Assembly: GCA_003213165.1 (NCBI GenBank) | Contig: QCNO01000001.1 | Coordinates: 65,152-129,151, forward strand | Direction: 5' to 3' | From: OCS155 cluster bacterium AG-426-D23 | Lineage (GTDB): Bacteria; Actinomycetota; Acidimicrobiia; Actinomarinales; Actinomarinaceae | DNA length: 64,000 nucleotides | Shown: in pieces, positions 1-64,000 of the stretch | How positions within the stretch are numbered: position 1 is the first letter of the stretch | How the letters are laid out: the number at the start of each line of letters is the position of its first letter | Program-made: the position numbers and the translations under genes | The notes under the pieces: generated by a model | Database searches by the model: none | Told to the model about the DNA's origin: nothing | Seen by the model: the letters and a program-made list of their open reading frames with translations, nothing else

Positions 1-2970
1 CACAGCTGATCTTCTTGTAAGTGCTAATTCCTCAGCAAGTCCATTTACACAATCTGTTCCTTCAGGAAAATATATCGAGTGGAGATATGCTGTATCAGAT
101 GATCAAAATACCCTGGCAACAGCCCCAGCCCAAGCAGCGCTACAATCAACTGCAGTAAATTGTGACATTATTGATCCAAGTTTCTTAACATCACAAGGGT
201 CATGTAGAGACGGGACCAAAGAAGCCTACTTTTTTGCAAAGAATGGTGCTTCCGCAACATCGGATGTATATTTTCAAGTTGAATCAAAAGTTAACGGAGG
301 TGCATGGACATCTGAAAACACAGTGATTGTTGCGCCTAATTCTCAAGTGCAAATTCAAAAACCAAATCTTACAAACGCTGATACGATTCAATGGAGATAC
401 AAGACTTCCAAGGACAATGCAACCTTCTCAACAAACTATCAAGAAACGACTGTAATGACAATTTCTTGTACATCACAAAATGAAGTTGATGGTTTAATTG
501 GAAACACATGTGCATCTAATGGTTCTAAAACCGCAACAGTTACGTCCGTAAATAACAGTTCTTCAGACGTATATTATTTGATTGAGTATGCTCTCGAACA
601 AAATCCTTCAAACTGGTTATCAGTCACAGACAATTTTGGATTACCAGCTCAGGGAAGTAAAGATGATCTTGTCAACCTACCAGAGGGTAGTTACTTTACA
701 TTGAGGTATAAGACTTCTACTAGTAACAGCTTTACAGGTGTTGAGTATAAGACTTTAGATACTTTGGGACCAGTTAATTGTTCAGGTGATATTGAAGTAA
801 GAGTTGCATTAGACGCGTGTGTTAATGGTACGAGAAATTCAGTATTTTATTACCGCAATAAAGCAAGCACAGGGGCACCAGCATTTTTTGAAATTGAATA
901 TCAAATTGATGGTGGAACATGGACTAATCCAAAAGGTGCACAGACAAATAATTACTATACAGCTATACAGAATGGTGTAGAAGAATCTGTTTCAGTTTCA
1001 GTACCTTCGGATTCTACAATTTCATGGAGATATAAAGATACACTATCTGTGAATGCTTTATCAACAAAATCATTTGAATTGGCAACACCTACTCCTTTGT
1101 CAGTATTATGTGAGGGTCTTCTTGAACACACAGTTGCGATTGGATCTTGTGTTGACAGAAAAGCCTCATCAACACTTACTTTGAAAAATATTGGATCTGT
1201 TGATGTGTATGCGGATATTTGGATTAGTTATGATGGTGGAAATTCATGGAATAACCATGCAATAAGCCAGAAAGTTACAACGACTGCAGATAAGGTATTT
1301 ACTCAAAACAATATTGCGAATGGATCAATTGTTAAGTGGAAATATAAGTATGCAAGTACAGCTGCGGGTGTTGCAAGTGCTGATGAAGAACTCACGAATG
1401 ACAAACCTGCAATTAATTGTGATGAAATAGTTATTAGCCAATTAACTTATGAACATAGTTTCGCTAATTGTGTAGAGGGACAAAGGATTGGAACCTTTAA
1501 AATTAACAATCCTTCAACAACAAACAATATTGTTTATGTAGAAGTGCAATACAGAACAAAGTCATCTCTAAATGGTACTTGGTCAGGCTATACGACAATG
1601 CCTATCGAGGCAATCAATGCTGGGTCCTTTAAAGAATTTAGCGCACCTGCTTTAAATGCTAATGGTTATATTAACTGGCAATTTAGATCCTCGTTAGCTA
1701 ATAATGACTTCGCAGGAGCTTGGACAAATGCGTCATCAGCCTACAAATCTGAGTGTTCAATAGACTCAACATTTACTCATACTTTAGGTAATTGTGTAGA
1801 TGGTGAGCAGTACTCTATTTTAACCATTAACAATACCGGATCCGTTACTCAGTACTATAACGTTCAAGTACAAATCAATAATGGAACAGCAGAGACAAAG
1901 TTTGCAAATGTTGCAATCTCGTCTGGATCAAGTGGTGAGTTTAAATGGCCAATCAGACAGGGAGAGTCAATCAGATGGCAATTTATTGCATCTATAGACA
2001 CTGACTTTAGTGATGACAATTCAGTACCATCATTATCAAAGACAAATCAATGTACACCTGTCTTTACATTGCAAACTCAAACAGCCTGTCAAGATGCGTC
2101 TACAGTAAATAACAACCAAGCAACCAATACGAAGGTAACATTAACCTTGAATAACACTTCTTCAGTCGATGGAAGTGTGACTGTTCAATATAGATATTTA
2201 CAAACTGATACATGGAAGACTTTAACGACCACTCCAATTAATGCTAATCAACAAAAGACCGTTGATTACACATTGATTGATCCTTATGTTGAATTTCAAT
2301 ATGCTCCATCTGGAACTACAAATTGGACTAATAGTGGATTAGTTTACAAAATTACAAACTGCACATCAACTGGAAATAGCTTAACTGCGGTAAATGAGTT
2401 TATTTGTAGCGAGAATGATCCATTCTCTCAAGCAAAAATCTCTAACCCAACAAGTACAAGCTTGACTGTCACATATTCCTACTCATTTGATGGGGTAAGT
2501 TGGAATAATGAGACCCCAGTTTTGATAGCTTCCAACCAAACTCACTTTACGGATTTAATTCAAGTATCTCCAGGAACCCAAATTTATTGGAGATATAAAC
2601 CAACGAATCTTGCTGATGACGCCTATAAGACTTTAACTGACACATCACCAACAAACTGTCAAAATGGAACAAGTCAACAAATTCTCCATTCGCTTGGAAC
2701 TTGTGTAGATAATAAGGCGCTTTCAACTATTAAAGTTACAAATATCTCTAGTTCGCAAAAATCATACTTGCTGGAGTACAAGATAGATAATGGTGCATTT
2801 GCTCGATACGAGACTTTAGTCATCGGTGCAGGTAATGACACAACAAAGACCCTACAAATTTCAGATGGACAAAATATACAGTGGAGAATAATTGATGCAA
2901 CTAGCGATGCCTCTACTATATCTGTTGATGGTAATTGGACTTCTTCAACTTCATTAACACTTAATTGCAC
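1..2970 (+). repeat. Diverged tandem coding repeats, ~310 nt per unit and at least 10 units, inside the giant surface protein
   Basis: The first Cys codon of successive modules falls at about 161, 467, 779, 1109, 1418 ... 2966, a spacing of 306-330 nt. The protein motifs recur (C..GxC[VA][DN]G, [IV]xY..DGG.W, WRYK) while the nucleotide sequence has diverged. Confidence 0.8.
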
Positions 2971-3625
2971 AACTACTACTACAACTCTTCCTGAGAACTT
3001 ATTTATTTTCGAACCTTTAATTTCGACAAATAGGGTTTGTGATGAAGACGGTGGAGCTATGTTTGGCATTACTGTTGACAACACAAGGTCCAATGTTGAT
3101 GCAGAAGTTATTCAAAGAGTGTGGGTCGATAAATTTACAGTGTTTGAAAAACAAGAAACTATTCCAGCAGGACAGTTTATTCAGTTCTCCAGTTTTGAAA
3201 TTAGTGAAGATAAGTTTTTCACCGTAGAGTTTGAAGTTACAAATGTTAAAAACAACAAGACACAAACAATGGTTAAAAACAAGACTTCAGACTGTATTGA
3301 CAATGGAATCAGTCCGACTGACGAACAAAATCCTATTGAGGGGATAGAAGTTGAAAATATTATCGATGGAGTTGGCGATGATGAAGAAATGGGAAATAAT
3401 GGAACAGATATTTTCTTCCTTCCTGGTGATGACTTTGTTGAATGGGTATATGATGAAAATGCAACTTCTCCAAATCCAACACCACTTTGTCCTGGAGATG
3501 CCAGTTGTAATAACAATGATGGATATGCAATAACAGGAACTAATGTTGGAAGATTAATAATTTTATTTGGTTCTCTACTTATGTTGATTGGTGGGCTTAT
3601 TTTGAGGAGAGGCTATAGGTACTAG
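1..3625 (+). CDS. Giant repeat-module cell-surface protein, 5' end outside the window, with a C-terminal sortase sorting signal
   Basis: Frame 2 is open from base 2 (T-A-D-L-L...YIEWRYAVSDD...). The ORF-track start at 323 is therefore an internal GTG. There are at least 10 tandem ~104-aa modules. Each opens with a Cys-x12-16-Cys pair and ends with an I/V-x-W-[RQK]-[YF]-[KR] motif. The C-terminus is YAITG + hydrophobic helix + RRGYRY. Confidence 0.85.
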   Translation, partial: TADLLVSANSSASPFTQSVPSGKYIEWRYAVSDDQNTLATAPAQAALQSTAVNCDIIDPSFLTSQGSCRDGTKEAYFFAKNGASATSDVYFQVESKVNGGAWTSENTVIVAPNSQVQIQKPNLTNADTIQWRYKTSKDNATFSTNYQETTVMTISCTSQNEVDGLIGNTCASNGSKTATVTSVNNSSSDVYYLIEYALEQNPSNWLSVTDNFGLPAQGSKDDLVNLPEGSYFTLRYKTSTSNSFTGVEYKTLDTLGPVNCSGDIEVRVALDACVNGTRNSVFYYRNKASTGAPAFFEIEYQIDGGTWTNPKGAQTNNYYTAIQNGVEESVSVSVPSDSTISWRYKDTLSVNALSTKSFELATPTPLSVLCEGLLEHTVAIGSCVDRKASSTLTLKNIGSVDVYADIWISYDGGNSWNNHAISQKVTTTADKVFTQNNIANGSIVKWKYKYASTAAGVASADEELTNDKPAINCDEIVISQLTYEHSFANCVEGQRIGTFKINNPSTTNNIVYVEVQYRTKSSLNGTWSGYTTMPIEAINAGSFKEFSAPALNANGYINWQFRSSLANNDFAGAWTNASSAYKSECSIDSTFTHTLGNCVDGEQYSILTINNTGSVTQYYNVQVQINNGTAETKFANVAISSGSSGEFKWPIRQGESIRWQFIASIDTDFSDDNSVPSLSKTNQCTPVFTLQTQTACQDASTVNNNQATNTKVTLTLNNTSSVDGSVTVQYRYLQTDTWKTLTTTPINANQQKTVDYTLIDPYVEFQYAPSGTTNWTNSGLVYKITNCTSTGNSLTAVNEFICSENDPFSQAKISNPTSTSLTVTYSYSFDGVSWNNETPVLIASNQTHFTDLIQVSPGTQIYWRYKPTNLADDAYKTLTDTSPTNCQNGTSQQILHSLGTCVDNKALSTIKVTNISSSQKSYLLEYKIDNGAFARYETLVIGAGNDTTKTLQISDGQNIQWRIIDATSDASTISVDGNWTSSTSLTLNCTTTTTTLPENLFIFEPLISTNRVCDEDGGAMFGITVDNTRSNVDAEVIQRVWVDKFTVFEKQETIPAGQFIQFSSFEISEDKFFTVEFEVTNVKNNKTQTMVKNKTSDCIDNGISPTDEQNPIEGIEVENIIDGVGDDEEMGNNGTDIFFLPGDDFVEWVYDENATSPNPTPLCPGDASCNNNDGYAITGTNVGRLIILFGSLLMLIGGLILRRGYRY

Positions 3626-5253
3626 TGCAGTATTTTTTTGTATATCTTTTTATTATAATCCTGAATATTGTTGCAGTCCTTGCAGTCCTAAGGGTTAGAA
3701 GAAAAAGACAGAATGATCCAAATGTCATCACTGATGTTCAAGATAGTGATCTTATTTACGATTCAGATCTTGAAGACGAAGTAAAAAAACCACGCTTTTC
3801 GAGATTTTCTAGAAAAAGTAATAATTTAACTGTTGGTTTTAACGATATAGCAATAGATGATAGAGAATTTGTTTATGGAGGAGATTTACTAGACCTTGCT
3901 GTTGAAAAAGAAGTAATCAAGAAAAAGGGAACATGGTATTTATATGAAAATGAAAAGATTGCTTATGGAAAACAAAAGGCAAAGTTTTTCTTATTAGAAA
4001 ATCCTGACATCGCTAATGAGATTAGCAATATAGTTTATGGAACCATACAGGTACAAAATAATGAGATGAGTTCTGAAGAGAGTTCAGATGAAATTTCTAT
4101 AAATAACAATGAAATAGAAAATCAAAAATCTGTAAATTTACTTACACAAGAATACGAAGTTGAGCTTGCTGAAGTTTATATAAAATCAAATACTTTAAAA
4201 AAAATCATTGAAAATACAATTGGGACAGAAGTCTTAATAAGTATCGATATTGGTAAAAAATTTAATCCAGTATTAAATTCTAAAAATTACCTTACAGAAG
4301 TAACAGGCATGTTGAATGAAATGGATTACATGATTGCAGCTGTAGAAAATGTAAGTAAAAACTCAAAATATTTAGGAATCGAAGTAAATGAAGAGCTTTT
4401 AAGAGAAAGACTTAACTTATTAATGTCGAGTCGTTTTACAATTTTATTTACTAAGAAGCCAGTAAGTAAACACCTTTCTTTACCAAGTTTAAATTTCAAC
4501 AACAGAGTAAGCACAGTAACCAGACAGAAATCTGGCTATGTAACAAATAGTGGACGAAGACCTGGGATTGTTCCACTTGGACTTGGCTTATTGATAGCTG
4601 GTCTTCTAGTAATTATTTATTCAATAAGTCAAACTTTTTTCTCAATGTCAGTATTAGATGATGAGCAAAATTTACTTAGTGTCAAATATCAACAAAACCA
4701 GAATATTTCACTTGAAGAATTGCGATCTATAAATTCAAATTCTTTAGAAACAAATGTATCACTTGATGAAACAGGGGAGTTTCAAGAATCCGTTCTAAGT
4801 CTTGTTAGCAAAACAATGAGAAACACAAATGCCAATGAGGAGTTTCTTCCTGATGTTGTAGGAAGATTAATAATATTCCCATCAAATATTGACCACTATG
4901 TTGTTTACGGTTCGAGCTTAGAAAAATTAGAGTTTGGTCCTGGTTATTATCTATCTACAGCTCTTCCAGGAACGGGTGGAAATTTTGCTATTGCCGGGCA
5001 CAGAACTACTTACGGTGCCCCATTTAAAAATTTAGATAAACTTGAACCCGGAGATAACATATACTTTCAAACTAATTCAAACCAATATACATATACGGTG
5101 AGTGAGATAAAAATTGTGGATCCAAGTGAAACATATTTGTTATCTTCATTTGGAGATGACAGGATTACATTAACAACTTGTCACCCAAAATTCTCAGCTA
5201 GGCAAAGACTGGTTGTTGTAGGTATGTTGACAAAAATTGAGGTATTTGGATGA
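3625..5253 (+). CDS. Sortase (class-E-like catalytic domain) with an N-terminal TM helix and a long cytoplasmic extension carrying a RecA C-terminal-domain-like segment
   Basis: The C-terminal ~130 aa carry the sortase triad context AIAGHR ... LTTCHP ... ARQRL. TM helices lie at aa 4-22 and ~315-338. aa 81-138 resemble the RecA C-terminal domain. The GTG start overlaps the upstream TAG stop (TAGTG). Confidence 0.85.
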   Translation: MQYFFVYLFIIILNIVAVLAVLRVRRKRQNDPNVITDVQDSDLIYDSDLEDEVKKPRFSRFSRKSNNLTVGFNDIAIDDREFVYGGDLLDLAVEKEVIKKKGTWYLYENEKIAYGKQKAKFFLLENPDIANEISNIVYGTIQVQNNEMSSEESSDEISINNNEIENQKSVNLLTQEYEVELAEVYIKSNTLKKIIENTIGTEVLISIDIGKKFNPVLNSKNYLTEVTGMLNEMDYMIAAVENVSKNSKYLGIEVNEELLRERLNLLMSSRFTILFTKKPVSKHLSLPSLNFNNRVSTVTRQKSGYVTNSGRRPGIVPLGLGLLIAGLLVIIYSISQTFFSMSVLDDEQNLLSVKYQQNQNISLEELRSINSNSLETNVSLDETGEFQESVLSLVSKTMRNTNANEEFLPDVVGRLIIFPSNIDHYVVYGSSLEKLEFGPGYYLSTALPGTGGNFAIAGHRTTYGAPFKNLDKLEPGDNIYFQTNSNQYTYTVSEIKIVDPSETYLLSSFGDDRITLTTCHPKFSARQRLVVVGMLTKIEVFG

Positions 5254-6815
5254 AGTCTAAAAAATTTATTTCTGTTTTCCTCATATTTTTATTTTTTATA
5301 AATGCTGGAGATATTGAAGATGCTGAAATCAACATTTCAGCACAACGAGTTGACTCAAATGATTTAGTTATTTCCTGGTCAATGAACGAAGTTGAAAACT
5401 TACAAAATATAGTTCTGGAGGTATTATTTGAAAATCCTGAAGATGGACAAATTGAAAACCCACTAATCATTGACAATATCACAATGGACGAACTTATTGG
5501 TTCAAGAACAATTAATTGGAGTGGAGAGTCTAAATTATTCATAAAATTAAAAATATCAACATTTAATTTTGTTCAATACACGGGCGATGACTGCACTCAT
5601 ACTTTCTGTTTAAGAGAAGTTACAGAAGAGTATGAATCAGAGGAATTTATTATTGATGAAATGCCTGAAATACCAATATTAGTTCCGACTACTATTGCAA
5701 CACCCGATATCAATTTAGACGCTACAGAAGAAAGTTCTACAGTTGGTAATATCGAATTTACAAACCAATTAATAACAACTATTCCATTATTTAGTGATAT
5801 AGACTTTTCAGATCAGGCAAAAAATGCATTTGCATTTGGTATTACCTCAATGATTATATTTTTATTTTATGCTGTTCTATTAGCACAAGAATGGTTCAAT
5901 AGAATTATTTCACACTATAGAGTGAAATGGACAAGAAGAGAGAGTGTCTTACAGGAAAAAACCAGACTAGAGACATTCATGGAGATTTCATTAATGGCAA
6001 TGATTACTTCTTTGATATATGCTTTTGTTGAAGAGGGTTTTACATTTTCTGTAGAGCCACAAAATCTAGCAATATTTCTTGGTGTTTTGTTTGGGTTGAT
6101 TATTGTAACATTTTCTTATGAGGGAATTGAGTCTTTGATTGAATACTTTAAATATAATCAAAAAACAAGATTTAGTTGGAATCCGCAAGCTATGTTCTTT
6201 GCTATTTTATCCACCATACTATTTATTGTTATAGACCTTCCTTTTGGTTTTATATTAGGTTTCATAGCTTCTTTGCACATAGTTTCAAATCGTCGCCAAG
6301 CAAATCTATCACCCAAGTTTTTCTCTATGATCTCTTTGGCTATTGTCGGATATTTATTCTTCTATGCAACCTCATTTGATTCGGTACAAAATTCAGGCGT
6401 ACTAATGGCGGTTTGTAAATTGACTTACCTTATGTGTCTTGAGGGTGTCATCTTTAAAGCTGTTCCATGGGGTGGCAATGAGTTGTTTGATGCAATTGGA
6501 GATTCAAAAGGACTAAATCAAGCATTGCCTGTTGTTAGTTTTCTAATAAGTGTATGGCTGTTTATTAGAATTTTGGTATTACCTCCAGACAGTGAATTTA
6601 ATGCCATGCAGCAGACATTGTTACAAAGTGGATCATTAGCATATAGATTTGCTCTAGTTTTGCTTTTCTATATTTTGATTATTCTTATTTTAGGAAATTT
6701 CATGAAAAAATATGCTGAATTGAATAGACCTCTAGATTACGATGGCAGTGAAATTGCTTCAGATGAAGAAATAGGTGAAATTATTGAGGAAGAATTAGAA
6801 GATTCAATTCGCTAA
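5250..6815 (+). CDS. Polytopic membrane protein with a signal peptide, a ~190-aa extracellular beta-rich domain and an acidic C-terminal tail; function unknown
   Basis: ATGA overlap with the sortase stop codon. N-terminal signal peptide MKSKKFISVFLIFLFFINA. About 8-9 hydrophobic helices lie between aa ~195 and 500. The tail is DYDGSEIASDEEIGEIIEEELEDSIR. I recognise no family. Confidence 0.7.
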   Translation: MKSKKFISVFLIFLFFINAGDIEDAEINISAQRVDSNDLVISWSMNEVENLQNIVLEVLFENPEDGQIENPLIIDNITMDELIGSRTINWSGESKLFIKLKISTFNFVQYTGDDCTHTFCLREVTEEYESEEFIIDEMPEIPILVPTTIATPDINLDATEESSTVGNIEFTNQLITTIPLFSDIDFSDQAKNAFAFGITSMIIFLFYAVLLAQEWFNRIISHYRVKWTRRESVLQEKTRLETFMEISLMAMITSLIYAFVEEGFTFSVEPQNLAIFLGVLFGLIIVTFSYEGIESLIEYFKYNQKTRFSWNPQAMFFAILSTILFIVIDLPFGFILGFIASLHIVSNRRQANLSPKFFSMISLAIVGYLFFYATSFDSVQNSGVLMAVCKLTYLMCLEGVIFKAVPWGGNELFDAIGDSKGLNQALPVVSFLISVWLFIRILVLPPDSEFNAMQQTLLQSGSLAYRFALVLLFYILIILILGNFMKKYAELNRPLDYDGSEIASDEEIGEIIEEELEDSIR

Positions 6816-6821
6816 AGCTTA

Positions 6822-7604
6822 ATGAATAACAGAGCAACATGGGTGTCTTTTTCAATACTAGCTATTGGGATATTCTTGATTGTTTCATACAACAATATCT
6901 TGAGCGGTACTGCAACAACTACTACTATTCCAACAACTACTACTATTCCAACAACAACCACAACGTCTACCACAACTACAACATCTACGACAACTACAAC
7001 TACTACTATTCCAACAACAACCACAACAGTTGAGGTAACCCTAGAGAAAGATTCGGTGACTATAAATGATGATAGTCCTATAGACGTCACCCCATACGAA
7101 GGTGTATTTGTAGCTTTTGATGGATTCGAGGGTGAAAACCAAACTTTATTAGATACTTTGGTACAAAATCTTCCTGAAGTGTACAAGCAAACAATGTTAG
7201 AAAAAATATCATTTATAAATGGTTGTCACCTCTACGGGGTAGAAATGTTGGGTGAATGTCCATTCGGTGTATGGGACTCAGTAGGAACATTTAAAAATGG
7301 AGATACAAATGCTGATTGGAAATTATCGATATGGGTATCAAATAGAGCCTTTAAGGCGAATAGGGCTTTTGATACATTGCTACACGAGTCTTCACATGCA
7401 TTTTCTTACCTCAGTAGGAACTGTATTGCGCCAGATGGTTCAAACAAAAGAAAGCAGGCCCAGGAGTATTTTGGTAGTGAAGAACTTTTTGCAGATTCTT
7501 TAGTTCTCTATTTCGGTGGAGATTATGTTTTTTATCGAGAAACAGATGTTTTAACTGATACAGAGGTTAGTTACTTAAAAGAATTTATAGATCTCTGCAG
7601 CTAA
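6822..7604 (+). CDS. Membrane-anchored protein with a Thr-rich linker and a HExxH zincin-like domain (putative metallopeptidase)
   Basis: N-terminal TM anchor WVSFSILAIGIFLIVSY. About 40 aa of T/P/I/S linker follow. The motif LLHESSHAF (HExxH) is at 7383..7397, with a downstream acidic GSEELFAD. The start is 6 nt after the previous stop. Confidence 0.65.
   Translation: MNNRATWVSFSILAIGIFLIVSYNNILSGTATTTTIPTTTTIPTTTTTSTTTTTSTTTTTTTIPTTTTTVEVTLEKDSVTINDDSPIDVTPYEGVFVAFDGFEGENQTLLDTLVQNLPEVYKQTMLEKISFINGCHLYGVEMLGECPFGVWDSVGTFKNGDTNADWKLSIWVSNRAFKANRAFDTLLHESSHAFSYLSRNCIAPDGSNKRKQAQEYFGSEELFADSLVLYFGGDYVFYRETDVLTDTEVSYLKEFIDLCS
6909..7029 (+). repeat. Low-complexity ACN/CCA codon repeat encoding the linker TTTIPTTTTIPTTTTTSTTTTTSTTTTTTTIPTTTTT
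   Basis: Read directly in the sequence. The unit actactactattccaacaac recurs three times, interspersed with acaac/tctac variants. Confidence 0.9.
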
Positions 7605-7654
7605 AGTTTTCGGTAAAACAATAAAAATAAAAAAAATTAATTAATATCTTTAAT

Positions 7655-8506
7655 ATGGAAAACTTACAGGGATTAATTGACTCGTCGGTTACTTTAAGAA
7701 CGATACCCCCAATGATTCCAGTGCTTTTTTACTTTTTAGGAACACAATCTTCTTTGGAAAGTATTCAGACTACTTTTAAAGACAGGAAAACATTGACATA
7801 TGCTTTATTATTTCAAATAATAACACTTCCAGCAATAGGTCTCATTCTTTCTCAAATTTTTAGTGATAGTATTTTTTCTTTATCAATAGCTGTAGTGCTT
7901 TTGGCTCCTGGAGGTTTTATTTCTGGTATTCTTACTCATTTTAAGGATGGCAATATTCCATTATCAGTAACACTCACTTCAATTACTTCACTTGTATCTC
8001 CTTTAACAACTGTTTTGTGGTTGAGTTTGATAAGCGTAAACTTAGATGATTTTAATTTCAATATTCTCCAGACATTTGTACAGCTAGCATTACTTATATT
8101 TGCTCCCTACATGACTGGCTTCTACCTAAATTATAAAGGAGTAAAAATAGTTAAAAAAACATCACCTTTTCTTGATAAGTTTTTAAAGATTTATATTTTA
8201 ACAATTACAATTACTGGACCATATGAACTTCGAGAACCGCTCATTAACTATTTTGGTGAAAGTATAATTTTGGTGTTTAGTTCTATTTTCTCAATATATG
8301 TTTTGCAAAACTTAACATCAAAATTAACCCAGATTAGTAGGGTCGATGATAGAACAGTGCTAATAGAGGCGCTTTGTCAAAACTTTCCAATTGTTTTGAC
8401 ATTATCAATTATCTTGAATATACCAGAAATGGCAATATTTGGAATTGTTTACTATTTAATGACATTAATTTTTGTTGTTCCATATTCATTAATCAAAACT
8501 AATTAA
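7655..8506 (+). CDS. Multi-pass membrane transporter, possibly of the bile acid:Na+ symporter (BASS/SBF-like) family
   Basis: 283 aa with ~8-9 hydrophobic helices. The LLAPGGFISGILT segment resembles the CPGG..S motif region of BASS proteins. The family assignment is tentative. Confidence 0.45.
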   Translation: MENLQGLIDSSVTLRTIPPMIPVLFYFLGTQSSLESIQTTFKDRKTLTYALLFQIITLPAIGLILSQIFSDSIFSLSIAVVLLAPGGFISGILTHFKDGNIPLSVTLTSITSLVSPLTTVLWLSLISVNLDDFNFNILQTFVQLALLIFAPYMTGFYLNYKGVKIVKKTSPFLDKFLKIYILTITITGPYELREPLINYFGESIILVFSSIFSIYVLQNLTSKLTQISRVDDRTVLIEALCQNFPIVLTLSIILNIPEMAIFGIVYYLMTLIFVVPYSLIKTN

Positions 8507-8616
8507 TTTTAAATCTTGTTGATTTAATAAATATATGTATATAATGAGAATGTCTTTCAGACAAATACAATTCACAAATCAATTCAAACAAATTTGATTT
8601 ATATATAGGAGAAAAT

Positions 8617-9963
8617 ATGTCCGCAAGATCACAGTTACAATCAAAACCAGTTGCAGACTTGAGGTCAATAGCTGAAAGTTTAGGTATTGAACATAAGGGA
8701 CTCCAAAAAGCAAAATTAATTGATCTACTAGTTGAACACAGTGATGATATTTTAGAGTCAATTGAAGAAGAGACACCGGAAGTTATTAGTGCATCTAAAG
8801 ATGATGATGCTCCTTCTGTTGTCAGTTCTGGAAGCAGCGAAATTAAAAAAGGTGAAATAAGAGAAGGTATCTTGGATACATTACCTGAGGGATATGGGTT
8901 TTTAAGATGTAATGGATATAAACCAAGTGAAGAAGATGTTTATGTCGCTGCTGGAGTTATTAAGAAATACAGAATGCGAAAGGGAGACTTAGTTAGCGGT
9001 CCAATTCGTGCACCTAGACAAAAAGAAAAGTATCCTGCATTAATTGAACCAAAAACAGTCAATGGTGCAGACCCAGAATTACTTGCCAGACGAGTAGACT
9101 TCAATAAATTAACACCATTGTTTCCAGATGAGAGATTAAAGCTAGAAATTGATGGAAGTCCACAGAAAATTCTTCCAAGAATTGTTGATTTAATCGCACC
9201 AATAGGGAAAGGTCAAAGAGGATTGATTGTTTCCCCTCCTAAAGCAGGTAAAACAACAATTTTGAAAGAAATTGCAAACTCAATTACTACAAACAATCCT
9301 GAAGTTTATTTGATGGTGGTACTTGTTGATGAAAGGCCTGAGGAAGTCACCGATATGCAGAGATCTGTTGATGGTGAAGTTGTATTTTCAACATTTGATA
9401 GACCACCAGATGAACATACACAGGTATCAAGATTAGCAATCGAAAGAGCTAAAAGACTAGTAGAAGAAGGAAAGGATGTTGTCATTTTACTTGATTCTAT
9501 TACTCGTCTTGCTCGTGCCCACAACTTAGCAACACCTGCGAGCGGTAGAATTTTATCAGGTGGTGTCGATTCGACAGCATTAACACCTCCAAAACAGTTC
9601 TTTGGTGCAGCAAGAAACATTGAAGGTGGAGGTAGTTTAACTATTCTTGGTACTGCCCTTGTTGAGACTGGTTCAAAAATGGATGAGGTTATCTTTGAGG
9701 AGTTTAAAGGAACTGGAAATATGGAGTTACGCCTCGATAGACAACTTGCAGATAAACGAGTTTTCCCAGCTATTGATGTCACTCCTTCAGGTACAAGAGA
9801 AGAGCAAAGACTTGTATCTCCAAAAGAACTCGAATCGTTATGGGCATTAAGAAGAGTTTTAGTTGCTCTTGAAGGCGGAGCCGCAACAGAGCTTTTAATT
9901 GATAAATTAAAAGAGACGAAGAGCAACGACGCTTTCTTAAAAGACGTAGCAAAAGCAAAATAA
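8617..9963 (+). CDS. rho: Transcription termination factor Rho
   Basis: Rho N-terminal domain (LRSIAESLGI), an RNA-binding CSD-like region (GYGFLR), Walker A GKGQRGLIVSPPKAGKTT and the hallmark RVFPAIDV...SGTR. AGGAG RBS upstream. Confidence 0.97.
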   Translation: MSARSQLQSKPVADLRSIAESLGIEHKGLQKAKLIDLLVEHSDDILESIEEETPEVISASKDDDAPSVVSSGSSEIKKGEIREGILDTLPEGYGFLRCNGYKPSEEDVYVAAGVIKKYRMRKGDLVSGPIRAPRQKEKYPALIEPKTVNGADPELLARRVDFNKLTPLFPDERLKLEIDGSPQKILPRIVDLIAPIGKGQRGLIVSPPKAGKTTILKEIANSITTNNPEVYLMVVLVDERPEEVTDMQRSVDGEVVFSTFDRPPDEHTQVSRLAIERAKRLVEEGKDVVILLDSITRLARAHNLATPASGRILSGGVDSTALTPPKQFFGAARNIEGGGSLTILGTALVETGSKMDEVIFEEFKGTGNMELRLDRQLADKRVFPAIDVTPSGTREEQRLVSPKELESLWALRRVLVALEGGAATELLIDKLKETKSNDAFLKDVAKAK

Positions 9964-10002
9964 TCATATAAAGTAGATTAGATATTATTGTAAAGTGGAA
10001 TT

Positions 10003-10296
10003 ATGAAACAAGGTATACACCCAGATTATAGAGAAGTTGTTTTTCAGGATGAAGATGCGGGTTTCGCATTCCTTACTCGTTCAACTATAAAAACAAATGA
10101 AACTATTCAATGGGAAGATGGAAATGAATATCCATTAGTTAAACTAGAAATCTCTAGTGCAAGCCATCCTTTCTTTACAGGAAAACAAAAACTTGTTGAC
10201 TCTACAGGAAGAGTTGAAAGATTTAAACAACGTTACGGATCTACCAGTACAAGACAAGCCCCTAAAGCTGAAGTATCTTCTCAAGAAGAAGAATAA
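10003..10296 (+). CDS. rpmE: 50S ribosomal protein L31, type B (zinc-independent form)
   Basis: MKQGIHPDY...[13 protein letters not shown]...RFKQRYG. The CxxC pairs of type A L31 are absent. Canonical rho-rpmE-prfA position. Confidence 0.92.
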
Positions 10297-10317
10297 CTTA
10301 GCTTTTCTTAATTTATT

Positions 10318-11232
10318 ATGTCTGATATTAATATTTCTTATGGTGGCCAAGCAGTAATTGGCGGTGTTCTTATACAAAGTCCAAAAGGTTGGTCTCTAGG
10401 TATTAGAGATAAAGATGACAATCTACACAGATATTATGAGCCAAGGATTCCTCTAGTGCAAAGAAATAAATTTTGGTCATCTCCATTTATAAGAGGCTTT
10501 GGAGCTCTAATTGATTCAATGTATGTTGGGTTTAAGGCAATTACATTATCGGAAAAAATTTATTTTAAATTTGAAGATGAGGAGGAAAGTTTATTGTCAA
10601 AGGTTGTTACCTATTCTGTATTAATCGCAGTTCTTTTACTTTTTATTGCTGGTCCAAGATTGCTCGTTGAAATGATAAATTATCCCCAGATTGGTACAGG
10701 TCTAATTGAGGGAATATTTCGAGGAGTAATAGTAATAATATATGTTTATTTAATTGGTAGAACAAAGGACGCTCAAGAACTTTTTGAATACCACGGGGCA
10801 GAGCATATGACTATTGCTTCTTATGAAGACCAGCAATCACTTGAGTTTGACAATGTCATGAAATACCCAAAAGAGCATGTTAGATGTGGTACATCCTTCC
10901 TTTTTTTGATAGTTCTCATTAGCCTTCTTACCTTACCCTTTATTCCAAATTTAGACATTTTAATGACAACAGTTACAAGACTTTTACATGTTGTACTTGT
11001 CTCTATGATTTCTTATGAGGTGCTTAAATTTAACTTTAAAAACTCGGACTCAATTATTGCCAAAATATTTGCTACTCCTGGTATTTGGGTACAAAAAATA
11101 ACAACTAAAAATCCATCAAAAGAACAAATAGAAGTCGCAATTTTATCAATGGCTAATTGTATTACTCATTCAGAAAATACAAATCGATTCGATAAAATTC
11201 TTCAAAACACAAGTGAGGTCAAAATTGGATAA
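10318..11232 (+). CDS. DUF1385 (YqhQ-like) membrane protein
   Basis: ISYGGQAV.GGV ... YHGAEH signature followed by hydrophobic C-terminal helices. It sits in the conserved position between rpmE and prfA. Confidence 0.8.
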   Translation: MSDINISYGGQAVIGGVLIQSPKGWSLGIRDKDDNLHRYYEPRIPLVQRNKFWSSPFIRGFGALIDSMYVGFKAITLSEKIYFKFEDEEESLLSKVVTYSVLIAVLLLFIAGPRLLVEMINYPQIGTGLIEGIFRGVIVIIYVYLIGRTKDAQELFEYHGAEHMTIASYEDQQSLEFDNVMKYPKEHVRCGTSFLFLIVLISLLTLPFIPNLDILMTTVTRLLHVVLVSMISYEVLKFNFKNSDSIIAKIFATPGIWVQKITTKNPSKEQIEVAILSMANCITHSENTNRFDKILQNTSEVKIG

Positions 11233-12307
11233 TTCACTTCATGAAAAATTAATTGCAATTGAAGCTTCACTACCTGAAATAGAAAAACAATTGTCTGAAA
11301 TGGATATCTCTAGTGATCAAAAAGCCTACGCAGAAATGGCAAAAAAACATAGTGATGTATCTGCAATTGTTGAATTATTTGGAGAATGGAAAGAAATAAA
11401 TCTTGAAATAGCTGATGCTGAAGAATTATTTCAATCAGAATCTGATGAAGAAATGAAGTCTGAGTTTGAAGAAATAATTTCTGAGAATAAATTAAAGCTT
11501 GATCCCTTAGTACAAAAAATAAAAATTTCACTTCTTCCCAAAGACCCATCAGATGATAAAGATGTCCTTGTAGAAATAAGGCCTGGAGCAGGAGGGGAGG
11601 AAGCAGCTATATGGGTAGGTGACCTCTATAAAATGTATACAAGATTTGCAGAAAGAAGTTCATGGAAGGTAGAGCCAATAGAAATAACTGACTCTGATAT
11701 GGGCGGCTATAGCAAAATTATTTTTGCCATAAAATCTAAAGGAGTTTATTCGAAGCTTAAATTTGAGGCCGGAGCACATCGAGTACAAAGGGTACCCAAA
11801 ACAGAATCGCAAGGTAGAGTCCATACTTCTATTGCTACCGTAGCAGTTCTACCAGAAGCCGAAGAAGTTGACATAAATATAGATCAAAATGACTTAAAAG
11901 TGGATGTTTACAGGTCTAGTGGACCAGGAGGACAAAGTGTAAATACTACTGACTCAGCTGTAAGAATTACTCATATTCCAACTGGGTTAGTCGTTTCCTG
12001 TCAAGATGAAAAATCCCAACTACAAAATAAAGAAAAAGCTATGCGAATTTTAAGAGCACGTCTTTTAAAGGCTGAGCAGGAAAAAGCAGCAGCCGAAAGA
12101 GCCAAAGATAGAAAAGAACAAGTGGGTTCTGGAGAGAGATCAGATAAAATAAGAACTTACAATTACAAAGACAATAGAGTTTCAGACCACAGAATTAATT
12201 TAACACTTAAAAAATTAGATCAGGTTCTTGACGGAGATTTAGATGAATTCATAGATGCATTGGTTTCTGACAATGAGGCATCAAGACTTGCAAACCTTGA
12301 TGAATAA
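11213..12307 (+). CDS. prfA: Peptide chain release factor 1
   Basis: GGQ motif (SGPGGQSVNTTDSAVRITHIPTG), a PxT tripeptide region (RVPKTESQGRVHTS) and an RF1-like length. Confidence 0.96.
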   Translation: MRSKLDNSLHEKLIAIEASLPEIEKQLSEMDISSDQKAYAEMAKKHSDVSAIVELFGEWKEINLEIADAEELFQSESDEEMKSEFEEIISENKLKLDPLVQKIKISLLPKDPSDDKDVLVEIRPGAGGEEAAIWVGDLYKMYTRFAERSSWKVEPIEITDSDMGGYSKIIFAIKSKGVYSKLKFEAGAHRVQRVPKTESQGRVHTSIATVAVLPEAEEVDINIDQNDLKVDVYRSSGPGGQSVNTTDSAVRITHIPTGLVVSCQDEKSQLQNKEKAMRILRARLLKAEQEKAAAERAKDRKEQVGSGERSDKIRTYNYKDNRVSDHRINLTLKKLDQVLDGDLDEFIDALVSDNEASRLANLDE

Positions 12308-13056
12308 TGGGAATTCAAAATATTCCTGAACACGAATTAGCAAGATTGCGTGAAAAAGCCAAAGAGATTACAGGCTCTCAGTTTGATTATCAGTCATCTT
12401 ACACTGAGTTACTTTCAAGAAGACTAAATGGTGAACCATTGCAATACATTGAAGAGTATGTTCCTTTTTATTCAATACAAATTAATGTTGATCAGCGGTG
12501 TTTGATACCTAGACCTGAAACTGAATATATGATTGAAATTATTAAAAATAATATAAGTGCACCAAAAAAAATCTTAGATGTTGGCACCGGATCTGGATGT
12601 ATAGCACTCATGATGAAAAAACTATTTCCTGACTCAGAAGTGCATGCAGTAGATATATCTAATGATGCTATAACTTTGGCAAAAGAAAATGCCGAGATTA
12701 ACAATCTTGAAGTGAATTTTTATCAGTCAGATCTTTTAACCAATGTAGAAAAATTAGATTTTGATCTTATTGTTGCTAACCTTCCTTATATTCCTACAAG
12801 CAATCTCCCAACACTACAAAAAGAAGTCATAGATTATGAACCATTAATCGCTCTTGATGGTGGAGAAGATGGGCTGCTTTATATAAATAAATTATTAGAT
12901 AATCTAAAAAACACTAATTCAAATGAGTTAGTCCTAGTACTTGAAGTAGACATATCTCATGCCCAATCTTTACGAGATTCAATTACTGATTGGAAAGATG
13001 TAAAATTAGAGAAAGACTTAGTTGAAAGAGACAGATACATTGTTGCAAGAAAATAA
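12307..13056 (+). CDS. prmC: Release factor glutamine N5-methyltransferase (PrmC/HemK)
   Basis: SAM-binding motif LDVGTGSGCIA. The catalytic-motif position reads ANLPYIP, a variant of NPPY. Directly follows prfA with an ATAATG junction. Confidence 0.88.
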   Translation: MGIQNIPEHELARLREKAKEITGSQFDYQSSYTELLSRRLNGEPLQYIEEYVPFYSIQINVDQRCLIPRPETEYMIEIIKNNISAPKKILDVGTGSGCIALMMKKLFPDSEVHAVDISNDAITLAKENAEINNLEVNFYQSDLLTNVEKLDFDLIVANLPYIPTSNLPTLQKEVIDYEPLIALDGGEDGLLYINKLLDNLKNTNSNELVLVLEVDISHAQSLRDSITDWKDVKLEKDLVERDRYIVARK

Positions 13057-13624
13057 TTTGGAATCAGCAATTAATGCCATCAAAAATGGGGAAGTCATTG
13101 GTATTCCTACTGAAACAGTTTATGGGATAGGTGTTGATCCCTATTCACAAACTGCAGTAGATAAAATATTCTCTTTAAAAGAAAGAAGTGACACAAAACC
13201 TTTATCGATTCTTATTAGTTCATTTTATGAAATACAAAAACTAAACCTTGTGACAACTATCCCTGATGTTGTGGAATTATATTGGCCTGGACCATTAACT
13301 ATTATTGTTGAAACTTCCAACAATTTTGCAAATGGGGTTGGAACTAAAGAACCTAGCTCAATTGGAGTAAGGGTGCCAGAAAATGAACTAGCAATCAACC
13401 TTCTTAAATTGACCGGACCTCTCGCTGTAACAAGCGCAAATATTTCTGGTGAAGAGGAGATTACAAGCGATAAACAAGCAAAAGACATATTTGGAGATAA
13501 AATTTCTTATTACTTATCTGGTGAGTCTCTTCATGGAAATGGTTCAACTGTTGTTGATCTTAGAGTTGATGGTGGAGAGGTTTTAAGGCAAGGCCCACTT
13601 AAATGGCCTCCAAGTTACTGTTAG
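13022..13624 (+). CDS. tsaC: L-threonylcarbamoyladenylate synthase (YrdC-domain, TsaC/Sua5 family)
   Basis: IGIPTETVYGIG ... SIGVRVP ... LAVTSAN signatures. The true start may be the in-frame TTG at 13058, just after the prmC stop. Confidence 0.88.
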   Translation: MKETDTLLQENNLESAINAIKNGEVIGIPTETVYGIGVDPYSQTAVDKIFSLKERSDTKPLSILISSFYEIQKLNLVTTIPDVVELYWPGPLTIIVETSNNFANGVGTKEPSSIGVRVPENELAINLLKLTGPLAVTSANISGEEEITSDKQAKDIFGDKISYYLSGESLHGNGSTVVDLRVDGGEVLRQGPLKWPPSYC

Positions 13625-13633
13625 GATATATAT

Positions 13634-14896
13634 ATGACACAAAACGGAGCATCTCAAGAATCTTTATCTTCTGTAGACAAAGAGGTAGCTGGATTAATTG
13701 ATTCCGATCTTGGCCGTCAAAATTCACACATACACTTAATAGCTTCTGAAAACTTTGCGTCAAAGGCTGTCATGGAGGCTTCCGGCTCAATTCTAACTAA
13801 TAAATATTCAGAGGGATTTCCCGGAAGAAGGTATTACGAGGGATGTGAAATTATTGATGAAATTGAGCAATTAGCTATTGATAGAGCATGTGAGCTATTT
13901 GAATCAGATCATGCTAATGTCCAGCCCCATTCCGGATCTTCTGCCAACATGGCAGTGTACCTATCTCTACTTGAACCAGGCGATACCGTTTTAGGTATGT
14001 CACTGGATCAAGGTGGTCACTTGACTCATGGTTCACCAGTAAATTTTTCAGGTAGAGTTTATAACTTTATTGGGTACGGACTGGATAAAGACACAGAGCT
14101 CATCGACATGGAAGAAGTCTACAGAATGGCAGTGGAGAATAAACCGAAACTGATAATTGCAGGATATTCTTCATATTCACAATCTCTAGATTATAAGAGG
14201 TTTAGGGAGATAGCTGATGAGGTAGGGGCATATCTGCTTGTAGATGCAGCTCATTTTATAGGACTTGTTGCAGGAAAAGTTGTTGAAAATCCAACAAAAT
14301 ATGCTCATGTAGTAACTGCGACTACACACAAAGCATTAAGAGGTCCAAGGGGTGGACTTATTTTGTGTAAAGAAGAATTAGCAAAAACTATAGATAAAAA
14401 TATTTTCCCAGGTGCTCAGGGAGGGCCACTAAACAATCAAATAGCTGCTAAAGCAGTTTGTTTTAAAGAGGCCATGACAGAAGATTACAAAAGCTATGCT
14501 CAACAAATTTTAAACAACGCAGTAGCATTAGCCGAATCATTTATTGGCGAAGGATTAAGAGTAGTAAGTGGTGGAACGGAGAATCATATTGTTCTAGTTG
14601 ACACTAGAAGTGTTGATGATGAATTGACTGGAAAAGATGCCGGTATTTTATTAAATAACAAAGGAATAACCTTAAATCGAAATGCTATTCCTTTTGACCC
14701 AAGGTCACCTTTCATTACTTCAGGAATCCGAATGGGTACACCTGCTGTCACAACCTGTGGAATGGCTGAAAAAGAAATGATTGAAGTTGGCTATCTTATT
14801 TCTGAAATTTTAAAGTCAAGAAATGATGATAAAAAACTCAATGAACTTGAAACAAAAGTTCGAGATATTGCAAAAGAATTTCAACCTTATGGCTAA
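13634..14896 (+). CDS. glyA: Serine hydroxymethyltransferase
   Basis: [18 protein letters not shown] and the PLP-lysine context [16 protein letters not shown]. Confidence 0.97.
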
Positions 14897-15104
14897 GTCT
14901 AAATTAAGCCTTCAAGAATTTGGTCCTGTATCATCTTTTTCAACATCTATATTAAGTGGTTTGATGATTGGTCTTGCTATCCAGTACTTTATAGGATATG
15001 AACCATTTCCTGTAGTGATATTCGTGTTGGTTGGAATATATGATGGATACAGGAGAATGTGGAAAATATCAAAAAAGATGGAAGGTGAAGATATTGAACG
15101 TTGA
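14889..15104 (+). CDS. AtpZ/AtpI-family small membrane protein (putative F0F1-associated subunit)
   Basis: 71 aa with two hydrophobic helices. The ATG at 14889 overlaps the glyA stop. The longer ORF-track start at 14823 lies inside glyA and is less likely. Confidence 0.6.
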
Positions 15105-15123
15105 GATTGAGATAGCTAAAAGA

Positions 15124-15498
15124 ATGCTTTTGAGATCTTCCCCTATATATGTGCTTACACCTATCGTATTTTTGCTGAGATCACAAGAGGCCTTTTTCTC
15201 TTCATTATTCTCCTCTTTAATAGTAGCTACTGGTTTTTTTCTTGGAGCAGTAATCATGTCTTATGCGGCAAAAATTTCTCTTAATTTTTATTATTTTGCC
15301 GCTTTATTTGGCTATGTTTTTAGATTAATTTTTATATTTGGGTTTCTCTTATTACTAAAAAGTGTATATTCTGTTGATAATTTGGCAATGTCTTTGACAG
15401 TGCCAATTGTCTTTTTAGCTATGTTATTCATAGAGATGACTATGGTTATTAAGAGAAAAGACACAGATTTAGATTGGGCAAATGATAACAGCAGCTGA
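15124..15498 (+). CDS. atpI: ATP synthase protein I-like membrane protein
   Basis: 124 aa with 4 hydrophobic helices, immediately upstream of atpB. The ORF-track start at 15031 would overlap the preceding gene by 74 nt, so I prefer the ATG at 15124. Confidence 0.55.
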   Translation: MLLRSSPIYVLTPIVFLLRSQEAFFSSLFSSLIVATGFFLGAVIMSYAAKISLNFYYFAALFGYVFRLIFIFGFLLLLKSVYSVDNLAMSLTVPIVFLAMLFIEMTMVIKRKDTDLDWANDNSS

Positions 15499-16288
15499 AA
15501 CTTGTGATTTTGTAAATCAAGTTGTTTGCAAACCTGCAAACGTAAAAGAGTTATTCGAGTTCACAAATTTTGCAGGTACTCAGATTTCGAGAACTGAAGT
15601 ACTGATTCTTTTGGCAGCAATTATCCCAGTCGTAGTTGTATTTTTTGGATTAAGAAAAAAATCTGTTGTACCAGGCAAATTACAGTCAGCAGTTGAGTCT
15701 ATTTTTTCATTTGTTAAAGATGAGATCGCTCTTGGTGTAATTGGAAGAGGTGGTGAAAAATTTACTCCCTACCTAGTTTCAATTTTTCTTTTTATTCTTG
15801 TTGGTAATCTTTTTGAGGTAGCTCCATTAATAAACTTTCCAGTCACTTCTCGCATGGCTCTTCCATTGTTCTTAAGTCTGATTACATATTTTATTTTTGT
15901 TTTTGTAGGAATAAGAGAAGAAGGTTTTGGCTACATATCGCATTTAGTTTGGCCACCTGGTGTTCCAGTTGCCCTAAAACCTCTAGTTGGAATCATTGAA
16001 CTCGTTTCGGTTTTACTTGTAAGACCATTTAGTTTAGCGGTCCGACTTTTTGCAAACTTGGTCGCAGGTCATGTTATGTTGAGTTTGTTATTGGCATCTG
16101 CGTATTTTTTCATTGTTCAACCAGGTGGTGCAGATTATATTCTGTCTAAAGCACCTGTAGGACTAGCTTGGTTCACCCTTGGTTTAGGAATTTATGGTTT
16201 CGAATTAATTGTTTCGATTTTGCAGGCATACATTTTTACATTGTTGTCTGCAGTGTATATACAAACGTCTCTGCACCCAGAGCATTAA
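15482..16288 (+). CDS. atpB: F0F1 ATP synthase subunit a
   Basis: Conserved LAVRLFANL.AGH arginine-containing helix; polytopic membrane protein. Confidence 0.95.
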   Translation: MITAAETCDFVNQVVCKPANVKELFEFTNFAGTQISRTEVLILLAAIIPVVVVFFGLRKKSVVPGKLQSAVESIFSFVKDEIALGVIGRGGEKFTPYLVSIFLFILVGNLFEVAPLINFPVTSRMALPLFLSLITYFIFVFVGIREEGFGYISHLVWPPGVPVALKPLVGIIELVSVLLVRPFSLAVRLFANLVAGHVMLSLLLASAYFFIVQPGGADYILSKAPVGLAWFTLGLGIYGFELIVSILQAYIFTLLSAVYIQTSLHPEH

Positions 16289-16507
<219 letters not shown>

Positions 16508-16523
16508 GAGCAAAAGAGTGAAC

Positions 16524-17054
16524 ATGAATTTAGAAATTTTATTAGCTGAAGCTGAAGAATCAGGATCAGGAATAGATCTTCTTCTTCCAGCAACGTCAGA
16601 GTTAGTTGCTGGTGTTGCGGCTTTTGCAATTGTATTTTTCTTTATTTGGAAATGGGCACTTCCTGCATTAAATGAAACTCTTGAAAATAGAGCTTCTGCA
16701 ATAGAAGGTCAAATAAAAGAGGCTGAAGAGACTAAAGCTGAAGCAGAGAAATCAAAGTCAGAATATGATGAACTGGTTTCAAATGCTGATGCAGAGGTTC
16801 AGAAAATCATAGATGAAGGTAAAGCTGCTGCTGAAAAAATAAAAGAAGACATGATTGCTGAAGCAAAAAAAGAAGCAGATTCAATTGTTGAAAAAGCAAA
16901 ATCTGATTCAGAAGCTGAAAAAGAAAGAGTGTCAACAGAGCTTAAGAGTGAAGTTGCAGATCTTTCATTAGAAATATCTCAAAAAGTTGCATCTTCAATG
17001 ACTAAAAAAGATCAACAAAAATTGATTGATAAATTTATCAAGGATATGGGGTAA
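16524..17054 (+). CDS. atpF: F0F1 ATP synthase subunit b
   Basis: Single N-terminal TM helix followed by a long charged coiled coil (AEA/KAE-rich). The ATG at 16524 is preferred over the ORF-track start at 16479, which overlaps atpE. Confidence 0.9.
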   Translation: MNLEILLAEAEESGSGIDLLLPATSELVAGVAAFAIVFFFIWKWALPALNETLENRASAIEGQIKEAEETKAEAEKSKSEYDELVSNADAEVQKIIDEGKAAAEKIKEDMIAEAKKEADSIVEKAKSDSEAEKERVSTELKSEVADLSLEISQKVASSMTKKDQQKLIDKFIKDMG

Positions 17055-17062
17055 TTAGCAAG

Positions 17063-17590
17063 ATGTCAGTAGAGTCTTTCTCAAAAGGTTTAGTTGAAAT
17101 AATCTCATCATCTGATGAATCAGAAAGAGTTGAAAACGAAATCCTCCAAGTTTTCAAATCATTGTCTGATAGTTCTGAAGCATTAGATGTATTTAGAAAT
17201 TTCGGTATACCTGTTGAAAAAAAGATTGAAGCTGTACAAAAGCTATTAAGCACAAGAGTTCTACCGTTAACTGTAGACCTTGTAACCCTGACAATATCTC
17301 AAGGATATGCAGATAATTTGATTGATATTGAATCAAATGTTGCAAATTTTATAGCCAACAAAAGAGGCGCATCTGTAGCAAAAGTAGTTACAGCGATTGA
17401 GCTTGATACAAAGACTCAAAAAGCGCTGCAAAAAGCCATAAAAGCAAAGTTAGGAACTGATGTTGAGCTCAGTGTCGAAGTAGATCCAGATGTTATTGGC
17501 GGAATAAGTGTAAGTGTAGGAGAGAGAACTTTTGATAGTCTTCTCTCATCAAAGTTTTCAGAAATTAAAACTGTATTAGAAGGTAGGTAG
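17063..17590 (+). CDS. atpH: F0F1 ATP synthase subunit delta
   Basis: OSCP-like, 175 aa, with C-terminal V.VDP..IGG..V..G....D.S. Lies between atpF and atpA. Confidence 0.9.
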
Positions 17591-17591
17591 A

Positions 17592-19109
17592 ATGAGCGAT
17601 CTTAATATTGATGCTAAAGCGATATCAGATTCATTAAAGTCTACTCTTGGAGACTGGAAAGATTCTGTAAAAGATGACGTAGTTGGTTATGTATCAGCTA
17701 TTGCAGATGGTGTTGCAAGAGTAAAAGGTTTAGAAAATGTGATGGCATCTGAGCTACTCGAGTTCCCTGGAGGATTAGTCGGAGTTGCTCTTAACTTAGA
17801 AGAAGATTCAATTGGTGTTGTTTTAATGGGCGATTCCAATCATATTGAAGAAGGAAATCCTGTTAAGCAAACTGGCGAAGTGCTTTCTATTGGAGTTGGA
17901 GATGGATTTTTAGGAAGAGTTATCGATCCACTAGGAAACCCAATCGATGGCAAAGGTCCAATAGAGTTTACCGAAAGAAGACGTCTAGAGCTACAAGCAC
18001 CTTCTGTTGTTGAAAGACAACCTGTTGGAGAACCACTTCAAACTGGTATTAAAGCTATTGACTCCATGATTCCAATTGGAAGAGGCCAAAGAGAGCTCAT
18101 TATTGGTGATAGACAGATTGGAAAAACTGCTGTTGCTGTCGATACAATAATCAATCAAAAAGATACTGACGTAAAATGTATTTACGTTGCTATTGGTCAG
18201 AAATCATCAACAGTAGCTGAAGTTGTAGAGAGATTTGAACAAGAGGGAGTGCTAGATAAAGTTGTTATCGTTAACGCACCAGCTTCAGCAGCTGCAGCAT
18301 TGCAGATGTATGCTCCTTATGCTGGTTCAGCTATTGGTCAGCACTGGATGTATAATGGCGAACACGGTCTAATTGTTTTCGACGACTTATCCAAACAAGC
18401 AATTGCATATCGTCAGATTTCATTACTTCTAAGACGACCTCCTGGAAGAGAGGCATATCCTGGTGACGTTTTCTATCTTCACTCAAGGTTATTGGAACGT
18501 TGTGCAAAAGTAAGTGAAGAGCTTGGCGGAGGGTCACTAACTGGTCTCCCAATTATTGAGACAAAAGCTGGTGACGTTTCAGCATTTATTCCAACTAACG
18601 TGATTTCCATTACAGATGGCCAAATTTATTTGGAATCAGAACTCTTTTATTCTGGTGTAAGACCTGCTGTAAACCCTGGTACATCAGTATCAAGAGTTGG
18701 TGGTGCAGCTCAGACTAAGGCTATGAAAAAAGTTTCCGGTCCTTTAAGAATTAACCTTGCACAGTTTAGGGAGTTAGAGGCATTTGCTGAGTTCGGATCT
18801 GACTTAGATGCAGCATCTCAAGCACAGCTTGATAGAGGTAGAAGAGTTGTTGAGTTGTTAAAACAACCACAGTATCAACCAGTACCTATGGAAGAGCAAG
18901 TGGTTTCACTTTATGCAGTAACAGAGGGTTTTCTTGATGTAGTGGATCCAGCTGATATTCCACAAGCTGAGAAAGATTTGATTGACTTTGTAAAAACAAG
19001 ACATTCCGATGTGATTAATTCAATTAAAACAACTGGTGAATTGCCTGGAGAAGAATTAAAAGTTGCTGTCGAGGCTTTTGTAAGTACATTGGAGAAAAAA
19101 GAAGAGTAA
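17592..19109 (+). CDS. atpA: F0F1 ATP synthase subunit alpha
   Basis: Walker A GDRQIGKT, plus the [26 protein letters not shown] signature. Confidence 0.98.
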
Positions 19110-19112
19110 ATT

Positions 19113-19982
19113 ATGGCAAGTGCTGAATTACGAATCATAAATCGAAGAATTAAGAGTGTTAAATCCACTAAGAAGATAACACGTGCAATGGAACTTATCG
19201 CTTCTTCAAGAATTGTAAAAGCACAACAGAGACTTACCTCTTCAAACAATTACACAAACTTACTCGCTCAAATTGTTGAAGAACTTACAGGAAGTGGTGA
19301 AATGCCAACTTCTCCTGCGATTGAAGGAACAAAAAAGATAACACTTGTTGTTATTACTTCAGATCGTGGACTTGCAGGTGCGTATAACACCAACATTTTA
19401 AAACTTGCTGAGATAAGAAAAGCTGAGTATGAAAATCTAGGTAACCAAGTAGAGATTGTCACTGTAGGAAAGAAAGCTAATGGATATTTCAAGTATAGAA
19501 ATGTTGAACCTAAACAAAACTATGAGGGCATAACTGATGAACCAAATTTTGAAAATGCATTAGAAATTATGACGCCTTTAGTTCAAGAATTTTATGCGGG
19601 AAAAACTAACCAAATTGAACTTGTGTATACAGAATATCAGTCTGCGATGACACAAACAGCACTGTATAAAACTGTACTCCCATTTGAGGTAGAGCAAATT
19701 GCTAAAGAGGTCGAGTCAGTTGGAGCGTATACTTTTGAACCTTCTGCTAGCCAGGTGTTAAGTAATATTATTCCAAAATACACAAATGCAACAATATTTT
19801 CTGCATTACTCAATGCTTCAACATCAGAGCATGCAGCAAGAATGAGAGCTATGAAAGCAGCAACTGAGAATGCAGAGGAGTTAATTAAGATTTTATCACG
19901 TCAAAGTAATCAAGCTAGACAGGCTGAAATTACTACTGAGATTTCAGAAATTGTAGGTGGAGCGGAAGCTCTAGCAGGATAA
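19113..19982 (+). CDS. atpG: F0F1 ATP synthase subunit gamma
   Basis: N-terminal I.S.K.T.KIT.AMELIA and C-terminal ITTEI.EIVGGAEAL. Confidence 0.96.
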   Translation: MASAELRIINRRIKSVKSTKKITRAMELIASSRIVKAQQRLTSSNNYTNLLAQIVEELTGSGEMPTSPAIEGTKKITLVVITSDRGLAGAYNTNILKLAEIRKAEYENLGNQVEIVTVGKKANGYFKYRNVEPKQNYEGITDEPNFENALEIMTPLVQEFYAGKTNQIELVYTEYQSAMTQTALYKTVLPFEVEQIAKEVESVGAYTFEPSASQVLSNIIPKYTNATIFSALLNASTSEHAARMRAMKAATENAEELIKILSRQSNQARQAEITTEISEIVGGAEALAG

Positions 19983-19993
19983 GGAGAAAATAA

Positions 19994-21411
<1,418 letters not shown>

Positions 21412-21412
<1 letters not shown>

Positions 21413-21726
21413 TGTTTGTCGAGGTTGTCTCACCAGAGGAGAATTGTTTCTCAGGAGATGCAACTATGGTTATTTCAAGAACTCCAAATGGAGAAATAGG
21501 AATTCTTGAAGGTCATGAACAAACAGTTGCAACTTTAGTTCCAGGTGGGCTAACCATCGAACATGACAACACAAGAACAAGCTTTGCAATCTCCGGTGGA
21601 ATACTACAAATAACTGGAGAGAAAGTGATTGTTCTTGGTGAACTTGTTGAAAAGATTGATGGAGATCACGAAAAAGCTGTAGAAGTTGGTCAAGAATTAG
21701 CTAAAAAAGCCTTTCCAGAGGAATAA
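21412..21726 (+). CDS. atpC: F0F1 ATP synthase subunit epsilon (short form, 104 aa)
   Basis: The beta-sandwich region (GEIGILEGH...) is followed by only one short helix. TAATG junction with atpD. Confidence 0.9.
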
Positions 21727-22556
21727 TGTCGTCACTTCTAGCATTTCACGCTCACCCTGATGATGAGAGCGTCTCGACTGGAGTTACGCTAGCAAAATAT
21801 GCAGACGAAGGTCACAGAGTTGTAGTAGCTACTGCAACCGATGGTTCTGCTGGTGAAATTCATAACTACGATAATCCAGAAGAGCTTTTCCCTAAACTCG
21901 CTGAAATGAGAAGAAAAGAGTTAGAGGCAAGCCTTGAAGCTCTTGGTGTAAAAGAGTATGAGTGGATGGGTTTTAAAGATTCTGGAATGATGGGTACTAG
22001 TGAAAATGATGATCCAGATTGTTTCTGGAGACAGAACTATTTTGATCCTGTAGGAAAATTAGTCGACATAATTAGAAAATATAAACCTGATGCTTTAATC
22101 ACATATGACCCTTTTGGAGGTTATGGTCATCCAGATCATATTCAGACACATAGAATCGGAACCGCAGCCTTCTTTGCAGCTAGTGATTTAGATAAATTTC
22201 CTCTAAAAGATAGTCAAGAAGTATGGATTCCAAAGCGTTTGTATTACAGTGCCTGGTCTAAAAAAAGAATGCAATCTAGAAGACAACAGATGTTTGATGC
22301 TGGAATTATTTCAGAAGAAGAATTTAACAGATTTAACCCAATTGGTAGTGAACATGATGATATAGATGTTGAAGTTGATGGAACAAAGTATGTTGAACAT
22401 AAAATTAAATCGATGAAAGCTCATCGAAGTCAGTTTAAAGATGACTGGTGGGGTTTTAATATTCCAGATGAATTTAAAGAGGATTTTTTAGGATATGAAA
22501 ACTACATACTAGCTTTCAATAGAGGGTCTTGGTCTTCAGAAACAGATTTAATCTAA
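21726..22556 (+). CDS. PIG-L/LmbE-family N-acetylglucosaminyl deacetylase (MshB/Mca-like)
   Basis: AHPDDES zinc motif near the N-terminus and a downstream GHPDH motif. TAATG junction with atpC. Confidence 0.85.
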   Translation: MSSLLAFHAHPDDESVSTGVTLAKYADEGHRVVVATATDGSAGEIHNYDNPEELFPKLAEMRRKELEASLEALGVKEYEWMGFKDSGMMGTSENDDPDCFWRQNYFDPVGKLVDIIRKYKPDALITYDPFGGYGHPDHIQTHRIGTAAFFAASDLDKFPLKDSQEVWIPKRLYYSAWSKKRMQSRRQQMFDAGIISEEEFNRFNPIGSEHDDIDVEVDGTKYVEHKIKSMKAHRSQFKDDWWGFNIPDEFKEDFLGYENYILAFNRGSWSSETDLI

Positions 22557-22585
22557 AAAAAGTCATTAACTTAACGTATATTTTT

Positions 22586-22607
22586 TGTTTACTTTGTGTT
22601 TACCTGT
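22586..22607 (+). promoter_or_regulatory. Candidate Pho box: two 11-nt direct repeats, TGTTTACTTTG and TGTTTACCTGT
   Basis: TGTTTAC occurs at 22586 and again at 22597, exactly 11 nt apart, about 55-70 nt upstream of the pstS ATG. It resembles AT-shifted actinobacterial PhoP repeat units (GTTCAYYYRSG). Confidence 0.5.
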
Positions 22608-22658
22608 CATGAATATCTTGGAACCAGTTAATTTAATTAAATTAAAGAAAGGAAATCC

Positions 22659-24512
22659 ATGATTAGATCAAAATCTAAATTCTGGTCTTTGCTTCTTGTG
22701 ATGGTACTTGTCCTTGCTGCCTGTGGTGGTGGTAGCGACGATGCTGCTGAAGAAACTGAAGAATCAGGCGGAGAAGAGTCAGTTACTCAAACAACTGCTG
22801 CATCTTCTTCCGGTGGATCATCAAGTTCAGACTCAGGTCTGACTGGTGAAATCTTAATCGATGGATCTTCAACCGTGTTCCCTATAACACAAGCTGTAGC
22901 TGAAGAATTTACAGCTGTTAACCCAGGTGTTCAAATATCTGTTGGTGTTTCAGGAACTGGTGGAGGATTCAAGAAATTTTGTCCTGGAGAAACAGATATA
23001 TCTGATGCTTCAAGACCTATTAAAGCCAAAGAGAGAGATCTCTGTGCAGAAAATGGTACTACATACACTGAACTTCAAGTTGGTGTAGACGCACTTTCAG
23101 TTGTTGTTCCAACATCAAATGATTTTGCAACATGTCTAACAACTGAAGAGTTAGGTGCTATATGGGGTGCAGACAGCACAGTTTCAAATTGGAATCAAGT
23201 TAGAAGCTCTTTCCCAGATGTTGCACTTGACCTTTATGGTCCTGGTACTGACTCTGGAACTTTTGACTTCTTCAATGAAGAAATTACTGAAGACTTGGGC
23301 GGTAGCCGTTCCGACTACACAGCATCCGAAGATGACAACGTTCTTGTGAACGGTGTATCTGGATCAGCTGGTGGTTTAGGATACTTTGGACTCGCATATT
23401 ATGAAGAGAACAAAGACAAGCTTACTGCTGTTCAAGTAGATGCTGGAGATGGATGTGTTGGTCCAGAAGGTGCCTTTACTGGTACATACGGACTTGCAAG
23501 ACCATTATTTATTTATGTAAATGATGCAAAAGCAAATGATCCAGTCATCAAAGCTTTTGTCGATTTCTACTTTGACTCATTAGATCCAATTGTAGAAGCT
23601 GTTGGTTACATTCCAATGTTGCCAGACGCTGCTGCAAGACAATTAGAGTATTGGCAAGTTGTTACAGGAAAACCACTGTCTGGTGAAATCTTAATTGATG
23701 GTTCATCAACTGTTTTCCCTATTACCCAGGCTGTAGCAGAAGAGTTCACAGCAGTGCATCCTAATGTCAACATTTCTGTTGGTGTTTCAGGAACTGGTGG
23801 AGGATTCAAAAAATTCTGCCCTGGTGAAACAATGATTTCAGATGCTTCTCGTCCAATCAAAGACAAAGAGAAAGCATTATGTGAAGAAAACGGAGTTAAC
23901 TATTTAGAAGTACAAGTAGGTATTGATGCACTTTCAGTTGTTGTTCCAACATCAAATGACTGGGCTACATGTCTTACAACTGCTGAACTTACTTCAATTT
24001 GGGGTGCAGACAGCACTATTTCAAACTGGAGCCAAGTAAGAGCAGGCTTCCCAGACGTAGCACTTGACCTTTATGGTCCTGGTACTGACTCTGGAACTTT
24101 TGACTTCTTCAATGAAGAGTTAACAGAAGATAATGGCGGTAGTCGTTCCGACTACACAGCATCCGAAGATGACAACGTTCTTGTGAACGGTGTATCTGGA
24201 TCAGCTGGTGGTTTAGGATACTTTGGACTCGCATATTATGAAGAGAACAAAGACAAGCTTACTGCTGTTCAAGTAGATGCTGGAGATGGGTGTCAACCAC
24301 CTGAAGCAGCATTTGAAGGAAATTATTTCTTAGCAAGACCACTTTTCATCTATATAGCTGAGTCTGCAAAAGGAATGTCTGCAGTTAGAGAATTCGTCGA
24401 TTTCTACTTTGTAGCTATGGACGCGATTGTACCTGCAGTAGGTTATGTACCTATGTTAGCTGAACAAAAAATGGCATCATTAATGTCATGGTCAGCATTT
24501 AGTAGGGGATAG
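22659..24512 (+). CDS. pstS: Phosphate ABC transporter substrate-binding lipoprotein with two tandem full-length PstS domains
   Basis: Lipobox LVLAAC and a Ser/Gly/Glu linker. Domain 1 (aa 63-341) and domain 2 (aa 342-617) both begin [25 protein letters not shown]...[23 protein letters not shown]. Confidence 0.93.
22845..24509 (+). repeat. Intragenic tandem duplication, 2 x ~837 nt, forming the two PstS domains
   Basis: The offset is exactly 837 nt. Perfectly identical blocks 23224..23281 = 24061..24118 (58 nt) and 23307..23452 = 24144..24289 (146 nt) are embedded in clearly diverged sequence. Confidence 0.95.
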
Positions 24513-24535
24513 TCACTTTAATTAAAAAATAGTAA

Positions 24536-24563
24536 TTTGTGAGGGCAGAATTGCCCTCACAAA
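24536..24563 (+). terminator. Intercistronic hairpin between pstS and pstC (partial terminator or mRNA stabiliser)
   Basis: Perfect 12-bp inverted repeat TTTGTGAGGGCA-gaat-TGCCCTCACAAA located 24 nt after the pstS stop. There is no strong downstream T-tract. Confidence 0.6.
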
Positions 24564-24584
24564 CTACAATAAAAATATCAAATT

Positions 24585-25514
24585 ATGGAAAATGTAAACA
24601 ACCTTCGTAGCCAACTTACGAAAACGATTACACGTCCTATTGAAAAAATTGTAAAATTATTTATTACAGCCTCTGCATTTGCCGCAATACTTATATCCAT
24701 CTCAATTATTTTCACATTATTAACTGAAGCTATTAATTTTTTTCAAGATCCAGCAGTAACTTTTAAAGGGTATTTCACTGCAACTAGGTGGACTCCTACT
24801 TTCCAAAATCCCGAATACGGTGTTATTGTTTTGATTTCCTCAACTCTCTACATAGCTGTTATTGCTTGTCTCATTTCTTTTCCTTTAGGGTTATTTTCAG
24901 CTATATATTTATCTGAATTTGCAACAAGAAGAACTAGAAAAGTAATCAAACCAGTCTTAGAAGTATTAGCAGGTGTTCCTACAGTAGTATTTGGTTACTT
25001 CGCACTTAACTGGATTACTCCGAATATAATCCAGAGATTTATTCCTGGTACGGGAGTATTTAATGCTTTGTCTGCTGGTATCGCTGTTGGTATCATGATA
25101 ATTCCTACAGTCGCCTCTATCTCTGATGACGCTCTCAATGCGGTTCCAAATTCTTTGAGAAATGGGTCATTAGCACTTGGTGCTACTAGAAGAATTACAT
25201 CACTTAAAATTATGTTTCCTGCAGCTCTGTCAGGAATTATTGCTTCGTTTATATTAGGTTTTTCAAGGGCTATAGGCGAGACAATGATTGTGACCATTGC
25301 AGGAGGGCAGTATCCTGAATTAAATTTAGATCCTAGAAGTGCAATGTACACGATAACTTCTTCAATAGTAAATGTATCCCTTGGTGACACACCTCATGGC
25401 ACTACGGCTTATAATGCTTTATTCGCACTTGGTATAACTTTATTTATTATGACTTTTATTTTGAATATAGGTTCTGATTATGTTGCCAGAAAGTATAGAA
25501 AAGAATATGAGTAA
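24585..25514 (+). CDS. pstC: Phosphate ABC transporter permease PstC
   Basis: Six-TM permease with the EAA-like loop (SLALGATRR.T..KI..P) directly after pstS. Confidence 0.94.
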   Translation: MENVNNLRSQLTKTITRPIEKIVKLFITASAFAAILISISIIFTLLTEAINFFQDPAVTFKGYFTATRWTPTFQNPEYGVIVLISSTLYIAVIACLISFPLGLFSAIYLSEFATRRTRKVIKPVLEVLAGVPTVVFGYFALNWITPNIIQRFIPGTGVFNALSAGIAVGIMIIPTVASISDDALNAVPNSLRNGSLALGATRRITSLKIMFPAALSGIIASFILGFSRAIGETMIVTIAGGQYPELNLDPRSAMYTITSSIVNVSLGDTPHGTTAYNALFALGITLFIMTFILNIGSDYVARKYRKEYE

Positions 25515-26427
25515 CGAAACACTTATAACCGGCAAGAAAGCTGAAAATGCTATCAAAGAAAGTTTATTCCTCTTTACATTATATATATGTGTAACGATTG
25601 CTATTTTAACTTTGATGACCTTAATCTATGATGTTCTTTCAACTGGAATTACAAGATTGACATCAGACTACGAAGTTGGCCTCATTACAAAAATACAAAT
25701 TGATAATCCTGTAGACTTTTTAACAACATTAGACTCACGATATCCAGATAGAGCTGGTATCGGCCCCGCTTTTGCTGGGACAGTATGGCTTATGATAATA
25801 GTTGTTTTTGTAACATTTCCTTTTGGTACAGGAGCGGCAATATATCTTCAAGAATTTGCCCCAAAAAATAGATTAACAAGGTTTATTGAATTAAATTTAA
25901 CTAACTTAGCAGGAGTCCCTTCTGTTATTTATGGTCTACTAGGGCTCGCGGTGTTTGTACGTTTAGCTGGATTTGGAAGATCTGTTCTTTCAGGTGGGTT
26001 AACATTAACGTTACTAATTCTTCCAGTTGTCATTGTGGCATCTAGAGAGGCTCTTAAGGCTGTTCCAGACACAATACGCCAGGGTGCTTTAGCACTTGGA
26101 GCTACCAAATTTCAGGCAGTTTTTAGACAGGTTGTACCTTCTGCAATTCCAGGAATGGTAACTGGGATGGTCCTCGGACTCTCCCGAGCAATTGGAGAGA
26201 CTGCTCCATTAATTTTTATGGGTGCTTTGACTTATGTTAATTATTTTCCTGATACCCCTTTAAGTGGTTTTACTGCTATTCCAATCCAAGTCTATAACTG
26301 GATTGGATATCCTCAGGCTGAATGGAAGGAAACAGCTTCAGCTGGAATCATCTTACTTTTGGGTTTATTATTAATCATGAACTCATTAGCAATATTTATT
26401 AGAAACAGATACGAGAAGGATTTATAG
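25480..26427 (+). CDS. pstA: Phosphate ABC transporter permease PstA
   Basis: Permease with REALKAVPD..RQGALALGATKFQ. An alternative start is the ATG at 25507, which overlaps the pstC stop. Confidence 0.94.
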   Translation: MLPESIEKNMSNETLITGKKAENAIKESLFLFTLYICVTIAILTLMTLIYDVLSTGITRLTSDYEVGLITKIQIDNPVDFLTTLDSRYPDRAGIGPAFAGTVWLMIIVVFVTFPFGTGAAIYLQEFAPKNRLTRFIELNLTNLAGVPSVIYGLLGLAVFVRLAGFGRSVLSGGLTLTLLILPVVIVASREALKAVPDTIRQGALALGATKFQAVFRQVVPSAIPGMVTGMVLGLSRAIGETAPLIFMGALTYVNYFPDTPLSGFTAIPIQVYNWIGYPQAEWKETASAGIILLLGLLLIMNSLAIFIRNRYEKDL

Positions 26428-26451
26428 TGATATTTATAAAGGAGCAAAATA

Positions 26452-27261
26452 GTGGAAACTAAAGAAACAGTTCAGGTCAATAACGAAAGCGTATTTAATG
26501 TATCAGACCTATCTGTAAGTTACGGAGACTTTGTCGCAATCAAAAATGTAAATATGGATATTACTAAAAACAAAATCACTGCTTTTATTGGGCCCTCAGG
26601 TTGTGGAAAAAGCACATTAATAAGGACATTTAACAGGATGAATGATCTTATATTAGGTGCAAAAGTTAATGGAACAATAACATATCAGGGAGTTGATTTA
26701 TACGACAAAATGGTTGACCCAGTTCAGGTCAGAAGAAGAATTGGAATGGTTTTTCAAAAACCTAATCCATTCCCAAAAACTATAAAAGAGAATATTACTT
26801 TTGGACTTAAAGTTAACAACATGACTGATAACATGGATGATCGAGTTGAGAAAGCATTAACTCAAGCAGCATTATGGGATGAAGTTAAGGATGATTTAGA
26901 CAAAAATGCATTAGAACTATCTGGTGGCCAACAACAAAGATTATGCATTGCCAGGACAATTGCAGTTGAGCCAGATACAATTTTAATGGATGAGCCTTGC
27001 TCTGCATTAGACCCTGTAGCAACAAAAAAAATAGAAGACCTCATGCAAGAGCTTGTAAAAGAATTCTCAATACTTATTGTCACACACAACATGCAGCAAG
27101 CCTCTAGATCTTCTGATTACTGCGCATTTTTTACAACGAAAACCTCTGATGATGGAAAAAGAAGAACTGGAGAATTAGTTGAGTTCAATGAAACAAGTGT
27201 TATGTTTACTACTCCTGATAAGGAGTTAACAGAACAATATATATCAGGCAGGTTCGGATGA
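26452..27261 (+). CDS. pstB: Phosphate ABC transporter ATP-binding protein PstB
   Basis: Walker [10 protein letters not shown], signature LSGGQQQRL and Walker B ILMDEP. GTG start with an AAGGAG RBS. Confidence 0.97.
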
Positions 27262-27899
27262 GTTTACAGGAAAAGATTGAAAACCTTGAAACAGATCTAC
27301 ATTTAATGGGCAGGCTTGTTTTAGATGCTCTAGTAGATGGCGTTAGGGCTTTAGAGGATAAAGACGTTAATAGAGCAATAGCAACAATAGAAAAAGATGA
27401 TGAAATCGATGCGGCTTACCTTAAAATTGACCAAGACTGGGTTGAGCTTATGGCCACAGAGCAACTTGTAGCAACAGACTTAAGACTTTCTACATCTATT
27501 TTGCAAGCAAGTTTACACTTAGAGCGCCTTGGTGATTTGGCTGTTTATCTTGGAAATACAACAAAAGAAATTTTTGATTCACCAGTACCAGAGACAATAC
27601 ATGCAACTGTAGTAGAAATGGGGGATTTAGTAATTGATATGGCTTCCTCCGCAATGGAAAGTTTAAAAAATAGGGATAAAGACCTAGCTTTAGCAACAGC
27701 CGAAAAAGATAATCAGGTAAATAGACTATATAATTCAATGCTAGAAGAAGCACCAAAAATAGCTGGGAATGAAGATTTATTCAATGGATTATTCAGGCTT
27801 GTTACTTGTATAAGGACATTAGAGAGAGGTGGCGATCACGCAGTTGATATTTGTGAGTTAACACACTTTTTAGTAACCGGAGAATTTAAAGAATTTTAA
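27258..27899 (+). CDS. phoU: Phosphate signalling complex protein PhoU
   Basis: Two PhoU repeats with the E(R)xGD motifs LERLGDLAV and [14 protein letters not shown] overlap with pstB. Confidence 0.93.
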
Positions 27900-28591
27900 T
27901 GTCAGGCAAAATTTTATTAGTCGAAGATGAACACAGTATTGCCGATCCCGTAATTTACAATTTAAAACAAGAAGGTTTTTTTGTAACACATGTTGATGAA
28001 GGACCTATTGCTCTTGAAATATTCAGTGAAGAATCATTTGATTTAATTATTTTAGATTTAATGCTTCCAGAAATTTCAGGATTAGATATATGTAGGTCTA
28101 TTAGAAAAGAATCTGATGTGCCAATAATAATGGTTACCGCAAAAGACAGTGAAGCAGACAGAGTTTCAGGTCTAGAGCTAGGGGCTGATGATTATGTTAC
28201 TAAGCCTTTTTCTGTAAGAGAATTGATGAGCAGAGTTAGAGCTGTATTACGAAGAACAACAACAACAAAAACAAATAAGAATGATAAATCTATTAAATCT
28301 GGAAATATTGAAATTAATTTATCAAAGTATGAGGCTAAAGTAGATGATAAAAATATTGATTTAACACCAAGAGAATTTGAGCTCCTATATGCTTTTTGTG
28401 AAAATGAAGGTAATTTAATGTCTAGAGAGCAAATTTTCGATGAGATATGGGGCTATTCTTTTATTGGTAATACAAAAACACTTGATGTTCATATTCAAAG
28501 AATTAGAGAAAAAATTGAAAAAGATCCTAGAGAACCTAAAAGACTTATAACTGTTAGGGGCGTCGGATATAAATTAGTTACAGATGGATAA
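27899..28591 (+). CDS. OmpR/PhoB-family response regulator (PhoP/RegX3-like)
   Basis: Receiver domain (LLVEDE...ILDLMLP...KPF) plus a winged-helix output domain (LTPREFELL...RGVGYKL). TAATG junction with phoU. Confidence 0.92.
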   Translation: MSGKILLVEDEHSIADPVIYNLKQEGFFVTHVDEGPIALEIFSEESFDLIILDLMLPEISGLDICRSIRKESDVPIIMVTAKDSEADRVSGLELGADDYVTKPFSVRELMSRVRAVLRRTTTTKTNKNDKSIKSGNIEINLSKYEAKVDDKNIDLTPREFELLYAFCENEGNLMSREQIFDEIWGYSFIGNTKTLDVHIQRIREKIEKDPREPKRLITVRGVGYKLVTDG

Positions 28592-29273
28592 CAATTCTCA
28601 TAATATTGATAAATTAAAACAAGAATTTATTGCTAATGCATCTCATGAACTTAAAACTCCTGTTACTTCAATCCAACTGGCTGTTGAAACAGCTATAACT
28701 GCTTTAGAAAATTCAGAACTCGAAGATACAAGAAAATTTTTAAATCAAATTCTTAAAGATAGTCAAAGAATGACTTTGTTGCTTTCTGATTTACTAGACC
28801 TTTCTCAGCTTGAGGTCAACGATCCTGTAAAAGAAACAGTCAATTTGAAAAAGATAATTGAAGCTGAGATAGGATTTCTTTCTGAAGAAAATAAAAAAAG
28901 AGTGAATTTTGAATCTGCAGATATCGATTTTTTAATAGATCCAGATGATTTTTCAATGATTGTAAGGAATCTGTTGAGAAATGCCTGTAATTATTCTGAG
29001 CAAAACGAAAAAATTATTATAAATTTACTTCTTGATAATTCTGAAGTAATTCTATCTGTTTTAGATAAAGGAAGAGGCATTGCAATATCTGATCAAGAAA
29101 GGATATTTGAGAGATTTTATAGAGTTGATAAAGGAAGGTCTAGAGCTTTAGGCGGAACAGGAATTGGCTTATCTTTAGTTAAACATGCTGTAGAAAGAAA
29201 TAATGGTGATATCCAGCTAGAAAGTAAACTTGGAGAAGGTTCTGAGTTTGTAGTTAAATTTTTTAAAACTTAG
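28584..29273 (+). CDS. Minimal histidine kinase (DHp + catalytic ATPase domains only; no TM or sensor domain)
   Basis: The H-box FIANASHELKTP starts at aa ~15. N box LLRNACNYS; G boxes DKGRGI and GGTGIGLS. Only 229 aa. Overlaps the response-regulator gene by 8 nt. Confidence 0.88.
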   Translation: MDNNSHNIDKLKQEFIANASHELKTPVTSIQLAVETAITALENSELEDTRKFLNQILKDSQRMTLLLSDLLDLSQLEVNDPVKETVNLKKIIEAEIGFLSEENKKRVNFESADIDFLIDPDDFSMIVRNLLRNACNYSEQNEKIIINLLLDNSEVILSVLDKGRGIAISDQERIFERFYRVDKGRSRALGGTGIGLSLVKHAVERNNGDIQLESKLGEGSEFVVKFFKT

Positions 29274-29325
29274 TTCTTTAACAAAAATTTACTTTCCTAT
29301 AGCTAAAGTTTACACTCTACAAACT

Positions 29326-30108
29326 ATGGATTGTTATATTTTGAATGTGGAAAACTTTATAGCCCCTTTTGTTGATGAGGTAAAAAATTATGCTCTTGAT
29401 GGATACTATAAAGACTTCAGCATCAGGACTAAGTCAGATGGATCTGTTGTTACAGATATTGATGTTTTGGTAGAAAAGAAAATAATTAAAATATTAAACA
29501 AAGAATTTCCAAATGATTCAATTCTAGGTGAAGAAACAGGATTTACAAAAGGTACCAATGATATCACTTGGATTATTGACCCTATAGATGGAACTCGAGC
29601 ATTTTCGCAACATAAACCCGAATGGGGAGTGTTGGTTTCTAGAATAGTAAAAAATGAAATTTCAACAGGTATAGTCATTTGCCCTGTTCAAGATATTTAC
29701 ACTGCAGTTCATAATAATAAATTAATTACTTCTTCCTTTGATTATGAGCAAATCGAAGTTTCTGATAAAGAAAATTATTTGATTTCTTGCGAGGATAATC
29801 TTGATTTGTTGGATGTTTTGAGTAATGAAAAGGTTCTATTTCGTAATAAGAATCAATTTTGTAAAGACATAATCTCTTTAGGATTTTCAGCATTTGATGG
29901 TGTTATAACTTCTGCCCCTTTTGCTCACGATAGGCTTGCATATGAGCCGATTGCAAAATATATTGGTGGTACTGTTAGCACTTTAGATGGCTCTCAGATT
30001 GGAATGTTTGATGAAAATGTAGTTACATTGATATGCAAATCTGAAAAAGTTAAGAAAAATATAGTCAATGTGCTAGTCAAATTTGATTCAAAAATTAAAA
30101 TTGCTTAA
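29326..30108 (+). CDS. Inositol monophosphatase-family protein (IMPase/HisN-like)
   Basis: ILGEE and WIIDPIDGT metal-binding motifs. Confidence 0.75.
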   Translation: MDCYILNVENFIAPFVDEVKNYALDGYYKDFSIRTKSDGSVVTDIDVLVEKKIIKILNKEFPNDSILGEETGFTKGTNDITWIIDPIDGTRAFSQHKPEWGVLVSRIVKNEISTGIVICPVQDIYTAVHNNKLITSSFDYEQIEVSDKENYLISCEDNLDLLDVLSNEKVLFRNKNQFCKDIISLGFSAFDGVITSAPFAHDRLAYEPIAKYIGGTVSTLDGSQIGMFDENVVTLICKSEKVKKNIVNVLVKFDSKIKIA

Positions 30109-30124
30109 TATATTTAAAAAAAAA

Positions 30125-31156
30125 TTAACTTACGTCCCAAGTTCCTAAAGAACGTATAAGCTTATCTAATTCACCTTCACCTTTTTGTTCTTTAGCGTTG
30201 TTGATTTGATCATGAACCTCTTCGGTAAAGGTATCTCTCTGGACTTTTCTAAATACACCAAGTGGTGTTGGACCATATGGACCATGAGAAAGTCTAGATA
30301 AAGAGAAAGCAATTGATGGGTTCTCTTCATGAATGTTATGAACATAGATTTCAGATTCATCGACATCTTTTGTGTCTACAATTTGTGCGATACCATTTCT
30401 GATAACTACAGCTTTGTGTCCATCTTCTCCAAAAACTGTTTTCTCACCATGCACTAAATTAATTCTATTTGCTACTTTTGTCTCTTTATTGGTCAACTGT
30501 TCGAAGGCTTTATCATTGAAGACATTACAGTTTTGATAAATCTCTACAAAAGCAGAACCTTTGTGATTTTTAGCTTCTTCTAAAATCCCTGCAGTAAGAT
30601 CTCTATCCATATCAATGGATCTTGCAACAAAGGATGCTTCAGCACCTAATGCAAGACTCATTGGATTGAGGGGCATCTCTACTGATCCAAAAGGTGAAGA
30701 CTTGGTCTTTTTACCTTCCTCACTAGTAGGAGAGTACTGACCTTTAGTGAGTCCATAAATCTGATTATTAAACATAAGAATTTTGATGTTTACGTTTTTA
30801 CGTAATGCGTGAATTAAGTGGTTACCTCCAATAGATAATGAGTCACCATCACCAGAAACAACCCAAACAGATAAATCTGGATTTGATACTGATACACCAG
30901 TAGCTACTGCTGGTGCTCTACCATGAATTGAGTGAACACCGTATGTGTTCATATAATATGGGAACCTTGCTGCACAACCAATTCCAGAGACAAAAACTAT
31001 TTTTTCTTTTGAGATGCCCATCTCAGCCATGAAATTCTGAACGGATGCAAGGATAGTGTAGTCACCACAACCAGGACACCACTTGACCTCTTGGTCACTT
31101 TGCATGTCTGATCTTTTATAGGTGACAGGTATTTTACTCATTGATTTTTTCCTCAA
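30125..31156 (-). CDS. korB: 2-oxoglutarate/2-oxoacid:ferredoxin oxidoreductase beta subunit
   Basis: N-terminal WCPGCGDY and the TPP-binding SGDGD...GGNH motif. About 340 aa, as in actinobacterial KorB. Confidence 0.92.
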   Translation of the reverse strand: MRKKSMSKIPVTYKRSDMQSDQEVKWCPGCGDYTILASVQNFMAEMGISKEKIVFVSGIGCAARFPYYMNTYGVHSIHGRAPAVATGVSVSNPDLSVWVVSGDGDSLSIGGNHLIHALRKNVNIKILMFNNQIYGLTKGQYSPTSEEGKKTKSSPFGSVEMPLNPMSLALGAEASFVARSIDMDRDLTAGILEEAKNHKGSAFVEIYQNCNVFNDKAFEQLTNKETKVANRINLVHGEKTVFGEDGHKAVVIRNGIAQIVDTKDVDESEIYVHNIHEENPSIAFSLSRLSHGPYGPTPLGVFRKVQRDTFTEEVHDQINNAKEQKGEGELDKLIRSLGTWDVS

Positions 31157-32984
31157 TTTTATCTGTTAGTTCCTGAGCTGTAAAAGGCTCACCTGAAACT
31201 TTATTAATTCCTCGTGCATCAACTAAAAAGGCCTCTCGTACTAATTTAAGTAGTTGTCCAGTATTCAATTCAGGAATGATGATTTTCTTAAATTTTGATA
31301 TGACTTCAAGTGTATTGTCTGGGAATGGATTGATGTGAACAAAATGTGCACTTGCGACTTTGACACCTTTTTCATTTAACCTATTAACTGCTTGTGTAAT
31401 TCCTCCATAAGTTGAACCCCAACCAAGCACTAATGTATCAGCAGATTCATCGCCATAAATTTCCAACTTATCAATATCATTTGCTATGTTGGAGACTTTC
31501 CATGCTCTCATATCTGTCATATATTGATGGTTTGCCGCGTCATAAGAAACATTTCCAGTACCTTCCTCTTTTTCAAGACCACCGACTCTGTATTCTAGAC
31601 CCGGTGTACCAGGTAATGCCCATGGTCTAGCAAACGTATCTACATTTCTTAAGAATGGCAAAAAGCCATCCTCTGTGTTGAGTTTTGTAATGATATTTGT
31701 ATCTAAATTGTTTAATTCCTCAATTTTTGGAAGGTTCCATGGTTCAGAACCAGTTGCTACATAGTTGTCAGATAATAAAATTACTGGGGTCATGTACTTT
31801 AATGCAATTCTTGAAGCTTCATAAGCAGCGTAAAAAGCATGAGATGGTGATTTCGCTGCTATAACAGGAAGGGGCGATTCTCCATGCCTTCCATATAAAG
31901 CAAACATAAGATCTGATTGTTCAGGTTTAGTAGGAAGCCCTGTGGAAGGACCACCTCTTTGTACATTTACAATGACCAGCGGCAGTTCTGCAGATAATGC
32001 CAAAGATATCGTTTCACTTTTAAGAGCTAATCCTGGACCACTCGTACCTGTAACAGCAAGCTTTCCTGTAAATGAAGCACCAACAGAAGCAGCAGCAGCT
32101 GCGATTTCATCTTCTGCTTGAAAAGTAATGACATTGAAGTTTTTATGTTTTGAGAGTTCATGCAAAATATCTGATGCTGGTGTAATAGGGTAGCTACCAT
32201 AAAATAAATCTAGATTCGCTTTCTTAGCAGCAGCAATTAGACCCCAACTTAATCCTATATTTCCATTGATGTTTGTGTACTCACCTGGTGGAAGTGAAGC
32301 TTTCTCAACAACATATGTATGGTGAAATGCCTCAACAGTTATACCGAAGTTGTAACCAGTTTTTAATGCTTTAATATTAGCTTTTGCAACCTCTGGAAGC
32401 TTACCAAACTTATCATTAATCCAATTTTCTGTGTCTTCAAGAGGCCTGTTAAATGTCCAAGATATTAAACCAAGAGCAATCATATTTTTTGATCTTAAAA
32501 CCGCTCTACCTGGTAAATCAAATTCCTCTAAAGCTTCCTTGGTTAGTTTTTCCATTGGGACCTGAAATACTCTATATCCGTCTAGTTCGCCAGATTGTCT
32601 CGGATCAACTTTATATCCAGCTTTTGTAATATTTTTTTCTTCAAAAGCATCTTCATTTAAAATTAGCATTCCATTTGGAGCCAGGTCATGTAAATGGGCT
32701 TTCAAAGCAGCAGGGTTCATTGCAACTAACACATCTGGATTATCACCAGGTGTAAGGATATCAAAATCAGCTATTTGAACTTGGAATGATGATACACCAG
32801 CGATTGTACCTTGAGGTGCTCTAATTTCAGCAGGAAATGCTGGAAGTGTTGCTAAATCATTTCCAAATATTGCAGACGTGTCAGTAAAACGTGTACCAAC
32901 AAGTTGCATACCATCACCTGAATCACCTGCAAACCTTATGGTTACTGCAGGAATAGACTCAACTGTTTTGTTTTCAATTTCCAT
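31134..32984 (-). CDS. korA: 2-oxoglutarate/2-oxoacid:ferredoxin oxidoreductase alpha subunit
   Basis: Fused gamma+alpha-type domains (FAGDSGDGMQ...; GSYPITPASD...), 616 aa. Overlaps korB. Confidence 0.92.
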   Translation of the reverse strand: MEIENKTVESIPAVTIRFAGDSGDGMQLVGTRFTDTSAIFGNDLATLPAFPAEIRAPQGTIAGVSSFQVQIADFDILTPGDNPDVLVAMNPAALKAHLHDLAPNGMLILNEDAFEEKNITKAGYKVDPRQSGELDGYRVFQVPMEKLTKEALEEFDLPGRAVLRSKNMIALGLISWTFNRPLEDTENWINDKFGKLPEVAKANIKALKTGYNFGITVEAFHHTYVVEKASLPPGEYTNINGNIGLSWGLIAAAKKANLDLFYGSYPITPASDILHELSKHKNFNVITFQAEDEIAAAAASVGASFTGKLAVTGTSGPGLALKSETISLALSAELPLVIVNVQRGGPSTGLPTKPEQSDLMFALYGRHGESPLPVIAAKSPSHAFYAAYEASRIALKYMTPVILLSDNYVATGSEPWNLPKIEELNNLDTNIITKLNTEDGFLPFLRNVDTFARPWALPGTPGLEYRVGGLEKEEGTGNVSYDAANHQYMTDMRAWKVSNIANDIDKLEIYGDESADTLVLGWGSTYGGITQAVNRLNEKGVKVASAHFVHINPFPDNTLEVISKFKKIIIPELNTGQLLKLVREAFLVDARGINKVSGEPFTAQELTDKIEEKINE

Positions 32985-33001
32985 AAATATTCCTTATGAA
33001 T

Positions 33002-33193
33002 TTATTGTAATCTTTGCGGGGATAATGCAATTTCATTTTGTTGCGTTCCAACACAATTATCAATGTTTTCACCAGAACAACATTCGGCCTGATTAAGTCC
33101 GAACATTGCACAGGAGTTATTAATGCATGCAGCATGACCATGAATATATGCCATTTCGTTTTTACACCAACTACAAAACAAAGAATTACTCAT
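33002..33193 (-). CDS. Cys/His-rich 63-aa mini-protein (putative metal-binding); unknown family
   Basis: MSNSLFCSWCKNEMAYIHGHAACINNSCAMFGLNQAECCSGENIDNC contains 7 Cys and 3 His. Its ATG overlaps the sodX stop (ATGAGTAA). Its stop lies 17 nt before korA, which has an AAGGAA RBS. It fills what would otherwise be a ~200-nt gap in a compact genome. Confidence 0.55.
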   Translation of the reverse strand: MSNSLFCSWCKNEMAYIHGHAACINNSCAMFGLNQAECCSGENIDNCVGTQQNEIALSPQRLQ

Positions 33194-33686
33194 ACGCTTT
33201 GATTCTCTGATAGGGCCAATATCTATATTTTAACTTTAGGCAATCTGTTGCATTTATAGTTCCAAGGGTTCTTGAATCACTTGTTGAAAGTCTTCTCTGA
33301 TCACCCAAAACAAAAACTTCATTTTCCCCAACATTACAATCAATAAAATCATCTGTTACAGTTTTCGCCCAAGGATCCTCAATAGTCTTACCATTAACAA
33401 GGAGTTCGTTATTTGATGCTGAAATTGTCTCACCTGGTAGCCCAACAACTCTTTTTACTACATCAATGCTTTTTTCTGAATTTTTAAAAATAACAATATC
33501 ACCTCTACTTAGTGGTTCATTTGTTTTTATAGCAAGCACATAATCTTCAGGCAATAATTCTGGACTCATACTCTCTTCTTTTATTTCGTATGTTGTAAAC
33601 GATTTATTCTCTCTTTTTAAAATGACATACAATATTACAAAAAAAATTGTTTTTAAATTTATTAATCTTCCGACTGTTTTTAACAT
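33186..33686 (-). CDS. sodX: S26-family signal-peptidase-like protease, NiSOD maturation protease SodX
   Basis: N-terminal TM helix, the S26 Ser motif region (ESMSPEL) and GD.V.F...K.VKRV.GLPGE. Divergent from sodN, as in Streptomyces. Confidence 0.85.
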   Translation of the reverse strand: MLKTVGRLINLKTIFFVILYVILKRENKSFTTYEIKEESMSPELLPEDYVLAIKTNEPLSRGDIVIFKNSEKSIDVVKRVVGLPGETISASNNELLVNGKTIEDPWAKTVTDDFIDCNVGENEVFVLGDQRRLSTSDSRTLGTINATDCLKLKYRYWPYQRIKAYE

Positions 33687-33726
33687 ATTTGCTACTTCAA
33701 ATTATAATATATAAAAAAGGAGTTTT

Positions 33727-34113
33727 ATGAATTTATTTAAACCTAAAAAATATGCACACGCTCATTGCGATCTTCCTTGTGGGGTTTATGATCCTGCTCA
33801 AGCAAGAATTAATGCAGAGTCAGTTGTCAATGCATCAAAAAAATATCAGGATTCCGATGATCCTGCCTTTAAACAAAGATGCATAACTATTAAAGAAGAT
33901 ATGGCTGAAGAAGTTAAGAAAGACCTCTGGGTTCTATGGACAGACTATTTCAAACCAGAACATCTTGAAAAATTTCCTAATGTACATGATCTTTTTTGGA
34001 ATGCAACTAAGAAAGCTGGAGAAGCCAAGAAGACAGAGGATCCTGCAGTGGGTGAGGAACTTCTGAGCTTAATAAATGAGATTGACGAAGTTTTTCAAGC
34101 TACAAAAAGCTAA
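33727..34113 (+). CDS. sodN: Nickel-containing superoxide dismutase (precursor)
   Basis: The Ni-hook HCDLPCGVYDPAQAR is preceded by a 12-aa leader, MNLFKPKKYAHA. AAGGAG RBS. Confidence 0.96.
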   Translation: MNLFKPKKYAHAHCDLPCGVYDPAQARINAESVVNASKKYQDSDDPAFKQRCITIKEDMAEEVKKDLWVLWTDYFKPEHLEKFPNVHDLFWNATKKAGEAKKTEDPAVGEELLSLINEIDEVFQATKS

Positions 34114-35726
34114 TCAATTTTCTTAAAAAGGTGTCCAATATTTTCTATTTGGGCACCTTTTTTTATTTTGTTAAGAGACCAATTATTATCTGTATCTTTT
34201 TGAATTGCCTGTAAAACTTTTTCAGATGAAGTAGGCATAAACGGAGTAAACATTGTTGCAGATGCATCAATACATGTAATTGCAGTATAGAGTATTGCAG
34301 TCGCTCTTTTTTTATCCTCTTTAATTACTTTCCATGGCTCAGTTTGATTCAGATATGCATTAATTTTATTTACATAAGCCATAATCGACTGAAGTGAAGC
34401 TTTTAGTTCAACTTTCTCAATTAGACTCCCTGTGTAATCAAAACAAGCCTCAGCCTCTTCCATTAATTTTTTATCAACTTCTTCAAGCTCAAATTCGAAA
34501 TCTAAAGTATCAAAATTTTTAATGTACTGTGAAAATACTCTTTGAACTAAATTACCCCATGCTGCAACTAGCTCTTCATTATTTCTTCTAATCATTTCAT
34601 CTTCCGATATTTCAGAGTCATTTTGTTCTGGAAGTATGCTTGCCAAAGAATATCTTAATGAATCAGGATTCCATTCTTCGAGATAGTCGTTTAATGTTTT
34701 ACCAACACCTCTACTTGCTGATGCCTTTTCGCCTTTAATTAATATATATTGATTAGCTGGAACATTTGTTGGTAGATTTAAATCACCATAAGCTAACAAC
34801 ATAGCAGGCCATATTATTGCATGAAAAGGAACATTGTCTTTACCAACAAAATAATATGATTCGGCCTTTTCATCTAACCAGAAGTCTTTCCAAGCATCCG
34901 GAGTACCGTTGTTGATTGCCCATTCTTTTGATGCAGACAAATATCCAATTACAGCTTCAAACCAGACATAGATTTTTTTTCCTTCTCCGAGTTCATTTTC
35001 TGGAATATCTATTCCCCAATCGAGATCTCTTGTAATCGCTCTATCTTGTAAACCTTCTTCTACAAAAGACTTTGAAAAATTAATTACATGTGGACGCCAA
35101 CCCTGTCTACTATTAAGCCAATTTCCTAGTTTGTCATTTAATTTACTTAGTTTAAGAAAGTAGTGTTCTGTCTCTTTGAACTCTGCATTATTTCCACTTA
35201 TTTTACTTTTTGGATTTATTAGCTCTTCAGGATCTAATGTTATTCCACAACTATCACATTGGTCACCTCGAGCCTCTTGATAATTACATTTTGGACACTC
35301 ACCCTCAACGTATCGATCTGGAAGAAACTTATTCTCTTTTGCGTCATACGCTTGAATACTTTTATTTTTTTCAATATATCCATTTTCTTTGATTTTCAAA
35401 AACATTTCCTGCGATACATCTTTATGATTATCAGTCATTGTTGTTGTGTAGTTATCCCATTGGATGTTTAATTTTTTCCAATAATCTAAGAATTCACTGT
35501 GATATTTATTGACTATTTCAATTGGCTCTACACCCTCATTGTCTGCTCTAACAGTAATTGGAGTTCCATGAACATCGCTTCCTGAAACCATTATTACATT
35601 GTTGCCAATCATTCTGTTGTATCTTGCAAAAATATCAGCAGGCAAATAAGCCCCTCCAATATGACCAAGATGGCGTGAGCCACTTGCATATGGCCAAGCT
35701 ACAGCAACAAGAATATTTTTTGACAT
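34110..35726 (-). CDS. metG: Methionine--tRNA ligase (no C-terminal EMAP-like domain)
   Basis: HIGH-type motif SRHLGHIGG, KMSKS-type KASASRG and the zinc knuckle CPKCNYQ...CDSCG. Confidence 0.96.
   Translation of the reverse strand: MSKNILVAVAWPYASGSRHLGHIGGAYLPADIFARYNRMIGNNVIMVSGSDVHGTPITVRADNEGVEPIEIVNKYHSEFLDYWKKLNIQWDNYTTTMTDNHKDVSQEMFLKIKENGYIEKNKSIQAYDAKENKFLPDRYVEGECPKCNYQEARGDQCDSCGITLDPEELINPKSKISGNNAEFKETEHYFLKLSKLNDKLGNWLNSRQGWRPHVINFSKSFVEEGLQDRAITRDLDWGIDIPENELGEGKKIYVWFEAVIGYLSASKEWAINNGTPDAWKDFWLDEKAESYYFVGKDNVPFHAIIWPAMLLAYGDLNLPTNVPANQYILIKGEKASASRGVGKTLNDYLEEWNPDSLRYSLASILPEQNDSEISEDEMIRRNNEELVAAWGNLVQRVFSQYIKNFDTLDFEFELEEVDKKLMEEAEACFDYTGSLIEKVELKASLQSIMAYVNKINAYLNQTEPWKVIKEDKKRATAILYTAITCIDASATMFTPFMPTSSEKVLQAIQKDTDNNWSLNKIKKGAQIENIGHLFKKID
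34125..34170 (+). terminator. Rho-independent terminator of sodN, lying inside the 3' coding end of the convergent metG
   Basis: AAAAAGGTGTCC-14 nt-GGGCACCTTTTT forms a 12-bp stem with one G.U pair. It is followed by TTTTTTTATTTTG and starts 12 nt after the sodN stop. Confidence 0.6.
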
Positions 35727-35772
35727 GCAATAAGAATAGTCTTAAAAAATTCAATAAATTTCGAAAAATTAA

Positions 35773-35797
35773 GTCAAATCTGAAACATATATGAAAC
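35773..35797 (+). promoter_or_regulatory. Direct-repeat operator candidate upstream of amt (GTCAA-n4-GAAACAT-n4-GAAACAT)
   Basis: GAAAC occurs at 35782 and 35793, 11 nt apart, about 80-95 nt upstream of the amt ATG. This is reminiscent of GlnR-type gTnAc/GaAAc boxes. Confidence 0.35.
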
Positions 35798-35876
35798 ATT
35801 TCGGCAATAATCATTTAACTTTTAAAAGCTTCATAATCCTTTAACTTAATTAAGTTGTTAAAAAAAGGAGATTTAA

Positions 35877-37076
35877 ATGGAAATAGCAAGTTATGTAGAC
35901 AGTTTGTGGATTGTTGTAGCTGGTATTTTAGTCATGTTCATGCAACCTGGCTTTATGTTAGTCGAGACTGGATTCACAAGGTCAAAAAACTCAGTCAATA
36001 TTGTAATGAAAAACTTTATGGACTTTTCTGTTGGTGCGGTGTCTTACTGGGCATTTGGTTTTGCACTAGCTTATGGTGGAACAACACTCGGAGGTTTTTT
36101 AGCCTACGGTAATTTCTTTCTAGAAGGAGACGCTATTACTTACTTTTTCCAAGTGGTTTTTGCAGCAACCGCGGCAACGATTGTATCTGGTGCAGTTGCT
36201 GAGAGAACAAAATTTAGCGCTTATTTACTATTTCAACCATTTATTTGCGGAGTGATTTACCCAATTGTTACTCATTGGGTATGGAGTGGACAAGGATGGT
36301 TAGGAGATTTAGGTTTTATTGACTTTGCTGGTTCAGGCGTTGTTCATATGGTCGGTGGTTTTGCTGCTCTCGCAGGAGTTCAAATTGTTGGTCCAAGAAT
36401 AGGTAAGTATGACGAAAATGGAAACCCACAAGTAATACCAGGTAGCTCTATGGTAGCTGGCGCACTGGGTGTTTTCATCTTATGGTTCGGCTGGTATGGT
36501 TTCAATGTTGGATCTGCACTTGCAGCTGTTGATGTAAACTTGGCAGCCATTGCAGTCACAACAACACTTTCTGCAGCTGCAGGATCAATTACTGCAATGT
36601 ACACCTCGATGATTTCCGGAAAACCTAATGTGGGTATGACTTTAAATGGTGCACTTGCTGGACTTGTAGGTATCACAGCAGGTTGTGCAAATGTAAATAA
36701 TTTAGGAGCAGTTTTAATTGGACTAGTATCAGGAGTTTTAGTTGTTTATTCAATCAACTTTTTCGAAAAACGAGGACTTGACGATGCAGTAGGAGCAATT
36801 TCAGTTCACGGTATATGTGGTATCTGGGGTGTTATCGCTGTTGCTATATTTGATACAGCTGATGGTCTATTTTATGGTGGAGGAACTTCTCTATTTGGAC
36901 CACAGCTAATTGGAATCCTAGCAATTGGTGCATGGGCTTATGCAACCTCATTTTTAGTATTCAAAGTCATTGATTCAACTGTTGGATTAAGAGTTACTGC
37001 TGAAGAAGAAATTGCAGGTTTAGATGCTTCAGAGCATGGAACATCTGCTTATGGAGATTTCATAACTAAAGACTAA
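35877..37076 (+). CDS. amt: Ammonium transporter
   Basis: Amt/MEP signatures (DFAGSGVVH, ...VHG.CG.WG) with 11 TM helices. AAGGAG RBS. Confidence 0.96.
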   Translation: MEIASYVDSLWIVVAGILVMFMQPGFMLVETGFTRSKNSVNIVMKNFMDFSVGAVSYWAFGFALAYGGTTLGGFLAYGNFFLEGDAITYFFQVVFAATAATIVSGAVAERTKFSAYLLFQPFICGVIYPIVTHWVWSGQGWLGDLGFIDFAGSGVVHMVGGFAALAGVQIVGPRIGKYDENGNPQVIPGSSMVAGALGVFILWFGWYGFNVGSALAAVDVNLAAIAVTTTLSAAAGSITAMYTSMISGKPNVGMTLNGALAGLVGITAGCANVNNLGAVLIGLVSGVLVVYSINFFEKRGLDDAVGAISVHGICGIWGVIAVAIFDTADGLFYGGGTSLFGPQLIGILAIGAWAYATSFLVFKVIDSTVGLRVTAEEEIAGLDASEHGTSAYGDFITKD

Positions 37077-37088
37077 TTTTAAAATATT

Positions 37089-37144
37089 GAAAATCAGCCA
37101 AATCACTTAAGGTTTCCCCCTTTTTGGTTACAAGGCTGATTTTC
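37089..37144 (+). other. Long-loop hairpin between amt and gltB (11-bp stem, 34-nt loop)
   Basis: GAAAATCAGCC ... GGCTGATTTTC is a perfect inverted repeat starting 13 nt after the amt stop. Only a weak T-tract follows. Confidence 0.45.
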
Positions 37145-37185
37145 ATGTTTAATTTACCTTAAAAATCAATTAAAATGTAATAATC

Positions 37186-40100
37186 ATGTTTGATTTTACT
37201 GAAAAAGATTCTTGTGGCGTTGGCTTTATAGCATCAAGAGATGTCCCACCTACACATGGCATGACTCTAAAAGTTTTAGAATGTTTGGCAAATCTTGATC
37301 ACAGGGGTGCTAAGTTTGCTGATGGAACTGGTGATGGTGCTGGTGTATTAACTGAAATTCCTTTCGAACTAATAAGAGCAGAGTTAAAAGAACTAAAAAT
37401 TGACTTAGACAATAAAAACAAAATTGGAATCATTTCATGTTTTTTTGATCCCAAGAATATTGATGAATCAAAAGAACTCATCAATAAAGAACTTGAACAA
37501 TTTAATATTAGACACTTGTATTGGAGAAAAGTACCTACTGACAAACAAATTCTTGGAGATCTTGCCAAAAAGTCAAAACCAGCTATTTTTCAGGGTATTG
37601 TCAGTGCTGAAAAAGAAACGCAAAAAGAATTCGAAAAAAAACTATTTATATTTAGAAAATCTTTAGAAAAGAAAATTAAAGAAATTGATTTTTTAAATAT
37701 TCATATAAACTCTTGCTCATCAAAAACAGTGGTGTACAAAGGATTATTCACAGCAACTCAAACTGCAGATTTTTATTGGGACCTAAGAAACCCACTTTAC
37801 AAAACAAGATTTGGAATTTTTCACCAAAGATTTTCAACAAATACATCATCAACTTGGGATAAGGCACAACCTTTCCGCATGCTTGCTCATAATGGTGAGA
37901 TAAATACTATACAATCAAACTTTTCATGGATGAAAGCCAGGGAGGTAGATGCTTCATCATCTTTTTGGAAAGAAGATATTGATAAAATTAAACCATTTAT
38001 TGATGAGGGTATATCTGACTCTGGGCAACTAGATAATGCCATAGAATTATTGGTAAGGTCTGGCAGAACCCTTGCTCATTCACAAGAAATGCTTATTCCT
38101 TCAGCATGGGAAAATAATCCAAGATTTACTCAAAAAGAGAAAGCTTTTTATCAGTACCACGCTTTTTTAACTGAACCATGGGATGGACCTGCAGCAATTG
38201 TTGCATCAGATGGAAAAGACATAATTGCTGGTCTCGATAGGAGTGGATTAAGACCATTAAGATGGATGATTTCAGACAGATATGTTCTCGCAGCTTCTGA
38301 GGTTGGTATATGCCCATCTGTTGAAGCAGGAGCTTATAAGACTGCACAACTTGAACCCGGACAAACTATCAGATATCGTCTTGAAACAGACGAGCTTTTG
38401 GATGAAAGTGAAGTTATACAAAAATTAAGTGAAAAAAACCCTTATGTTGAATGGGTAAATTCGAAGCCATTGAATGTTGATCAAAAATACAGTAACAAAG
38501 AAGATTCAAAAATCGATTTAGAAATGTTGTCTGCGTATTACTCATATACACCTGAAGAAGACAGGTTAATTTTAACACCAATGCTCAATGGAGATATTCC
38601 TACAGGTTCAATGGGCAATGACTCATCTCTTGCAGTAATGAGTAAAAATAATCCGAGATTAAGTCGTTATTTTCACCAAATGTTTGCTCAAGTTACAAAC
38701 CCACCAATAGATCCAATTAGAGAAAGATTTGTCATGTCAACAAAAACTTATCTTGGAAAAAGAGGGTCAATTTTAAAAGAAACATCTCAGCAAGCTAACT
38801 TAATTACCTTAGATTCGCCGATTTTAAGTGCTAGTTCTTATGATGCACTTACAAAAGAAAAAACTTTGAGTAACAAAACAGCTGTATTTTCAACTACTTA
38901 TGTAAAAAAAGAAACTTCTCTTGAAAATTCGTTAATTAAATTGTGTGAAGACGTAAAGAAAGAAATAGTTGAAAATAAGAAATCTGTAATAATTTTATCT
39001 GATAGAACTATTAAAACTGGAGAAACAGCAATCCCATCTCTAATGGCGTTAGCAAAGGTCCATCATTTTTTAATTGATGAGGGTATTCGTTTGAAAGCAT
39101 CACTAGTTGTTGTTTCGGGTGAAGTGCGAGACTCTCACGACCTTGCATGTCATATTGCTTATGGTGCTTCAGCCGTTTGGCCTTATTTAGCTTTAGAAAG
39201 AGTACGACAATTATCAATAAGCTCTAAGGATACGAATCTAACTCCGGAAGAGGCGCAAGAGAATTACAGGCAAGCATTAGATAAAGGTTTATTAAAAATA
39301 ATGTCAAAAATGGGAATTTGCACCATTTCTTCCTATAGAGGGTCAGAATTATTTGAAGTAATAGGTTTAAACAGGGATATTGTTGACAATATTTTTAAAT
39401 TTACAAAAACTAGGACTGAAGGTGTAGGTTTTAAATTCTTAAGTGATAAATTAAAAATTTATGGGGATATTGAAGATGTTGAAAGTAGTGTCGGTGGCTT
39501 TTACAAACATAAAAAAGGCGCTGAAACTCACGTAACATCTCCAAAAACTGTTCTTAAACTTCAAAAGGCTGTTAGGTCGGGAGATTTTGATGATTGGGAC
39601 GAATATATGTCAACTCTAGAAAATCGTGATGATGTACAGTTAAGAGACTTATTTACTTTGCCAGCATCAATTCAACACAATAGGGAGTTTAATGAAGATG
39701 AACTAAAAGAAATTTTTCAAAAATTTACTGTTAGTTCTATGTCACTTGGCGCACTATCAGAGGAAGCGCATCAAGCTCTTGCACAAGCTATGAATGAAAT
39801 AGGTGGTAAATCTGGTTCTGGCGAGGGCGGGGAAGATCCTGCAAGATATGGAACAGAGAAAAATTCAAAGATTAAGCAAATTGCATCAGGGAGATTTGGA
39901 GTTACTCCAGACTATCTAGCCTCTGCAGAAGAATTCCAAATTAAAATGGCACAAGGTTCAAAACCAGGAGAGGGTGGTCAATTACCTGGCTTTAAGGTTG
40001 ATAGCCATATTGCAAAACTAAGACATACAGTTGAAGGTGTAACTCTAATATCCCCGCCACCACATCATGACATTTACTCAATTGAGGATTTAGCACAATT

Positions 40101-41565
40101 AATTTATGATTTAAAAACTTTTAATCCTGATTGCCCTGTTTCAGTTAAATTAGTTTCTGAGCCTGGTGTTGGGACTATCGCCGTTGGAGTTGCAAAAGCA
40201 GGCGCCGATATTATTACAATTGCTGGAAGCGATGGAGGTACTGGAGCTAGTCCATGGGTGAGTATCAAACATGCTGGATCACCATGGGAGCTAGGGTTAA
40301 GTGAAACACATCAAGCTTTAGTAAAAAATAATATGCGTCACAAAGTACTTTTAGAGGTAGATGGGGGATTGCGTTCTGCTAAAGATGTATTGGTTGGGTC
40401 CATTCTTGGTGCTGATAGGTTTGGTTTTGGAACTCTGCCACTTTTAGCCCTAGGTTGCAAGATGGTAAGACAATGTCATGAAAACACATGTCCAGTTGGT
40501 ATTGCAACACAAGATGAAAATCTCAGGGCAAAATTTCCAGGCGCACCAGAACAAGTTGTACAACTTTTTAGATTTATAGCAAAAGATATAATCGCATTCA
40601 TAGATGAATTAAATTTACCTAAGTTAGATGACTTGAGAGGAAGAGCTGATTTATTAGGTCTTAAAATATCTAAAAATGATCTTTCAAAAAGCTTACACAA
40701 ATTACTTATGAATTTTTCAATAGAGGAAAAGCATCCTGGTTTCATAAGACATAGTGAAGGCAGGCTGTCAAGACGTATAACATCTGAAGTAATTAAATCA
40801 TTAGAAAGTGGAAAGAGTGCATTTTTGCAGTATCCAATTGCAAATGAGGATCGAAGTATTGGTGCTAGGCTTTCTGGAGAAATTTCTCTAAAAAAATATC
40901 ATGACAAATTAGTATCAAATCCAACATATATAAACTTATCTGGTGCTGCTGGACAAAGTTTTGGAGCCTTCATCAGGGAAGGCATTAATCTTAAGTTGAC
41001 AGGTAGTGCAAATGATTATGTTGGTAAGGGTATGGCAGGAGGAAGTATAACTATTATTCCTCAAGGTAAAAAAATTCAAGGTGCATACCATGCTGCTGGT
41101 AACGCTATTCTCTACGGCGCGACGGGAGGACAGTTATTTGTTGCGGGTACTGTAGGTCAAAGATTTGGAGTAAGGAATAGTGGCGGTATTGGAGTAGTTG
41201 AGGGTTGTAGTGCTCATGGTGGAGAATATATGACTGGTGGAACATTAATTGTTTTAGGAAAAGTGGGCTTTAATTTTGCCGCAGGTATGACAGGAGGCAA
41301 AGCGATTGTTTTAAGCACTCAAAAAAATTTCAAAGAGTATGTTTCTAAAGCAGCACCAGAATATAGGAAACTGAACGATATCGACATGCTTGAATTAAGA
41401 GCAATTTTAGAATTACATGTCGAAAAAACTAATTCCAAGAAAGCTCAATATATTCTAGAAAAAGAAAAAAATTGGACAAATATGTTCGCTGTTTTTGGGG
41501 GATTGGCTGATTTAACAGATAATCAAACAGAACAAATTCCTGAAAATGTCAAGGCATTAGATTAA
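37186..41565 (+). CDS. gltB: Glutamate synthase large subunit
   Basis: Ntn amidotransferase start ...DS/CGVGF, FMN and 3Fe-4S central domains (LGCKMVRQCHENTCPVGIATQ), and a GXGXG beta-helix C-terminal domain. 1459 aa. Confidence 0.97.
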   Translation: MFDFTEKDSCGVGFIASRDVPPTHGMTLKVLECLANLDHRGAKFADGTGDGAGVLTEIPFELIRAELKELKIDLDNKNKIGIISCFFDPKNIDESKELINKELEQFNIRHLYWRKVPTDKQILGDLAKKSKPAIFQGIVSAEKETQKEFEKKLFIFRKSLEKKIKEIDFLNIHINSCSSKTVVYKGLFTATQTADFYWDLRNPLYKTRFGIFHQRFSTNTSSTWDKAQPFRMLAHNGEINTIQSNFSWMKAREVDASSSFWKEDIDKIKPFIDEGISDSGQLDNAIELLVRSGRTLAHSQEMLIPSAWENNPRFTQKEKAFYQYHAFLTEPWDGPAAIVASDGKDIIAGLDRSGLRPLRWMISDRYVLAASEVGICPSVEAGAYKTAQLEPGQTIRYRLETDELLDESEVIQKLSEKNPYVEWVNSKPLNVDQKYSNKEDSKIDLEMLSAYYSYTPEEDRLILTPMLNGDIPTGSMGNDSSLAVMSKNNPRLSRYFHQMFAQVTNPPIDPIRERFVMSTKTYLGKRGSILKETSQQANLITLDSPILSASSYDALTKEKTLSNKTAVFSTTYVKKETSLENSLIKLCEDVKKEIVENKKSVIILSDRTIKTGETAIPSLMALAKVHHFLIDEGIRLKASLVVVSGEVRDSHDLACHIAYGASAVWPYLALERVRQLSISSKDTNLTPEEAQENYRQALDKGLLKIMSKMGICTISSYRGSELFEVIGLNRDIVDNIFKFTKTRTEGVGFKFLSDKLKIYGDIEDVESSVGGFYKHKKGAETHVTSPKTVLKLQKAVRSGDFDDWDEYMSTLENRDDVQLRDLFTLPASIQHNREFNEDELKEIFQKFTVSSMSLGALSEEAHQALAQAMNEIGGKSGSGEGGEDPARYGTEKNSKIKQIASGRFGVTPDYLASAEEFQIKMAQGSKPGEGGQLPGFKVDSHIAKLRHTVEGVTLISPPPHHDIYSIEDLAQLIYDLKTFNPDCPVSVKLVSEPGVGTIAVGVAKAGADIITIAGSDGGTGASPWVSIKHAGSPWELGLSETHQALVKNNMRHKVLLEVDGGLRSAKDVLVGSILGADRFGFGTLPLLALGCKMVRQCHENTCPVGIATQDENLRAKFPGAPEQVVQLFRFIAKDIIAFIDELNLPKLDDLRGRADLLGLKISKNDLSKSLHKLLMNFSIEEKHPGFIRHSEGRLSRRITSEVIKSLESGKSAFLQYPIANEDRSIGARLSGEISLKKYHDKLVSNPTYINLSGAAGQSFGAFIREGINLKLTGSANDYVGKGMAGGSITIIPQGKKIQGAYHAAGNAILYGATGGQLFVAGTVGQRFGVRNSGGIGVVEGCSAHGGEYMTGGTLIVLGKVGFNFAAGMTGGKAIVLSTQKNFKEYVSKAAPEYRKLNDIDMLELRAILELHVEKTNSKKAQYILEKEKNWTNMFAVFGGLADLTDNQTEQIPENVKALD

Positions 41566-41607
41566 TTAACACTTCTAAAAAGAACATTTATCCTTTACCA
41601 TAAAAAT

Positions 41608-42543
41608 ATGAACAATAAAACAGGGGTACTCAGTTTTAATTGGGACAAAACTTTAGAGCTTTTAAAAGATTCTCGAATTGACTCTGTTGGCTTAAATGAT
41701 CGAGTTGACTCTTTAGCAACTAGGAGTATTAAAAAAGAATCAAAATTAGAAGCACTGAATATGCTCGTTTCAATGTGTGACTTAACAACGCTTGAGGGTG
41801 AGGATACTGAAGGTAAGATTTCCCAGATGGTGGCTAAAGCAATCGTCCCTAATCCGAATGATCTTGAAATTAAAAATGTTGCTGCAGTTTGTGTTTATCC
41901 TTCATTGGTTAGTATCGCAAAAGAAAAGATAGGAAATTCTAGTGTCAAAGTTGCAGCAGTTTCCTCCTACTTTCCAAGTGGACAAGTTCCCATGGAATCA
42001 AAATTATTAGATACTAAATATGCAATTGATTCTGGTGCTGATGAAATAGATATTGTAATAAATAGAAAAGCATTTTTAGAGGGAGATTATAGAAAAGTCT
42101 ATGATGAAATTCTTGCATTAAAAGAAGTATGCGGAGATGTTCATCTCAAAACAATTCTTGAAGTTGGAGACTTAAGAACTTATGAGAACATTAGAAAAGC
42201 TAGTTTAATTTCTCTAGCTGCAGGCTCAGACTTTATAAAAACCTCAACAGGAAAATTGTCAGTAGGTTCATCAAGACAAGCTTGCTACGTGATGGCGAAA
42301 GCGGTTTTAGATTTTAAAAATCTTTCAGGGTTATCTGCGGGAATAAAAGTAGCAGGAGGAATTAGAGATGCAAAAGACGCTATTAGATATTTAGTTTTGA
42401 TAAAGGAAGAAATGGGAAATGAGTGGCTAACACCTGATTTATTTAGATTTGGTGCATCGAGTCTTTTGGATGATGTTCTTAAACAAATTAAAAAACTAAA
42501 GACAGGTGCTTATCAAGCTAGTTATTATTTTCCTAGGGGTTAA
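41608..42543 (+). CDS. deoC: Deoxyribose-phosphate aldolase (long actinobacterial type)
   Basis: Schiff-base lysine context DFIKTSTGK; DxTTL-type N-terminal motif CDLTTLEGEDT. Confidence 0.9.
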   Translation: MNNKTGVLSFNWDKTLELLKDSRIDSVGLNDRVDSLATRSIKKESKLEALNMLVSMCDLTTLEGEDTEGKISQMVAKAIVPNPNDLEIKNVAAVCVYPSLVSIAKEKIGNSSVKVAAVSSYFPSGQVPMESKLLDTKYAIDSGADEIDIVINRKAFLEGDYRKVYDEILALKEVCGDVHLKTILEVGDLRTYENIRKASLISLAAGSDFIKTSTGKLSVGSSRQACYVMAKAVLDFKNLSGLSAGIKVAGGIRDAKDAIRYLVLIKEEMGNEWLTPDLFRFGASSLLDDVLKQIKKLKTGAYQASYYFPRG

Positions 42544-42548
42544 ATCAT

Positions 42549-43988
42549 ATGGTAAATTGGGAATATTCAGAGTCAATTGAATCACAAGATATTGTAAGTA
42601 TAAAAGACAAATATCAAAACTTTGTAAATGGAAAATTTCAACAACCAAATAGCAAAAAATACATTGATACAATTTCTCCGTCTAGTGAAGAGTTTCTTTC
42701 AAAAATTGTCATATCTAATGAAAAAGATGTAGATAAAGCTGTCGAATCTGCACAAATGGGATTTGAAAAATGGACAAATACAACACCATATGAAAGGTCA
42801 AAATATCTGTTTAAGTTAGCAAGATTGATTCAAGAAAGATCAAGAGAGTTTGCAGTCCTAGAGTCATTAGATGGAGGAAAACCAATAAAAGAATCGAGGG
42901 ATTTTGACTTACCGCAAGTCGCTGCAAATTTCTTTTATTTTGCTGGCTGGGCTGACAAGATTGATTTATCTTGGGGAGCAAAAAGTTTAAAACCATATGG
43001 AGTTGTTGGTCAAATTATTCCGTGGAATTTTCCATTACTAATGTTGGCATGGAAAGTTGCACCAGCATTAGCTACAGGCAATACTGTAGTTTTAAAGCCA
43101 GCAGAAACAACATCATTAACAGCTTTATTATTTGCAGAGCTCTGTGAGCAAGCTGGTATTCCAGATGGTGTTGTAAACATAATTACAGGCGATGGCACAA
43201 CAGGCTCTTTAATTGTGAACCACAAAGATATTAACAAAATTGCATTCACAGGCTCAACTCAAGTTGGAAAATTAATCCAGAAATCTTTAGCTGGACGAGA
43301 TGTTGGTCTTACATTGGAGCTTGGTGGAAAAGCTGCAAATATCGTTTATGAAGATGCAGCAATAGATCAAGCCGTAGAGGGTGTTGTTAATGGCATATTC
43401 TTCAACCAGGGACATGTCTGTTGCGCAGGAAGTAGATTATTGCTTCAAGAATCGATTCATGATGAGTTTATTACTAAATTGGAAAAAAGGATGCAAACCT
43501 TAAGAGTTGGCAATCCCTTAGACAAGAATACTGATATTGGTGCAGTTAATTCAAAAGAACAACTGAATAAAATAGAAGAGCTTGTTAATGAAGGAGTTTC
43601 GGATGGAGGAAAGATTTTTCAAACAGAATGTGAACTTCCTGGAAATGGTTTTTGGTTTAAGCCGACTTTATTTACAGATGTCCAGCCATCGTATTCAATT
43701 GCAAGGGAAGAAATATTTGGTCCTGTTCTTACGACTTTAACATTTAGAACCCCACAGGAAGCTATTGAGATTGCAAATAATACTGAATACGGACTATCAG
43801 CAGGCGTATGGACCGAAAAAGGTTCAAAAATACTATGGACTGCAGACAAGCTTGAAGCAGGTGTAGTTTGGGCAAATACTTTTAATAAGTTTGATCCAGC
43901 ATCTCCTTTTGGAGGTTACAAAGAGTCTGGATTTGGTAGGGAAGGGGGTAGACATGGCCTTCTATCGTATCTTAAGGCGGAGTCATGA
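42549..43988 (+). CDS. NAD(P)-dependent aldehyde dehydrogenase
   Basis: Catalytic Glu in LELGGKA, catalytic Cys in NQGHVCCAGSR, and the EEIFGPV motif. Confidence 0.93.
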   Translation: MVNWEYSESIESQDIVSIKDKYQNFVNGKFQQPNSKKYIDTISPSSEEFLSKIVISNEKDVDKAVESAQMGFEKWTNTTPYERSKYLFKLARLIQERSREFAVLESLDGGKPIKESRDFDLPQVAANFFYFAGWADKIDLSWGAKSLKPYGVVGQIIPWNFPLLMLAWKVAPALATGNTVVLKPAETTSLTALLFAELCEQAGIPDGVVNIITGDGTTGSLIVNHKDINKIAFTGSTQVGKLIQKSLAGRDVGLTLELGGKAANIVYEDAAIDQAVEGVVNGIFFNQGHVCCAGSRLLLQESIHDEFITKLEKRMQTLRVGNPLDKNTDIGAVNSKEQLNKIEELVNEGVSDGGKIFQTECELPGNGFWFKPTLFTDVQPSYSIAREEIFGPVLTTLTFRTPQEAIEIANNTEYGLSAGVWTEKGSKILWTADKLEAGVVWANTFNKFDPASPFGGYKESGFGREGGRHGLLSYLKAES

Positions 43989-44812
43989 TTGAAATAAAAA
44001 AAACATATAAAAATTATGTTGGAGGAAAATATGTAAGGTCAGAATCTGGGAAAACTTTTACTTTAAGTTTAAAAAATGATTCATTTGAAGTTCCATTGAC
44101 TTCAAAAAAAGACATAAGGGATGCGGTAACGGCCTCAAAAAAAGGTTTTCAAAACTGGAGTCATATTAGTCCATATACAAAAACTCAAATTCTTTATCGT
44201 CTATCTGAAATGATTGAAGGTAATAAAGATAGTTATATAGAACTTTTAATTTTGGGTGGAAGCACAAGAAATCAAGCAAAAAAAGATATAGAAACCGCAA
44301 TCAAAAACATCGTTTGGTACGCCGGCTTTGCTGATAAATGGGAACAGGTAGCAGGCAATTTGAACCCTGTAAATGGTGAATACTTTAATATTTCACATCA
44401 AAATCCAATTGGAGTTGTGTTCTCTTTAAATGCTGATAATAATTCATTGGCATCTTTATTAAATAGTATTCTCCAGCCATTAACAGTCGGATGCTCTGTA
44501 ATTTCATTTTCTGAAGAATCATCGATTGTTGCGTTAAAGTTTGCAGAGGATATAAATAATTCTGACTTTCCTGATGGTTCATTAAATATACTATCCGGTC
44601 AGTTTGAAAATGTTTATGAAGATATTAGTAAACACGTTGAAATTAATTTAGTATCAATTAACAAAGAAGTTCCTACAGAAATACTGACAAAAATCCAAGA
44701 AAATGCTTCAAATTCAGTGAAAAGAATTATCTATATGCCCTCAATGGACGGTATTTCTTCTGTTTTGCCATTTTTGGAAACAAAAACTGTATGGCATCCA
44801 AAAGGCACATAA
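43985..44812 (+). CDS. Truncated aldehyde-dehydrogenase-like protein (N-terminal/cofactor-domain half only)
   Basis: An ALDH-like N-terminus (YVGGKYV...DAV.ASKKGFQNW...R..IL.RL.E) but only 275 aa. No ELGGK or catalytic Cys segment. ATGA overlap with the preceding ALDH. Confidence 0.7.
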   Translation: MIEIKKTYKNYVGGKYVRSESGKTFTLSLKNDSFEVPLTSKKDIRDAVTASKKGFQNWSHISPYTKTQILYRLSEMIEGNKDSYIELLILGGSTRNQAKKDIETAIKNIVWYAGFADKWEQVAGNLNPVNGEYFNISHQNPIGVVFSLNADNNSLASLLNSILQPLTVGCSVISFSEESSIVALKFAEDINNSDFPDGSLNILSGQFENVYEDISKHVEINLVSINKEVPTEILTKIQENASNSVKRIIYMPSMDGISSVLPFLETKTVWHPKGT

Positions 44813-44861
44813 AATCTGTCATACCTCTACTGTAATCTTTCATTACCTAATTAACCCTGTT

Positions 44862-44890
44862 TAAGCTGTCTTGGATGTCAAGGCAGCTTA
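44862..44890 (+). terminator. Hairpin downstream of the deoC-ALDH operon
   Basis: TAAGCTGTCTTG-gatgt-CAAGGCAGCTTA forms a 12-bp stem with one G.U pair, 50 nt after the ALDH-like stop. Only a weak T-run follows. Confidence 0.45.
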
Positions 44891-44913
44891 TTCATATAGG
44901 CTGTTATTATTGC

Positions 44914-45339
44914 ATGATGACTAATGAGAATATTGAAGATACTTTAAATAATGAAGGAATGCCTGTACCAAACGTATGGGTTGAGCTTGAGGGTGAATTT
45001 TTAGATTTTGATAAAGATAATCAAACATTAAAGTGTAAGTTCCCTGTTCGAGATAGATATTTCAATCCATTACCAACAACACTCGGAGGAATTATCGATT
45101 CATGGATAGATATTACTATGGGCCCTTTAACTGTTTTACTGGGTCAAAAAGCAGTCAATAAGAATTTTTCAATTAAATATTTAAAACCCGTTGGGCCCTC
45201 TGTAGAATATGTCACCGCAGTTGCTTGGAGAGATAGCATTGATGGTAGAAATAGTCTTTATAAGGGCGAGCTTTACTTAGACAATGGTGAGTTGGCGGCT
45301 GTTGCTGAATCAGAATTTGTAGAAATAAGAAAATCCTAG
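44914..45339 (+). CDS. PaaI/hotdog-fold thioesterase-family protein
   Basis: ~141 aa with the hotdog pattern (N..G.L.GG....L.D...G). The ORF-track ATG at 44875 sits in the loop of the upstream hairpin, so I prefer the ATG-ATG at 44914. Confidence 0.6.
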   Translation: MMTNENIEDTLNNEGMPVPNVWVELEGEFLDFDKDNQTLKCKFPVRDRYFNPLPTTLGGIIDSWIDITMGPLTVLLGQKAVNKNFSIKYLKPVGPSVEYVTAVAWRDSIDGRNSLYKGELYLDNGELAAVAESEFVEIRKS

Positions 45340-46184
45340 GTTCTCGAATATAGAAAAGCTGAAGTTAATATAACGCCAATTCCTAAAAACTGAATTGAAT
45401 TAGTTATCTCATTTAAAAATTGATAACCAAAGTAAATAGAAAAAATTGGAATCATATATACAATAAATGAACTAGATATTCTTCCAACACTTTCTAATAA
45501 TTTATAATATGTTAAAAATGCAATTCCAGTACTGCCAATTCCCAATATAAGCATTGGAATCAGTGAAACTTCCACAGTTGGTAACTTAAATGAAGCAGTC
45601 GGTCCTAACATTAAAAGTGAAATTAGTAATGCGTACCTTATGACCATTTTTATAACAATTAATGAATCATATTTTTTAATTAATGGCTCCACCATATTTA
45701 CTGCTATTCCATATGATATTGAGGCAATTAAAGCGTAAATAAAACCAATATCAAATGATAAATCACTAATGCCTTCACTTAGAGAGATAAGACCCACTCC
45801 AATAAAGCCGGTAAAAATATATAAAATTTGAATTTTTGTGACTTTTAATTTGTAAAATATGACGGCGATAAATGCAACAAAAATTGGAGTTGATCCATTA
45901 ATCAATCCAGCTAATGAAGATGTTATTGTTTGCTCTGCAATGCCAAACATATAAAACGGAAGAGCCATCCAAAAAAATGAGATTATAAAAATCTTTACAT
46001 TGTCAGTTTTTATAATATTTTCCTTAGCCCTAACAAAGATATTAATAAATAATGCACCTATCAAAATTCTATAGATAGCAATATCCGATGGATTAAGTTC
46101 CTCTAAAGAGTACTTAATCATTAAAAAAGATGATCCCCAAATAGAAGATGTTACAAGTGCAAGTATAAAATTTTTAAAATTCAC
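45336..46184 (-). CDS. EamA/DMT-family transporter
   Basis: 282 aa with 10 hydrophobic helices in two EamA-like halves. GTG start. Confidence 0.8.
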   Translation of the reverse strand: MNFKNFILALVTSSIWGSSFLMIKYSLEELNPSDIAIYRILIGALFINIFVRAKENIIKTDNVKIFIISFFWMALPFYMFGIAEQTITSSLAGLINGSTPIFVAFIAVIFYKLKVTKIQILYIFTGFIGVGLISLSEGISDLSFDIGFIYALIASISYGIAVNMVEPLIKKYDSLIVIKMVIRYALLISLLMLGPTASFKLPTVEVSLIPMLILGIGSTGIAFLTYYKLLESVGRISSSFIVYMIPIFSIYFGYQFLNEITNSIQFLGIGVILTSAFLYSRT

Positions 46185-46210
46185 AGGCTTTGAAGCTTAA
46201 CATATATTCC

Positions 46211-46288
46211 AAAATAAAAAAATAGAGTCACCATCCAACAGGGTAGAAGGATTAGTGTAGTGGTTCAAACTGACACAAAGGCGACTCT
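46211..46288 (-). ncRNA. Candidate structured RNA or long-loop terminator between pgl and the EamA gene
   Basis: On the minus strand, AGAGUCGCC-47 nt-GGUGACUCU forms 9 bp including one G.U pair. It is followed by AUUUUUUUAUUUU, and a TATAAT lies ~10 nt upstream of the stem. This is the longest same-strand intergenic gap in the window (122 nt). Confidence 0.35.
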
Positions 46289-46306
46289 GTTTTTATTATA
46301 TTGAGT

Positions 46307-46966
46307 TTAAATTTTTTGGTCTGTTACAAGTGTAGTTTTTTTTCTACGTTTGATTAACTCATTAACTGGCAATCCATTATCTCTACCAATTTTTTTTAAT
46401 ATATCAGACTTATTTTCACCAGTTACTAGTAAAAATACGTTTTTAATTTCTGCAAGTAGTTGAAAAGTTGAGGTAACTCTCCATTTGCTCAAAATGTTTA
46501 CTTCATTGGCTACAAATTTAATTGATTCATCATTCAATGCATTTGTGTCTGGAAATAAAGAAGCTATGTGACCATCGTCACCGACCCCTAAAATGGCACT
46601 ATCAAAACTTTGTATTTTTGAAAATACTAATCTTGAATAATCTTCTGCAGACTTGTTTGGATCTTCATTAAATTGTAATTCTAAAATATTCATTTTTGTT
46701 TTATTAAATATCGAATTTATCATTCCTTGATTTGATATTTCATCTTCAAGATGAACATGTCTATCATCTATAGTCCACAATGTAATATCACTATTTTCTT
46801 GATTTAGTTCAGCAAAAGTTTGATAAAAGAATTTTGGTGTATTACCACCTGATAATCCCATATTAAATTTTTTGTTTTTCTCTATAAATTGAGTAATTAA
46901 TTCATTTAATTTAAGAGATGCATCTTTATGACTTGTTTCTTTAATTATCTCAAGTGAATCAAACAT
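46307..46966 (-). CDS. pgl: 6-phosphogluconolactonase
   Basis: GLSGGNTP and GVGDDGHIASLFP motifs of the Pgl/NagB family; lactonase-like length of 219 aa. Confidence 0.85.
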   Translation of the reverse strand: MFDSLEIIKETSHKDASLKLNELITQFIEKNKKFNMGLSGGNTPKFFYQTFAELNQENSDITLWTIDDRHVHLEDEISNQGMINSIFNKTKMNILELQFNEDPNKSAEDYSRLVFSKIQSFDSAILGVGDDGHIASLFPDTNALNDESIKFVANEVNILSKWRVTSTFQLLAEIKNVFLLVTGENKSDILKKIGRDNGLPVNELIKRRKKTTLVTDQKI

Positions 46967-47001
46967 AGTTAACCATTACAATTGTTAAATTAGTAGTATC
47001 A

Positions 47002-48258
47002 ATGTTAGTGGAAAAAAGTATTCAAATAAAAGGTAAGAAACAATTAACTGGAGAAGTTGAAATCTCTGGTGCAAAAAATGCAGTTCTAAAGCAAATGATC
47101 CTTCCAATACTTTGTGAGGGGAAATACAAAATTGAAAATGTTCCTGATATTGCTGATGTATTTTACATGCAAGATGTACTTGGCGTATTAGGTATTACCT
47201 CTAAATTAGAAGAAAAAACTCTTGAGATAGTATCGCCTAGTGATATTTCCGTTGAAGCTCCATATGAAATTGTGCAAAAAATGAGAGCTTCAATTATTGT
47301 TCTCGGACCGTTGCTTGCTAGAAAAGGAGAAGCAAAAATCGCCTTTCCTGGAGGAGATCAGCTTGGACCTAGGCCCGTCAAAATGCACATTGAAGCTCTG
47401 GAAAAAATGGGAGCATCATTTGAATTAGACCACGGAGTTTTGATTGGTAAAACAGACGGCTTAAAAGGTGTTGAAATTAATCTACCCTATGCATCTGTTG
47501 GTGCAACTGAAAATACACTTTTAGCGGCAGTTCTAGCTGAGGGCACAACAGTGATTGAAAACGCAGCACGAGAACCTGAAGTTGTAGATCTAATAAAGAT
47601 GTTAAAAAATATGGGTGCAGACATAACAGGTGAGGGCAGTAGTGAAATAGTAATTAACGGAGTAAATGCATTAAATAGTACAAATCACAAAGTCATAGGA
47701 GATCGTATAGTTGCAGGAACATATATTGGCGCATTTTTATCAACAAATGGAAACGGCAAAATAGTTGGAATTAATCCAAATCATCTACCCATGGAAATTA
47801 AAAAGTTTACTGAGATGGGAGCAAAGTTTCAAATTGACAGCGATTCTATTGAGGTTGAATCACCTAAACAACTGTCACCAATTGATATTTCTACACTTCC
47901 ATTTCCAGGCATAGCTACTGATTTGCAACCAATATTTGGAGCATCACTACTAAAAGCAAACGGAACGTCAATAATTACAGAAAATGTTTATGATCAACGT
48001 TTTCAGTGGATTCCAGAAGTGCAGAGAATGGGTGCTGATATACAAATAGGATGGCAACATGCAATGATTAAAGGCGTAGATAAATTATCAGGAGCACCTG
48101 TTCACTCCACAGATATTAGAACCGGTGCAAGCCTTGTAATTGCTGCTTTACAAGCAGACGGTGAATCAACAATTTCGGGAATAGACCACATAGAAAGAGG
48201 ATATGAAAATATTGTCTCTTTACTAAGTTCTATTGGTAGTGAAATTGAATATAATTAA
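47002..48258 (+). CDS. murA: UDP-N-acetylglucosamine 1-carboxyvinyltransferase (Asp at the fosfomycin-target position)
   Basis: I.G...L.G.V.ISGAKNA at the N-terminus. The active-site loop reads FPGGDQLGPRPV, where E. coli has PGGCAIGARPV. Confidence 0.96.
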   Translation: MLVEKSIQIKGKKQLTGEVEISGAKNAVLKQMILPILCEGKYKIENVPDIADVFYMQDVLGVLGITSKLEEKTLEIVSPSDISVEAPYEIVQKMRASIIVLGPLLARKGEAKIAFPGGDQLGPRPVKMHIEALEKMGASFELDHGVLIGKTDGLKGVEINLPYASVGATENTLLAAVLAEGTTVIENAAREPEVVDLIKMLKNMGADITGEGSSEIVINGVNALNSTNHKVIGDRIVAGTYIGAFLSTNGNGKIVGINPNHLPMEIKKFTEMGAKFQIDSDSIEVESPKQLSPIDISTLPFPGIATDLQPIFGASLLKANGTSIITENVYDQRFQWIPEVQRMGADIQIGWQHAMIKGVDKLSGAPVHSTDIRTGASLVIAALQADGESTISGIDHIERGYENIVSLLSSIGSEIEYN

Positions 48259-48261
48259 CTT

Positions 48262-48534
48262 ATGGCAGATATAAATTTTCCAGAAGTTAAAGACAGAGAT
48301 CCAAATTCTGAGATAGATATGGACGTCTTAAATGATACGATTGAGTACATAAGACCTGCTGTTCAGGCAGATGGAGGCGATATTAAATTAGCTTCTGTAA
48401 ATGATGGTGTTGTTAATATCGAAATGCTAGGAGCATGCCAAGGTTGCCCATTATCTATTGCAACTTTAAAAAGTGGAATTGAAAGAATTCTTAAAGATAA
48501 AGTTCCAGGTGTAGTTGAGGTAATTGCAACTTAA
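48262..48534 (+). CDS. NifU C-terminal-domain (Nfu-type) Fe-S cluster carrier
   Basis: IRPAVQADGGDI ... GACQGCP ... TLK.GIE..L motif set; 90 aa. Confidence 0.88.
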   Translation: MADINFPEVKDRDPNSEIDMDVLNDTIEYIRPAVQADGGDIKLASVNDGVVNIEMLGACQGCPLSIATLKSGIERILKDKVPGVVEVIAT

Positions 48535-49140
48535 CTAATCTAACTGACTAGTGTAAAAATTTAGGCCAATCAATAACCCTTTGTCAACTAATGGCTCAAT
48601 AATGTATTGAACTTTGTTTAAGGTTAAGCTACCGCCTAATTGATCAGGTGTAGATACCTCATCATATAAACCTAATCTACTGAGTACCGATTCTCTTCCG
48701 TCTTTATCAAGTGTGTCATCAGCCATAGCAACAAGGATTAAAAAAAATAATTTAGTTCTTTGTGATGCGATCTCGTCACTAACAACAGGTGAAAAGAACT
48801 CAACACTTGTTACAGTATCGTCTTCAACTATCAAATTTATAGCAAAAGATACTGGTGTTTGTTCTAATTTACCAAATTGATAAAAAAGGATTGTTTGTTC
48901 TGGACTGGCCCATCTCACTTCGTCAGGATTGATAGAAAAATATAAAATAGTATCTTCATCGTTTGCAATTTCTGAGATTAGTTTGTTCCAATTTGATACA
49001 TATTCAGATGTAGATTTTCCTAAACCTTTAGTAAATATAATTACATCGTTAGTTTGTGATTCTGTTTCAGTCGTTTCTGAATCTGTTGAACTACAAAAGG
49101 AAAATAATAATATAAATAAAAGAAGAATAATTTTTTTCAT
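48535..49140 (-). CDS. Secreted or lipid-anchored hypothetical protein
   Basis: The ATG at 49140 gives MKKIILLLFILLFSFCSS, a signal peptide with a Cys. ATGA overlap with the upstream SRPBCC gene stop. The ORF-track start at 49179 is probably too long. Confidence 0.65.
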   Translation of the reverse strand: MKKIILLLFILLFSFCSSTDSETTETESQTNDVIIFTKGLGKSTSEYVSNWNKLISEIANDEDTILYFSINPDEVRWASPEQTILFYQFGKLEQTPVSFAINLIVEDDTVTSVEFFSPVVSDEIASQRTKLFFLILVAMADDTLDKDGRESVLSRLGLYDEVSTPDQLGGSLTLNKVQYIIEPLVDKGLLIGLNFYTSQLD

Positions 49141-49574
49141 TCGATTATCTCCTTTAAGTTTTTTAAATTCTTTTTCCAAATATATTTTAAAACATAGCTA
49201 CCAAAAAACTCACCAATGACACCACCAAGATAAATTGGAAATTTTAAAGTTTCTTCCCATTTAAATTCTGTCTGGGATTCATTTAGTGCTGTCAAATAGA
49301 AAATACCCTCTCCAGTAACAATTCCTTCATGAATAACACCAATAGATTCTTTTTCTTTCCATTCAGTAACAGTAATTATATCTGTTAACTTTATCGGACC
49401 TACCTTTGTTAATACATTCATTTTTGTATCAATTCCAGAATTATTTTCTGAAAGGATATCAATTTTTACAGCATCTTCCATCCAATTTACGTGGTTTTCC
49501 ATAACTTTTACTTCTTGCCAGACAGTATCTAGTGGTTTATTGATAATTATTGAAGTTTCTATTCTTTTACTCAT
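49137..49574 (-). CDS. SRPBCC (START/polyketide-cyclase-like) family protein
   Basis: 145 aa with the typical I.I..P.D.VW....D..N...W pattern of the SRPBCC fold. Confidence 0.7.
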   Translation of the reverse strand: MSKRIETSIIINKPLDTVWQEVKVMENHVNWMEDAVKIDILSENNSGIDTKMNVLTKVGPIKLTDIITVTEWKEKESIGVIHEGIVTGEGIFYLTALNESQTEFKWEETLKFPIYLGGVIGEFFGSYVLKYIWKKNLKNLKEIIE

Positions 49575-49618
49575 TGCTTGTTAAACAATATTAGTTCATA
49601 AGTAAAATAAATATATAT

Positions 49619-50760
49619 ATGAAAAGAAATGATTATCTTTATTTAGATCATGCCGCTACAACGCCAATGCGTGAGAGCGCACTTGAGGCGTTTAAAAATG
49701 CTGAAGAATTTGCGTATGCAAATTCCTCAGGTGGTCATGAGTTATCCAGAAGAGCAAAAAACTTACTTGAAGAATCAAGAGATTTTATAGCCAGCTATTT
49801 TGGTGCTGCACCCAGTGAAATTACATTTACAAGTGGAGGGACAGAAGCTGATAACTGGGTTATAAAAGCGCCTTTTATAAACTCTAAAAATAGTCAAAAT
49901 TTAGTAACTTCAAAAATTGAACATGAAGCTGTTCTTGCATCAGCTGAATGGCTCGAAACTCAAGGCCAGGGAGTTAATTATGCTAGTTGCAATACAGACG
50001 GGCAGGTAGATGTAAATGAATTTTTAGATAAATGCAACAACGATACAGCTATTGCTTCTCTTATGTATGCAAACAATGAAACCGGAGTAGTTCAACAAAT
50101 AGAAAAAATAGCTAAAGAGGTAAAAACTAAAAATCCAGAAACTTTATTTCACTCAGATGTAGTTCAAGCAGTTTCTTCAGAAACACTTGATTTTCATAAA
50201 CTAGGGATTGATAGTGCAGCAGTTTCAGGTCATAAAATAGGTGGTCCAAAAGGAATTGGAATTATGTTTTTAAGTTCAAAATATAAACTTCCTAACTATT
50301 TTCATGGTGGAAAACAAGAATTGGAAAAAAGAGCAGGAACAGTAAATGTTTCAGGTGTAGCTAGCCTTGCTGCTGCTTTGAAAGAACATCAAGACAATTT
50401 TTATATTGAAAAGAAAAGAATACTACAAGAAAGAGAAATATTTGAAAATGAACTAAAAAACGCTCTAGAAGTAAAAATTGTTGGTGAAAAAATCGATCGA
50501 TTATGTCACATTTCAAATATACAATTTAAAAGTGTTAATTCAGAAACATTAATGGTTGCACTCGATCTAAAAGGGTTAGGTGTTTCAAGAGGCTCTGCAT
50601 GTGCAAGCGGTGCTCAAAAGCCCTCCCATGTATTAGTTGCTATGAATGTCCCTGATATTGACATAAATAGTCATCTACGTTTTAGCTTTGGCTGGAATAC
50701 TAAAGAGGGTGATGGGAAATATGCATCAGAAATTGTAATAAATACGGTAAAGGAAATTCT

Positions 50761-50764
<4 letters not shown>
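49619..50764 (+). CDS. Cysteine desulfurase (NifS/IscS-like, class V aminotransferase)
   Basis: LDHAATTP, PLP lysine SGHKIGGPKG and catalytic Cys in SRGSACASG. Overlaps mnmA (ATGA). Confidence 0.92.
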
Positions 50765-54293
<3,529 letters not shown>

Positions 54294-54331
54294 ACATTAA
54301 AATACTATCTAAGAAATAAAAAGAGACCAAA

Positions 54332-55144
54332 GTGAAATACAAAAATTTACAAGAAAAAATTGAAAATATCAATTTAGACAACCTATCTGAAGATGATGTT
54401 TTGCAAATTGAAACAACAATTAAAGAATTAGATAATGGAAATATTCGAGTTGTTAATAATGAAAATGGGGAATGGTCTTTAAATGAATGGGTACGGGATG
54501 CAATCTTGTTGTTTTTCTCAATAAGAAATTTAAAAGAAATAAGTGCTAATGACCTAATTTATTATGACAAATTAGAGCCAAAAAAGAACTATAAAGATCT
54601 AGGCATCAGAGTAGTACCGCCAGGAGTAGTTCGTTACGGTGCATTTTGTGAACCAGGCGTTGTTGTAATGCCTGGATTTGTAAATATTGGTGCATATGTT
54701 GGTTCAGGAACTATGGTCGACACTTGGGCAACGGTTGGATCATGTGCGCAGATTGGTCGCAATGTACATTTATCTGGAGGAGTAGGCATTGGAGGAGTTC
54801 TTGAGCCACCAGGAGCTATGCCAGTAATTATTGAAGACAATGTATTTATTGGTTCGAGATCAATTATTGTTGAGGGAGTTAGAGTAAAAAAAGGTGCAGT
54901 TATCGGTGCAAATGTAACTATTACTGCTTCAACACCAATTATTGATGTCACCGGACAAGAGCCTATAGAAATTAGAGGTGAAGTTCCTGAAAATTCTGTT
55001 GTCATACCAGGCTCAAGACCGAAAGACTTTCCTAGTGGTGTTTTTAATACACCATGTGCATTAATCATTGGTACAAGAAAAGAATCAACTGATGAGAAAA
55101 CTTCTTTGAATGACGCACTTCGCACATTTGGGGTTGAAGTTTGA
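54332..55144 (+). CDS. dapD: 2,3,4,5-tetrahydropyridine-2,6-dicarboxylate N-succinyltransferase
   Basis: Close match to E. coli-type DapD: VNIGAYV..GTMVDTWATVGSCAQIG.NVHLSGGVGIGGVLEP hexapeptide region. GTG start. Confidence 0.94.
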   Translation: MKYKNLQEKIENINLDNLSEDDVLQIETTIKELDNGNIRVVNNENGEWSLNEWVRDAILLFFSIRNLKEISANDLIYYDKLEPKKNYKDLGIRVVPPGVVRYGAFCEPGVVVMPGFVNIGAYVGSGTMVDTWATVGSCAQIGRNVHLSGGVGIGGVLEPPGAMPVIIEDNVFIGSRSIIVEGVRVKKGAVIGANVTITASTPIIDVTGQEPIEIRGEVPENSVVIPGSRPKDFPSGVFNTPCALIIGTRKESTDEKTSLNDALRTFGVEV

Positions 55145-56184
55145 GCGTTGACACCACACTTCAAAAATTAATAAATATCGATTCAGTCACAGGAGATGAA
55201 ATATTAATTTTAGATTTTATTGAAGAATTCTTATCAAAAAATAATTTTTCTGGAGAGATTATAAGAAATGATGGTGGAATAATTGCAATTCCTAAAAATT
55301 CCTCACAAAAAATAGCTTTAGTAGGACATGTCGACACGGTCCCGGTATCTAAAACTCAAAAAATAGAATTCGATGACACAGACACAATTCCTGGTAGGGG
55401 GTCTGTAGATATGAAAGGAGGAATTTCTTTAATCCTCCATTCTTTAGTTGAAGAGAACCAAGACATAGTAGGAGTATTCTATACAGCTGAAGAGGGGCCT
55501 TATGAAAAGAATGGTTTAGGTGAGCTGATGCCAATCATATTAGGTAATAAGAATTTAGAATTCTCCATAATACTTGAGCCTACAAACTGCCAGATTGAAC
55601 TCGGATGTCTTGGAACACTTAATGCAAATATAAAATTAAAAGGTATAGCTGCACACTCAGCAAGACCTTGGGTTGGAGAGAATCCAATTTATAAAATTGG
55701 TGATATATCAAAAAAAGTATCGGATAATGAAATTAATTTACTTGATATAGAAGGTTTAGAGTTTAAACAAGTTCTTTCAATCACAACAGTATCTTCTGGT
55801 ATAGCAAACAACGTAATTCCAGACGAGGCACTTTTAAATATTAACTTTAGATTTTCTCCAGAAATGTCAAATGAAGATGCTCACAATTTTATTAACCATA
55901 TGTTCTCTGAATTTGGTGAAATCGAAATTACATCAAGTTCCGAAGGCGCAATGCCAAACTTAGATAATCCAAATGTTAAAAATTTTATATCCTCTACAGG
56001 TTTGTCTCCTAATCCAAAACAAGCATGGACAGATATTGCAAGATTTTATAGCCATGGAATACCTTCAGTAAATTTTGGCCCTGGAGATCCACTTCTTGCA
56101 CATACTGCTGATGAGCATGTTAGTAAGAAACAACTATTAGAATCATATGAATTACTTATGAATTATTTAAGGGCAGTACAGTGA
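55141..56184 (+). CDS. dapE: Succinyl-diaminopimelate desuccinylase (M20 peptidase family)
   Basis: M20 motifs (GHVDTVP, GRGSVDMKGG, EEG) directly coupled to dapD. TTG start overlaps the dapD TGA. Confidence 0.85.
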   Translation: MSVDTTLQKLINIDSVTGDEILILDFIEEFLSKNNFSGEIIRNDGGIIAIPKNSSQKIALVGHVDTVPVSKTQKIEFDDTDTIPGRGSVDMKGGISLILHSLVEENQDIVGVFYTAEEGPYEKNGLGELMPIILGNKNLEFSIILEPTNCQIELGCLGTLNANIKLKGIAAHSARPWVGENPIYKIGDISKKVSDNEINLLDIEGLEFKQVLSITTVSSGIANNVIPDEALLNINFRFSPEMSNEDAHNFINHMFSEFGEIEITSSSEGAMPNLDNPNVKNFISSTGLSPNPKQAWTDIARFYSHGIPSVNFGPGDPLLAHTADEHVSKKQLLESYELLMNYLRAVQ

Positions 56185-56471
56185 GTGAAAAATTTGATAT
56201 TTCAAATATTGCGAAACTCGCATCAGTATCTTTAAGTGATGATGAAAAACAAAAACTAAGTAGTGATCTCAGTGTAATTCTTGAACATGTTCAGGCACTT
56301 AGCAATTTAGAGCTTGATACTAATATAAAAAACGTTTATATTCATCCACTTGAAAAAGAATTAGTTTTAGATGAAGATATTGAAAAACCATCTTTAACTC
56401 ACGATGAGGCACTTAGCAATGCTCCCAAAGCTTCAGATGGTAAATTTATAGTTCCCCCTTCACTGGAATAA
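56181..56471 (+). CDS. gatC: Asp/Glu-tRNA amidotransferase subunit C
   Basis: 96 aa with LA.L.L.DEE ... L..IL..V..L pattern, upstream of gatA and gatB. Confidence 0.9.
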   Translation: MSEKFDISNIAKLASVSLSDDEKQKLSSDLSVILEHVQALSNLELDTNIKNVYIHPLEKELVLDEDIEKPSLTHDEALSNAPKASDGKFIVPPSLE

Positions 56472-56473
56472 TT

Positions 56474-57922
56474 ATGGAACTTTTAAATTTATCAATTCGT
56501 GAACTTAACAAACTTTTTGTTAACAAAAAAGCTAAACCTTCAGAACTTTATTCAGAGATATTTGATCGTTCAGCAAGTTCAGAAGCCGCGTTACACGCTC
56601 ATCTAAGCCTTTTTGAAGAAATTAATTTAGAAAAGGCAAAAAATTCTGATGAAAGATTTTCAAATTCGGAAAATGTTGGATTGTTAGACGGTATACCTTT
56701 AGCAATAAAAGACAATATCAATATAAAAAATGAAAAAACTACTTGTTCATCAAAAATGCTTTCAAATTTTATATCACCGTACAACGCGACTGTAATTTCT
56801 AAATTAGATACTGAACAAGCAATTTACACTGGTAAAACTAATTTAGATGAATTTGCTATGGGTTCCTCTACTGAAAATTCTGCTTTTGGACTTACAAGAA
56901 ATCCTTGGAATACTGATTATGTTCCAGGAGGATCATCAGGAGGTTCTGCAGCATCTGTTGCTTCAAGGTCATCTATTGCGGCGCTAGGAAGTGATACTGG
57001 AGGCTCAATAAGGCAACCAGCATCTTTTTGTGGGCTTGTAGGCTTTAAGCCAACATACGGTACGGTTTCCAGATATGGCTTAGTTGCATTTGCTTCTTCT
57101 TTAGATCAAATTGGTCCTATCTCAAAAAGTGTTGATGATGCAAGAATCATTTATTCTTCAATTTCAGGCCATGATAGTTTAGATTCAACATCAATAAATG
57201 ATGAACAAATTGATTTGCCATTTGATAAAAATGCAACAATCGGAATTGTTAAAGAACTCATGGAAGATGGAATCTCTGAGGAATCAAAAAAAGAAGTCGA
57301 TAAAGTCATAGATATTTTAAAGCAAAAAGAATACAACATTAAAGAAGTTTCACTACCACTAATCAAACTATCAATAAGTATTTATTACTTAATTGCTCCT
57401 GCAGAATGTTCAGCAAATTTAGCAAGATTTGATGGAGTTAGGTATGGATTGAGAGTAGATGGAAAAACAAGTTATGAAATGATGGAAAATACAAGGGCTG
57501 AGGGTTTTGGAGATGAAGTAAAGCGCAGAATCCTTCTTGGAACTTACGCATTGTCTGCTGGTTATTATGATGAATATTACGGGAAAGCTCTCCGAGCAAG
57601 AAAAAAAATGGTTGATGAATTTTCGAGTATTTTTAAAGAATGTGATTATTTAATATCGCCAACTACACCAACTGAAGCATTTAAGGCTGGAGAAAAAACA
57701 AGCAACCCATTGGAAATGTATATGTCTGATTTATGCACCATTCCTGCAAATCTAGCTGGACTTCCAGCAATAAGCATTCCCACTGGTCTAAGCAGCAACA
57801 ACTTACCTTTAGGTGTGCAGATAATGAGCAAACCTTTGACAGACAATTCTTTATTAAATTTCTCAGAGATGTTAGAAAAAGAACTCGATTTTAATAGAAC
57901 TCCAGAGGGTTGGTCTAAATAA
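56474..57922 (+). CDS. gatA: Asp/Glu-tRNA amidotransferase subunit A
   Basis: Amidase signature GGSSGGSAA..A......LGSDTGGSIRQPA. Confidence 0.96.
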   Translation: MELLNLSIRELNKLFVNKKAKPSELYSEIFDRSASSEAALHAHLSLFEEINLEKAKNSDERFSNSENVGLLDGIPLAIKDNINIKNEKTTCSSKMLSNFISPYNATVISKLDTEQAIYTGKTNLDEFAMGSSTENSAFGLTRNPWNTDYVPGGSSGGSAASVASRSSIAALGSDTGGSIRQPASFCGLVGFKPTYGTVSRYGLVAFASSLDQIGPISKSVDDARIIYSSISGHDSLDSTSINDEQIDLPFDKNATIGIVKELMEDGISEESKKEVDKVIDILKQKEYNIKEVSLPLIKLSISIYYLIAPAECSANLARFDGVRYGLRVDGKTSYEMMENTRAEGFGDEVKRRILLGTYALSAGYYDEYYGKALRARKKMVDEFSSIFKECDYLISPTTPTEAFKAGEKTSNPLEMYMSDLCTIPANLAGLPAISIPTGLSSNNLPLGVQIMSKPLTDNSLLNFSEMLEKELDFNRTPEGWSK

Positions 57923-59367
57923 TGAATTTAAAACCAACTATTGGAATTGAAACCCATATCGAACTAAATACAAATACAAAAATGTTTTGCAGATGCAAAG
58001 TGGTTGATACGGAAGAACCAAATATTAGTTTATGTCCAACTTGTATTGGTTTACCAGGAGCCTTACCTGTTCCGAACGAAAAAGCTATACGCTATATTAC
58101 GCTACTAGCACTTGCAACTGGATGTGCGATAACTAAAAAAGGTATGTTTCACAGAAAAAATTATTTTTATCCTGATTTACCAAAAAATTATCAAATTTCT
58201 CAGTTTGATTTACCTGTAGGTGAAAATGGAAAATTAGAGATAGTTATTGATAATGAAAAAGATTATGTTGAAATTGAAAGAGTTCACATGGAAGAGGATA
58301 CTGGAAAATCTTCACACGAGGGAACAGGACGGATTGATTCTGCTACTAGCACCTCTCTTGATTTCAACAGATCAGGGGTTCCTCTTGTAGAAATTGTTAC
58401 TAAGCCTGTTATTCAATCTTCAAAAGTGGCAGTGGCGTATATTGAAGAACTTAGACAACTTGCAATTGATTTAGACATATCAGAGGGAAAATTAGAAAAA
58501 GGTAATTTAAGATTTGATGCAAATATATCTGTAGCTCCATCAAAAAGTGATGAGTTGGGTACAAAAGTAGAAATCAAAAATATGAATTCACTTCGATCTC
58601 TTGAAAGAGCTATAGATTATGAAATTAAACGACAGTCATCAGCTATAGAAAACGGTGAATCAATAATTCAGGAAACAAGACACTGGGATGAAAGTAAAGA
58701 AACTACAACTTCAATGAGATCAAAAGAGGGTAGTGCTGATTATCGTTATTTTTCTGATCCAGACCTTCCTAATATGGTTTTGTCTGATAAATTTGTAAAC
58801 CAAGTAAAAGAAAGTCTTCCTTCATTGCCTCATGAAAATAGAAATAAACTTGTAGAAACAGGTCTTGATCTATCTGATTCAAACGTTTTAAGCAAGAGTG
58901 AAAAATGGATTCTTGAACTCTATTTTAAAGTATACGACAACACTAAAGACTCAAAAGCAACATTTAATTGGATAACTGGCGAACTACAGGGCCAAATGCG
59001 TAAATTAGAGATTAAGTCACTACCAGAATGGTTTTCACCAAATTTTTTATCAGATATTATTCAATTGATTGATGCAAATAAAATTTCTTTCACTTCAGGA
59101 AAAGTTATTTTAGAGGAACTAATCCAAAAAGACACAACTCCTGATGATGTAGCAAAAAAACTTAATTTATATCAAGAAAATGATGAAAGCGCTATTTCAA
59201 AAATAGTAAATGAGGTTATTAAAAACAATCAAGATATCGTGGAAAGAATAAAAAATGGAGAAGATAAATTAGTAGGTTTTATGGTCGGTCAAATAATTAA
59301 AAGCTCAGGCGGAAGTATAAATCCAGGAATAGCAAAAGAAATATTATCTAAAGAGTTAAATTTATAA
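57922..59367 (+). CDS. gatB: Asp/Glu-tRNA amidotransferase subunit B
   Basis: IGIETHIELNT..KMFC, DLPKNYQISQ and NRSGVPL.EIV signatures, with a C-terminal YqeY-like tail. Confidence 0.96.
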   Translation: MNLKPTIGIETHIELNTNTKMFCRCKVVDTEEPNISLCPTCIGLPGALPVPNEKAIRYITLLALATGCAITKKGMFHRKNYFYPDLPKNYQISQFDLPVGENGKLEIVIDNEKDYVEIERVHMEEDTGKSSHEGTGRIDSATSTSLDFNRSGVPLVEIVTKPVIQSSKVAVAYIEELRQLAIDLDISEGKLEKGNLRFDANISVAPSKSDELGTKVEIKNMNSLRSLERAIDYEIKRQSSAIENGESIIQETRHWDESKETTTSMRSKEGSADYRYFSDPDLPNMVLSDKFVNQVKESLPSLPHENRNKLVETGLDLSDSNVLSKSEKWILELYFKVYDNTKDSKATFNWITGELQGQMRKLEIKSLPEWFSPNFLSDIIQLIDANKISFTSGKVILEELIQKDTTPDDVAKKLNLYQENDESAISKIVNEVIKNNQDIVERIKNGEDKLVGFMVGQIIKSSGGSINPGIAKEILSKELNL

Positions 59368-59884
59368 TTTGATTAACAACTGTTGCTGACAATAATCCCA
59401 TTAAGCCAGCACCTAAATCATCATAGAGCACACCTAGCTTACCAGGATATTTTTCAAGTTCTGCAACAAATTTTGGTTGTTTCATAATATCACTTACTCT
59501 AAAAACTAGAAATCCTGCCAACAGTGGCAACAATCTTGATGGAGAGGCTATTGTTACAAGACTCATTCCAACTATTTCATCTAAAGTGATCCAACTTGGA
59601 TCTTCACTCGCGTCGTTATCATCGACTGAAACAAGATATGTCAGGACAAGAACAATAAATAAAATAGATAACTCAAGCACATTCAAATTTAAAACATATG
59701 TAATCAAAGCAAATAAAAAAGCAGCTAAAGTACCACCTCCTTTTTTATCACCAAAATAGGTCCTCCAAAAAAGCCCAATACCAAAACCTGAGGCTAGAAA
59801 TCTCTTCACATTTGAATAATAGTATTTTTTATGGCTTGATTTACAAAAAGGTGTAGTATTTGATATTAATAATGGAAAAATCAA
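59348..59884 (-). CDS. pgpA: Phosphatidylglycerophosphatase A
   Basis: PgpA pattern SGFGIGL...GGGTLA.....DE.VGM...FR.SDI.K.P......G..G...DD.GAG. The ATG at 59884 overlaps the ilvE 5' end, so the in-frame GTG at 59809 (VKRFLASG...) is a plausible true start. Confidence 0.8.
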   Translation of the reverse strand: MIFPLLISNTTPFCKSSHKKYYYSNVKRFLASGFGIGLFWRTYFGDKKGGGTLAAFLFALITYVLNLNVLELSILFIVLVLTYLVSVDDNDASEDPSWITLDEIVGMSLVTIASPSRLLPLLAGFLVFRVSDIMKQPKFVAELEKYPGKLGVLYDDLGAGLMGLLSATVVNQIINLTL

Positions 59885-60789
59885 ATCTTATATGGCTAAA
59901 TGGTGAATTTGTAAACTGGGATGATGCAAACATCAGTGTAATGTCTCACACTCTTCATTATGGAACTGGAGTCTTTGAAGGTATAAGAGCTAGAGATTCA
60001 AAAATTGGCACAACTATTTTTAGGTTGTCGGATCATGTAGATAGATTATTTGATTCAGCTGAAGCTTATAATTTAAAAATACCATACGACAAAGAAGTTA
60101 TTACTAATGTAATAAAAGATTCAGTTCATTTGAACAATCTATCATCTGCATACATAAGGCCCTTAGTATTTTTTGGAGAAGGCGAGATGGGGTTACTACC
60201 AAAAAGTGTTCCAGTTTATGTTTCTGTAGCGGCGTGGAATTGGGGTGCATATTTAGGAGATGATGCGGGGAATCAAGGTGTAAGGGTATGTATATCAAAA
60301 TGGAAAAGAATTAGTCCACAAAGTTTTAAGCCAACAGCAAAGGGTGTTGGAGGATATATGAACTCTACTTTGGCTAAAATCGATGCGGTAGAAAATGGAT
60401 ATGATGATGCAATTATGCTTGGCGACAATGACGTAGTTGCAGAGGGAAGCGGTCAAAATTTATTTTTGATTAAAAATGGGAAAATTTTTACACCACCAAT
60501 TGAGACGGGAGCTTTAGGAGGTATTACAAGAAAAACTGTAATAGAAATTGCAAGTAAACTTGGTTTAGAAACTGAAGAAATAAATATAAATGCCGATCAA
60601 TTAAAAGATGCTGATGAATTATTCTTTACAGGTACTGCCACAGAAGTTGTTGGTGTTGTGTCGGTTGATGGTGAAGATATATCAAATGGTAATCCTGGAC
60701 AAATCACAGGGGACATTAGGAAAAAATATTTAGAAATTGTAAATGGAGAGGATGAAGACTTCTTACATTATCTTACTTTAGTTAAATGA
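59860..60789 (+). CDS. ilvE: Branched-chain amino acid aminotransferase (class IV)
   Basis: Collinear with E. coli IlvE (IWLNGEFV.W.DA...VMSH.LHYGT.VFEGIR ... AYIRPL.F ... GGITR). The start is likely the ATG at 59872 (MEKSNLIW). Confidence 0.94.
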   Translation: MILIMEKSNLIWLNGEFVNWDDANISVMSHTLHYGTGVFEGIRARDSKIGTTIFRLSDHVDRLFDSAEAYNLKIPYDKEVITNVIKDSVHLNNLSSAYIRPLVFFGEGEMGLLPKSVPVYVSVAAWNWGAYLGDDAGNQGVRVCISKWKRISPQSFKPTAKGVGGYMNSTLAKIDAVENGYDDAIMLGDNDVVAEGSGQNLFLIKNGKIFTPPIETGALGGITRKTVIEIASKLGLETEEININADQLKDADELFFTGTATEVVGVVSVDGEDISNGNPGQITGDIRKKYLEIVNGEDEDFLHYLTLVK

Positions 60790-61208
60790 GTCAACAGCCA
60801 AATATACAGACAGAATCAAAAAAGAACATAAAAGATTCGGAACTTCCAGTTCCAAGAAGTCAAGGAAAAGATATTCCACTCAATCCATTGAGGTCTCCAG
60901 ATGAAGAAGTTTTTTCAATCCCTAGTCCAGATAGCGGTTATGCTTTAAAACTTATTAAACCATTTACACCTATGTGGAAAGACAACCATAAACATAAACT
61001 CATAACAAAAGTTGTTACAAATTTAGTTATCTTTCAAGCTTCAAAGATTGGAAGAGCTCCTACAAAAAGTGATGTAATCAAGGTAATAGAAATTTTAAAA
61101 ATAACAGATTCAGATATTGGAGTTTTGGACAAAGAAACTTTAAAAAAATGTAGTCTGGAAAGCATTAAAGGGTTACACCTCTCTAAATTATTTGATGCTA
61201 ATCAATAA
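60786..61208 (+). CDS. Hypothetical protein (140 aa)
   Basis: Coding call rests on position only: ATGA overlap with ilvE, and it fills the gap to the next gene. No recognisable motifs. Confidence 0.5.
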   Translation: MSQQPNIQTESKKNIKDSELPVPRSQGKDIPLNPLRSPDEEVFSIPSPDSGYALKLIKPFTPMWKDNHKHKLITKVVTNLVIFQASKIGRAPTKSDVIKVIEILKITDSDIGVLDKETLKKCSLESIKGLHLSKLFDANQ

Positions 61209-61238
61209 GAAAAAAATTAATAGCTTTACAATTGTGTA

Positions 61239-62015
61239 ATGAAGATTGTAAGGGCTAAATTTCAAGGTGAAATATTTTATGGTGAATTACATGAAGGCGA
61301 AGTTCTAAGATATGAAGGTTCACCTCTAGTAATTTGGGAACCAACCGAAGAGAAGTATTCTGTTGAAGAAATTCAACTGCTTGCTCCAGTTCTGCCGAGT
61401 AAAGTAACAGCAGTTGCAAAAAATTACGAAAAACATGCAGTTGAGCTGGGAGTGCATGATTATACTGCGCCAAGCAATCCTGTCTTTTTTAACAAACCTT
61501 CAACTTCAGTAATCGGAACCGGAGAAAATATAATATATCCTAAGATCGCTCAACACGTAGACCATGAGGCAGAATTAGCAGTTGTAATTGGAAAGCTTAG
61601 TAAAAACCTAACTCATGAAAACTGGATGGAACATGTACTCGGCTTAACCATAGCTAACGATTTGTCTGAAAGAGTTTTACAGGGGCAGGATGGCACTTTT
61701 AATGGCAACTTTACAAGAGCAAAAAGTTTTGATACTTTTTGTCCGCTAGGCCCCTTTATTCAAACAAATTTTGAGCAAAATCCAGAATTAAGTATTAAGT
61801 GTTTTGTCAATAATGAACTAAAACAAGACGGAAATACTAGAGATATGATTTTTAGTATTGGAGATATTTTATGTTTTGTATCTTCAATAATGACTCTACT
61901 GCCAGGTGATGTGATTCTTACTGGTACTCCCGAAGGTGTTTCTAAAGTGGGTCCTGGTGATGAAATTAAAATTGAAATTGAAACAATAGGAACTTTAGTT
62001 AATAGCATTAAGTAG
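61239..62015 (+). CDS. Fumarylacetoacetate hydrolase (FAH) family protein
   Basis: FAH-fold motifs (NY..H..E......P..F.K ... DHE.ELAVVIG ... GD.I.TGTPEGV). Lies upstream of gltX, a position that from memory is common in actinobacteria. Confidence 0.88.
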   Translation: MKIVRAKFQGEIFYGELHEGEVLRYEGSPLVIWEPTEEKYSVEEIQLLAPVLPSKVTAVAKNYEKHAVELGVHDYTAPSNPVFFNKPSTSVIGTGENIIYPKIAQHVDHEAELAVVIGKLSKNLTHENWMEHVLGLTIANDLSERVLQGQDGTFNGNFTRAKSFDTFCPLGPFIQTNFEQNPELSIKCFVNNELKQDGNTRDMIFSIGDILCFVSSIMTLLPGDVILTGTPEGVSKVGPGDEIKIEIETIGTLVNSIK

Positions 62016-63326
62016 ATGAAATTAAGAATTGCACCATCACCAACAGGACAGTTACATATTGGAAATGCGAGAACGGCATTATTTAATTGGTTATATGCAA
62101 AAGCAAATAATGGTACTTTTCTTGTGCGTATTGATGACACTGATACAGATAGAAGTACAAGCGAATATCAAAAAGATATAATAGAAAATCTTAGATGGCT
62201 AGGTTTGAATTGGGATGAAGGTATTGAAGTTGGTGGCTCACATGGTTCTTACAAACAATCATCAAGATTCGATCGCTACCAAGAAGTTGCAGAAAATCTC
62301 TTATCTAGGAATTTAGCCTACGAAGATGATGGTGCAATAAGATTTAAAGTACCTAATGATGGATTAATAGAATTCGAGGATTACATAAGGGGTAAAATGT
62401 CATTTAATCTTTCGGATGTTGAAGATTTTGTTATTCTTCGTTCTGACAAATCTCCAACATATCATTTAGCTTCAACTGTTGATGATTTAGATTATGGAAT
62501 AACAATTATTGCTCGGGGCGAAGACATACTATCCTCAACTCCAAAACATATTATGTTATTTAAAGCAATGGATGCTAATCTTCCAGATTTTTGTCATCTT
62601 CCTTTGTTGTTTGGCCCAGATGGAAAAAAACTAAGTAAAAGACATGGAGATACTTCTGTAGAAGCATTCAGAAGTAAAGGCATTTTAAGCGAGGCCATGT
62701 TTAACTATCTGTGTTTACTCGGATGGTCGCCAGGTAAAGACCTAGAAAAATTTAATATTGATACTGCAATAAATAAGTTTGACCTAAAGAACGTACTGCC
62801 AAATTCTGCGATTTTTGATGAGAAAAAATTATTGTGGTTAAATGGTCTTTATATCCGCTCAACAGATACTAAAGATTTTCAAGCTAAAGCATTGTCTCAA
62901 ATTGAGAATGATATAGCAAGGGAGCTTTTTGATGAGGAAAAAAGTAGACTTATCAAAATATTTCCTTCAGTACAAGAACGAATTGAAACTTTAGCAGATC
63001 TTACTCACCAGATTATGTTTCTGATAGATGAACCTTTTAATGTCGATACACTAGATTGGCAGGATGTAAACAGTGAAGAAGCACAAAAGTATTTGTTCTT
63101 ATTAAGGGAAGAACTAATAAAGTTAGATAATTTTAGTTTAGAAATAATAGAAACAATTATGAGAAAAATACTTAAAGAAATAAATGTTAAACCTAAAGTT
63201 GGATTTCAAGCGGTACGGGTTTCAATCACTGGAACAAAAATTAGCCCCCCACTTTTTGAATCAATATTTGCTTTAGGTAAGCAAGCAGTGATTGCACGTT
63301 TAGCTGAAAGTATTGAAAAATTATAA
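62016..63326 (+). CDS. gltX: Glutamate--tRNA ligase
   Basis: HIGH-type SPTGQLHIGNA and KMSKS-type KLSKRHG. Starts immediately after the FAH gene stop. Confidence 0.96.
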   Translation: MKLRIAPSPTGQLHIGNARTALFNWLYAKANNGTFLVRIDDTDTDRSTSEYQKDIIENLRWLGLNWDEGIEVGGSHGSYKQSSRFDRYQEVAENLLSRNLAYEDDGAIRFKVPNDGLIEFEDYIRGKMSFNLSDVEDFVILRSDKSPTYHLASTVDDLDYGITIIARGEDILSSTPKHIMLFKAMDANLPDFCHLPLLFGPDGKKLSKRHGDTSVEAFRSKGILSEAMFNYLCLLGWSPGKDLEKFNIDTAINKFDLKNVLPNSAIFDEKKLLWLNGLYIRSTDTKDFQAKALSQIENDIARELFDEEKSRLIKIFPSVQERIETLADLTHQIMFLIDEPFNVDTLDWQDVNSEEAQKYLFLLREELIKLDNFSLEIIETIMRKILKEINVKPKVGFQAVRVSITGTKISPPLFESIFALGKQAVIARLAESIEKL

Positions 63327-63365
63327 CAACTAATAATTAAAATACTTTATTCTTATTGTTTATAC

Positions 63366-63438
63366 GGCCCCGTCGTCCAGAGGCCTAGGACGCTGGGTTT
63401 TCAACCCAGAAACGCCGGTTCGAATCCGGTCGGGGCTG
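63366..63438 (+). tRNA. tRNA-Glu (anticodon UUC)
   Basis: Hand-folded cloverleaf. Acceptor GGCCCCG/CGGGGCT, D arm GTCC..GGAC, anticodon stem CTGGG/CCCAG with loop TTTTCAA, T arm GCCGG-TTCGAAT-CCGGT. No encoded CCA. Confidence 0.9.
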
Positions 63439-63444
63439 CAACAT

Positions 63445-63516
63445 TCGGGGATAGTGTAATTGGCAACACAATGGGTTCTGGTTCCATTATTGAGGGTTCA
63501 AGTCCTTCTCCCCGAG
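63445..63516 (+). tRNA. tRNA-Gln (anticodon CUG)
   Basis: Hand-folded cloverleaf. Acceptor TCGGGGA/TCCCCGA (U1-A72, typical of tRNA-Gln), anticodon stem ATGGG/TCCAT with loop TTCTGGT, T arm GAGGG-TTCAAGT-CCTTC. No encoded CCA. Confidence 0.85.
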
Positions 63517-63520
63517 CAGA

Positions 63521-63593
63521 GGCCCCGTCGTCTAGAGGCCTAGGACGCTGCCCTCTCAAGGCAGAAACGCCGGTTCAAATCCGGTCGGGGCTG
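63521..63593 (+). tRNA. tRNA-Glu (anticodon CUC)
   Basis: Near-copy of the first tRNA-Glu, with anticodon stem CTGCC/GGCAG and loop CTCTCAA. T loop TTCAAAT. No encoded CCA. Confidence 0.9.
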
Positions 63594-64000
63594 CTAATCT
63601 TCGAGTTTTTTAAACCAACGAGGTGTATTTAGTAAAAATTCTGAGAAATCTTTTTGAGTATCTAGTTCAAAATAAAGCTCCCTATTAAATACTTGCTTAT
63701 AATTTAAATTTAATTTCTCAAATTCTATGATGTGTTTTTTGAAACTGTTTTCTCCATATTTAAAATTTTCAAAAAAGACATTCCCTCCAATTAGAGGCGT
63801 TCCATTGTCTGAGCTTTTTGAGATTACAATTTGATTATTTTGAATTTCTTGAAGAAAAACGGAAATATTGTATTTGTTAAGGTACGGCAAGTCAGCGTGA
63901 CAAATTGCCCAAGATGAAAATTTGTTCGCTAACTTTATAAATTCTTTGACCTCACTATTTAATCCATTTGATTTTGAACTGAATGTAGTGACCTCAATTT
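63594..64000 (-). CDS. Partial CDS (5' end outside the window), possibly a MobA/CofC-like nucleotidyltransferase
   Basis: The reading frame is open upstream of the ORF-track start all the way to the window edge (...SSWAICHADLPYLNKYN...). The ADLP.L segment resembles MobA/CofC-type transferases. The stop codon abuts tRNA-Glu(CUC). Confidence 0.4.
   Translation of the reverse strand, partial: IEVTTFSSKSNGLNSEVKEFIKLANKFSSWAICHADLPYLNKYNISVFLQEIQNNQIVISKSSDNGTPLIGGNVFFENFKYGENSFKKHIIEFEKLNLNYKQVFNRELYFELDTQKDFSEFLLNTPRWFKKLED

Follow-up and report, generated by a model that had tools for sequence, protein, structure and literature searches.

Organization of the locus

The window, by which we mean the whole 64-kb stretch of DNA analysed here, starts with four genes on the same (+) strand within its first 7,604 nt. 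Gene 1 (2..3625, +) encodes the C-terminal 1207 amino acids of a giant secreted repeat protein and is cut by the left window edge. It is followed by gene 2 (3625..5253, +), which has a GTG start and encodes a two-helix membrane sortase of 542 amino acids, by gene 3 (5250..6815, +) for a polytopic membrane protein of 521 amino acids, and by gene 4 (6822..7604, +) for a membrane-tethered HExxH protein of 260 amino acids. Reading frames and junctions agree with the original prediction: the GTG start of gene 2 overlaps the stop codon of gene 1 (TAGTG), genes 2 and 3 share an ATGA overlap that is conserved, and a gap of 6 nt separates gene 3 from gene 4. In all relatives of the clade to which the window belongs (type A) the gene 1/gene 2 junction is equally tight (TAATG, TAGTG, TGATG or TAAATG), and stop and start codons abut or overlap in both deep lineages. 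No terminator-like site was found within the four-gene block, and a scan for promoters and terminators gave nothing above the shuffled background. The 64-kb window contains no second sortase, no second protein with a sorting signal and no recA gene.

The giant repeat protein and its sorting signal

Frame 2 has no stop between base 2 and the TAG at 3623-3625. Because it runs off the left window edge, the 1207 residues encoded here are the C-terminal part of a larger protein; relatives of gene 1 have 2881-3752 amino acids. The sequence gave no match to a Pfam family. Most of it consists of repeats (2..2968, +), with about 9.5 units of ca. 100-110 amino acids, each bracketed by a cysteine pair (C-x12-16-C; positions 54/68, 156/170 ... 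886/901) and often carrying W-[RKQ]-[YF] at the unit end. The full-length relative at locus L002 has ca. 23 such pairs, mostly spaced by 100-113 amino acids. A poly-Thr spacer (2969-2986, +) leads to a conserved membrane-proximal C-terminal domain (2987-3301, +) that is present in every homologue, irrespective of whether genes 1 and 2 are split or fused (see below). An acidic/aromatic segment (3302..3523, +), recognized from the sequence, is located directly before the sorting motif, and related segments precede the LAxTG motif of the fused forms.

The C-terminus of gene 1 (3524..3622, +) has the layout of a cell-wall sorting signal, composed of the pentapeptide YAITG (3524-3538), a hydrophobic helix (3548-3604) and a basic tail, in the order YAITG-TNV-GRLIILFGSLLMLIGGLIL-RRGYRY. 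The proposal that gene 1 is a sortase substrate with its own sorting signal is thereby supported. The pentapeptide itself varies: YAITG is found in the window, LA[ADEN]TG in most clades with the fused form, and FADTG, LPVTG or MADTG in other relatives; in each case a helix and a basic tail come next.

The sortase and its RecA C-terminal domain

About 290 cytoplasmic residues separate the two membrane helices of the gene 2 protein. Helix 1 (3631..3696, +) is followed by RVRRKRQ, and according to the positive-inside rule its N-terminus would be outside and its C-terminus inside the cell. Helix 2 (4564..4626, +) corresponds in the alignment to the beginning of the class E model, and the catalytic domain (4885..5229, +; residues 421-535) is recognized as a Pfam Sortase domain (PF04203, E 9e-31). 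Scores exceeded the cut-off for both PF04203 (106.7 bits, cut-off 26.6) and TIGR01076 (70.7 bits, cut-off 39.35). The catalytic triad is complete, with His459 (in AGHRTT), Cys519 (in TLTTC; nt 5179-5181) and Arg528, and matches in the PDB include SrtE1 (5cuw). Among the sortase classes, class E gave the best score (NF033747, 125.9 bits), which is under the cut-off of 160 bits; the sortases of the fused form reach 101-120 bits against the same cut-off, again with class E as the top-scoring class. Judged by its sequence, gene 2 is a class-E-like sortase that falls below the cut-off for class E proper.

The original prediction pointed to an unusual, putatively sensory or regulatory cytoplasmic domain in gene 2. 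An unusual domain is indeed present and contains a RecA C-terminal domain (residues 84-140; 3874..4044, +; Pfam PF21096, 67.8 bits, cut-off 27, E 8.9e-19), which also aligns directly to RecA chains in the PDB and is conserved across the type-A clade. The similarity extends along the whole PF21096 domain (model positions 1-53 of 57) and includes the positions corresponding to K286, W290, Y291, K297, G301, K302 and N312-P313 of the E. coli protein. Unlike RecA, gene 2 possesses no ATPase core, and its domain sits within a sortase and is thereby membrane-tethered. The score against the RecA recombinase model TIGR02012 is accordingly 41.3 bits (cut-off 325.3), with the match limited to model positions 267-319. 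We found no report in the literature of a RecA C-terminal domain inside a sortase, and its presence raises the question what role a DNA- or RecA-related module might have at the membrane. A further cytoplasmic region ('mid', residues 173-302; 4141..4530, +) has no family match and is common to the split and the fused forms.

The membrane protein encoded by gene 3

Both the structural model and the sequence of gene 3 show the predicted leader, ectodomain, approximately 8-9 helices and acidic tail, and the ectodomain is a beta-sandwich. The AF2 model is of low confidence (mean pLDDT 59.7). The ectodomain (residues 24-135; 5319..5654, +), with strands at residues 26-135 of the model, resembles FN3 domains in Foldseek searches (probability 1.0, E 0.016-0.1, model pLDDT ca. 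55-70); a Pfam fn3 match was not obtained. In a fold search of the PDB only this FN3 part gave a believable result, and no credible match was found for the membrane part. The top match of the full-length protein, HGSNAT, is meaningless (E 7.5e-3, TM-score 0.15, rmsd 27 Å). The gene 3 profile also matches P0426, an FN3-repeat protein of 3177 amino acids. Homology of the ectodomain to the repeats of gene 1 was considered and rejected, as P0426 is unrelated to gene 1 (BLASTP E 0.71).

Contrary to the earlier statement that gene 3 matches no family that could be named, its multi-helix membrane domain (5814..6695, +) is a divergent relative of NF041501 ('FGLLP motif-containing membrane protein'). 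The match is weak, at 46.6 bits against a cut-off of 150, and covers positions 19-177 of the 312-position model, whereas true NF041501 members score 190-220 bits. In the reciprocal search the gene 3 profile retrieved true NF041501 proteins, and the motifs YEG, PG..GF and LEG..F..P..G are common to both groups. The membrane cores are homologous, and in both groups an N-terminal extracellular domain precedes the membrane domain. On these sequence grounds gene 3 is a distant member of this named but uncharacterised family. True NF041501 proteins have variable extracellular domains, and some of them also carry a zinc ribbon or an HD-GYP-type output in the cytoplasm. The gene 3 form differs from them in being limited to Actinomarinales and in its genomic neighbours. 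Inspection of 80 metagenome loci around true FGLLP genes (L065-L144, mostly of high G+C content) revealed no sortase and no zincin or gene 4 relative; their neighbours are heterogeneous, the most frequent families being PG_binding_4 (4/37) and VanW (3/37). The literature gave no description of FGLLP proteins that is relevant to this system. Relationships to CPBP/Rce1-like, PrsW-like or exosortase-like proteins were rejected because gene 3 has no invariant His, the motifs being checked by eye.

Gene 3 ends with an acidic tail (6696..6812, +) of 39 amino acids with a net charge of -9. This tail is present in all 8 type-A loci and absent from all 18 fused-type loci that were compared. Only in the clade of the window does the RecA C-terminal domain of the sortase coincide with this acidic tail, and this co-occurrence reflects a single evolutionary event.

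The zincin-like protein encoded by gene 4

The membrane helix (6837-6902, +), the poly-Thr linker (6909-7031, +; helix and linker region 6837..7031) and the HESSH motif (7383-7397) that had been described for gene 4 are all present. The globular domain (7131..7601, +) further contains an EE pair (7479-7484) and four conserved cysteines. Across 10 diverse gene 4 sequences, which represent all forms and a paralogue, HE[SA]xH and G[GS]EE are invariant. Block means of pLDDT in the AF2 model are mostly 70-95 over residues 104-260, with one dip at 154-166. The HExxH and EE motifs lie on model helices 182-197 and 220-230, which is the gluzincin layout, and the downstream Glu would, by this model, bind zinc. 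Top Foldseek matches are mostly zincins (2ejq and 3e11; probability 0.96-0.97, TM-score (target) 0.54-0.57), and others include BlaR1, anthrax lethal factor and MATCAP, all with E of at least 0.057. At the sequence level, the Pfam SprT-like family gave E 0.0046 at best, the best PDB profile match was to the ATLF-like protein 9g0j (E 0.79, spanning the HExxH…E region), and Pfam ATLF was not matched. The zincin-like character that had been proposed is therefore retained on the basis of the invariant HExxH…EE motif and a weak fold match. One gene 4 paralogue adjoins a PG_binding_1 protein, far from any sortase (L006 498-3898).

Conservation of the block and fusion of genes 1 and 2

The block was recovered in 55 Ca. 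Actinomarinales loci from species-representative genomes, in the same gene order and always between thrC and rho, i.e. within the conserved hom-thrC…rho-rpmE-prfA housekeeping cluster. The genes thus co-occur in related genomes, and the block, which had been regarded as accessory, is instead core, conserved and syntenic across Ca. Actinomarinales. Gene 3 lies downstream of the sortase-bearing gene in every locus for which the upstream flank was recovered. Type-C loci have a TetR gene between the fused gene and gene 3, and gene 4 is missing from four loci (L041, L043, L064 and L058).

Genes 1 and 2 are joined into a single open reading frame in at least 28 independent SAG/MAG loci, where the repeats are followed by LAxTG, a membrane helix, the cytoplasmic region, a second helix and the sortase domain. 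The Pfam Sortase domain is located at the C-terminus of these proteins, with TLTTC conserved in 28/28. That substrate and sortase are made as one polypeptide with an internal LAxTG in so many relatives makes it very likely that gene 2 is the dedicated sortase of gene 1, as had been proposed. The fused form is found in most of the order and split genes in the type-A clade of the window. The membrane domain of gene 3 has 48-50% identity when type A is compared with types B/C, and 60-63% when the fused-type clusters are compared with one another. No outgroup exists by which the split and fused forms could be rooted. We found no report in the literature of a natural substrate-sortase fusion, and no description of sortases in Actinomarinales or of this four-gene arrangement, in keeping with the earlier remark that it was not recognised as a described system.

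Proposed mechanism and alternative explanations

The never-cultured Ca. Actinomarinales, whose envelope is uncharacterised, belong to the most abundant actinobacteria in the sunlit ocean (PMC7771536). The four-gene module takes a large share of their genome of ca. 1 Mb and is probably their main covalently anchored surface structure. We consider it reasonably probable, if well short of certain, that it is a surface-display module specific to Ca. Actinomarinales, consisting of a dedicated sortase-substrate pair and the partner genes 3 and 4. The gene 1 product would be exported as a giant fibrillar protein and held in the membrane by its C-terminal signal ([YFLM][AP]xTG, helix and basic tail), after which the gene 2 sortase would cut behind the Thr and join the protein covalently to a peptidoglycan precursor. 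The two proteins would act as a one-to-one pair. In the fused form the helix of the sorting signal would double as membrane helix 1 of the sortase; in the clade of the window the pair would be produced from two translationally coupled genes, the sortase having its own extra N-terminal helix and the cytoplasmic RecA C-terminal domain. Genes 3 and 4 are co-inherited partners with putative roles. For gene 4 the most likely identity is that of a gluzincin located outside the cell on a long, Thr-rich stalk; it would trim the anchored protein or set it free, a role that ZmpI/PPEP-1 has for sortase-anchored adhesins in Clostridioides difficile. Gene 3, assigned to the FGLLP superfamily and equipped with an FN3-like ectodomain, may serve as a receptor-like membrane protein or as a scaffold, and in the clade of the window the acidic tail may bring it into contact, on the cytoplasmic side, with the RecA-like domain of the sortase. 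Of the self-contained display and processing system envisaged in the original prediction, the dedicated pair is supported and the accessory status is not. That genes 3 and 4 might process gene 1 is suggested by conserved adjacency; since Actinomarinales genomes are highly syntenic overall (PMC7771536), adjacency is weak evidence for such an action. The locus nevertheless gives a defined genetic context to two protein families without an assigned function.

The same synteny would also fit an ordinary housekeeping locus, in which gene 2 serves all LAxTG proteins as the general sortase of class-E type, with gene 1 as one substrate among others and genes 3 and 4 as unrelated envelope genes kept in place. 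Class E, the best-scoring class of gene 2, is the actinobacterial housekeeping class, the block is embedded in a housekeeping cluster, and gene 4 is dispensable in four loci. We regard this as improbable, as most of the order has substrate and sortase in one open reading frame, stop and start codons overlap or abut in both deep lineages, and the window holds no other candidate sortase or substrate. Rather unlikely, in our view, is that genes 3 and 4 are a functional unit of their own, unconnected with the giant protein and its sortase, in which for instance a sensor or transporter in the membrane works together with an extracellular peptidase whose targets are the cell wall or external peptides. 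The ATGA overlap of genes 2 and 3, the constant position of gene 3 behind the sortase-bearing gene and the joint restriction of acidic tail and RecA C-terminal domain to type A argue for a link with the sortase, whereas the sortase-free neighbourhoods of true FGLLP genes, the gene 4 paralogue beside a PG_binding_1 protein and the TetR gene in type-C loci would suit independence.

A different role of gene 2 itself is conceivable as well: the sortase domain could be mainly a self-processing protease that frees the giant protein from its membrane anchor and releases it or passes it to another acceptor. In the fused forms enzyme and substrate are made one-to-one, so that a single turnover would be enough. 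We nonetheless hold this to be very improbable, since a complete sortase triad with the TLTTC motif is typical of transpeptidases and, to our knowledge, all characterised sortases with such signals are transpeptidases. In its favour, the cell-wall chemistry of Ca. Actinomarinales is not established (PMC7771536).

Within the preferred reading of a dedicated display module, the fusion and the type-A features can be combined into a single scheme, which we put forward tentatively as possible rather than likely. The fused polypeptide would anchor itself by cutting the LAxTG of its own or of a sister chain, and the enzyme would stay in the membrane through the former anchor helix of the substrate. 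In the clade of the window the pair would have become separated, with the sortase gaining the RecA C-terminal domain and gene 3 the acidic tail; through these two additions wall anchoring might have become connected, in a new way and on the cytoplasmic side, with gene 3 or possibly with DNA or RecA. Questions of cis versus trans sorting, and of the one-to-one coupling of enzyme and substrate, would find a clean test case in the fusion.

Comparison with known sortase systems

Class E sortases, such as SrtE1 and SrtE2 of Streptomyces coelicolor, recognize LAxTG signals (PMC5148588). Gene 2 shares with them the sortase fold, the His-Cys-Arg triad with TLTTC and the best HMM score, and in most of the fused clades the substrates carry LA[ADEN]TG. 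The Actinomarinales sortases differ in their lower scores (101-126 bits against the cut-off of 160), and gene 2 differs in its two membrane helices with the cytoplasmic insert of ca. 290 amino acids. Either this insert contains the RecA C-terminal domain or enzyme and substrate are fused, and the sorting motif in the window is YAITG instead of LAxTG. Similar to the Actinomarinales pair, SrtB-IsdC and the class GN 'marine sortase' (TIGR03784) systems have one sortase beside one substrate with a variant sorting motif. As far as we know these pairs are encoded by separate genes, whereas the Actinomarinales pair is a single open reading frame in most of the order. Similarity of gene 2 to TIGR03784 is also weak (69.6 bits against 158).

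For gene 4, the closest functional parallel may be ZmpI/PPEP-1, an M34 (anthrax-lethal-factor-like) protease of Clostridioides difficile that cleaves and thereby releases sortase-anchored adhesins (PMC4591827, PMC8610288). In both cases a gene for a zinc metalloprotease, a putative one in gene 4, lies near that of a sortase substrate; the HExxH…E(E)xFA[DE] layouts resemble each other, and anthrax lethal factor and an ATLF-like protein appear among the fold matches and as the best PDB profile alignment of gene 4, respectively. Gene 4 differs in being tethered to the membrane by a poly-Thr stalk and in having no significant sequence match (E 0.79), and PPEP homologues have been reported only in Firmicutes (PMC8610288). 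That a conserved membrane protein can be genetically linked to a class E-type sortase has a precedent in SafA, a small membrane partner of the actinobacterial housekeeping sortase, which is fused to it in Bifidobacterium dentium (PMC9282373). SafA is small and single-helix with an FPW motif, unlike the polytopic gene 3 protein of 521 and the HExxH protein of 260 amino acids encoded by gene 4.

Genomic organization and distribution

Four genes on the plus strand occupy positions 1-7604 of the window. The reading frame of gene 1 (frame 2) is open from base 2 to a TAG codon at 3623-3625, and hence only the last 1207 amino acids of a much larger protein are visible. Gene 2 has a GTG start at 3625, giving the junction TAGTG, while the start codon of gene 3, at 5250, overlaps that gene's stop (junction ATGA) and gene 4 (6822-7604) follows after a gap of 6 nt. 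These coordinates agree with the ORFs and junctions of the original prediction. No terminator-like sites were found within the block by a terminator scan, and the promoter-like sites given by a promoter scan were not above shuffled background. The G+C content of the block (31-37%) is the same as that of the remaining window. Downstream of gene 4, an A+T-rich spacer of 50 nt is followed by a gene of the bile-acid:sodium symporter family (SBF) and by rho. Elsewhere in the window, three tRNA genes, Glu(TTC), Gln(CTG) and Glu(CTC), lie close together at 63366-63594, and the GC skew is negative (-0.06 to -0.12) at about 30000-36000 and positive in other parts; the negative stretch probably marks a block of minus-strand genes.

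The gene 3 protein is 98-99% identical to proteins from single-cell genomes of Ca. Actinomarina (OCS155 cluster), for example AG-349-A01 and AG-349-E07. A scan covering one genome per GTDB species revealed gene 3 relatives at 55 loci, all of them from Actinomarina/Actinomarinales save a few contigs evidently mis-binned into other taxa. Since an exhaustive search with a profile against 1.84 billion representative proteins gave only 128 matches with few full-length relatives, the family is essentially confined to Ca. Actinomarinales. Contigs with the module were encountered in MAGs that carry the labels Anaerolineales, Gammaproteobacteria, Flavobacteriales, Methanobacteriota, Aliarcobacter and Pelagibacteraceae (loci L013, L016, L018, L022 and L061; database protein P0360), which probably reflects contaminated bins among public genomes. 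At all loci with recovered flanks, thrC is found upstream and (SBF)-rho-rpmE-prfA downstream. The block had been described as the only clearly accessory one in the window, but this constant position between thrC and rho makes it a core, syntenic element. The four genes co-occur in related genomes as expected, and in the same order across relatives, except that gene 4 is missing from four loci (L041, L043, L064 and L058).

Among the relatives the module varies in gene organization, and three layouts can be distinguished. Type A, the layout of the window, has the order gene 1, sortase with RecA C-terminal domain (RecA_C), gene 3, gene 4, SBF, rho; it accounts for 15 of the 55 genome loci, with gene 3 proteins at least 62% identical to that of the window. 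In type B the giant protein is fused to the sortase and the fused gene is followed by gene 3, gene 4 and rho, and in type C a TetR regulator gene stands between such a fused gene and gene 3, followed by gene 4, (SBF) and rho. The TetR-family protein has about 205 amino acids (PF00440, E 7e-07); examples are L030 (7317-7943), L035 (7305-7928) and L044 (7305-7928), with about 25 more loci, and the gene is absent from the window and from type B loci. The SBF gene (7655-8506 in the window), located between gene 4 and rho, also occurs in type A and some type C loci, is absent in type B, and probably does not belong to the module. The membrane domain of gene 3 is 48-50% identical between type A and types B/C, and 60-63% between B and C. 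With no outgroup available, either the split or the fused state may be ancestral.

The contig CALSSQ010000001.1 (about 1.0 Mb, MAG AA_MB45) harbors several modules in tandem, one of type C and one of type A among them, comprising L059 (191702-209060) and L056 (210370-227856). The order is the end of a sortase gene, TetR, a fused giant/sortase gene, TetR, gene 3 and gene 4, then a minus-strand surface protein gene, TetR and a type A module with a frameshifted gene 3. Either types A and C are old paralogues or the AA_MB45 assembly is chimeric.

The giant protein and the sortase

The visible part of gene 1 encodes about 9.5 repeats of 100-110 amino acids, and a longer relative has about 23. A pair of cysteines spaced 12-16 residues brackets every unit, and many of the units terminate in W-[RKQ]-[YF]; the repeats match no Pfam family. 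They are followed by a poly-Thr spacer, a C-terminal domain of about 105 amino acids that is conserved and was found in all homologues, an acidic/aromatic segment and the sorting signal, which consists of YAITG, a hydrophobic helix of 19 residues and RRGYRY. At the position of YAITG the relatives most often have LA[ADEN]TG, and otherwise FADTG, LPVTG or MADTG. Class E sortases recognise LAxTG (PMC5148588).

The C-terminal part of gene 2 is a sortase (PF04203, E 9e-31) with the catalytic residues His459, Cys519 (in TLTTC) and Arg528. The best NCBIfam class is class E, at 125.9 bits under the cut-off of 160 (the fused forms likewise score under it), and S. coelicolor SrtE1 is among the closest solved structures. 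The catalytic domain is preceded by an N-terminal helix, the sequence RVRRKRQ, about 290 residues and a second helix; the positive-inside rule predicts a cytoplasmic location for these 290 residues. A large and unusual cytoplasmic domain had been anticipated here, and residues 84-140 indeed match the RecA C-terminal domain (PF21096, 67.8 bits against a cut-off of 27, E 8.9e-19). They align directly to the E. coli and mycobacterial RecA chains, and the domain is well conserved in the type A clade, retaining E. coli residues K286, W290, Y291, K297, G301, K302 and N312-P313. Judged by its sequence, this is a genuine RecA C-terminal domain. After it comes an acidic Ser/Glu-rich stretch, and in RecA itself an acidic stretch likewise follows the C-terminal domain. 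A second conserved cytoplasmic region (residues 173-302, here called mid) has no family match.

An uninterrupted ORF for giant protein and sortase was seen 28 times in independent single-cell and metagenome assemblies, one example being L035 (828-7301). In ORFs that include the N-terminus it starts with a signal peptide; then follow the repeats, the C-terminal domain and LA[ADEN]TG or MADTG, and after the motif come a hydrophobic segment (usually about 22 residues), a basic cluster of the RKRK type, mid, the second helix and a complete sortase domain with TLTTC. The Pfam Sortase domain was detected at the C-terminus of both fused ORFs scanned. The fused forms lack RecA_C. That two proteins are fused in relatives is a classic sign of joint function, and the occurrence of a single ORF in 28 relatives makes it very likely that gene 2 is the dedicated sortase of gene 1, as originally proposed. 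The fusion also accounts for the odd first helix of the type A sortase, which sits where the anchor helix of the substrate lies in the fused forms.

The giant protein would be exported and then held by its sorting signal, whereupon the adjacent or fused sortase would cut after the threonine and transfer the product to a peptidoglycan precursor, the putative acceptor. We consider this core step likely on the basis of domain identity, motifs and fusion. In the fused forms the membrane-retained product would be Gly-helix-mid-helix-sortase. With substrate and sortase on one chain the enzyme is made one-to-one with its substrate, and it could work in cis or on neighbouring chains.

Sortase-mediated display itself is well known, and in that sense the finding is not categorically new. 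No description was found in the literature of a natural substrate-sortase fusion, of a sortase containing a RecA C-terminal domain, of any sortase system in Actinomarinales or of the four-gene arrangement, which the original prediction had also not recognised as a described system.

The membrane protein

Gene 3 encodes a leader, a β-sandwich of about 110 amino acids, a disordered linker (Thr/Pro-rich in relatives), about 8-9 helices and a cytoplasmic tail. The β-sandwich is FN3-like (Foldseek probability 1.0, with weak E-values and a mediocre model). The membrane domain, the most conserved part of the entire module, had been assigned to no family; it is a distant relative of NF041501 (FGLLP motif-containing membrane protein). 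Its score on that model is 46.6 bits, where the cut-off lies at 150; conversely, a search with the gene 3 profile finds proteins with 190-220 bits on NF041501, and the motifs YEG, PG..GF and LEG..F..P..G are common to both. In true members, the membrane domain is preceded by lectin/CBM-like, CarboxypepD_reg, PPC or β-propeller extracellular domains, and in some it is followed by a cytoplasmic zinc ribbon or HD-GYP-type domain, an architecture that by its domain order is that of a receptor or sensor. No mention of the family was found in the literature, and the neighbours of true FGLLP genes elsewhere were uninformative on function. The database protein P0363 (1226 amino acids) ends in a membrane domain of the gene 3 type (E 7e-122), preceded by a far longer ectodomain than that of gene 3, which contains an FN3 domain and matches C-type lectins weakly.

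Candidate partners of the sortase RecA_C domain are the gene 3 tail, DNA or RecA. In type A the tail has 39-41 amino acids and a net charge of -6 to -10 (all eight proteins examined), whereas all 18 proteins of types B/C end 6-13 residues past the last helix. The acidic tail is thus found precisely in the clade where the sortase acquired its basic RecA_C domain. This suggests that the two may be in contact in the cytoplasm, although the coincidence amounts to a single evolutionary event. It is proposed with low confidence that gene 3 is coupled to the sortase and acts as a scaffold or receptor.

The zincin-like protein

In the gene 4 protein, a poly-Thr linker of 40-80 amino acids connects an N-terminal membrane helix to a domain of about 160 amino acids. 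The motifs NGCH, HE[SA]xHA and G[GS]EE are invariant, and four cysteines conserved, in all three types and in a paralogue. The domain model has block-mean pLDDT values mostly of 70-95, with a dip around residues 154-166, and places HExxH and EE on two helices in a gluzincin-like manner. The top Foldseek matches are mostly zincins, including the minimal zincins 2ejq and 3e11 (probability 0.96-0.97) as well as BlaR1, YbeY, anthrax lethal factor, Certhrax and MATCAP, none with E below 0.057. In a profile search of the PDB the best match was an ATLF-like (anthrax-lethal-factor-like) protein at a non-significant E of 0.79, with an alignment spanning HExxH through the EE helix, and Pfam gave weak SprT-like matches only. 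The invariant motifs, and weakly the predicted fold, thus support the expected membrane-tethered, Thr-linker, zincin-like protein, while assignment to a named peptidase family is unsupported by Pfam, PDB profile search or Foldseek.

The loci without gene 4, three of which (L041, L043 and L064) belong to the LANTG subclade, retain the fused gene and gene 3; directly after gene 3 come SBF and rho, or TetR in the case of L058. Gene 4 therefore cannot be essential to the core reaction. A functional precedent is ZmpI/PPEP-1, an ATLF-like metalloprotease of C. difficile that cuts adhesins anchored by sortase and controls how far they are exposed at the surface (PMC4591827); reports of PPEP homologues are to date limited to Firmicutes (PMC8610288). 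It is proposed only tentatively that gene 4 acts as a protease in trimming or release. Finally, locus L006 encodes a gene 4 paralogue of 254 amino acids (498-1259) in which HExxH and EE are kept. It adjoins the gene for an 842-residue PG_binding_1 protein (1370-3898), both being located upstream of hom-thrC, and this neighbour may point to the cell wall as a target of the zincin family.

Follow-up and report, generated by a model that had tools for sequence, protein, structure and literature searches.

Giant repeat proteins anchored by sortases are a well-known kind of surface protein in Gram-positive bacteria, and include the fibrillar adhesins SasG and Ebh, the Rib/alpha-like proteins and surface proteins of Actinomyces and Corynebacterium. 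Adhesins of the SasG/Ebh type combine a signal peptide, a non-repeat head, a long stalk array of Ig/FN3-like domains, a wall-spanning segment and a C-terminal xxxTG motif with transmembrane (TM) helix and basic tail, and have a sortase as neighbour; in many adhesins the repeats are near-identical. A different design is found in the pilins, which are polymerized by sortases into a pilus, and in which a Lys-Asn isopeptide bond clamps the start of a beta-sandwich to its end, tension thereby bypassing the fold. Among actinobacteria, the class E sortases SrtE1 and SrtE2 of Streptomyces coelicolor act on the sorting motif LAXTG (PMC5148588).

Here we describe a locus of Ca. Actinomarina located at the start of the 64-kb stretch of DNA that was analysed (hereafter the window). 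The product of its first gene shares the complete SasG/Ebh plan, but differs from these adhesins in its repeat, an unclassified Asp-box/two-Cys FN3-like family, in the divergence of its ~30 copies to ~19% identity, in its host, a free-living, genome-streamlined planktonic actinobacterium, and in the neighbouring sortase, with its additional TM helix and its RecA_C-like domain in the cytoplasm. On balance, we favour the interpretation that this single ~11-kb gene encodes a wall-anchored fibre of ~3,600 residues, composed of FN3-like domains that would be stapled by disulfides and installed by the sortase.

Results

The 3' part of the giant gene occupies nt 2..3625 of the window (all features described here lie on the + strand). 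Frame 2 is open over nt 2-3622 (1,207 codons) and is closed by a stop at 3623-3625, and stops are abundant in the other two + frames of the same stretch. The start of the gene lies upstream of the window, which opens within its last third. At the orthologous locus L004, in a 98%-identical SAG, the ORF is complete and comprises 3,660 codons (4367-15349), in agreement with the preliminary description, which had a protein of more than 1,200 aa running off the 5' edge. In total four Ca. Actinomarina/OCS155 assemblies carry the gene at 98-100% identity. The order of the product, as assembled from L004 and the window, is signal peptide, head, ~29-30 domains (29 of them detected by HMM in the full L004 ORF), poly-Thr linker, divergent domain, stalk and sorting signal. 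The protein is acidic (pI ~4.5) and rich in Thr, Ser and Asn, and comparison with one strain (dS 0.12) gave a dN/dS of 0.086, demonstrating that the gene is under purifying selection.

The part of the protein within the window consists of one partial and 10 complete modules of ~100 aa, which are characterized by two conserved Cys and by the elements 'YS.DGG..W' and 'G..I.WRY'. Partial module 0 (2..160, aa 1-53; HMM domain 1, profile positions 56-93) ends in YIEWRYA. Modules 1-9, in the phase in which they were initially delimited, extend over 152..2956 (aa 51-152, 153-256, 257-366, 367-469, 470-581, 582-680, 681-783, 784-882 and 883-985) and are predicted to be FN3-like sandwiches with an Asp-box C-C' hairpin and the 'I.WRY' on the F strand. 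The last module, module 10 (2957..3295, aa 986-1098), is divergent, with a poly-Thr linker after Cys989 and the lone Cys1098 at its end, and contains neither Asp-box nor WRY; the same arrangement is found in P0001, P0003, P0006, P0007, P0012, P0052 and P0139. The Cys pairs are located at aa 54/68, 156/170, 260/273, 370/383, 473/490, 585/598, 684/696, 787/802, 886/901 and 989/1013, and their first Cys lie exactly at nt 161, 467, 779, 1109, 1418 ... 2966, as had been reported. The spacing C-x12-16-C given for them applies to most pairs, but the full range is C-x11-23-C, and the proposed module start 'GxC[VA][DN]G' is present in approximately half of the modules and missing from the remainder. 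The closing motif W[RQK][YFI] occurs eight times, at the positions listed in the preliminary description, with weaker forms in module 2 (TLRY) and module 7 (EFQY).

Pairwise identity between modules averages 19%. Neither Tandem Repeats Finder nor a repeat finder revealed a DNA repeat of ~310 nt; all they detected were echoes of the conserved motifs, 18-31 nt in length. The modules are therefore old copies; together with the low dN/dS, this agrees with the earlier view of old repeats kept under selection. An independent HMM was constructed with P0002 and P0003, two distant homologues (~26% identical), as the sole source of modules. It recovered partial module 0 as well as modules 1 to 6, 8 and 9 at identical boundaries, with scores of 13-49 bits where none of 200 shuffles exceeded 6.6 bits, while module 7 scored within the shuffle range (5.0 bits) and module 10 was undetected. 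The open frame, the motifs and the boundaries recovered from distant homologues alone establish the tandem modules as real.

The N-terminus in L004 and P0155, as judged by eye, is a Sec signal peptide: a K-rich n-region leads into a hydrophobic core, and AYA, after which cleavage would occur, directly precedes the mature protein. The signal peptide is followed in L004 by a probably Cys-closed head of ~290 aa with conserved Cys, for which no family or structure match was obtained; by analogy with other fibrillar adhesins, our guess is that it may serve as a tip that binds ligands or particles or has enzymatic activity. At the opposite end, an acidic stalk of 76 aa (3296..3523; 19 D/E, 0 K/R, a small CPGDASC loop), presumably the wall-spanning segment, precedes the LAxTG-type sorting motif YAITG (3524..3538, aa 1175-1179), which is followed by the hydrophobic helix RLIILFGSLLMLIGGLIL and the basic tail RRGYRY (3551..3622). 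The sorting signal is complete (xAxTG, ~18 hydrophobic residues, basic tail), and in a scan of the 64-kb window the combination of YAITG, TM helix and basic tail was the sole signal of this kind. Position P4 is Tyr rather than Leu; relatives carry YAVTG (L004), LAATG (P0003, L005) or IPFTG (P0001, a 53% relative). This signal, the signal peptide of the full-length orthologue and the coupled sortase gene downstream substantiate the earlier description of a giant surface protein.

The start of the sortase gene (3625..5253, 542 aa) overlaps the stop of the giant gene (TAGTG; TAATG in L001), an overlap that is kept in five genomes. In the predicted layout of the sortase, TM1 and TM2 (aa ~314-334) enclose a cytoplasmic region of ~290 aa that contains a RecA_C-like domain (aa 86-138), and the catalytic domain follows TM2. 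Pfam matched Sortase (9e-31) and RecA_C (8.9e-19), and the catalytic residues are His457 (AGHRTT), Cys519 (TLTTC) and an Arg (ARQRLVV). The protein passed the general sortase model TIGR01076 (70.7, cut-off 39.35), the best class was NCBIfam class E (NF033747) at 125.9 bits, below its cut-off of 160, and PDB matches include SrtE1 (5cuw). As in the SrtE1/SrtE2 systems (PMC5148588), the host is an actinobacterium, the substrate has Ala at P3, the catalytic domain has its nearest match in class E, and a cytoplasmic N-terminal segment lies ahead of a TM helix. In contrast to them, two TM helices flank the RecA_C-like region, the class E score stays under the cut-off, the substrate has Tyr at P4, and the gene is translationally coupled to that of one giant substrate, to which it is fused in a sister lineage. 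The adjacent gene (5250..6815) begins just before the sortase gene ends. It encodes a polytopic membrane protein of 521 aa that has a signal peptide and whose N-domain is extracellular, and it adjoins the sortase in the distant L005 as well (49% identity). The succession of giant gene, sortase, membrane proteins and SBF transporter is kept in L005, which is only 26% identical, and in the P0003/L005 lineage the giant substrate and the sortase are fused in frame.

AlphaFold models of module 9 (pLDDT 82.9) and of modules 4+5 (pLDDT 90.3) bear out the beta-sandwich that had been anticipated for the module, with a predicted seven strands, six of them long and the G strand short. Foldseek matched the single module to Ig/FN3-like accessory domains at TM ~0.5, the best matches being accessory domains of glycoside hydrolases, and the two-module model to tandem FN3 pairs, e.g., Ihog, RbmA, IL-17RA and transglutaminase barrels; only generic and tandem FN3/Ig-like domains were matched. 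The element '[VI][EQ]Y..DGG.W', previously left unassigned, appears to be the known Asp-box (BNR) hairpin S-x-D-x-G-x-[TS]-W, which is visible in several modules (SYDGGNSW in module 4; YSFDGVSW) and in P0002 (SLDGGSNW) and is shorter by one residue in many modules (IDGGTW). The weak matches to sialidase, reelin and BNR are explained by this hairpin. BNR (PF02012) was matched at E<=0.05 in three of 34 modules, the beta-propeller context is absent, and there is one hairpin per FN3-like sandwich here, in contrast to the propeller blades of sialidase/reelin Asp-boxes. When hhalign was applied against bacterial Asp-box FN3, for which the template alignment is of low diversity (Neff 2.4), the probability was 94.8% (E 4.8e-8); without the Asp-box columns it fell to 39% (E 3e-4) in unchanged register. 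The homology signal thus comes mainly from the Asp-box.

On the module, none of the Pfam and NCBIfam models reached its threshold, and Pfam fn3 (PF00041) matched neither the whole protein nor any of the 34 modules, even at E<=1. Thus, the preliminary conclusion that the module cannot be assigned to a named domain stands with respect to curated families, but Foldseek and profile-profile comparison make an FN3/Ig-like superfamily recognizable, and the modelled strand order, Foldseek and hhalign all place the module in the FN3/Ig-like (E-set) superfamily; its fold is thus not a new one. With bacterial FN3, including the Asp-box FN3 repeats of P0034, it shares the seven-strand sandwich, the 'Y.[IV]EYS.DGG..W' C-C' region and the aromatic ladder of the F strand. 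It differs in the lack of the B-strand Trp, in two invariant Cys and in a probable disulfide from the A-B turn to the C-terminus.

Discussion

The models and profile comparisons suggest that the module is more probably than anything else a diverged FN3/Ig-like seven-strand sandwich with the Asp-box as C-C' hairpin and 'I.WRY' on the F strand. If it were instead an independent beta-sandwich family, or a carbohydrate-binding module related to galactose-binding domains or reelin subrepeats, the array would bind glycans multivalently instead of serving as a passive stalk. Sub-threshold or summed Pfam matches to Reelin_subrepeat-B (PF21471), F5_F8_type_C (PF00754) and CHB_HEX_C, the weakness of the FN3 signal once the Asp-box is removed and the glycoside hydrolase accessory domains at the top of the single-domain Foldseek results would fit such an assignment. 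However, these Pfam matches span just 30-60 profile columns around the Asp-box and not a single module exceeds a cut-off for these families: there is no full-length match of a single module to F5_F8_type_C or Reelin_subrepeat-B above the gathering score, the galactose-binding-like matches are summed partials in P0002 (profile columns ~56-107 or 60-123), and the best single-module E-value of 7e-5 covers part of the profile. Moreover, discoidin and reelin subrepeats are jelly rolls of ~130-150 aa compared to ~100 aa and seven strands here, and the two-module search returned tandem FN3 pairs, which makes a carbohydrate-binding or otherwise unrelated family improbable. A similarly low probability is assigned to the possibility that the protein lacks a covalent wall anchor, its C-terminal helix acting as a membrane anchor or the protein being shed as a matrix or S-layer-like component, with the adjacent sortase serving other substrates. 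The departure of the motif from LAxTG at P4 (Y; IPFTG in P0001), the class E score under the cut-off and the restriction of the scan for other substrates to 64 kb of the genome are compatible with such an arrangement. Against it stand the tripartite signal, which is complete and in distant orthologues contains the canonical LAATG, the conserved stop/start overlap with the sortase gene, and a substrate-sortase adjacency that persists at 26% identity, there as an in-frame fusion.

More weight can be given to bonding within each Cys pair, as an alternative to the connectivity favoured here. For the latter, the parity of the Cys, the positions of linkers and paired extra Cys suggest a bond between the second Cys of one pair and the first Cys of the following pair, which would staple each domain; the 'Cys-pair start' of the preliminary description would then be in the wrong phase, the first Cys ending the previous domain. 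The Cys of the mature full-length protein pair up completely only in this phase, in which C62-C350 closes the head and C3466-C3551 the last domain. Bonding within each pair, as originally assumed, would form a small N-terminal disulfide loop around strand A and leave ordinary linkers between domains, with the mechanical staple absent and the sortase-anchored FN3-like fibre otherwise retained. This less likely but still plausible connectivity would suit the short and fairly regular spacing of the Cys (mode 13-14 residues in 76 family proteins) and the pLDDT of ~78 around a first Cys that, in the two-module model, has no downstream partner under the stapling phase. Short Cys loops are also common in secreted proteins. 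However, in both models the two Cys of a pair are separated by strand A, with 6-7 extended residues, and bonding within pairs would provide no partner for Cys62 or for Cys3551 of the full-length protein. Such loops would also have to accommodate the poly-Thr or acidic linkers of 22-45 residues that directly follow the first Cys in >12 family members. Likewise, the extra Cys in L004 and P0032, with a CxC at the site of the second Cys in one pair and another CxC where the next pair has its first Cys, would give two neighbouring modules three Cys each, and in the single-module model, from which the next 'NC' is missing, both termini are disordered. An odd extra Cys in the P0025 fragment is at variance with either phase.

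Under the stapled arrangement, the Cys at the A-B turn would bond the domain-ending Cys (the 'NC' formerly taken as the start of the next module), so that the B-G core would be clamped and force would pass from one disulfide to the next through strand A alone. We propose that the giant protein is exported and oxidatively folded, and that the adjacent, coupled class-E-like sortase would cut YAIT|G and join the Thr to peptidoglycan. The product would be a rod of ~100-130 nm (30 domains of ~3.5-4 nm each) that may carry the head far beyond the wall of a very small cell. If the disulfide is assigned correctly, this arrangement would parallel the isopeptide-clamped pilins in the covalent link between start and end of a sandwich and in tension bypassing the fold, with the differences that the bond would be a disulfide instead of a Lys-Asn isopeptide and that the giant protein is a single polypeptide and not a sortase-polymerized pilus. 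The giant protein has no pilin-domain Pfam match and appears to lack a pilin motif, and the neighbouring sortase is best classified as E, not C, with a class C sortase absent. A more speculative extension, which we regard as rather doubtful, is a dedicated one-substrate sorting system, in a cell that ranks among the smallest free-living ones, with an inextensible, disulfide-stapled fibre of ~120 nm and a sortase that shares or duplicates the membrane helix of its substrate and has a cytoplasmic RecA_C-like domain that may be regulatory. In that case, the fibre would be a disulfide analogue of isopeptide-clamped pilins, and the in-frame fusion in P0003/L005 would make the protein self-sorting in cis.

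As giant sortase-anchored repeat proteins are well known, major concepts remain unchanged. The module family is compact, well predicted, absent from Pfam and NCBIfam and a candidate for addition to them. The RecA_C-like cytoplasmic domain and the substrate-sortase fusion of the sister lineage provide leads for sortase biology, and the staple disulfide, if right, would be a simple way, devised by nature, of making FN3 arrays resistant to force. The order-level genome paper (PMC7771536) is silent on sortases and on giant proteins, and our literature search returned no paper that joins 'Actinomarina' and 'sortase'.

Ca. Actinomarina is an abundant actinobacterium of the surface ocean, and in its genome, which we take to be ~1 Mb in size, an 11-kb gene would occupy roughly 1%. 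This share, together with the strong purifying selection, suggests that the fibre is central to the dealings of these cells with their environment, in which its contacts could be particles, phytoplankton, grazers or phages.

An array of tandem modules in the giant gene

The giant gene at the start of the window (positions 2-3625, + strand) is open in its forward frame from nucleotide 2 up to a TAG at 3623-3625, while the remaining two forward frames are stop-rich. Its 1,207-aa window product contains 23 cysteines, 20 of which lie in ten close pairs (aa 54/68 to 989/1013) spaced 99-112 aa apart. The nucleotide positions that the preliminary description, made from the sequence alone, had given for the first cysteine of each pair agreed exactly with ours, and a MAFFT alignment of the segments reproduced the skeleton described there: xxNC, 11-23 residues, C, a 'TLTL.N' strand, 'Y..VEY..DGG..W' and 'G..I.WRY'. 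To avoid circularity, an HMM was built from the modules of two distant homologues alone (about 26% identity). It recovered the partial module 0 and modules 1-6, 8 and 9 with the same boundaries and scores of 13-49 bits, compared to a maximum of 6.6 bits in 200 shuffles; module 7 (5.0 bits) fell within the shuffle range, and module 10, a degenerate variant, was missed by this HMM. The open frame, the cysteine pairs, the skeleton and the distant-homologue HMM together confirm the tandem arrangement. The mean pairwise identity between aligned modules is only 19%, and neither Tandem Repeats Finder nor a repeat finder detected a ~310-nt DNA periodicity in the gene. Since such a DNA repeat is absent and four independent assemblies agree, neither a recent expansion of the repeat nor an artefact of assembly was accepted as an explanation of the array.

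A comparison of the window with L004, the related locus of the single-cell genome AG-349-E07 (dS 0.12), gave a dN/dS of 0.086 over the 1,207 codons of the giant gene, and of 0.17 for the sortase and 0.063 for the downstream membrane protein. These values indicate that the giant gene is clearly functional and shows no strain-level diversification, and a hypervariable or diversifying surface antigen was rejected at this level because the gene behaves like its neighbors. The earlier view of a giant surface protein made of old repeats kept under selection was thus right in outline, as borne out by the sorting signal, the full-length reading frame, the 19% identity and the dN/dS.

Full-length protein and distribution of the family

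The window derives from Candidatus Actinomarina (OCS155), and the same gene was found in the single-cell genomes AG-426-L21 (100%), AG-349-A01 and AG-349-E07 (both 98%), as well as in one MAG recorded as Anaerolineales (98%). The contig of this MAG (DBHI01000017.1, deposited as 'Anaerolineales bacterium UBA832'), with a gene 98% identical to that of the window, probably belongs to Actinomarina and was mis-binned or mislabelled. In AG-349-E07 the entire ORF comprises 3,660 codons (~393 kDa, pI ~4.5, 12.9% Thr), encoding in order a signal peptide ending in AYA, a head of ~290 aa, 29 HMM-detected modules and a tail that matches the window's. A word-indexed search with the head retrieved four fragments, and the best matches of its profile to PDB and Pfam (MRJP and G-beta, E 0.085-0.2) give a faint hint of a beta-propeller.

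For the giant protein, the word-indexed search returned only three homologues, the protein records P0001 (53% identity) and P0002 and P0003 (25-26%), while an exhaustive representative profile search yielded 756 clusters at E ≤ 0.001 with a bimodal distribution of matches. Among the best 150 of these clusters, ~75 contain true modules, which score at least 30 bits and in most cases 50-110, and the majority of these ~75 are short fragments from metagenomes, whereas the long SprB, fn3 and SLH giants are cross-matches of 10-25 bits per repeat that arise through Asp-box-like hairpins. Because of this bimodality the family proper looks narrow, and it probably belongs to Actinomarinales-like marine lineages; a wide spread of the modules in other phyla was rejected, given the low scores per repeat of the long giants among the best 150 clusters. 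In P0002 and its contig L005 (2-6645), the giant-gene calls are broken and the C-terminus continues as Q/L-rich nonsense past a stretch of poly-Thr. Assembly frameshifts at low-complexity ACN repeats are the apparent cause, which makes database lengths of family members unreliable.

Fold of the module

Searches of Pfam and NCBIfam returned nothing over cut-off, whether with the fragment, with the full-length orthologue or with any of 34 single modules, in agreement with the earlier statement that the module could not be assigned to a named domain. Recurrent sub-threshold matches (Reelin_subrepeat-B, F5_F8_type_C, CHB_HEX_C, BNR, sialidase and, in PDB, reelin) all align at 'YS.DGG..W', which corresponds to the Asp-box hairpin S-x-D-x-G-x-T-W, and a sequence-profile search of PDB with the module likewise gave only weak Asp-box-type matches (E ≥ 0.006). 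The preliminary description can now be corrected in two points: its '..DGG.W' element reads as an Asp-box, and the fold of the module is FN3/Ig-like. Reelin_subrepeat-B, F5_F8_type_C, CHB_HEX_C and Tli3 were rejected as identities of the module, since their matches are partial and Asp-box-driven, and readings of the giant protein as a pilus, an S-layer (SLH) or a CBM/discoidin protein were rejected on tests of membership.

AlphaFold2, run on the module alignment, predicted a confident sandwich for module 9 (pLDDT 82.9; strands 10-16, 23-32, 38-46, 52-59, 64-72 and 77-84) and, for modules 4+5 (pLDDT 90.3), an extra short G strand in each tail. Foldseek matched the single module to generic Ig/FN3-like accessory domains of GH29, GH2 and GH3 enzymes, to DUF1425 and to transglutaminase barrels in PDB (TM ~0.5, E ~1e-3), and the two-module model to tandem FN3 pairs, namely Ihog, RbmA, IL-17RA, cytokine receptors and transglutaminase barrels 1-2. 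Using hhalign, the module profile aligned over strands B to F with the Asp-box-bearing bacterial FN3 repeats of P0034 (Pfam fn3 match 3e-284) at 94.8% probability and E 4.8e-8; when the Asp-box columns were removed on both sides, the register was unchanged but the probability fell to 39% (E 3e-4). We read the module as an FN3-like domain that has diverged and carries an Asp-box as its C-C' hairpin; its superfamily is recognisable, its family unclassified.

Asp-box-like 'S.DGG..W' hairpins also occur in every repeat of many giant proteins unrelated to the family, such as the FN3 arrays and SprB repeats of P0034, P0005 and P0040. In P0034 'VSSDGGSNW' lies at the C-C' turn of each Pfam-fn3 domain, which shows that FN3 variants carrying an Asp-box are frequent in giant proteins of bacteria.

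Cysteine connectivity

The preliminary description had taken each cysteine pair as the start of a module. In both AlphaFold models strand A (6-7 residues) lies between the two cysteines of a pair, and the first cysteine is disordered where the model lacks the neighboring domain. We infer from the sequence that the second cysteine of pair n bonds the first cysteine of pair n+1, with partners 84-97 residues apart in the window. Four sequence facts argue for this shifted phase. The cysteines of the mature full-length protein run from Cys62 through the pairs to a lone Cys3551 and then Cys3616/3622, and only the shifted phase pairs all of them, with C62-C350 closing the head and C3466-C3551 (window 1013-1098) closing the last domain. 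The head cysteines, in an N-terminal 'W.CND' and a terminal 'DGA[SG]C', are kept in diverged heads. Moreover, low-complexity linkers, poly-Thr or acidic and 22-45 residues long, always stand directly behind a first cysteine, both in the window (TLNC-TTTTTTLPENL..., aa 989-1013) and in >12 other family members, a position that would be natural between domains and odd within a small disulfide loop. Finally, where a C-x-C occupies the second-cysteine site of one pair, a C-x-C is found at the first-cysteine site of the next (L004 1877/1879 and 1975/1977; also in the separate cluster P0032). One odd cysteine in the fragment P0025 is unexplained by such a staple. Taken together, the models, the cysteine parity, the linkers and the extra C-x-C pairs make it more likely that the supposed start combines the end of one domain with the A-B turn of the next. 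If the staple is right, the domain would be composed of strand A, Cys, strands B to G and Cys, and chain tension would pass via strand A and the disulfide only, with the core clamped.

Sorting signal, stalk and sortase

The giant protein ends in a complete cell-wall sorting signal, in which YAITG (aa 1175-1179) is followed by a hydrophobic helix of 18 residues and by RRGYRY. This signal is the sole credible one among all window ORFs and is preceded by an acidic stalk of 76 aa with 19 D/E and no K/R. The next ORF (3625-5253, +) encodes a sortase (Pfam Sortase, 9e-31). Class E was its top NCBIfam class, at 125.9 bits against a cut-off of 160, while the general sortase model passed, and its best solved relatives include SrtE1 (5cuw). 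YAITG shares the P3 Ala of the LAXTG motif used by class E sortases (PMC5148588), but carries Tyr at P4. At 3623-3627 the giant gene's TAG stop and the start of the sortase share bases in TAGTG, an arrangement that is kept in four related assemblies and appears as TAATG in the related locus L001, and that fixes the sortase start codon and implies translational coupling. The sortase stop in turn overlaps the ATG of the next gene (5250-5253), which suggests that the three genes form one translationally coupled operon. In P0003 and L005 the giant protein ends in LAATG, a TM helix and RKRK, followed by a sortase, and the succession from giant gene through sortase and membrane proteins to SBF transporter is preserved in this lineage.

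The window sortase is composed of an N-terminal TM helix, RVRRKRQ, a presumably cytoplasmic region of ~290 aa, a second TM helix and the catalytic domain. The ~290-aa region contains a match to the RecA C-terminal domain (PF21096, 8.9e-19, aa 86-138), and among the 120 marine-metagenome clusters of homologues that were listed, which reach down to 53% identity, all except one combine Sortase with RecA_C. In L005 (6642-8435) and P0003 (aa ~580-1210) the last module, stalk, LAATG, TM helix and basic tail run in frame into the sortase without a stop. Two separate records, one from JGI and one from ENA, show this fusion of substrate and sortase, although a sequencing or assembly error is possible. 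If the fusion is real, the sorting-signal helix would double as sortase TM1 in this lineage, in a possible cis, self-sorting arrangement.

Genomic context

Upstream of the giant gene in L004 (29-4280) lie hom, thrC and a TetR-family gene, and downstream in the window the sortase is followed by two membrane or secreted proteins and by SBF transporter, rho, DUF1385, prfA, prmC and glyA genes, the last six (from 7655) being Pfam-checked. ORF sizes alone suggest an ATP synthase (atp) operon at 16479-22556. In actinobacteria, hom-thrC...rho-prfA-atp forms a conserved block of housekeeping genes. If the locus corresponds to this block, the surface-protein cassette would be an insertion into core synteny, and would lie within the core genome and not in the flexible island of the order. 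That island was described in a paper (PMC7771536) that makes no mention of a sortase or giant protein, and our literature search found no paper joining 'Actinomarina' and 'sortase'.

The first of the two proteins behind the sortase (5250-6815, +; 521 aa) begins with a signal peptide; its N-domain is extracellular, and its polytopic membrane part has 49% identity to a 313-aa gene in L005. It matches 'FGLLP motif-containing membrane protein' of NCBIfam weakly, at 46.6 bits against a cut-off of 150. The second (6822-7604, +; 260 aa) consists of an N-terminal TM helix, a poly-Thr/Pro/Ile linker of ~45 residues and a C-terminal domain with HESSH, an HExxH-like metallopeptidase motif; it has no match in Pfam and 48% identity to the gene at the equivalent L005 position.

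Proposed working and meaning

In the proposed scheme, the giant protein would be exported via Sec, freed of its signal peptide and folded oxidatively, after which the coupled class-E-like sortase would cut YAIT|G and attach the protein to peptidoglycan, with the acidic stalk crossing the wall. An array of ~30 FN3-like domains of ~3.5-4 nm each would form a rod of roughly 100-130 nm, as estimated from typical FN3 dimensions, with the orphan head at its tip; the cell itself is reportedly only ~0.3 µm across. By analogy with fibrillar adhesins we favour a tip that would bind a ligand or particle. Display of an enzyme at the tip is possible, and the array may also serve as passive 'fur' that protects from grazers or phages. 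The giant protein belongs to a well-known kind of protein; what makes it notable is its host, the cost to a streamlined genome, a domain family that is unclassified and probably stapled by a disulfide, and an unusual sortase partner.

Follow-up and report, generated by a model that had tools for sequence, protein, structure and literature searches.

A RecA C-terminal-domain copy in the predicted cytoplasmic loop of a class-E-like sortase from Candidatus Actinomarina

The sortase locus and its three-gene cassette

The window analyzed here is the whole 64,000-nt stretch of contig QCNO01000001.1 between positions 65,152 and 129,151 of the forward strand (assembly GCA_003213165.1, OCS155 cluster bacterium AG-426-D23). 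Its source is Candidatus Actinomarina, a group of uncultured bacteria that are very abundant in the surface ocean, extremely streamlined, and among the smallest free-living bacteria. Near the left end of the window, a sortase gene is flanked upstream by the 3' part of a gene for a giant surface protein and downstream by the gene of a membrane protein (Table 1). The GTG start of the sortase gene shares bases with the stop of the upstream gene (TAGTG), and its stop shares bases with the start of the downstream gene (ATGA). All sortase orthologues have the N-terminus M[QAS]YFF.YL in common.

The giant surface protein has no Pfam or NCBIfam match within the window; its orthologues reach at least 3,254-3,747 aa and are encoded by a gene of more than 10 kb. 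The protein ends in a sorting signal, which adjoins the sortase in 11/11 loci, and no second signal of this kind was found within the 64-kb window. The membrane protein is composed of a signal peptide, an acidic ectodomain of about 170 aa, approximately eight hydrophobic segments, and a conserved acidic C-terminal tail. It matches NCBIfam NF041501 ("FGLLP motif-containing membrane protein") weakly, with 46.6 bits against a cut-off of 150, and a literature search on the "FGLLP" family returned nothing relevant. The gene is syntenic in loci L006, L010, L013, and L016 and is represented by two shorter gene calls in L015 and L017. The fusion described below always lies within one and the same three-gene cassette of giant surface protein, sortase, and polytopic membrane protein.

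Table 1. Features of the sortase locus (nucleotide positions within the window)
Feature	Position	Strand	Remarks
Giant surface protein gene, 3' part	1..3625	+	frame open from base 2; extends beyond the window's left end
Sorting signal of the giant protein	3524..3622	+	YAITG (3524-3538), hydrophobic helix, RRGYRY tail
Sortase gene with RecA_C-containing, predicted cytoplasmic loop	3625..5253	+	542 aa, GTG start, uninterrupted ORF
TM helix 1 (aa 4-22), then basic cluster RVRRKRQ (aa 23-29)	3634..3711	+	Kyte-Doolittle peak 3.0
Variable linker 1 (aa 30-80)	3712..3864	+	acidic patch DSDLIYDSDLEDE, then basic patch KKPRFSRFSRKS
RecA C-terminal-domain module (aa 81-138)	3865..4038	+	Pfam match aa 86-138 = nt 3880-4038
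Acidic variable linker 2 (aa 139-174)	4039..4146	+	7 D/E, 1 K/R
Conserved family-specific middle domain (aa 175-290)	4147..4494	+	
Basic linker 3 (aa 291-314) and TM helix 2 (aa 315-338)	4495..4638	+	linker with 5 K/R, 0 D/E
Predicted extracellular stalk (aa 339-405) and sortase catalytic domain (aa 406-542)	4639..5250	+	
Catalytic residue H459	4999-5001	+	
Catalytic residue C519	5179-5181	+	
Catalytic residue R528	5206-5208	+	
S3-subsite residue Y442	4948-4950	+	
Membrane protein gene	5250..6815	+	521 aa; start overlaps the sortase stop (ATGA)
Gene of a 260-aa protein	6822..7604	+	synteny kept after the membrane protein; no family match

Catalytic domain and substrate

Pfam Sortase (PF04203) matches aa 421-535 with E=9e-31 and 106.7 bits (cut-off 26.6), and the residues H459, C519 (in TLTTC), and R528 are invariant in 8/8 aligned members. 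The class E model NCBIfam NF033747 scores best among the sortase classes but stays below its curated cut-off (125.9 bits versus 160), while the top structural neighbors of the catalytic domain found with Foldseek are class E enzymes; the sortase is therefore called class-E-like. The best structural and sequence matches are Thermobifida fusca SrtE (9IOK) and Corynebacterium diphtheriae SrtF (5UUS), which have the H/C/R triad and the TLxTC motif in common with the window sortase (37% identity; Foldseek E=1.5e-07; phmmer E=7.4e-19). We know of no report of a RecA C-terminal domain, a second membrane helix, or a long cytoplasmic loop in either of these two enzymes.

Another class E sortase, the actinobacterial SrtE1 of Streptomyces coelicolor (PDB 5CUW; PMC5148588), has a catalytic domain that is 35% identical (Foldseek). 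SrtE1 reads LAXTG-type signals via a tyrosine (Y229) in the beta3/beta4 loop (PMC5148588), the position of which corresponds to Y442 here, paired with a YAITG substrate; Y442 also aligns with F92 of C. perfringens SrtD, a position named in the same study. The sorting motifs of the giant-protein orthologues (YAVTG, FADTG, FAPTG, FARTG, YGPTG, IPFTG, and LPVTG) follow the general form [LYFI][APG]xTG, and the S3-subsite residue varies with P3 of the signal: Y accompanies A or G, and I accompanies P. It was shown in this way that the giant protein is the substrate of the adjacent sortase, the two forming an enzyme-substrate pair.

A RecA C-terminal domain within the sortase

An earlier note on this DNA, made from the letters alone, had described aa 81-138 of the sortase (nt 3865-4038) as resembling the RecA C-terminal domain. 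The letters agree, apart from a trivial difference of one residue (G139) by which the string quoted in that note is longer, and so does the likeness. Pfam RecA_C (PF21096) matches aa 86-138 with E=8.9e-19 and 67.8 bits, 2.5 times the gathering score of 27, covering positions 1-53 of the 57 in the model, and the most divergent member of the fusion family, P0122, reaches 59.9 bits. When the module was compared by BLASTP with residues 270-325 of E. coli RecA, 24 of 52 positions (46%) were identical in an alignment that runs without gaps along residues 272-323 (pairwise E=7e-16), close to the 35-45% estimated by eye beforehand. A phmmer search of the PDB returned 23 RecA chains, with E between 2.6e-11 and 7.7e-06 among those that are single-copy; each aligns gap-free through its C-terminal domain. 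The AlphaFold2 model of the module, at moderate confidence (pLDDT 70-76), gives a helix (88-94), three strands (98-101, 104-107, 110-114), and two helices (116-125, 127-140), which is the order of the RecA C-terminal domain; a second model is poor in this part. LPD18 (E=0.0013) and ATP-cone (E=0.039), two further Pfam families that the module matches weakly, stay below the cut-off and were disregarded. The segment is almost certainly a genuine, diverged copy of the RecA C-terminal domain.

The remainder of RecA is missing. The RecA core model PF00154 has no match in the window sortase in a profile search, so the ATPase core is absent, as had been read from the letters before; TIGR02012 (recA) matches only at its positions 267-319 of 321, with 41.3 bits against a cut-off of 325.3. 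The window protein is not a RecA recombinase. In comparison with the domain in RecA itself (approximately residues 270-328; PF21096; PDB 1AA3, 2REB, and 3CMU), the module thus lacks the ATPase core and is situated inside a membrane protein, and it is present as a single copy, whereas the RecA domains are arrayed along a filament. An acidic, poorly conserved stretch comes after the module, much as an acidic tail comes after the domain in RecA.

The RecA domains nearest to the module are only 50-54% identical to it and come from mixed lineages (top 138 hits outside the family), so that no RecA donor can be named and the module has evolved apart from recA for a long time. A recent horizontal origin of the segment was rejected because its GC and GC3 (0.29 and 0.22) match those of the rest of the sortase gene (0.31 and 0.21). 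Neither the window nor the loci examined contain a recA gene, and a candidate Actinomarina recA, P0260, was discarded: it is located on a 1-kb contig, and its product, which also has epimerase-family matches, looks chimeric.

Distribution and integrity of the fusion

Ten independent genome loci of the Actinomarina type contain the fusion at full length (541-555 aa), and so do hundreds of clusters from marine metagenomes (ENA, JGI, Tara, NCBI, and Logan) at 47-99% identity. The most divergent full-length member (47% identity) belongs to the same cassette, on contigs of up to 1.02 Mb. All 120 listed homologue clusters except P0007 contain both PF04203 and PF21096, and all are full length except two: P0006, which at 436 aa still has both domains, and P0007, a sortase-only product of 415 aa and the sole listed cluster that lacks a RecA_C match. 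The fusion was shown to be confined to the Actinomarina clade.

The product in P0007 might be taken for a natural variant devoid of the RecA_C module, and the public contig L013, on which the sortase gene is called as two products of 123 and 415 aa, might suggest that the fusion itself is an artifact of chimeric assembly or of merged gene calls. Both possibilities are countered by the contig itself, a pilon-polished metagenome contig. The split results from two indels, -1 and +1, that are separated by 83 nt and the first of which closely follows an A8 run, and the intermediate frame encodes an intact RecA_C module; P0007 was therefore rejected as a variant and attributed to sequencing error. 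The earlier note had raised a frameshift or a stop that divides the gene as the case in which its reading would fall, yet the reading frame is uninterrupted in the ten genome loci and in hundreds of metagenome clusters from five sources, and the search for the same fusion in related genomes that it suggested yields these same loci and clusters. The ORF is not an artifact of assembly, and the rival reading as a whole, which also includes a loop placed in the wrong compartment (see below), is scarcely conceivable.

Among the best 150 hits from 1.84 billion representatives searched, no other recurrent host of a RecA C-terminal domain besides RecA was found. In the 138 hits outside the family, unrelated domains occur as singletons only, which is consistent with run-through gene calls. 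Ten hits of odd length were checked singly, and the nine that are outside the family proved to be RecA or RecA fragments, some of them with inteins. In full-text literature searches, no paper mentions a sortase together with the "RecA C-terminal domain" or links Actinomarina to a sortase, in agreement with the earlier note, which knew of no described fusion of this kind, and the Actinomarinales genome papers searched mention neither sortase nor RecA.

Topology and selection along the loop

Every family member checked has exactly two hydrophobic segments (aa 4-22 and approximately 315-338 in the window). The first has an uncharged N-region and carries its positive charges on the C-terminal flank. 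The 15 residues before the second contain three K/R and 0-2 D/E (0 in 4/5 members), and the 15 residues past it contain one K/R and 3-4 D/E in five members. Owing to this distribution of charges, the positive-inside rule places the loop of about 290 aa that carries the RecA_C module in the cytoplasm in all five members examined, in line with the placement proposed earlier, so that the module would be cytoplasmic as judged from sequence. An external loop, which is the other form of the artifact discussed above, is opposed by the same charges in these five members and would moreover mean either a cytoplasmic sortase domain or a helix 2 that does not span the membrane.

Selection differs between the parts of the protein. 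The region of TM helix 1 shows dN/dS of 0.02-0.09 and the RecA_C module 0.16-0.18; the module is under purifying selection. Linker 1 is only 31-35% identical to the L009 and L010 orthologues, with dN/dS of 0.08-0.42, and linkers 1 and 2 are modeled with pLDDT below 50. Against the L010 orthologue, the RecA_C module retains 67% identity, while its flanking linkers retain 31% and 19%. The middle domain reaches dN/dS of 0.06-0.10 in 5/6 comparisons (0.18 against L009) and pLDDT of 77-88 in a sub-model. When 1.84 billion representatives were searched exhaustively, the middle domain (aa 175-290) had no relatives outside the family, and the rest of the predicted cytoplasmic loop apart from RecA_C was likewise found nowhere else. 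Profile searches of PDB sequences with the middle domain gave nothing below E=0.2, and Foldseek searches with the sub-model gave nothing below E=0.4 in the PDB or below E=0.09 in BFVD. The full-length AlphaFold2 model (mean pLDDT 45) and another model (60) are both poor, in the former case because only 19 closely related sequences were available; the AlphaFold2 model was used only for secondary structure and for confirming the class E neighbors.

Residues of the module and what it may bind

The residues of 11 non-redundant fusion modules were compared with those of 113 RecA C-terminal domains in E. coli RecA numbering. K286, G288, W290, G301, and L309 are conserved in both sets, Y293, N312, and P313 are also kept in the module, and position 302, which is K or R in RecA, is always K in the fusion modules. 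Five of the six signature positions that are at least 97% conserved in RecA (K286, G288, W290, Q300, G301, and K/R302) are thus invariant in the fusion family, in which K100, G102, W104, Y114, G115, and K116 (sortase numbering) do not vary. The sixth, Q300, is present in 100% of the RecA domains and replaced by Y in 11/11 fusion modules, which indicates that the surface of the module has been altered. N304K is fixed in the fusion modules, as are F and L at positions 307 and 310, and lysine prevails at 281, 282, 285, and 287 in the fusion only (10/11 non-redundant sequences; the window has E at 282). Together with the purifying selection, the invariant residues back the idea of a "domesticated" RecA fragment put forward in the earlier note, and the function suggested there, in which the module would interact with proteins or nucleic acids, is plausible.

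In RecA, the C-terminal domain is the gateway for double-stranded DNA, and K286 and K302 are well conserved residues whose mutation impedes strand exchange (PMC4666392; PMC10954442). The lysines of consecutive C-terminal domains contact the duplex in the RecA filament (PMC4666392). Negative charge introduced into the domain (N304D, G301D) abolishes recombination, and mutation of Q300 lowers it (PMC3164682). From these residues, DNA binding by the module may be proposed tentatively. In the reading that we favor, to which we assign a probability of roughly 0.4, a domesticated RecA_C module in the cytoplasmic loop would act as a sequence-independent binder of polyanions, probably of duplex DNA in the nucleoid. 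The module and the middle domain would jointly place the class-E-like sortase, or control it, from the cytoplasmic side, while the catalytic domain would perform ordinary sortase chemistry on the giant protein outside the cell. A parallel might be seen in SrtE1, the long cytoplasmic region of which contains an acidic and then a basic patch and is needed for in vivo function (PMC5148588). The same acidic-then-basic order is found in linker 1 here; the two layouts, including a conserved stretch ahead of the membrane helix, were likened by description rather than by sequence comparison. The SrtE1 extension, however, consists of 100-200 aa at the N-terminus that form a free tail with no recognized domain (PMC5148588), whereas the protein described here has a loop of about 290 aa that is anchored by a second, N-terminal membrane helix and contains a RecA_C module and a novel folded domain.

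Several observations weigh against DNA as the ligand. The window module has a net charge of about -2 (8 K/R, 10 D/E), and the change from Q300 to Y in all fusion members has altered the surface that would bind. A single copy may furthermore bind weakly, since the RecA domains act in a filament, and a Candidatus Actinomarina cell, which is approximately 0.3 um across, has no obvious need to place a membrane enzyme relative to its DNA. If duplex DNA is nevertheless the ligand, the sortase would link it to the cytoplasmic face of the membrane as Noc would, a membrane-associated DNA-binding protein of Bacillus subtilis. The analogy concerns the mechanism only: Noc has a ParB-like fold, a peripheral amphipathic helix, and no enzyme domain, in place of RecA_C and two membrane-spanning helices. 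The most far-reaching version, in which the sortase would couple the chromosome to the anchoring machinery of a single giant surface protein through a RecA gateway domain freed from RecA, is speculative and rather unlikely.

The lysine-rich face of the module may instead bind an acidic protein segment and hold together a complex of sortase, membrane protein, and substrate, for which the acidic tail of RecA itself and the acidic helix of DinI serve as comparison. The membrane protein of the next gene downstream offers the best candidate for the partner, its conserved acidic tail at the C-terminus. In the window and in L006, L010, and L013, the final 45 residues with this tail (EIGEIIEEELEDSIR) include 10-13 D/E, and the tail would be cytoplasmic according to the positive-inside pattern if segment 318-336 is re-entrant. 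The two genes overlap at ATGA and are adjacent in L006, L010, L013, and L016, and the fixed changes Q300Y and N304K can be understood as a surface remodeled relative to RecA. The authors of the SrtE1 study, too, lean toward protein partners for its cytoplasmic extension (PMC5148588). On the other hand, the topology of the downstream protein with its eight hydrophobic segments is ambiguous, and acidic tails and linkers are common, the sortase loop having acidic linkers of its own. Such an adaptor role is conceivable but doubtful.

A ligand may also be dispensable altogether, in which case RecA_C would be a compact spacer that aids the folding of the loop or of the middle domain, oligomerization, or resistance to proteolysis. 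Many of the conserved positions (G272, G288, W290, Y293, G301, L309, and N312-P313) belong to the core or to turns and would be kept by any folded copy, and the middle domain is more constrained than the module where both can be measured (dN/dS 0.06-0.10 versus 0.16-0.18). The invariant K286 and K302, however, are surface residues with a functional rather than structural role in RecA; lysine prevails at four more positions in 10/11 non-redundant members with whole-protein identities of 47-99%, and the flanking linkers vary freely. A purely structural role is accordingly improbable in our view.

Finally, the joining of a domain to another protein can be a sign that the two original proteins interact, and the module could dock on RecA filaments, LexA, RecX, or DinI, either coupling DNA damage to surface anchoring or acting as a decoy. 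Yet Q300, which is invariant in RecA, is replaced, the distance to the nearest RecA domains and their mixed lineages point away from such a link, and neither recA, recX, nor lexA was found near the cassette in the window or in the loci. To our knowledge, the C-terminal domains make no homotypic contact in the active RecA filament, which also speaks against docking. We regard a connection to RecA biology as very unlikely.

Implications for sortases and for Candidatus Actinomarina

The usual view of a sortase is that of an extracellular enzyme held by a simple anchor in the membrane. In the sortase described here, the predicted cytoplasmic extension includes a domain whose ancestry and ligand are known, so that a vague question gives way to a testable one, namely whether it binds DNA, and the fusion indicates that the RecA C-terminal domain is able to persist as an independent module. 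Because the host is extremely streamlined, a three-gene cassette that maintains a gene of more than 10 kb and a loop of 290 residues is unlikely to be dispensable. If the sortase does couple the chromosome to surface anchoring, its module would be the first RecA C-terminal domain found here to work outside RecA, and the enzyme would be the first sortase found here to carry a module that binds nucleic acids.

A RecA C-terminal module within a sortase

The earlier note recognized a segment resembling RecA's C-terminal domain in the cytoplasmic extension of a sortase. This observation is correct since the segment, whose quoted residues agree with the translation of the ORF, matches the Pfam family RecA_C (PF21096; E=8.9e-19; 67.8 bits, where the gathering score is 27; positions 1-53 of the 57 in the model), is aligned gap-free with the C-terminal domain of every one of 23 RecA chains from the PDB (phmmer), and is identical to E. 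coli RecA 270-325 in 24/52 residues (46%, gap-free, BLASTP). The only other Pfam domain in the 542-aa protein is the sortase domain (PF04203, aa 421-535, E=9e-31). The ATPase core of RecA is absent, as had been noted: the core model PF00154 has no match in the ORF, and the full-length recA model TIGR02012 aligns only via positions 267-319 of 321, scoring 41 bits where the cut-off is 325. Judged from these profiles and alignments, the resemblance is far above chance; the module belongs to the RecA_C domain family and its host protein is not a RecA.

Features of the sortase cassette and layout of the loop between the two membrane helices of the sortase
Feature	Residues	Nucleotides	Strand	Remarks
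Giant surface protein gene, 3' part		1-3625	+	continues past window edge
Sortase gene with RecA_C module		3625..5253	+	542 residues, GTG start
Linker 1	30-80			variable; acidic patch, then basic patch
RecA C-terminal-domain module	81-138	3865-4038	+	conserved; Pfam match aa 86-138
Linker 2	139-174	4039-4146		variable, acidic (7 D/E, 1 K/R)
Middle domain	175-290			strongly conserved; pLDDT 77-88 (shallow model); helix-strand-helix-helix-strand
Linker 3	291-314			variable, basic
Membrane protein gene		5250-6815	+	521 aa; start codon overlaps sortase stop; syntenic
260-aa ORF		6822-7604	+	position kept after membrane protein gene

Topology and layout of the loop

In all family members inspected, exactly two segments, aa 4-22 and about 315-338, are strongly hydrophobic. 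The N-region of the first is uncharged, and RVRRKRQ comes directly after it; the 15 residues before the second contain three K/R and 0-2 D/E (none of the latter in four of five members), and the 15 residues after it contain one K/R and 3-4 D/E. By the positive-inside rule, aa 23-314 would lie inside the cell, with residues 1-3 at the N-terminus and the sortase domain outside, an assignment that is based on charge rules.

The loop was subdivided by conservation and structure modelling. For the middle domain, HMMER applied exhaustively to 1.84 billion representatives returned only family members, and no relative was found by PDB sequence profiles or by Foldseek in the PDB or BFVD. In RecA itself, the C-terminal domain precedes an acidic C-terminal tail that restrains DNA binding. 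The acidic, poorly conserved linker 2 after the module echoes that tail and could be a retained RecA feature or simply a linker.

Class E sortases such as SrtE1 also have a long cytoplasmic extension, which is a free N-terminal tail without a recognized domain (PMC5148588), whereas the extension described here is a loop tethered by a second membrane helix and contains RecA_C as well as a new domain. The extension of Streptomyces SrtE1 is required for function (PMC5148588).

The sortase, its substrate, and the neighboring genes

The sortase has an intact catalytic triad, which is invariant in the family. The top PDB sequence matches are C. diphtheriae SrtF, C. perfringens SrtD, 5GO5 and 5GO6 (deposited merely as "sortase" or "putative secreted protein"), and S. 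coelicolor SrtE1, and the closest structural neighbors are T. fusca SrtE (37% identity) and SrtE1 (35%). Because class E ranks first in NCBIfam yet stays below its cut-off (125.9 vs 160), the enzyme is described as a class-E-like sortase, nearest to class E.

The giant surface protein encoded upstream ends with YAITG (3524-3538), a hydrophobic helix, and RRGYRY, and it alone among the proteins of the window has a sorting signal of this kind. Its orthologues at other loci with the cassette measure at least 3,254-3,747 aa (including L010 6-10001, L013 1-5617, and L015 1-8001) and end in YAVTG, FADTG, FAPTG, FARTG, YGPTG, IPFTG, or LPVTG. The protein has no Pfam or NCBIfam match, and the orthologue in L015-L017 has only faint precomputed matches (BNR, CHB_HEX_C, Reelin subrepeat). 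By eye, the protein appears to consist of repeated modules in which Cys and W.Y motifs recur, and the gene, at more than 10 kb, corresponds to about 1% of a roughly 1-Mb genome.

Residue 442 of the sortase (Y in the window, nt 4948-4950) aligns with F92 of C. perfringens SrtD, the position of Tyr229 in SrtE1, which was proposed to choose Ala at P3 of the signal (PMC5148588). At this S3-subsite position, among the window and L001-L010, the nine loci with A or G at P3 of the substrate have Y, and the two (L009 and L010) with P at P3 (IPFTG, LPVTG) have I. Although it amounts to one split in the tree, the covariation supports a pairing between each sortase and the giant protein beside it, and it fits the tyrosine role proposed for class E. 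A functional-looking sortase is encoded next door to its own substrate. The giant gene's stop overlaps the sortase start (TAGTG) and the sortase stop overlaps the next start (ATGA), and these overlaps suggest translational coupling.

The 521-aa membrane protein has a signal peptide, a very acidic ectodomain of ~170 aa (33 D/E), about eight hydrophobic segments, and an acidic, conserved C-terminal tail (EIGEIIEEELEDSIR); its match to NF041501, the "FGLLP motif-containing membrane protein" of NCBIfam, is weak (46.6 bits, cut-off 150). The ORF that follows, without a family match, has counterparts of 260-292 aa in L006, L010, L013, and L015-L017 and may be part of the same cassette.

Distribution and origin of the fusion

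When GTDB was scanned with one genome for each species, the fusion was found in ten loci (51-99% identity), most of them in MAGs or single-cell genomes under the names Candidatus Actinomarina or OCS155. Three loci are deposited under other names, "Anaerolineales bacterium UBA832" (L002, 99% identity), "Gammaproteobacteria bacterium RS590" (L005, 83%), and "Methanobacteriota archaeon ARS96" (L009, 51%), and are probably mis-binned contigs in public MAGs. The gene order of the window is rho, DUF1385, prfA, prmC, sua5, glyA, and then the atp operon; this is core chromosome and not an island.

A protein search returned 785 homologues, of which 120 were listed, drawn from marine data of ENA, JGI, Tara, NCBI, and Logan. 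Both Pfam domains occur in all listed homologues but the protein cluster P0007, and with the exceptions of P0006 (436 aa) and P0007 (415 aa) they are 541-555 aa long. P0122, at 47% identity the full-length member that has diverged furthest, lies in the same cassette on contigs up to 1.02 Mb. P0007, with 25 member sequences the sole "sortase without RecA_C", was considered as a natural form and rejected. In L013 (5617-7248 of the pilon-polished metagenome contig ENA ERZ28548061 contig_10799_pilon), from which P0007 comes, the sortase is called as 123 + 415 aa. A -1 indel directly follows an A8 run, where RecA_C has its KKK codons, a +1 indel lies 83 nt further on, and the frame between them gives an intact RecA_C. 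Automatic annotation made a cluster lacking RecA_C out of this homopolymer-type sequencing error. This is the only split copy. Owing to these loci, the listed homologues, the P0122 cassette, and the error behind P0007, the ORF is real, the fusion is fixed in the Actinomarina clade, and an artefact is excluded.

Beyond the family, the loop query retrieved only RecA C-terminal domains. RecA_C was present in 137 of the 138 top matches and part of the RecA core in 62, unrelated domains occurred only as single cases, each of nine odd-length non-family matches was a RecA or RecA fragment, and the best 150 of 1,362 matches contained no second recurrent non-RecA host of RecA_C. Recent capture of the module was rejected: the nearest RecA domains are only 50-54% identical and of mixed lineages, and the segment's GC and GC3 agree with the remainder of the gene. 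On this comparison, the module is an old, remodelled RecA_C copy. Some library RecA sequences (P0133, P0138, P0244) have tandem RecA_C pairs, at 352-405 and 424-477 in P0244, which could be true duplications or assembly artefacts; P0133 resembles a duplicated fragment.

Selection and possible function of the module

The RecA_C module and the middle domain are under selection. Comparing the window with its orthologues (Nei-Gojobori), dN/dS was 0.16-0.18 for RecA_C where dS was measurable, 0.06-0.10 for the middle domain in all but one of six comparisons (the exception, with L009, being 0.18), 0.02-0.16 for the catalytic domain, and 0.08 to above 1 for the linkers. Against L010, the module is 67% identical and its two flanking linkers 31% and 19%.

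The RecA C-terminal domain has been described as a "gateway" for duplex DNA entering the filament (PMC10954442). Mutation of the well-conserved K286 and K302 hinders strand exchange, and K280 and K282 also contribute (PMC4666392). An evolutionary-trace site is made up of G288, Q300, and N304, and its mutants show reduced recombination without a reduction in LexA cleavage; the null behavior of N304D and G301D was taken to mean that the DNA-binding face does not tolerate negative charge (PMC3164682). When 113 RecA C-terminal domains and 11 fusion modules, both non-redundant, were compared column by column (E. coli numbering), G272, K286, G288, W290, Y293, G301, K/R302, L309, N312, P313, and I319 were conserved in both, K286, G288, W290, G301, and K302 of the gateway domain being retained in the fusion. 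Fixed in the fusion are Y at 300 (100% Q in RecA), K at 304 in place of N, F at 307, and L at 310. At four further positions nearby, 281, 282, 285, and 287, lysine predominates only in the fusion, in 10/11 modules (family consensus AVKKKVIKKKGNWY; window AVEKEVIKKKGTWY). With these residues kept, lysines added, and Q300 replaced, the pattern fits a polyanion-binding face that was kept, perhaps strengthened, with an altered binding mode.

We propose that the loop between the two membrane helices faces the cytoplasm, where the RecA_C module would bind a polyanion. Duplex DNA would be the obvious candidate because the same surface of RecA binds it and because the membrane adjoins the nucleoid in a tiny cell. 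DNA binding is put forward tentatively, at a probability of about 0.35. Its main rival, itself doubtful, has the lysine face bind an acidic segment of a protein; the best candidate would be the conserved C-terminal tail of the membrane protein encoded downstream, which makes that protein a possible partner. A purely structural role of the module is improbable and a connection with RecA filaments or with regulators of these very improbable, both being less likely than binding of DNA or of an acidic segment. The loop itself may keep the sortase, perhaps together with all cassette products, at a defined place, or may regulate the sortase.

The earlier note's impression that no such fusion had been described holds in full-text searches, which gave no paper joining sortases and the RecA C-terminal domain, or Actinomarina and sortases; in two papers on Actinomarinales genomes, none of sortase, LPXTG, or RecA is mentioned. 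Automatic Pfam annotation shows both domains in these proteins, so the fusion is visible in databases and undiscussed in any paper reached by the searches. It is real, conserved, unexpected, and open to direct test.

Follow-up and report, generated by a model that had tools for sequence, protein, structure and literature searches.

The pst operon of Candidatus Actinomarina, a tiny marine actinobacterium, opens, within the 64,000-nt stretch of DNA analysed here (the window), with a pstS gene that encodes two phosphate-binding domains and whose DNA alternates between perfectly identical and strongly diverged segments. This locus raises the question of whether such a gene is real, what keeps part of it identical, and what two receptors in one chain may do. 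The most probable reading, in which we have good confidence, is that the product is the substrate-binding component of PstSCAB with two Venus-flytrap receptors per lipid anchor, derived from an old duplication, subject to recurrent conversion in its centre, and carried on a cassette that is exchanged among genomes.

Two complete PstS domains in one lipoprotein

The gene (22659..24512, + strand) is an ORF of 617 aa, whose ATG start is preceded by an AGGA ribosome-binding site. Its 22-residue N-terminus, a signal peptide ending in the lipobox LAAC (22659..22724, +), fits the pattern [LVI][ASTVI][GAS]C, which identifies the product as a bacterial lipoprotein at the motif level, and Cys22, the would-be lipidated N-terminus, is invariant across 53 two-domain homologues. 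A flexible tether rich in Ser, Gly, Glu and Thr follows (aa 23-60; 22725..22838, +), and residues 1-58 are predicted to be disordered (AlphaFold pLDDT <50). A preliminary description of this DNA, made from its letters alone, had proposed a lipoprotein with this lipobox and a Ser/Gly/Glu linker, as well as two full PstS domains at an exact 837-nt offset, and the sequence and profile searches agree with it. A phmmer self-scan places two complete S-type PstS domains at aa 63-341 and aa 342-616, Pfam PF12849 matches two stretches (220 bits), and NCBIfam TIGR02136 also matches two stretches with 510 bits versus a cut-off of 206.6, assigning the product to the PstS family. At the DNA level, the anchor-proximal domain 1 (D1, aa 61-339) spans 22839..23675 (+) and the anchor-distal domain 2 (D2, aa 340-617 plus the stop codon) spans 23676..24512 (+); the offset is exactly 837 nt and free of indels, and the segment 22830-23675 is 75% identical in nucleotides to its +837 copy. 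Tandem Repeats Finder, with its period limit of 500, misses the 837-nt repeat.

Each half is a full member of the S-type PstS/SphX family (TIGR02136), which includes 4JWO, 9JWY (SAR11 CpPstS), 4Q8R and 4OMB. When taken alone, D1 and D2 match 4JWO with E=2.5e-75 and E=1.6e-75, respectively, and the predicted model superposes on it with a TM of 0.89. The whole length of D2 resembles single-domain orthologues, and the last third of D1, from ~23453, is strongly diverged at the protein level. Unlike single-domain PstS, the protein here has two complete domains head-to-tail in one lipoprotein, essentially without added linker: at the junction (23655-23700; junction peptide of 30 residues), the QVVTGKP of D1 runs directly into the first 11 residues of D2, which begins ~5 residues past the last helix of D1. 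A fold search found no tandem PstS among solved structures. The AlphaFold model of the whole product has a pTM of 0.57, at which the inter-domain orientation is unreliable and hence not interpreted here, and because alignment envelopes cannot be compared with one another, linker lengths are left out of the comparison of lineages.

As with other S-type PstS/SphX proteins, the gene opens a pstSCAB-phoU operon. Encoded with it, as is typical of the PstS family, are pstC (24585-25514), pstA (25480-26427), pstB (26452-27261) and phoU (27258-27899), followed by an OmpR/PhoB-type response regulator (27899-28591) and a minimal histidine kinase with HisKA and HATPase domains only (28584-29273), all on the + strand. 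About 55 nt upstream of the pstS start lies a Pho-box-like direct repeat, GTTTAC-N5-GTTTAC (22587..22603, +), with an 11-nt period and a following CTGTCAT. This pattern has one match in the window versus 0.8 expected, which is not significant alone; the GTTTAC repeat precedes pstS in every Actinomarina locus, whether double or single, and may be bound by the adjacent OmpR-type regulator. A sigma-70 scan of the + strand upstream of pstS found nothing. Between the pstS stop codon (24510-24512) and the separate pstC ORF is a 72-nt spacer with a stable stem-loop (24532..24567, +; 16-bp stem, dG -22.8 kcal/mol, z -7.8) that lacks a T-run on the + strand. A hairpin follows pstS in all Actinomarina loci, and it is likely to act as a partial terminator or mRNA-stabilising element, giving more PstS than PstCAB.

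Identical blocks between diverged flanks

D1 and D2 share identical runs at 22938-22972 (35 nt), 23091-23122 (32 nt), 23223-23281 (59 nt) and 23307-23452 (146 nt). The shorter islands of 32-35 nt had also been noticed and the 146-nt block had been described exactly; the remaining block, given as 58 nt from 23224, is in fact 59 nt from 23223. The two longer blocks, with a 25-nt island of 9 differences between them, form a tract in D1 (23223..23452, +) whose product comprises the DSGT pocket loop and the greater part of the C-lobe, and its partner in D2 lies at +837 (24060..24289, +). Both ends of the copies are diverged, as had also been noticed: the first 318 nt have a dS of 0.94 and a dN of 0.14 between D1 and D2, while in the final 186 nt dS is saturated and dN is 0.51. 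In a Sawyer-type run-length permutation (452 polymorphic columns), which we applied to 5 genomes, 0 of 20,000 shuffles reach the observed maximum run (P<5e-5).

Binding pockets and selection

Pocket residues were mapped through 4Q8R (PMC5381212), 9JWY (PMC12421899) and SphX (PMC13614923). The residues S70/S71/T72/T100/S118/P195/S199/G200/T201, the D144-R281 pair, and the +279 equivalents of all these are invariant in every Actinomarina copy. Both domains have a SAR11-type, Arg-less pocket with Pro195/Pro474, and share with CpPstS the arrangement Ser-Ser-Thr, Thr, Ser, Gly-Thr, in which the classical Arg is replaced by Pro. Values of omega are 0.04-0.13 between D1 orthologues and 0.04-0.07 between D2 orthologues. 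Judged from these sequences, both domains are intact, under purifying selection, and equipped with the same phosphate pocket; the comparison with PstS structures that had been proposed as a check thus gives neither half the look of a decaying duplicate.

The preliminary description had also suggested that the two lobes differ in ligand or affinity. By such sub- or neo-functionalisation, the diverged thirds would encode a preference of one head for phosphite, arsenate or organophosphate, or a different affinity. The C-terminal third of D1 does fit a change of this kind, with a dN of 0.49-0.51 versus D2 and an omega of 0.04 between D1 orthologues, such that amino-acid change came in a burst and was then frozen, and for the SAR11-type Arg-less pocket, which both D1 and D2 have, an enlarged size and weak binding of organophosphates have been reported (PMC12421899). 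However, D1 and D2 do not differ in any mapped phosphate contact or in the Asp-Arg-Thr triad, and single-domain orthologues have these residues without exception, so different ligands are not supported; the DSGT loop is covered by the conversion tract, so that this part of the pocket is barred from diverging; and what has diverged is the terminal strand plus helices, through which D1 has to be connected with D2. We therefore find a functional split of the heads by ligand or affinity improbable.

Possible docking of two heads on one transporter

Each domain would bind one phosphate and either could dock on PstCA, which takes one PstS at a time (PMC12976172). With two docking-competent heads, there would be twice as many receptors per transporter and twice the local density of receptors at the membrane, and capture at nanomolar phosphate would thereby be faster. 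The earlier idea that the fusion provides more capture sites per anchor is plausible, and extra PstS is said to raise the uptake rate in cyanophage-infected cells, in work that PMC12379486 cites.

A known analogue of this arrangement is GlnPQ (SBD1-SBD2; PDB 6H30), which likewise places two class-II binding domains in series in one polypeptide that serves one ABC translocator. It was the sole two-domain match in the fold search, at rank 15, and is a poor structural match (TM 0.22-0.28). Both proteins have at least two SBDs per polypeptide; in GlnPQ, however, these are covalently fused to the membrane domain and have different specificities, whereas the tandem here is a separate lipoprotein, without fusion to a transmembrane domain, and has identical pockets. 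The two SBDs of GlnPQ are not equivalent in delivery (bioRxiv 10.1101/2020.12.19.423572), and this inequality lends some weight to an alternative in which only D2 docks on PstCA and D1 serves as a non-docking capture or storage head, or as a spacer, that raises local phosphate or extends the reach through the cell envelope. It is also consistent with D2 being like the single-domain protein throughout, while the C-terminal third of D1 is remodelled. On the other hand, D1 retains its pocket and is strongly conserved, and the putative PstC-contact residues map inside the identical tract and are therefore the same in both heads, as placed by a profile alignment to E. coli PstS that is itself weak (probability 59%). 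Docking by D2 only is in our view doubtful, and we continue with two docking-competent heads as the preferred reading.

The double gene in independent genomes

At least 10 independent assemblies of Candidatus Actinomarina, which comprise SAGs, MAGs and scaffolds from Tara and GALA, carry the double gene in a constant context (atpDC / PIG-L / pstS-CAB / phoU), and the two-domain proteins fall in clusters of 378 and 233 members. The survey of relatives for single versus double PstS that had been called for, which covered species representatives of the ~180 Actinomarinales SAGs, finds both forms within Actinomarina: other genomes (L013-L019, including the long-read MAG L014) have a single-domain gene at the matching position.

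An assembly artefact, in which a single pstS or two separate genes were expanded or joined, or in which the identical blocks are a collapsed consensus, is very improbable, as the preliminary description had already argued. Some assemblies do bear traces of trouble with the repeat: short-read MAG contigs break inside the gene (L010, L011 and L020), L002 and P0006 have odd in-frame deletions and insertions within it, and the longest identical tracts are those of metagenome scaffolds (L001, 265 nt; L083, 230 nt), in which an assembler that changes its de Bruijn path within the repeat could make a tract look longer than it is. Yet the two-domain ORF, its junction and its synteny are common to the window, 7 single-cell genomes and 2 metagenome scaffolds, in addition to the large protein clusters, and the two copies differ by 20-40% in their 5' and 3' thirds, each of which is conserved from genome to genome. 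Moreover, the SAGs L005 and L006 keep ~5 single-base differences between D1 and D2 inside the block, and hence assemblers do not simply collapse the repeat. The practical effect is that the repeat splits short-read MAG contigs and can yield mis-threaded gene models.

Gene conversion in the centre of the gene

In four-taxon site patterns of the window versus L008, the segment 23159-23452 has ~29 concerted versus 2 orthologous sites, whereas outside it there are ~12 concerted versus 82 orthologous sites (Fisher P=1.3e-16). The sites that changed in both copies together are mostly third positions. Across 23157-23453, dS is 0.13-0.27 between paralogues and 0.70-0.91 between orthologues of the two double-allele clades, and versus single-domain orthologues it is saturated. 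The trees of the segments are incongruent: D1 is monophyletic with 100% bootstrap in the 5' and 3' segments, whereas the middle segment groups D1 with D2 within clade A (91% bootstrap) and within clade B (100%). The ends of the identical tract vary from genome to genome, and L009 alone carries a D-to-N change, which it has in D1 and D2 alike. Intragenic gene conversion has repeatedly homogenised ~230-300 nt in the middle of D1 and D2, and this concerted evolution bears out the earlier reading of an old duplication followed by conversion. The other explanation offered at that time, that nucleotide-level constraint (RNA structure, translational or codon selection, or an embedded element) holds the blocks identical, has next to no probability, for although the blocks encode the most conserved protein segment (stretches of 12 and 40 residues), the same DNA varies freely enough at silent sites between orthologues, with changes made jointly in both copies and tract ends that differ among genomes, to exclude it.

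RecA-dependent gene conversion keeps duplicated bacterial sequences concerted, as in tufA/tufB, rRNA operons and surface-protein repeats. The pattern here is like theirs in that paralogous stretches are identical within a genome and diverge between genomes, with mosaic tracts and variable ends. Unlike in those systems, the partners are two domains of one ORF, 837 nt apart, and conversion is limited to about one third of the pstS unit, the ends having escaped and diverged. Conversion may have lasted in the centre because this is the most protein-constrained DNA, and thus would not drift too far apart to recombine; a further possible effect of homogenisation is to keep the PstC-docking C-lobes of the two heads fit for one transporter.

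Origin of the duplication and exchange of the cassette

The double gene probably arose by in-frame tandem duplication of the 837-nt mature-domain unit. With flank dS values from ~0.9 to saturated, this duplication is old, and it predates the split of the two allele clades. The two halves and the single-domain genes of Actinomarina are more closely related to one another than to anything else, and thus the duplication occurred within Actinomarina. The trees give no firm order for the duplication and the single-domain alleles: in the 5' segment tree, D1 and D2 group to the exclusion of the single-domain genes at 43% and D2 groups with the latter at 52%; in the 3' segment tree, D2 groups with them at 86%. 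The C-terminal third of D1 is 54-58% identical to Actinomarina single-domain genes and at most 49% identical to anything else, which rules out a foreign source. Recent collapse of double genes into single ones (D1 5' joined to D2 3') was ruled out as well, as no single-domain gene ever groups with D1.

Double and single alleles do not track the genome phylogeny, and both occur in one genomospecies. The pst cassette, of which the double allele is one version, has been swapped by homologous recombination among Actinomarina genomospecies and genera. Its approximate left breakpoint (22516..22560) is at the end of the PIG-L gene and the start of the intergenic region: the window and L017 share 93-98% identity left of it and 61-79% right of it, while L017 versus L019 has the reverse pattern. 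Alternative versions at one position, incongruence with phylogeny and sharp identity breakpoints are the marks of a replacement island, and a comparable case is that of HIMB59, where flexible phosphate-related genomic islands are described in streamlined marine bacteria (PMC10734472). As in those islands, the pst operon occupies a fixed position with versions that do not follow genomospecies phylogeny; unlike them, the versions here differ by PstS domain number rather than by accessory genes. The Actinomarinales genome paper reports only a cell-envelope island (PMC7771536). All 7 SAGs with the double allele are from the North Atlantic/BATS, and those with the single allele are from the South Atlantic, the South Pacific or 100 m depth; from fewer than 20 genomes, this link to basin is only a hint.

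Multi-domain PstS in other lineages

Chloroflexota metagenomes commonly contain PstS proteins of two or three domains that are nearly identical to one another, examples being a 635-aa "PstS family" protein of Dehalococcoides mccartyi (P0026) and three-domain proteins of ~950 aa (P0003-P0020). These proteins, from Chloroflexota and other metagenomes, have the same architecture of 2 or 3 TIGR02136 domains but are only 50-57% identical to the window protein. Their sibling domains resemble each other far more than they resemble domains of other lineages, as though homogenised by the same process, and are mostly at least 90% identical, whereas the Actinomarina halves form a 78% mosaic. Methylophilaceae loci with ~2.1-kb matches (L063, L068 and L078) were considered as fusions and ruled out, as each has two adjacent, separate pstS genes. 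We found no description of tandem, fused, double or multidomain PstS in the searchable literature. PMC12379486 names Actinomarina and PstS, yet deals with phage pstS.

A wider reading, which we offer tentatively and think rather unlikely as a whole, is that multi-headed PstS is a recurrent, undescribed adaptation that arose independently in Actinomarina and in Chloroflexota (with two or three heads). Conversion would then be favoured because it keeps the docking C-lobe and pocket of each head co-adapted to a single PstCA, and the double allele would spread horizontally in phosphate-starved basins such as the North Atlantic and the Mediterranean. The pstS and pstCA alleles recombine independently (window versus L003), which weakens a strict argument from co-adaptation.

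Significance

As a natural case of bacterial intragenic concerted evolution, pstS is unusually clean: its flanks have escaped, its core has been homogenised, and conversion can be seen across the wild genomes sampled. Since both alleles occur side by side in one genomospecies and cross genera, the D1|D2 junction is a ready marker with which to ask, in existing metagenomes, whether receptor multiplicity follows phosphate scarcity. PstS sets the rate of phosphate capture, which limits growth across large parts of the surface ocean, and two heads per anchor, or three elsewhere, would change the receptor-to-transporter ratio without extra genes or promoters, which matters in a streamlined genome of ~1.1 Mb.

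Organization of the double pstS gene

Related loci assign the window to Candidatus Actinomarina (OCS155 marine Actinomycetota, with ~33% GC and ~1.1-Mb genomes), the closest being that of the single-cell genome (SAG) AG-426-L21 (L003, 99%). The pstS gene lies in the order atpD, atpC, PIG-L family deacetylase, double pstS, pstC, pstA, pstB, phoU, OmpR-type response regulator and short histidine kinase. Its ORF (22659-24512, + strand) follows an AGGA ribosome-binding site and encodes 617 aa: a signal peptide, the lipobox LAAC (Cys22), a Ser/Gly/Glu/Thr tether of ~38 residues and, by self-scan, two PstS domains (aa 63-341 and 342-616). Both halves match Pfam PF12849 and NCBIfam TIGR02136 (510 bits for the latter, against a cut-off of 206.6), and each separately matches the Planctomyces phosphate-binding protein 4JWO (E~1e-75). 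The DNA of the anchor-proximal domain (D1) and that of the second domain (D2) align in an exact 837-nt register with zero indels and 75% overall identity. The two-domain ORF and offset given in the preliminary description are thus real, with coordinates right to within one base.

The same double gene is observed in identical context in seven SAGs (L003-L009), Tara scaffold L001 and GALA scaffold L083, and is represented by protein clusters of 378 and 233 member sequences. A single-assembly artefact, already discounted in the preliminary description, is therefore ruled out. At exactly the same position, a single-domain pstS of 332-341 aa is found in other Actinomarina genomes (L013-L019, among them the long-read MAG LRMED-058). 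Contigs of short-read MAGs tend to end inside the double gene (L010, L011, L020). Two variants, both from metagenome assemblies, may reflect either genuine recombination between the repeats or assembly error: L002 (301-2076), with a 25-aa in-frame deletion in the D1 conversion tract and a 3-aa DGC insertion in D2, and protein P0006, with an internal deletion.

Gene conversion between the two domains

Perfect D1/D2 identity extends over runs of 35 nt (22938-22972), 32 nt (23091-23122), 59 nt (23223-23281) and 146 nt (23307-23452). Shuffling the 452 polymorphic columns of the alignment 20,000 times never produced a run as long as that observed. The identical tracts do not cover the same stretch in every genome: for example, they are 59+146 nt in the window and 53+150 nt in L004, and both L008 and L009 have tracts of 123+60+86 nt; the longest, 230 and 265 nt, occur in two metagenome scaffolds where mis-threading is possible. 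The SAGs L005 and L006 keep about five single-base D1/D2 differences inside the identical block, and thus assemblers do not collapse it automatically.

From a codon alignment covering every D1, D2 and single-domain copy, we compared site patterns between the window allele (clade A of the double gene) and that of L008 (clade B), which are 88% identical. Within the central segment (23159-23452), both domains have changed together between genomes at ~29 sites, versus 2 sites that sort by domain position, whereas outside it ~12 sites are concerted and 82 sort by position (Fisher P=1.3e-16). Individual cases are the Q/E exchange in AVQVDAG, the NWKDVRAG shared by the two clade B domains and, in L009 alone, a D-to-N change affecting D1 and D2 alike. 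Neighbour-joining trees of the three segments are mutually incongruent, with bootstrap support: D1 is monophyletic in the 5' and 3' trees (100%), whereas in the middle tree D1 and D2 group by allele clade (91% and 100%).

The preliminary description had offered strong nucleotide-level constraint as an alternative source of the identical blocks. Central-segment dS is 0.13-0.27 between paralogues but rises to 0.70-0.91 when orthologous copies from clades A and B are compared, and is saturated relative to single-domain genes. Central silent sites are thus free to change, which excludes constraint. The favored reading of an old duplication followed by intragenic gene conversion is supported. The island variants EEITEDLGG and EELTEDNGG, two cases that both come from metagenome scaffolds, suggest that conversion has gone both ways.

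The homogenised tract encodes the stretch of protein that is most conserved, with the DSGT pocket loop in it. Being the slowest to diverge, the central DNA would stay a substrate for recombination, and homogenisation could in this way sustain itself. A profile alignment to E. coli PstS is weak (probability 59%) but motif-anchored, pairing E. coli S38, D56, R135 and T141 with window T100, S118, P195 and T201. By cryo-EM, the C-lobe residues R134, G138, K167, P169, K175, R186, Y198, Q201 and N202 of E. coli PstS contact PstC (PMC12976172); in the same weak alignment, they map to window residues 194-251, all within the two largest identical blocks (aa 189-208 and 217-265). We hypothesize that conversion keeps both heads compatible with a single transporter.

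History of the duplication

Comparison of the D1 and D2 flanks gives a dS of 0.84-0.94 for the 5' segment, while the 3' segment is saturated. This divergence is at least that between clades A and B, and the duplication is therefore older than the clade split. D2 resembles the single-domain orthologues over its full length; in the C-terminal 73 residues, it is 70-77% identical to them, versus 54-58% for D1. The last third of D1 shows dN of ~0.5 relative to D2, yet omega is 0.04 among D1 orthologues, a pattern that indicates rapid change of the protein and then conservation. Import of this last third was rejected, as its nearest relatives are still Actinomarina genes. The single-domain alleles sampled may be older than the duplication, or the duplication may be the older of the two, in which case they have lost D1.

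Predicted equivalence of the two heads

Both domains are under purifying selection between orthologues (omega 0.04-0.13 for D1 and 0.04-0.07 for D2). AlphaFold2 predicts both confidently (pLDDT ~85-95), with residues 1-58 disordered and a gap of only about five residues between the last helix of D1 (322-336) and the first strand of D2 (342-348); at a pTM of 0.57, their relative orientation is unreliable. A fold search returns single PstS structures (4JWO at TM 0.89), and its sole two-domain entry, the GlnPQ SBD1-SBD2 tandem, is a poor match to the window protein.

Published phosphate contacts were transferred by alignment to 4Q8R and 9JWY. These comprise Ser11, Thr12, Ser13, Ser41, Ser59, Ser129, Gly130 and Thr131 of C. 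perfringens PBP-1 (PMC5381212); Ser32, Ser33, Thr34, Thr61, Ser83, Gly174 and Thr175 of SAR11 CpPstS, in which Pro169 replaces the classical Arg (PMC12421899); and the SphX Asp-Arg-Thr triad (PMC13614923). The pocket maps to S70, S71, T72, T100, S118, P195, S199, G200, T201, D144 and R281 in D1, with D2 equivalents at +279. These residues are invariant in every Actinomarina copy, and the same positions are invariant columns among 53 two-domain homologues. Because the mapped contacts are invariant and Pro stands at the classical Arg position, both heads carry the same pocket, of the recently described Arg-less SAR11 type. The suggestion that the two lobes bind different ligands thus finds no support.

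The classical phosphate-binding Arg is replaced at P195 and P474 (nt 23241-23243 and 24078-24080), and this replacement is common to double and single Actinomarina PstS and to SAR11 CpPstS. The SAR11 work connects it with a larger cavity and with weak binding of organophosphates (PMC12421899). The substitution may recur in unrelated marine oligotrophs with streamlined genomes.

An exchangeable pst cassette

Genomospecies assignments were taken from the supplementary table of the Actinomarinales genome paper (PMC7771536). Clade A double genes occur in G1.1, G2.2, G2.4 and G2.6, clade B in G1.1, and single-domain genes in G1.3, G2.2 and G4.4; G2.2 thus holds both a double (L003) and a single (L017) allele. 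In sliding comparisons, identity between the window and L017 is 93-98% across the atp operon and PIG-L gene but drops to 61-79% from about 22,520 onward, over pstSCAB, phoU and the regulator gene. For L017 versus L019, identity is 97-100% in the pst region but only 79-89% in the flanks. Against L003, window identity is 97-99.7% in pstS and 82-87% in pstC and pstA, while identity to L018 reaches 90-97% only in pstB-phoU. This mosaic marks the pst cassette as a hotspot for homologous exchange between genomospecies and between genera, with the double-headed pstS among its alleles. HIMB59 has flexible phosphate islands that offer a parallel (PMC10734472).

Several sharp identity breakpoints are seen in the pst-phoU-regulator mosaic (~22516 to beyond 28500; L003, L017, L019, L014, L018), whose right boundary lies outside the extent of the compared loci. 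The 3' half of the PIG-L gene (21900-22520), immediately 5' of pstS, is 91-92% identical between the window and L014, which otherwise share only ~60-84%, and 93-97% identical between L008 and L018; it is a further exchanged patch adjoining the cassette. The seven double-allele SAGs whose provenance is recorded were all collected in the North Atlantic or at BATS, and single-allele SAGs in the South Atlantic, in the South Pacific or at 100 m depth, which hints at a geographic split.

Regulatory features

A GTTTAC repeat with an 11-nt period, ~55 nt upstream of the pstS start, is kept in all Actinomarina loci, and a very stable hairpin (dG -22.8 kcal/mol, z -7.8) lies 3' of pstS. Both would fit a Pho-regulated operon producing excess PstS. 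Single-domain cassettes (L014 ~5070-5100, L016, L017) have a second Pho-box-like repeat (ATTTACTTTCTATTTAC) between the hairpin and pstC, whereas only ~17 nt separate the two in the double-allele cassette. Because this second repeat is present only in the single-domain version, the cassettes may differ in pstCAB transcription. The histidine kinase (28584-29273) beside the PhoB-like regulator has 229 aa with HisKA and HATPase domains, and domain analysis found no transmembrane, PAS or other sensor domain in it. Enterobacterial PhoU is reported to act via the PhoR PAS domain (PMC13577022).

Multi-domain PstS in other lineages and implications

The best 120 database matches are all multi-domain, with two PstS domains in 102 proteins and three in 19. 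They include Dehalococcoides, other Chloroflexota and sponge-associated 'SphX', are only 50-57% identical to the window protein, and are labeled simply 'PstS family'; our literature search turned up no account of tandem PstS. Within a protein, sibling domains share 80-100% identity in 232/251 cases, mostly 90% or more, and those of three-domain PstS cluster by position among close relatives and by lineage deeper down. Homogenisation or repeated re-duplication thus looks general for this architecture. Multi-domain PstS is common in Chloroflexota and other metagenomes (P0003-P0020, of about 950 aa; about 100 two-domain proteins; locus L012, 3833-5824). In Methylophilaceae, ~2.1-kb matches (L063, L068, L078) consist of two adjacent pstS genes; as these are separate, fusion was rejected, and the arrangement is a different route to extra PstS dosage.

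The best description of the Actinomarina gene is a PstS lipoprotein whose two phosphate-binding heads are equivalent and go back to an old duplication in frame. Ongoing gene conversion has homogenised the gene in part, and it is carried on a pst cassette that is exchanged horizontally. For the cell, the likeliest benefit would be a higher density of receptors per transporter at very low phosphate.
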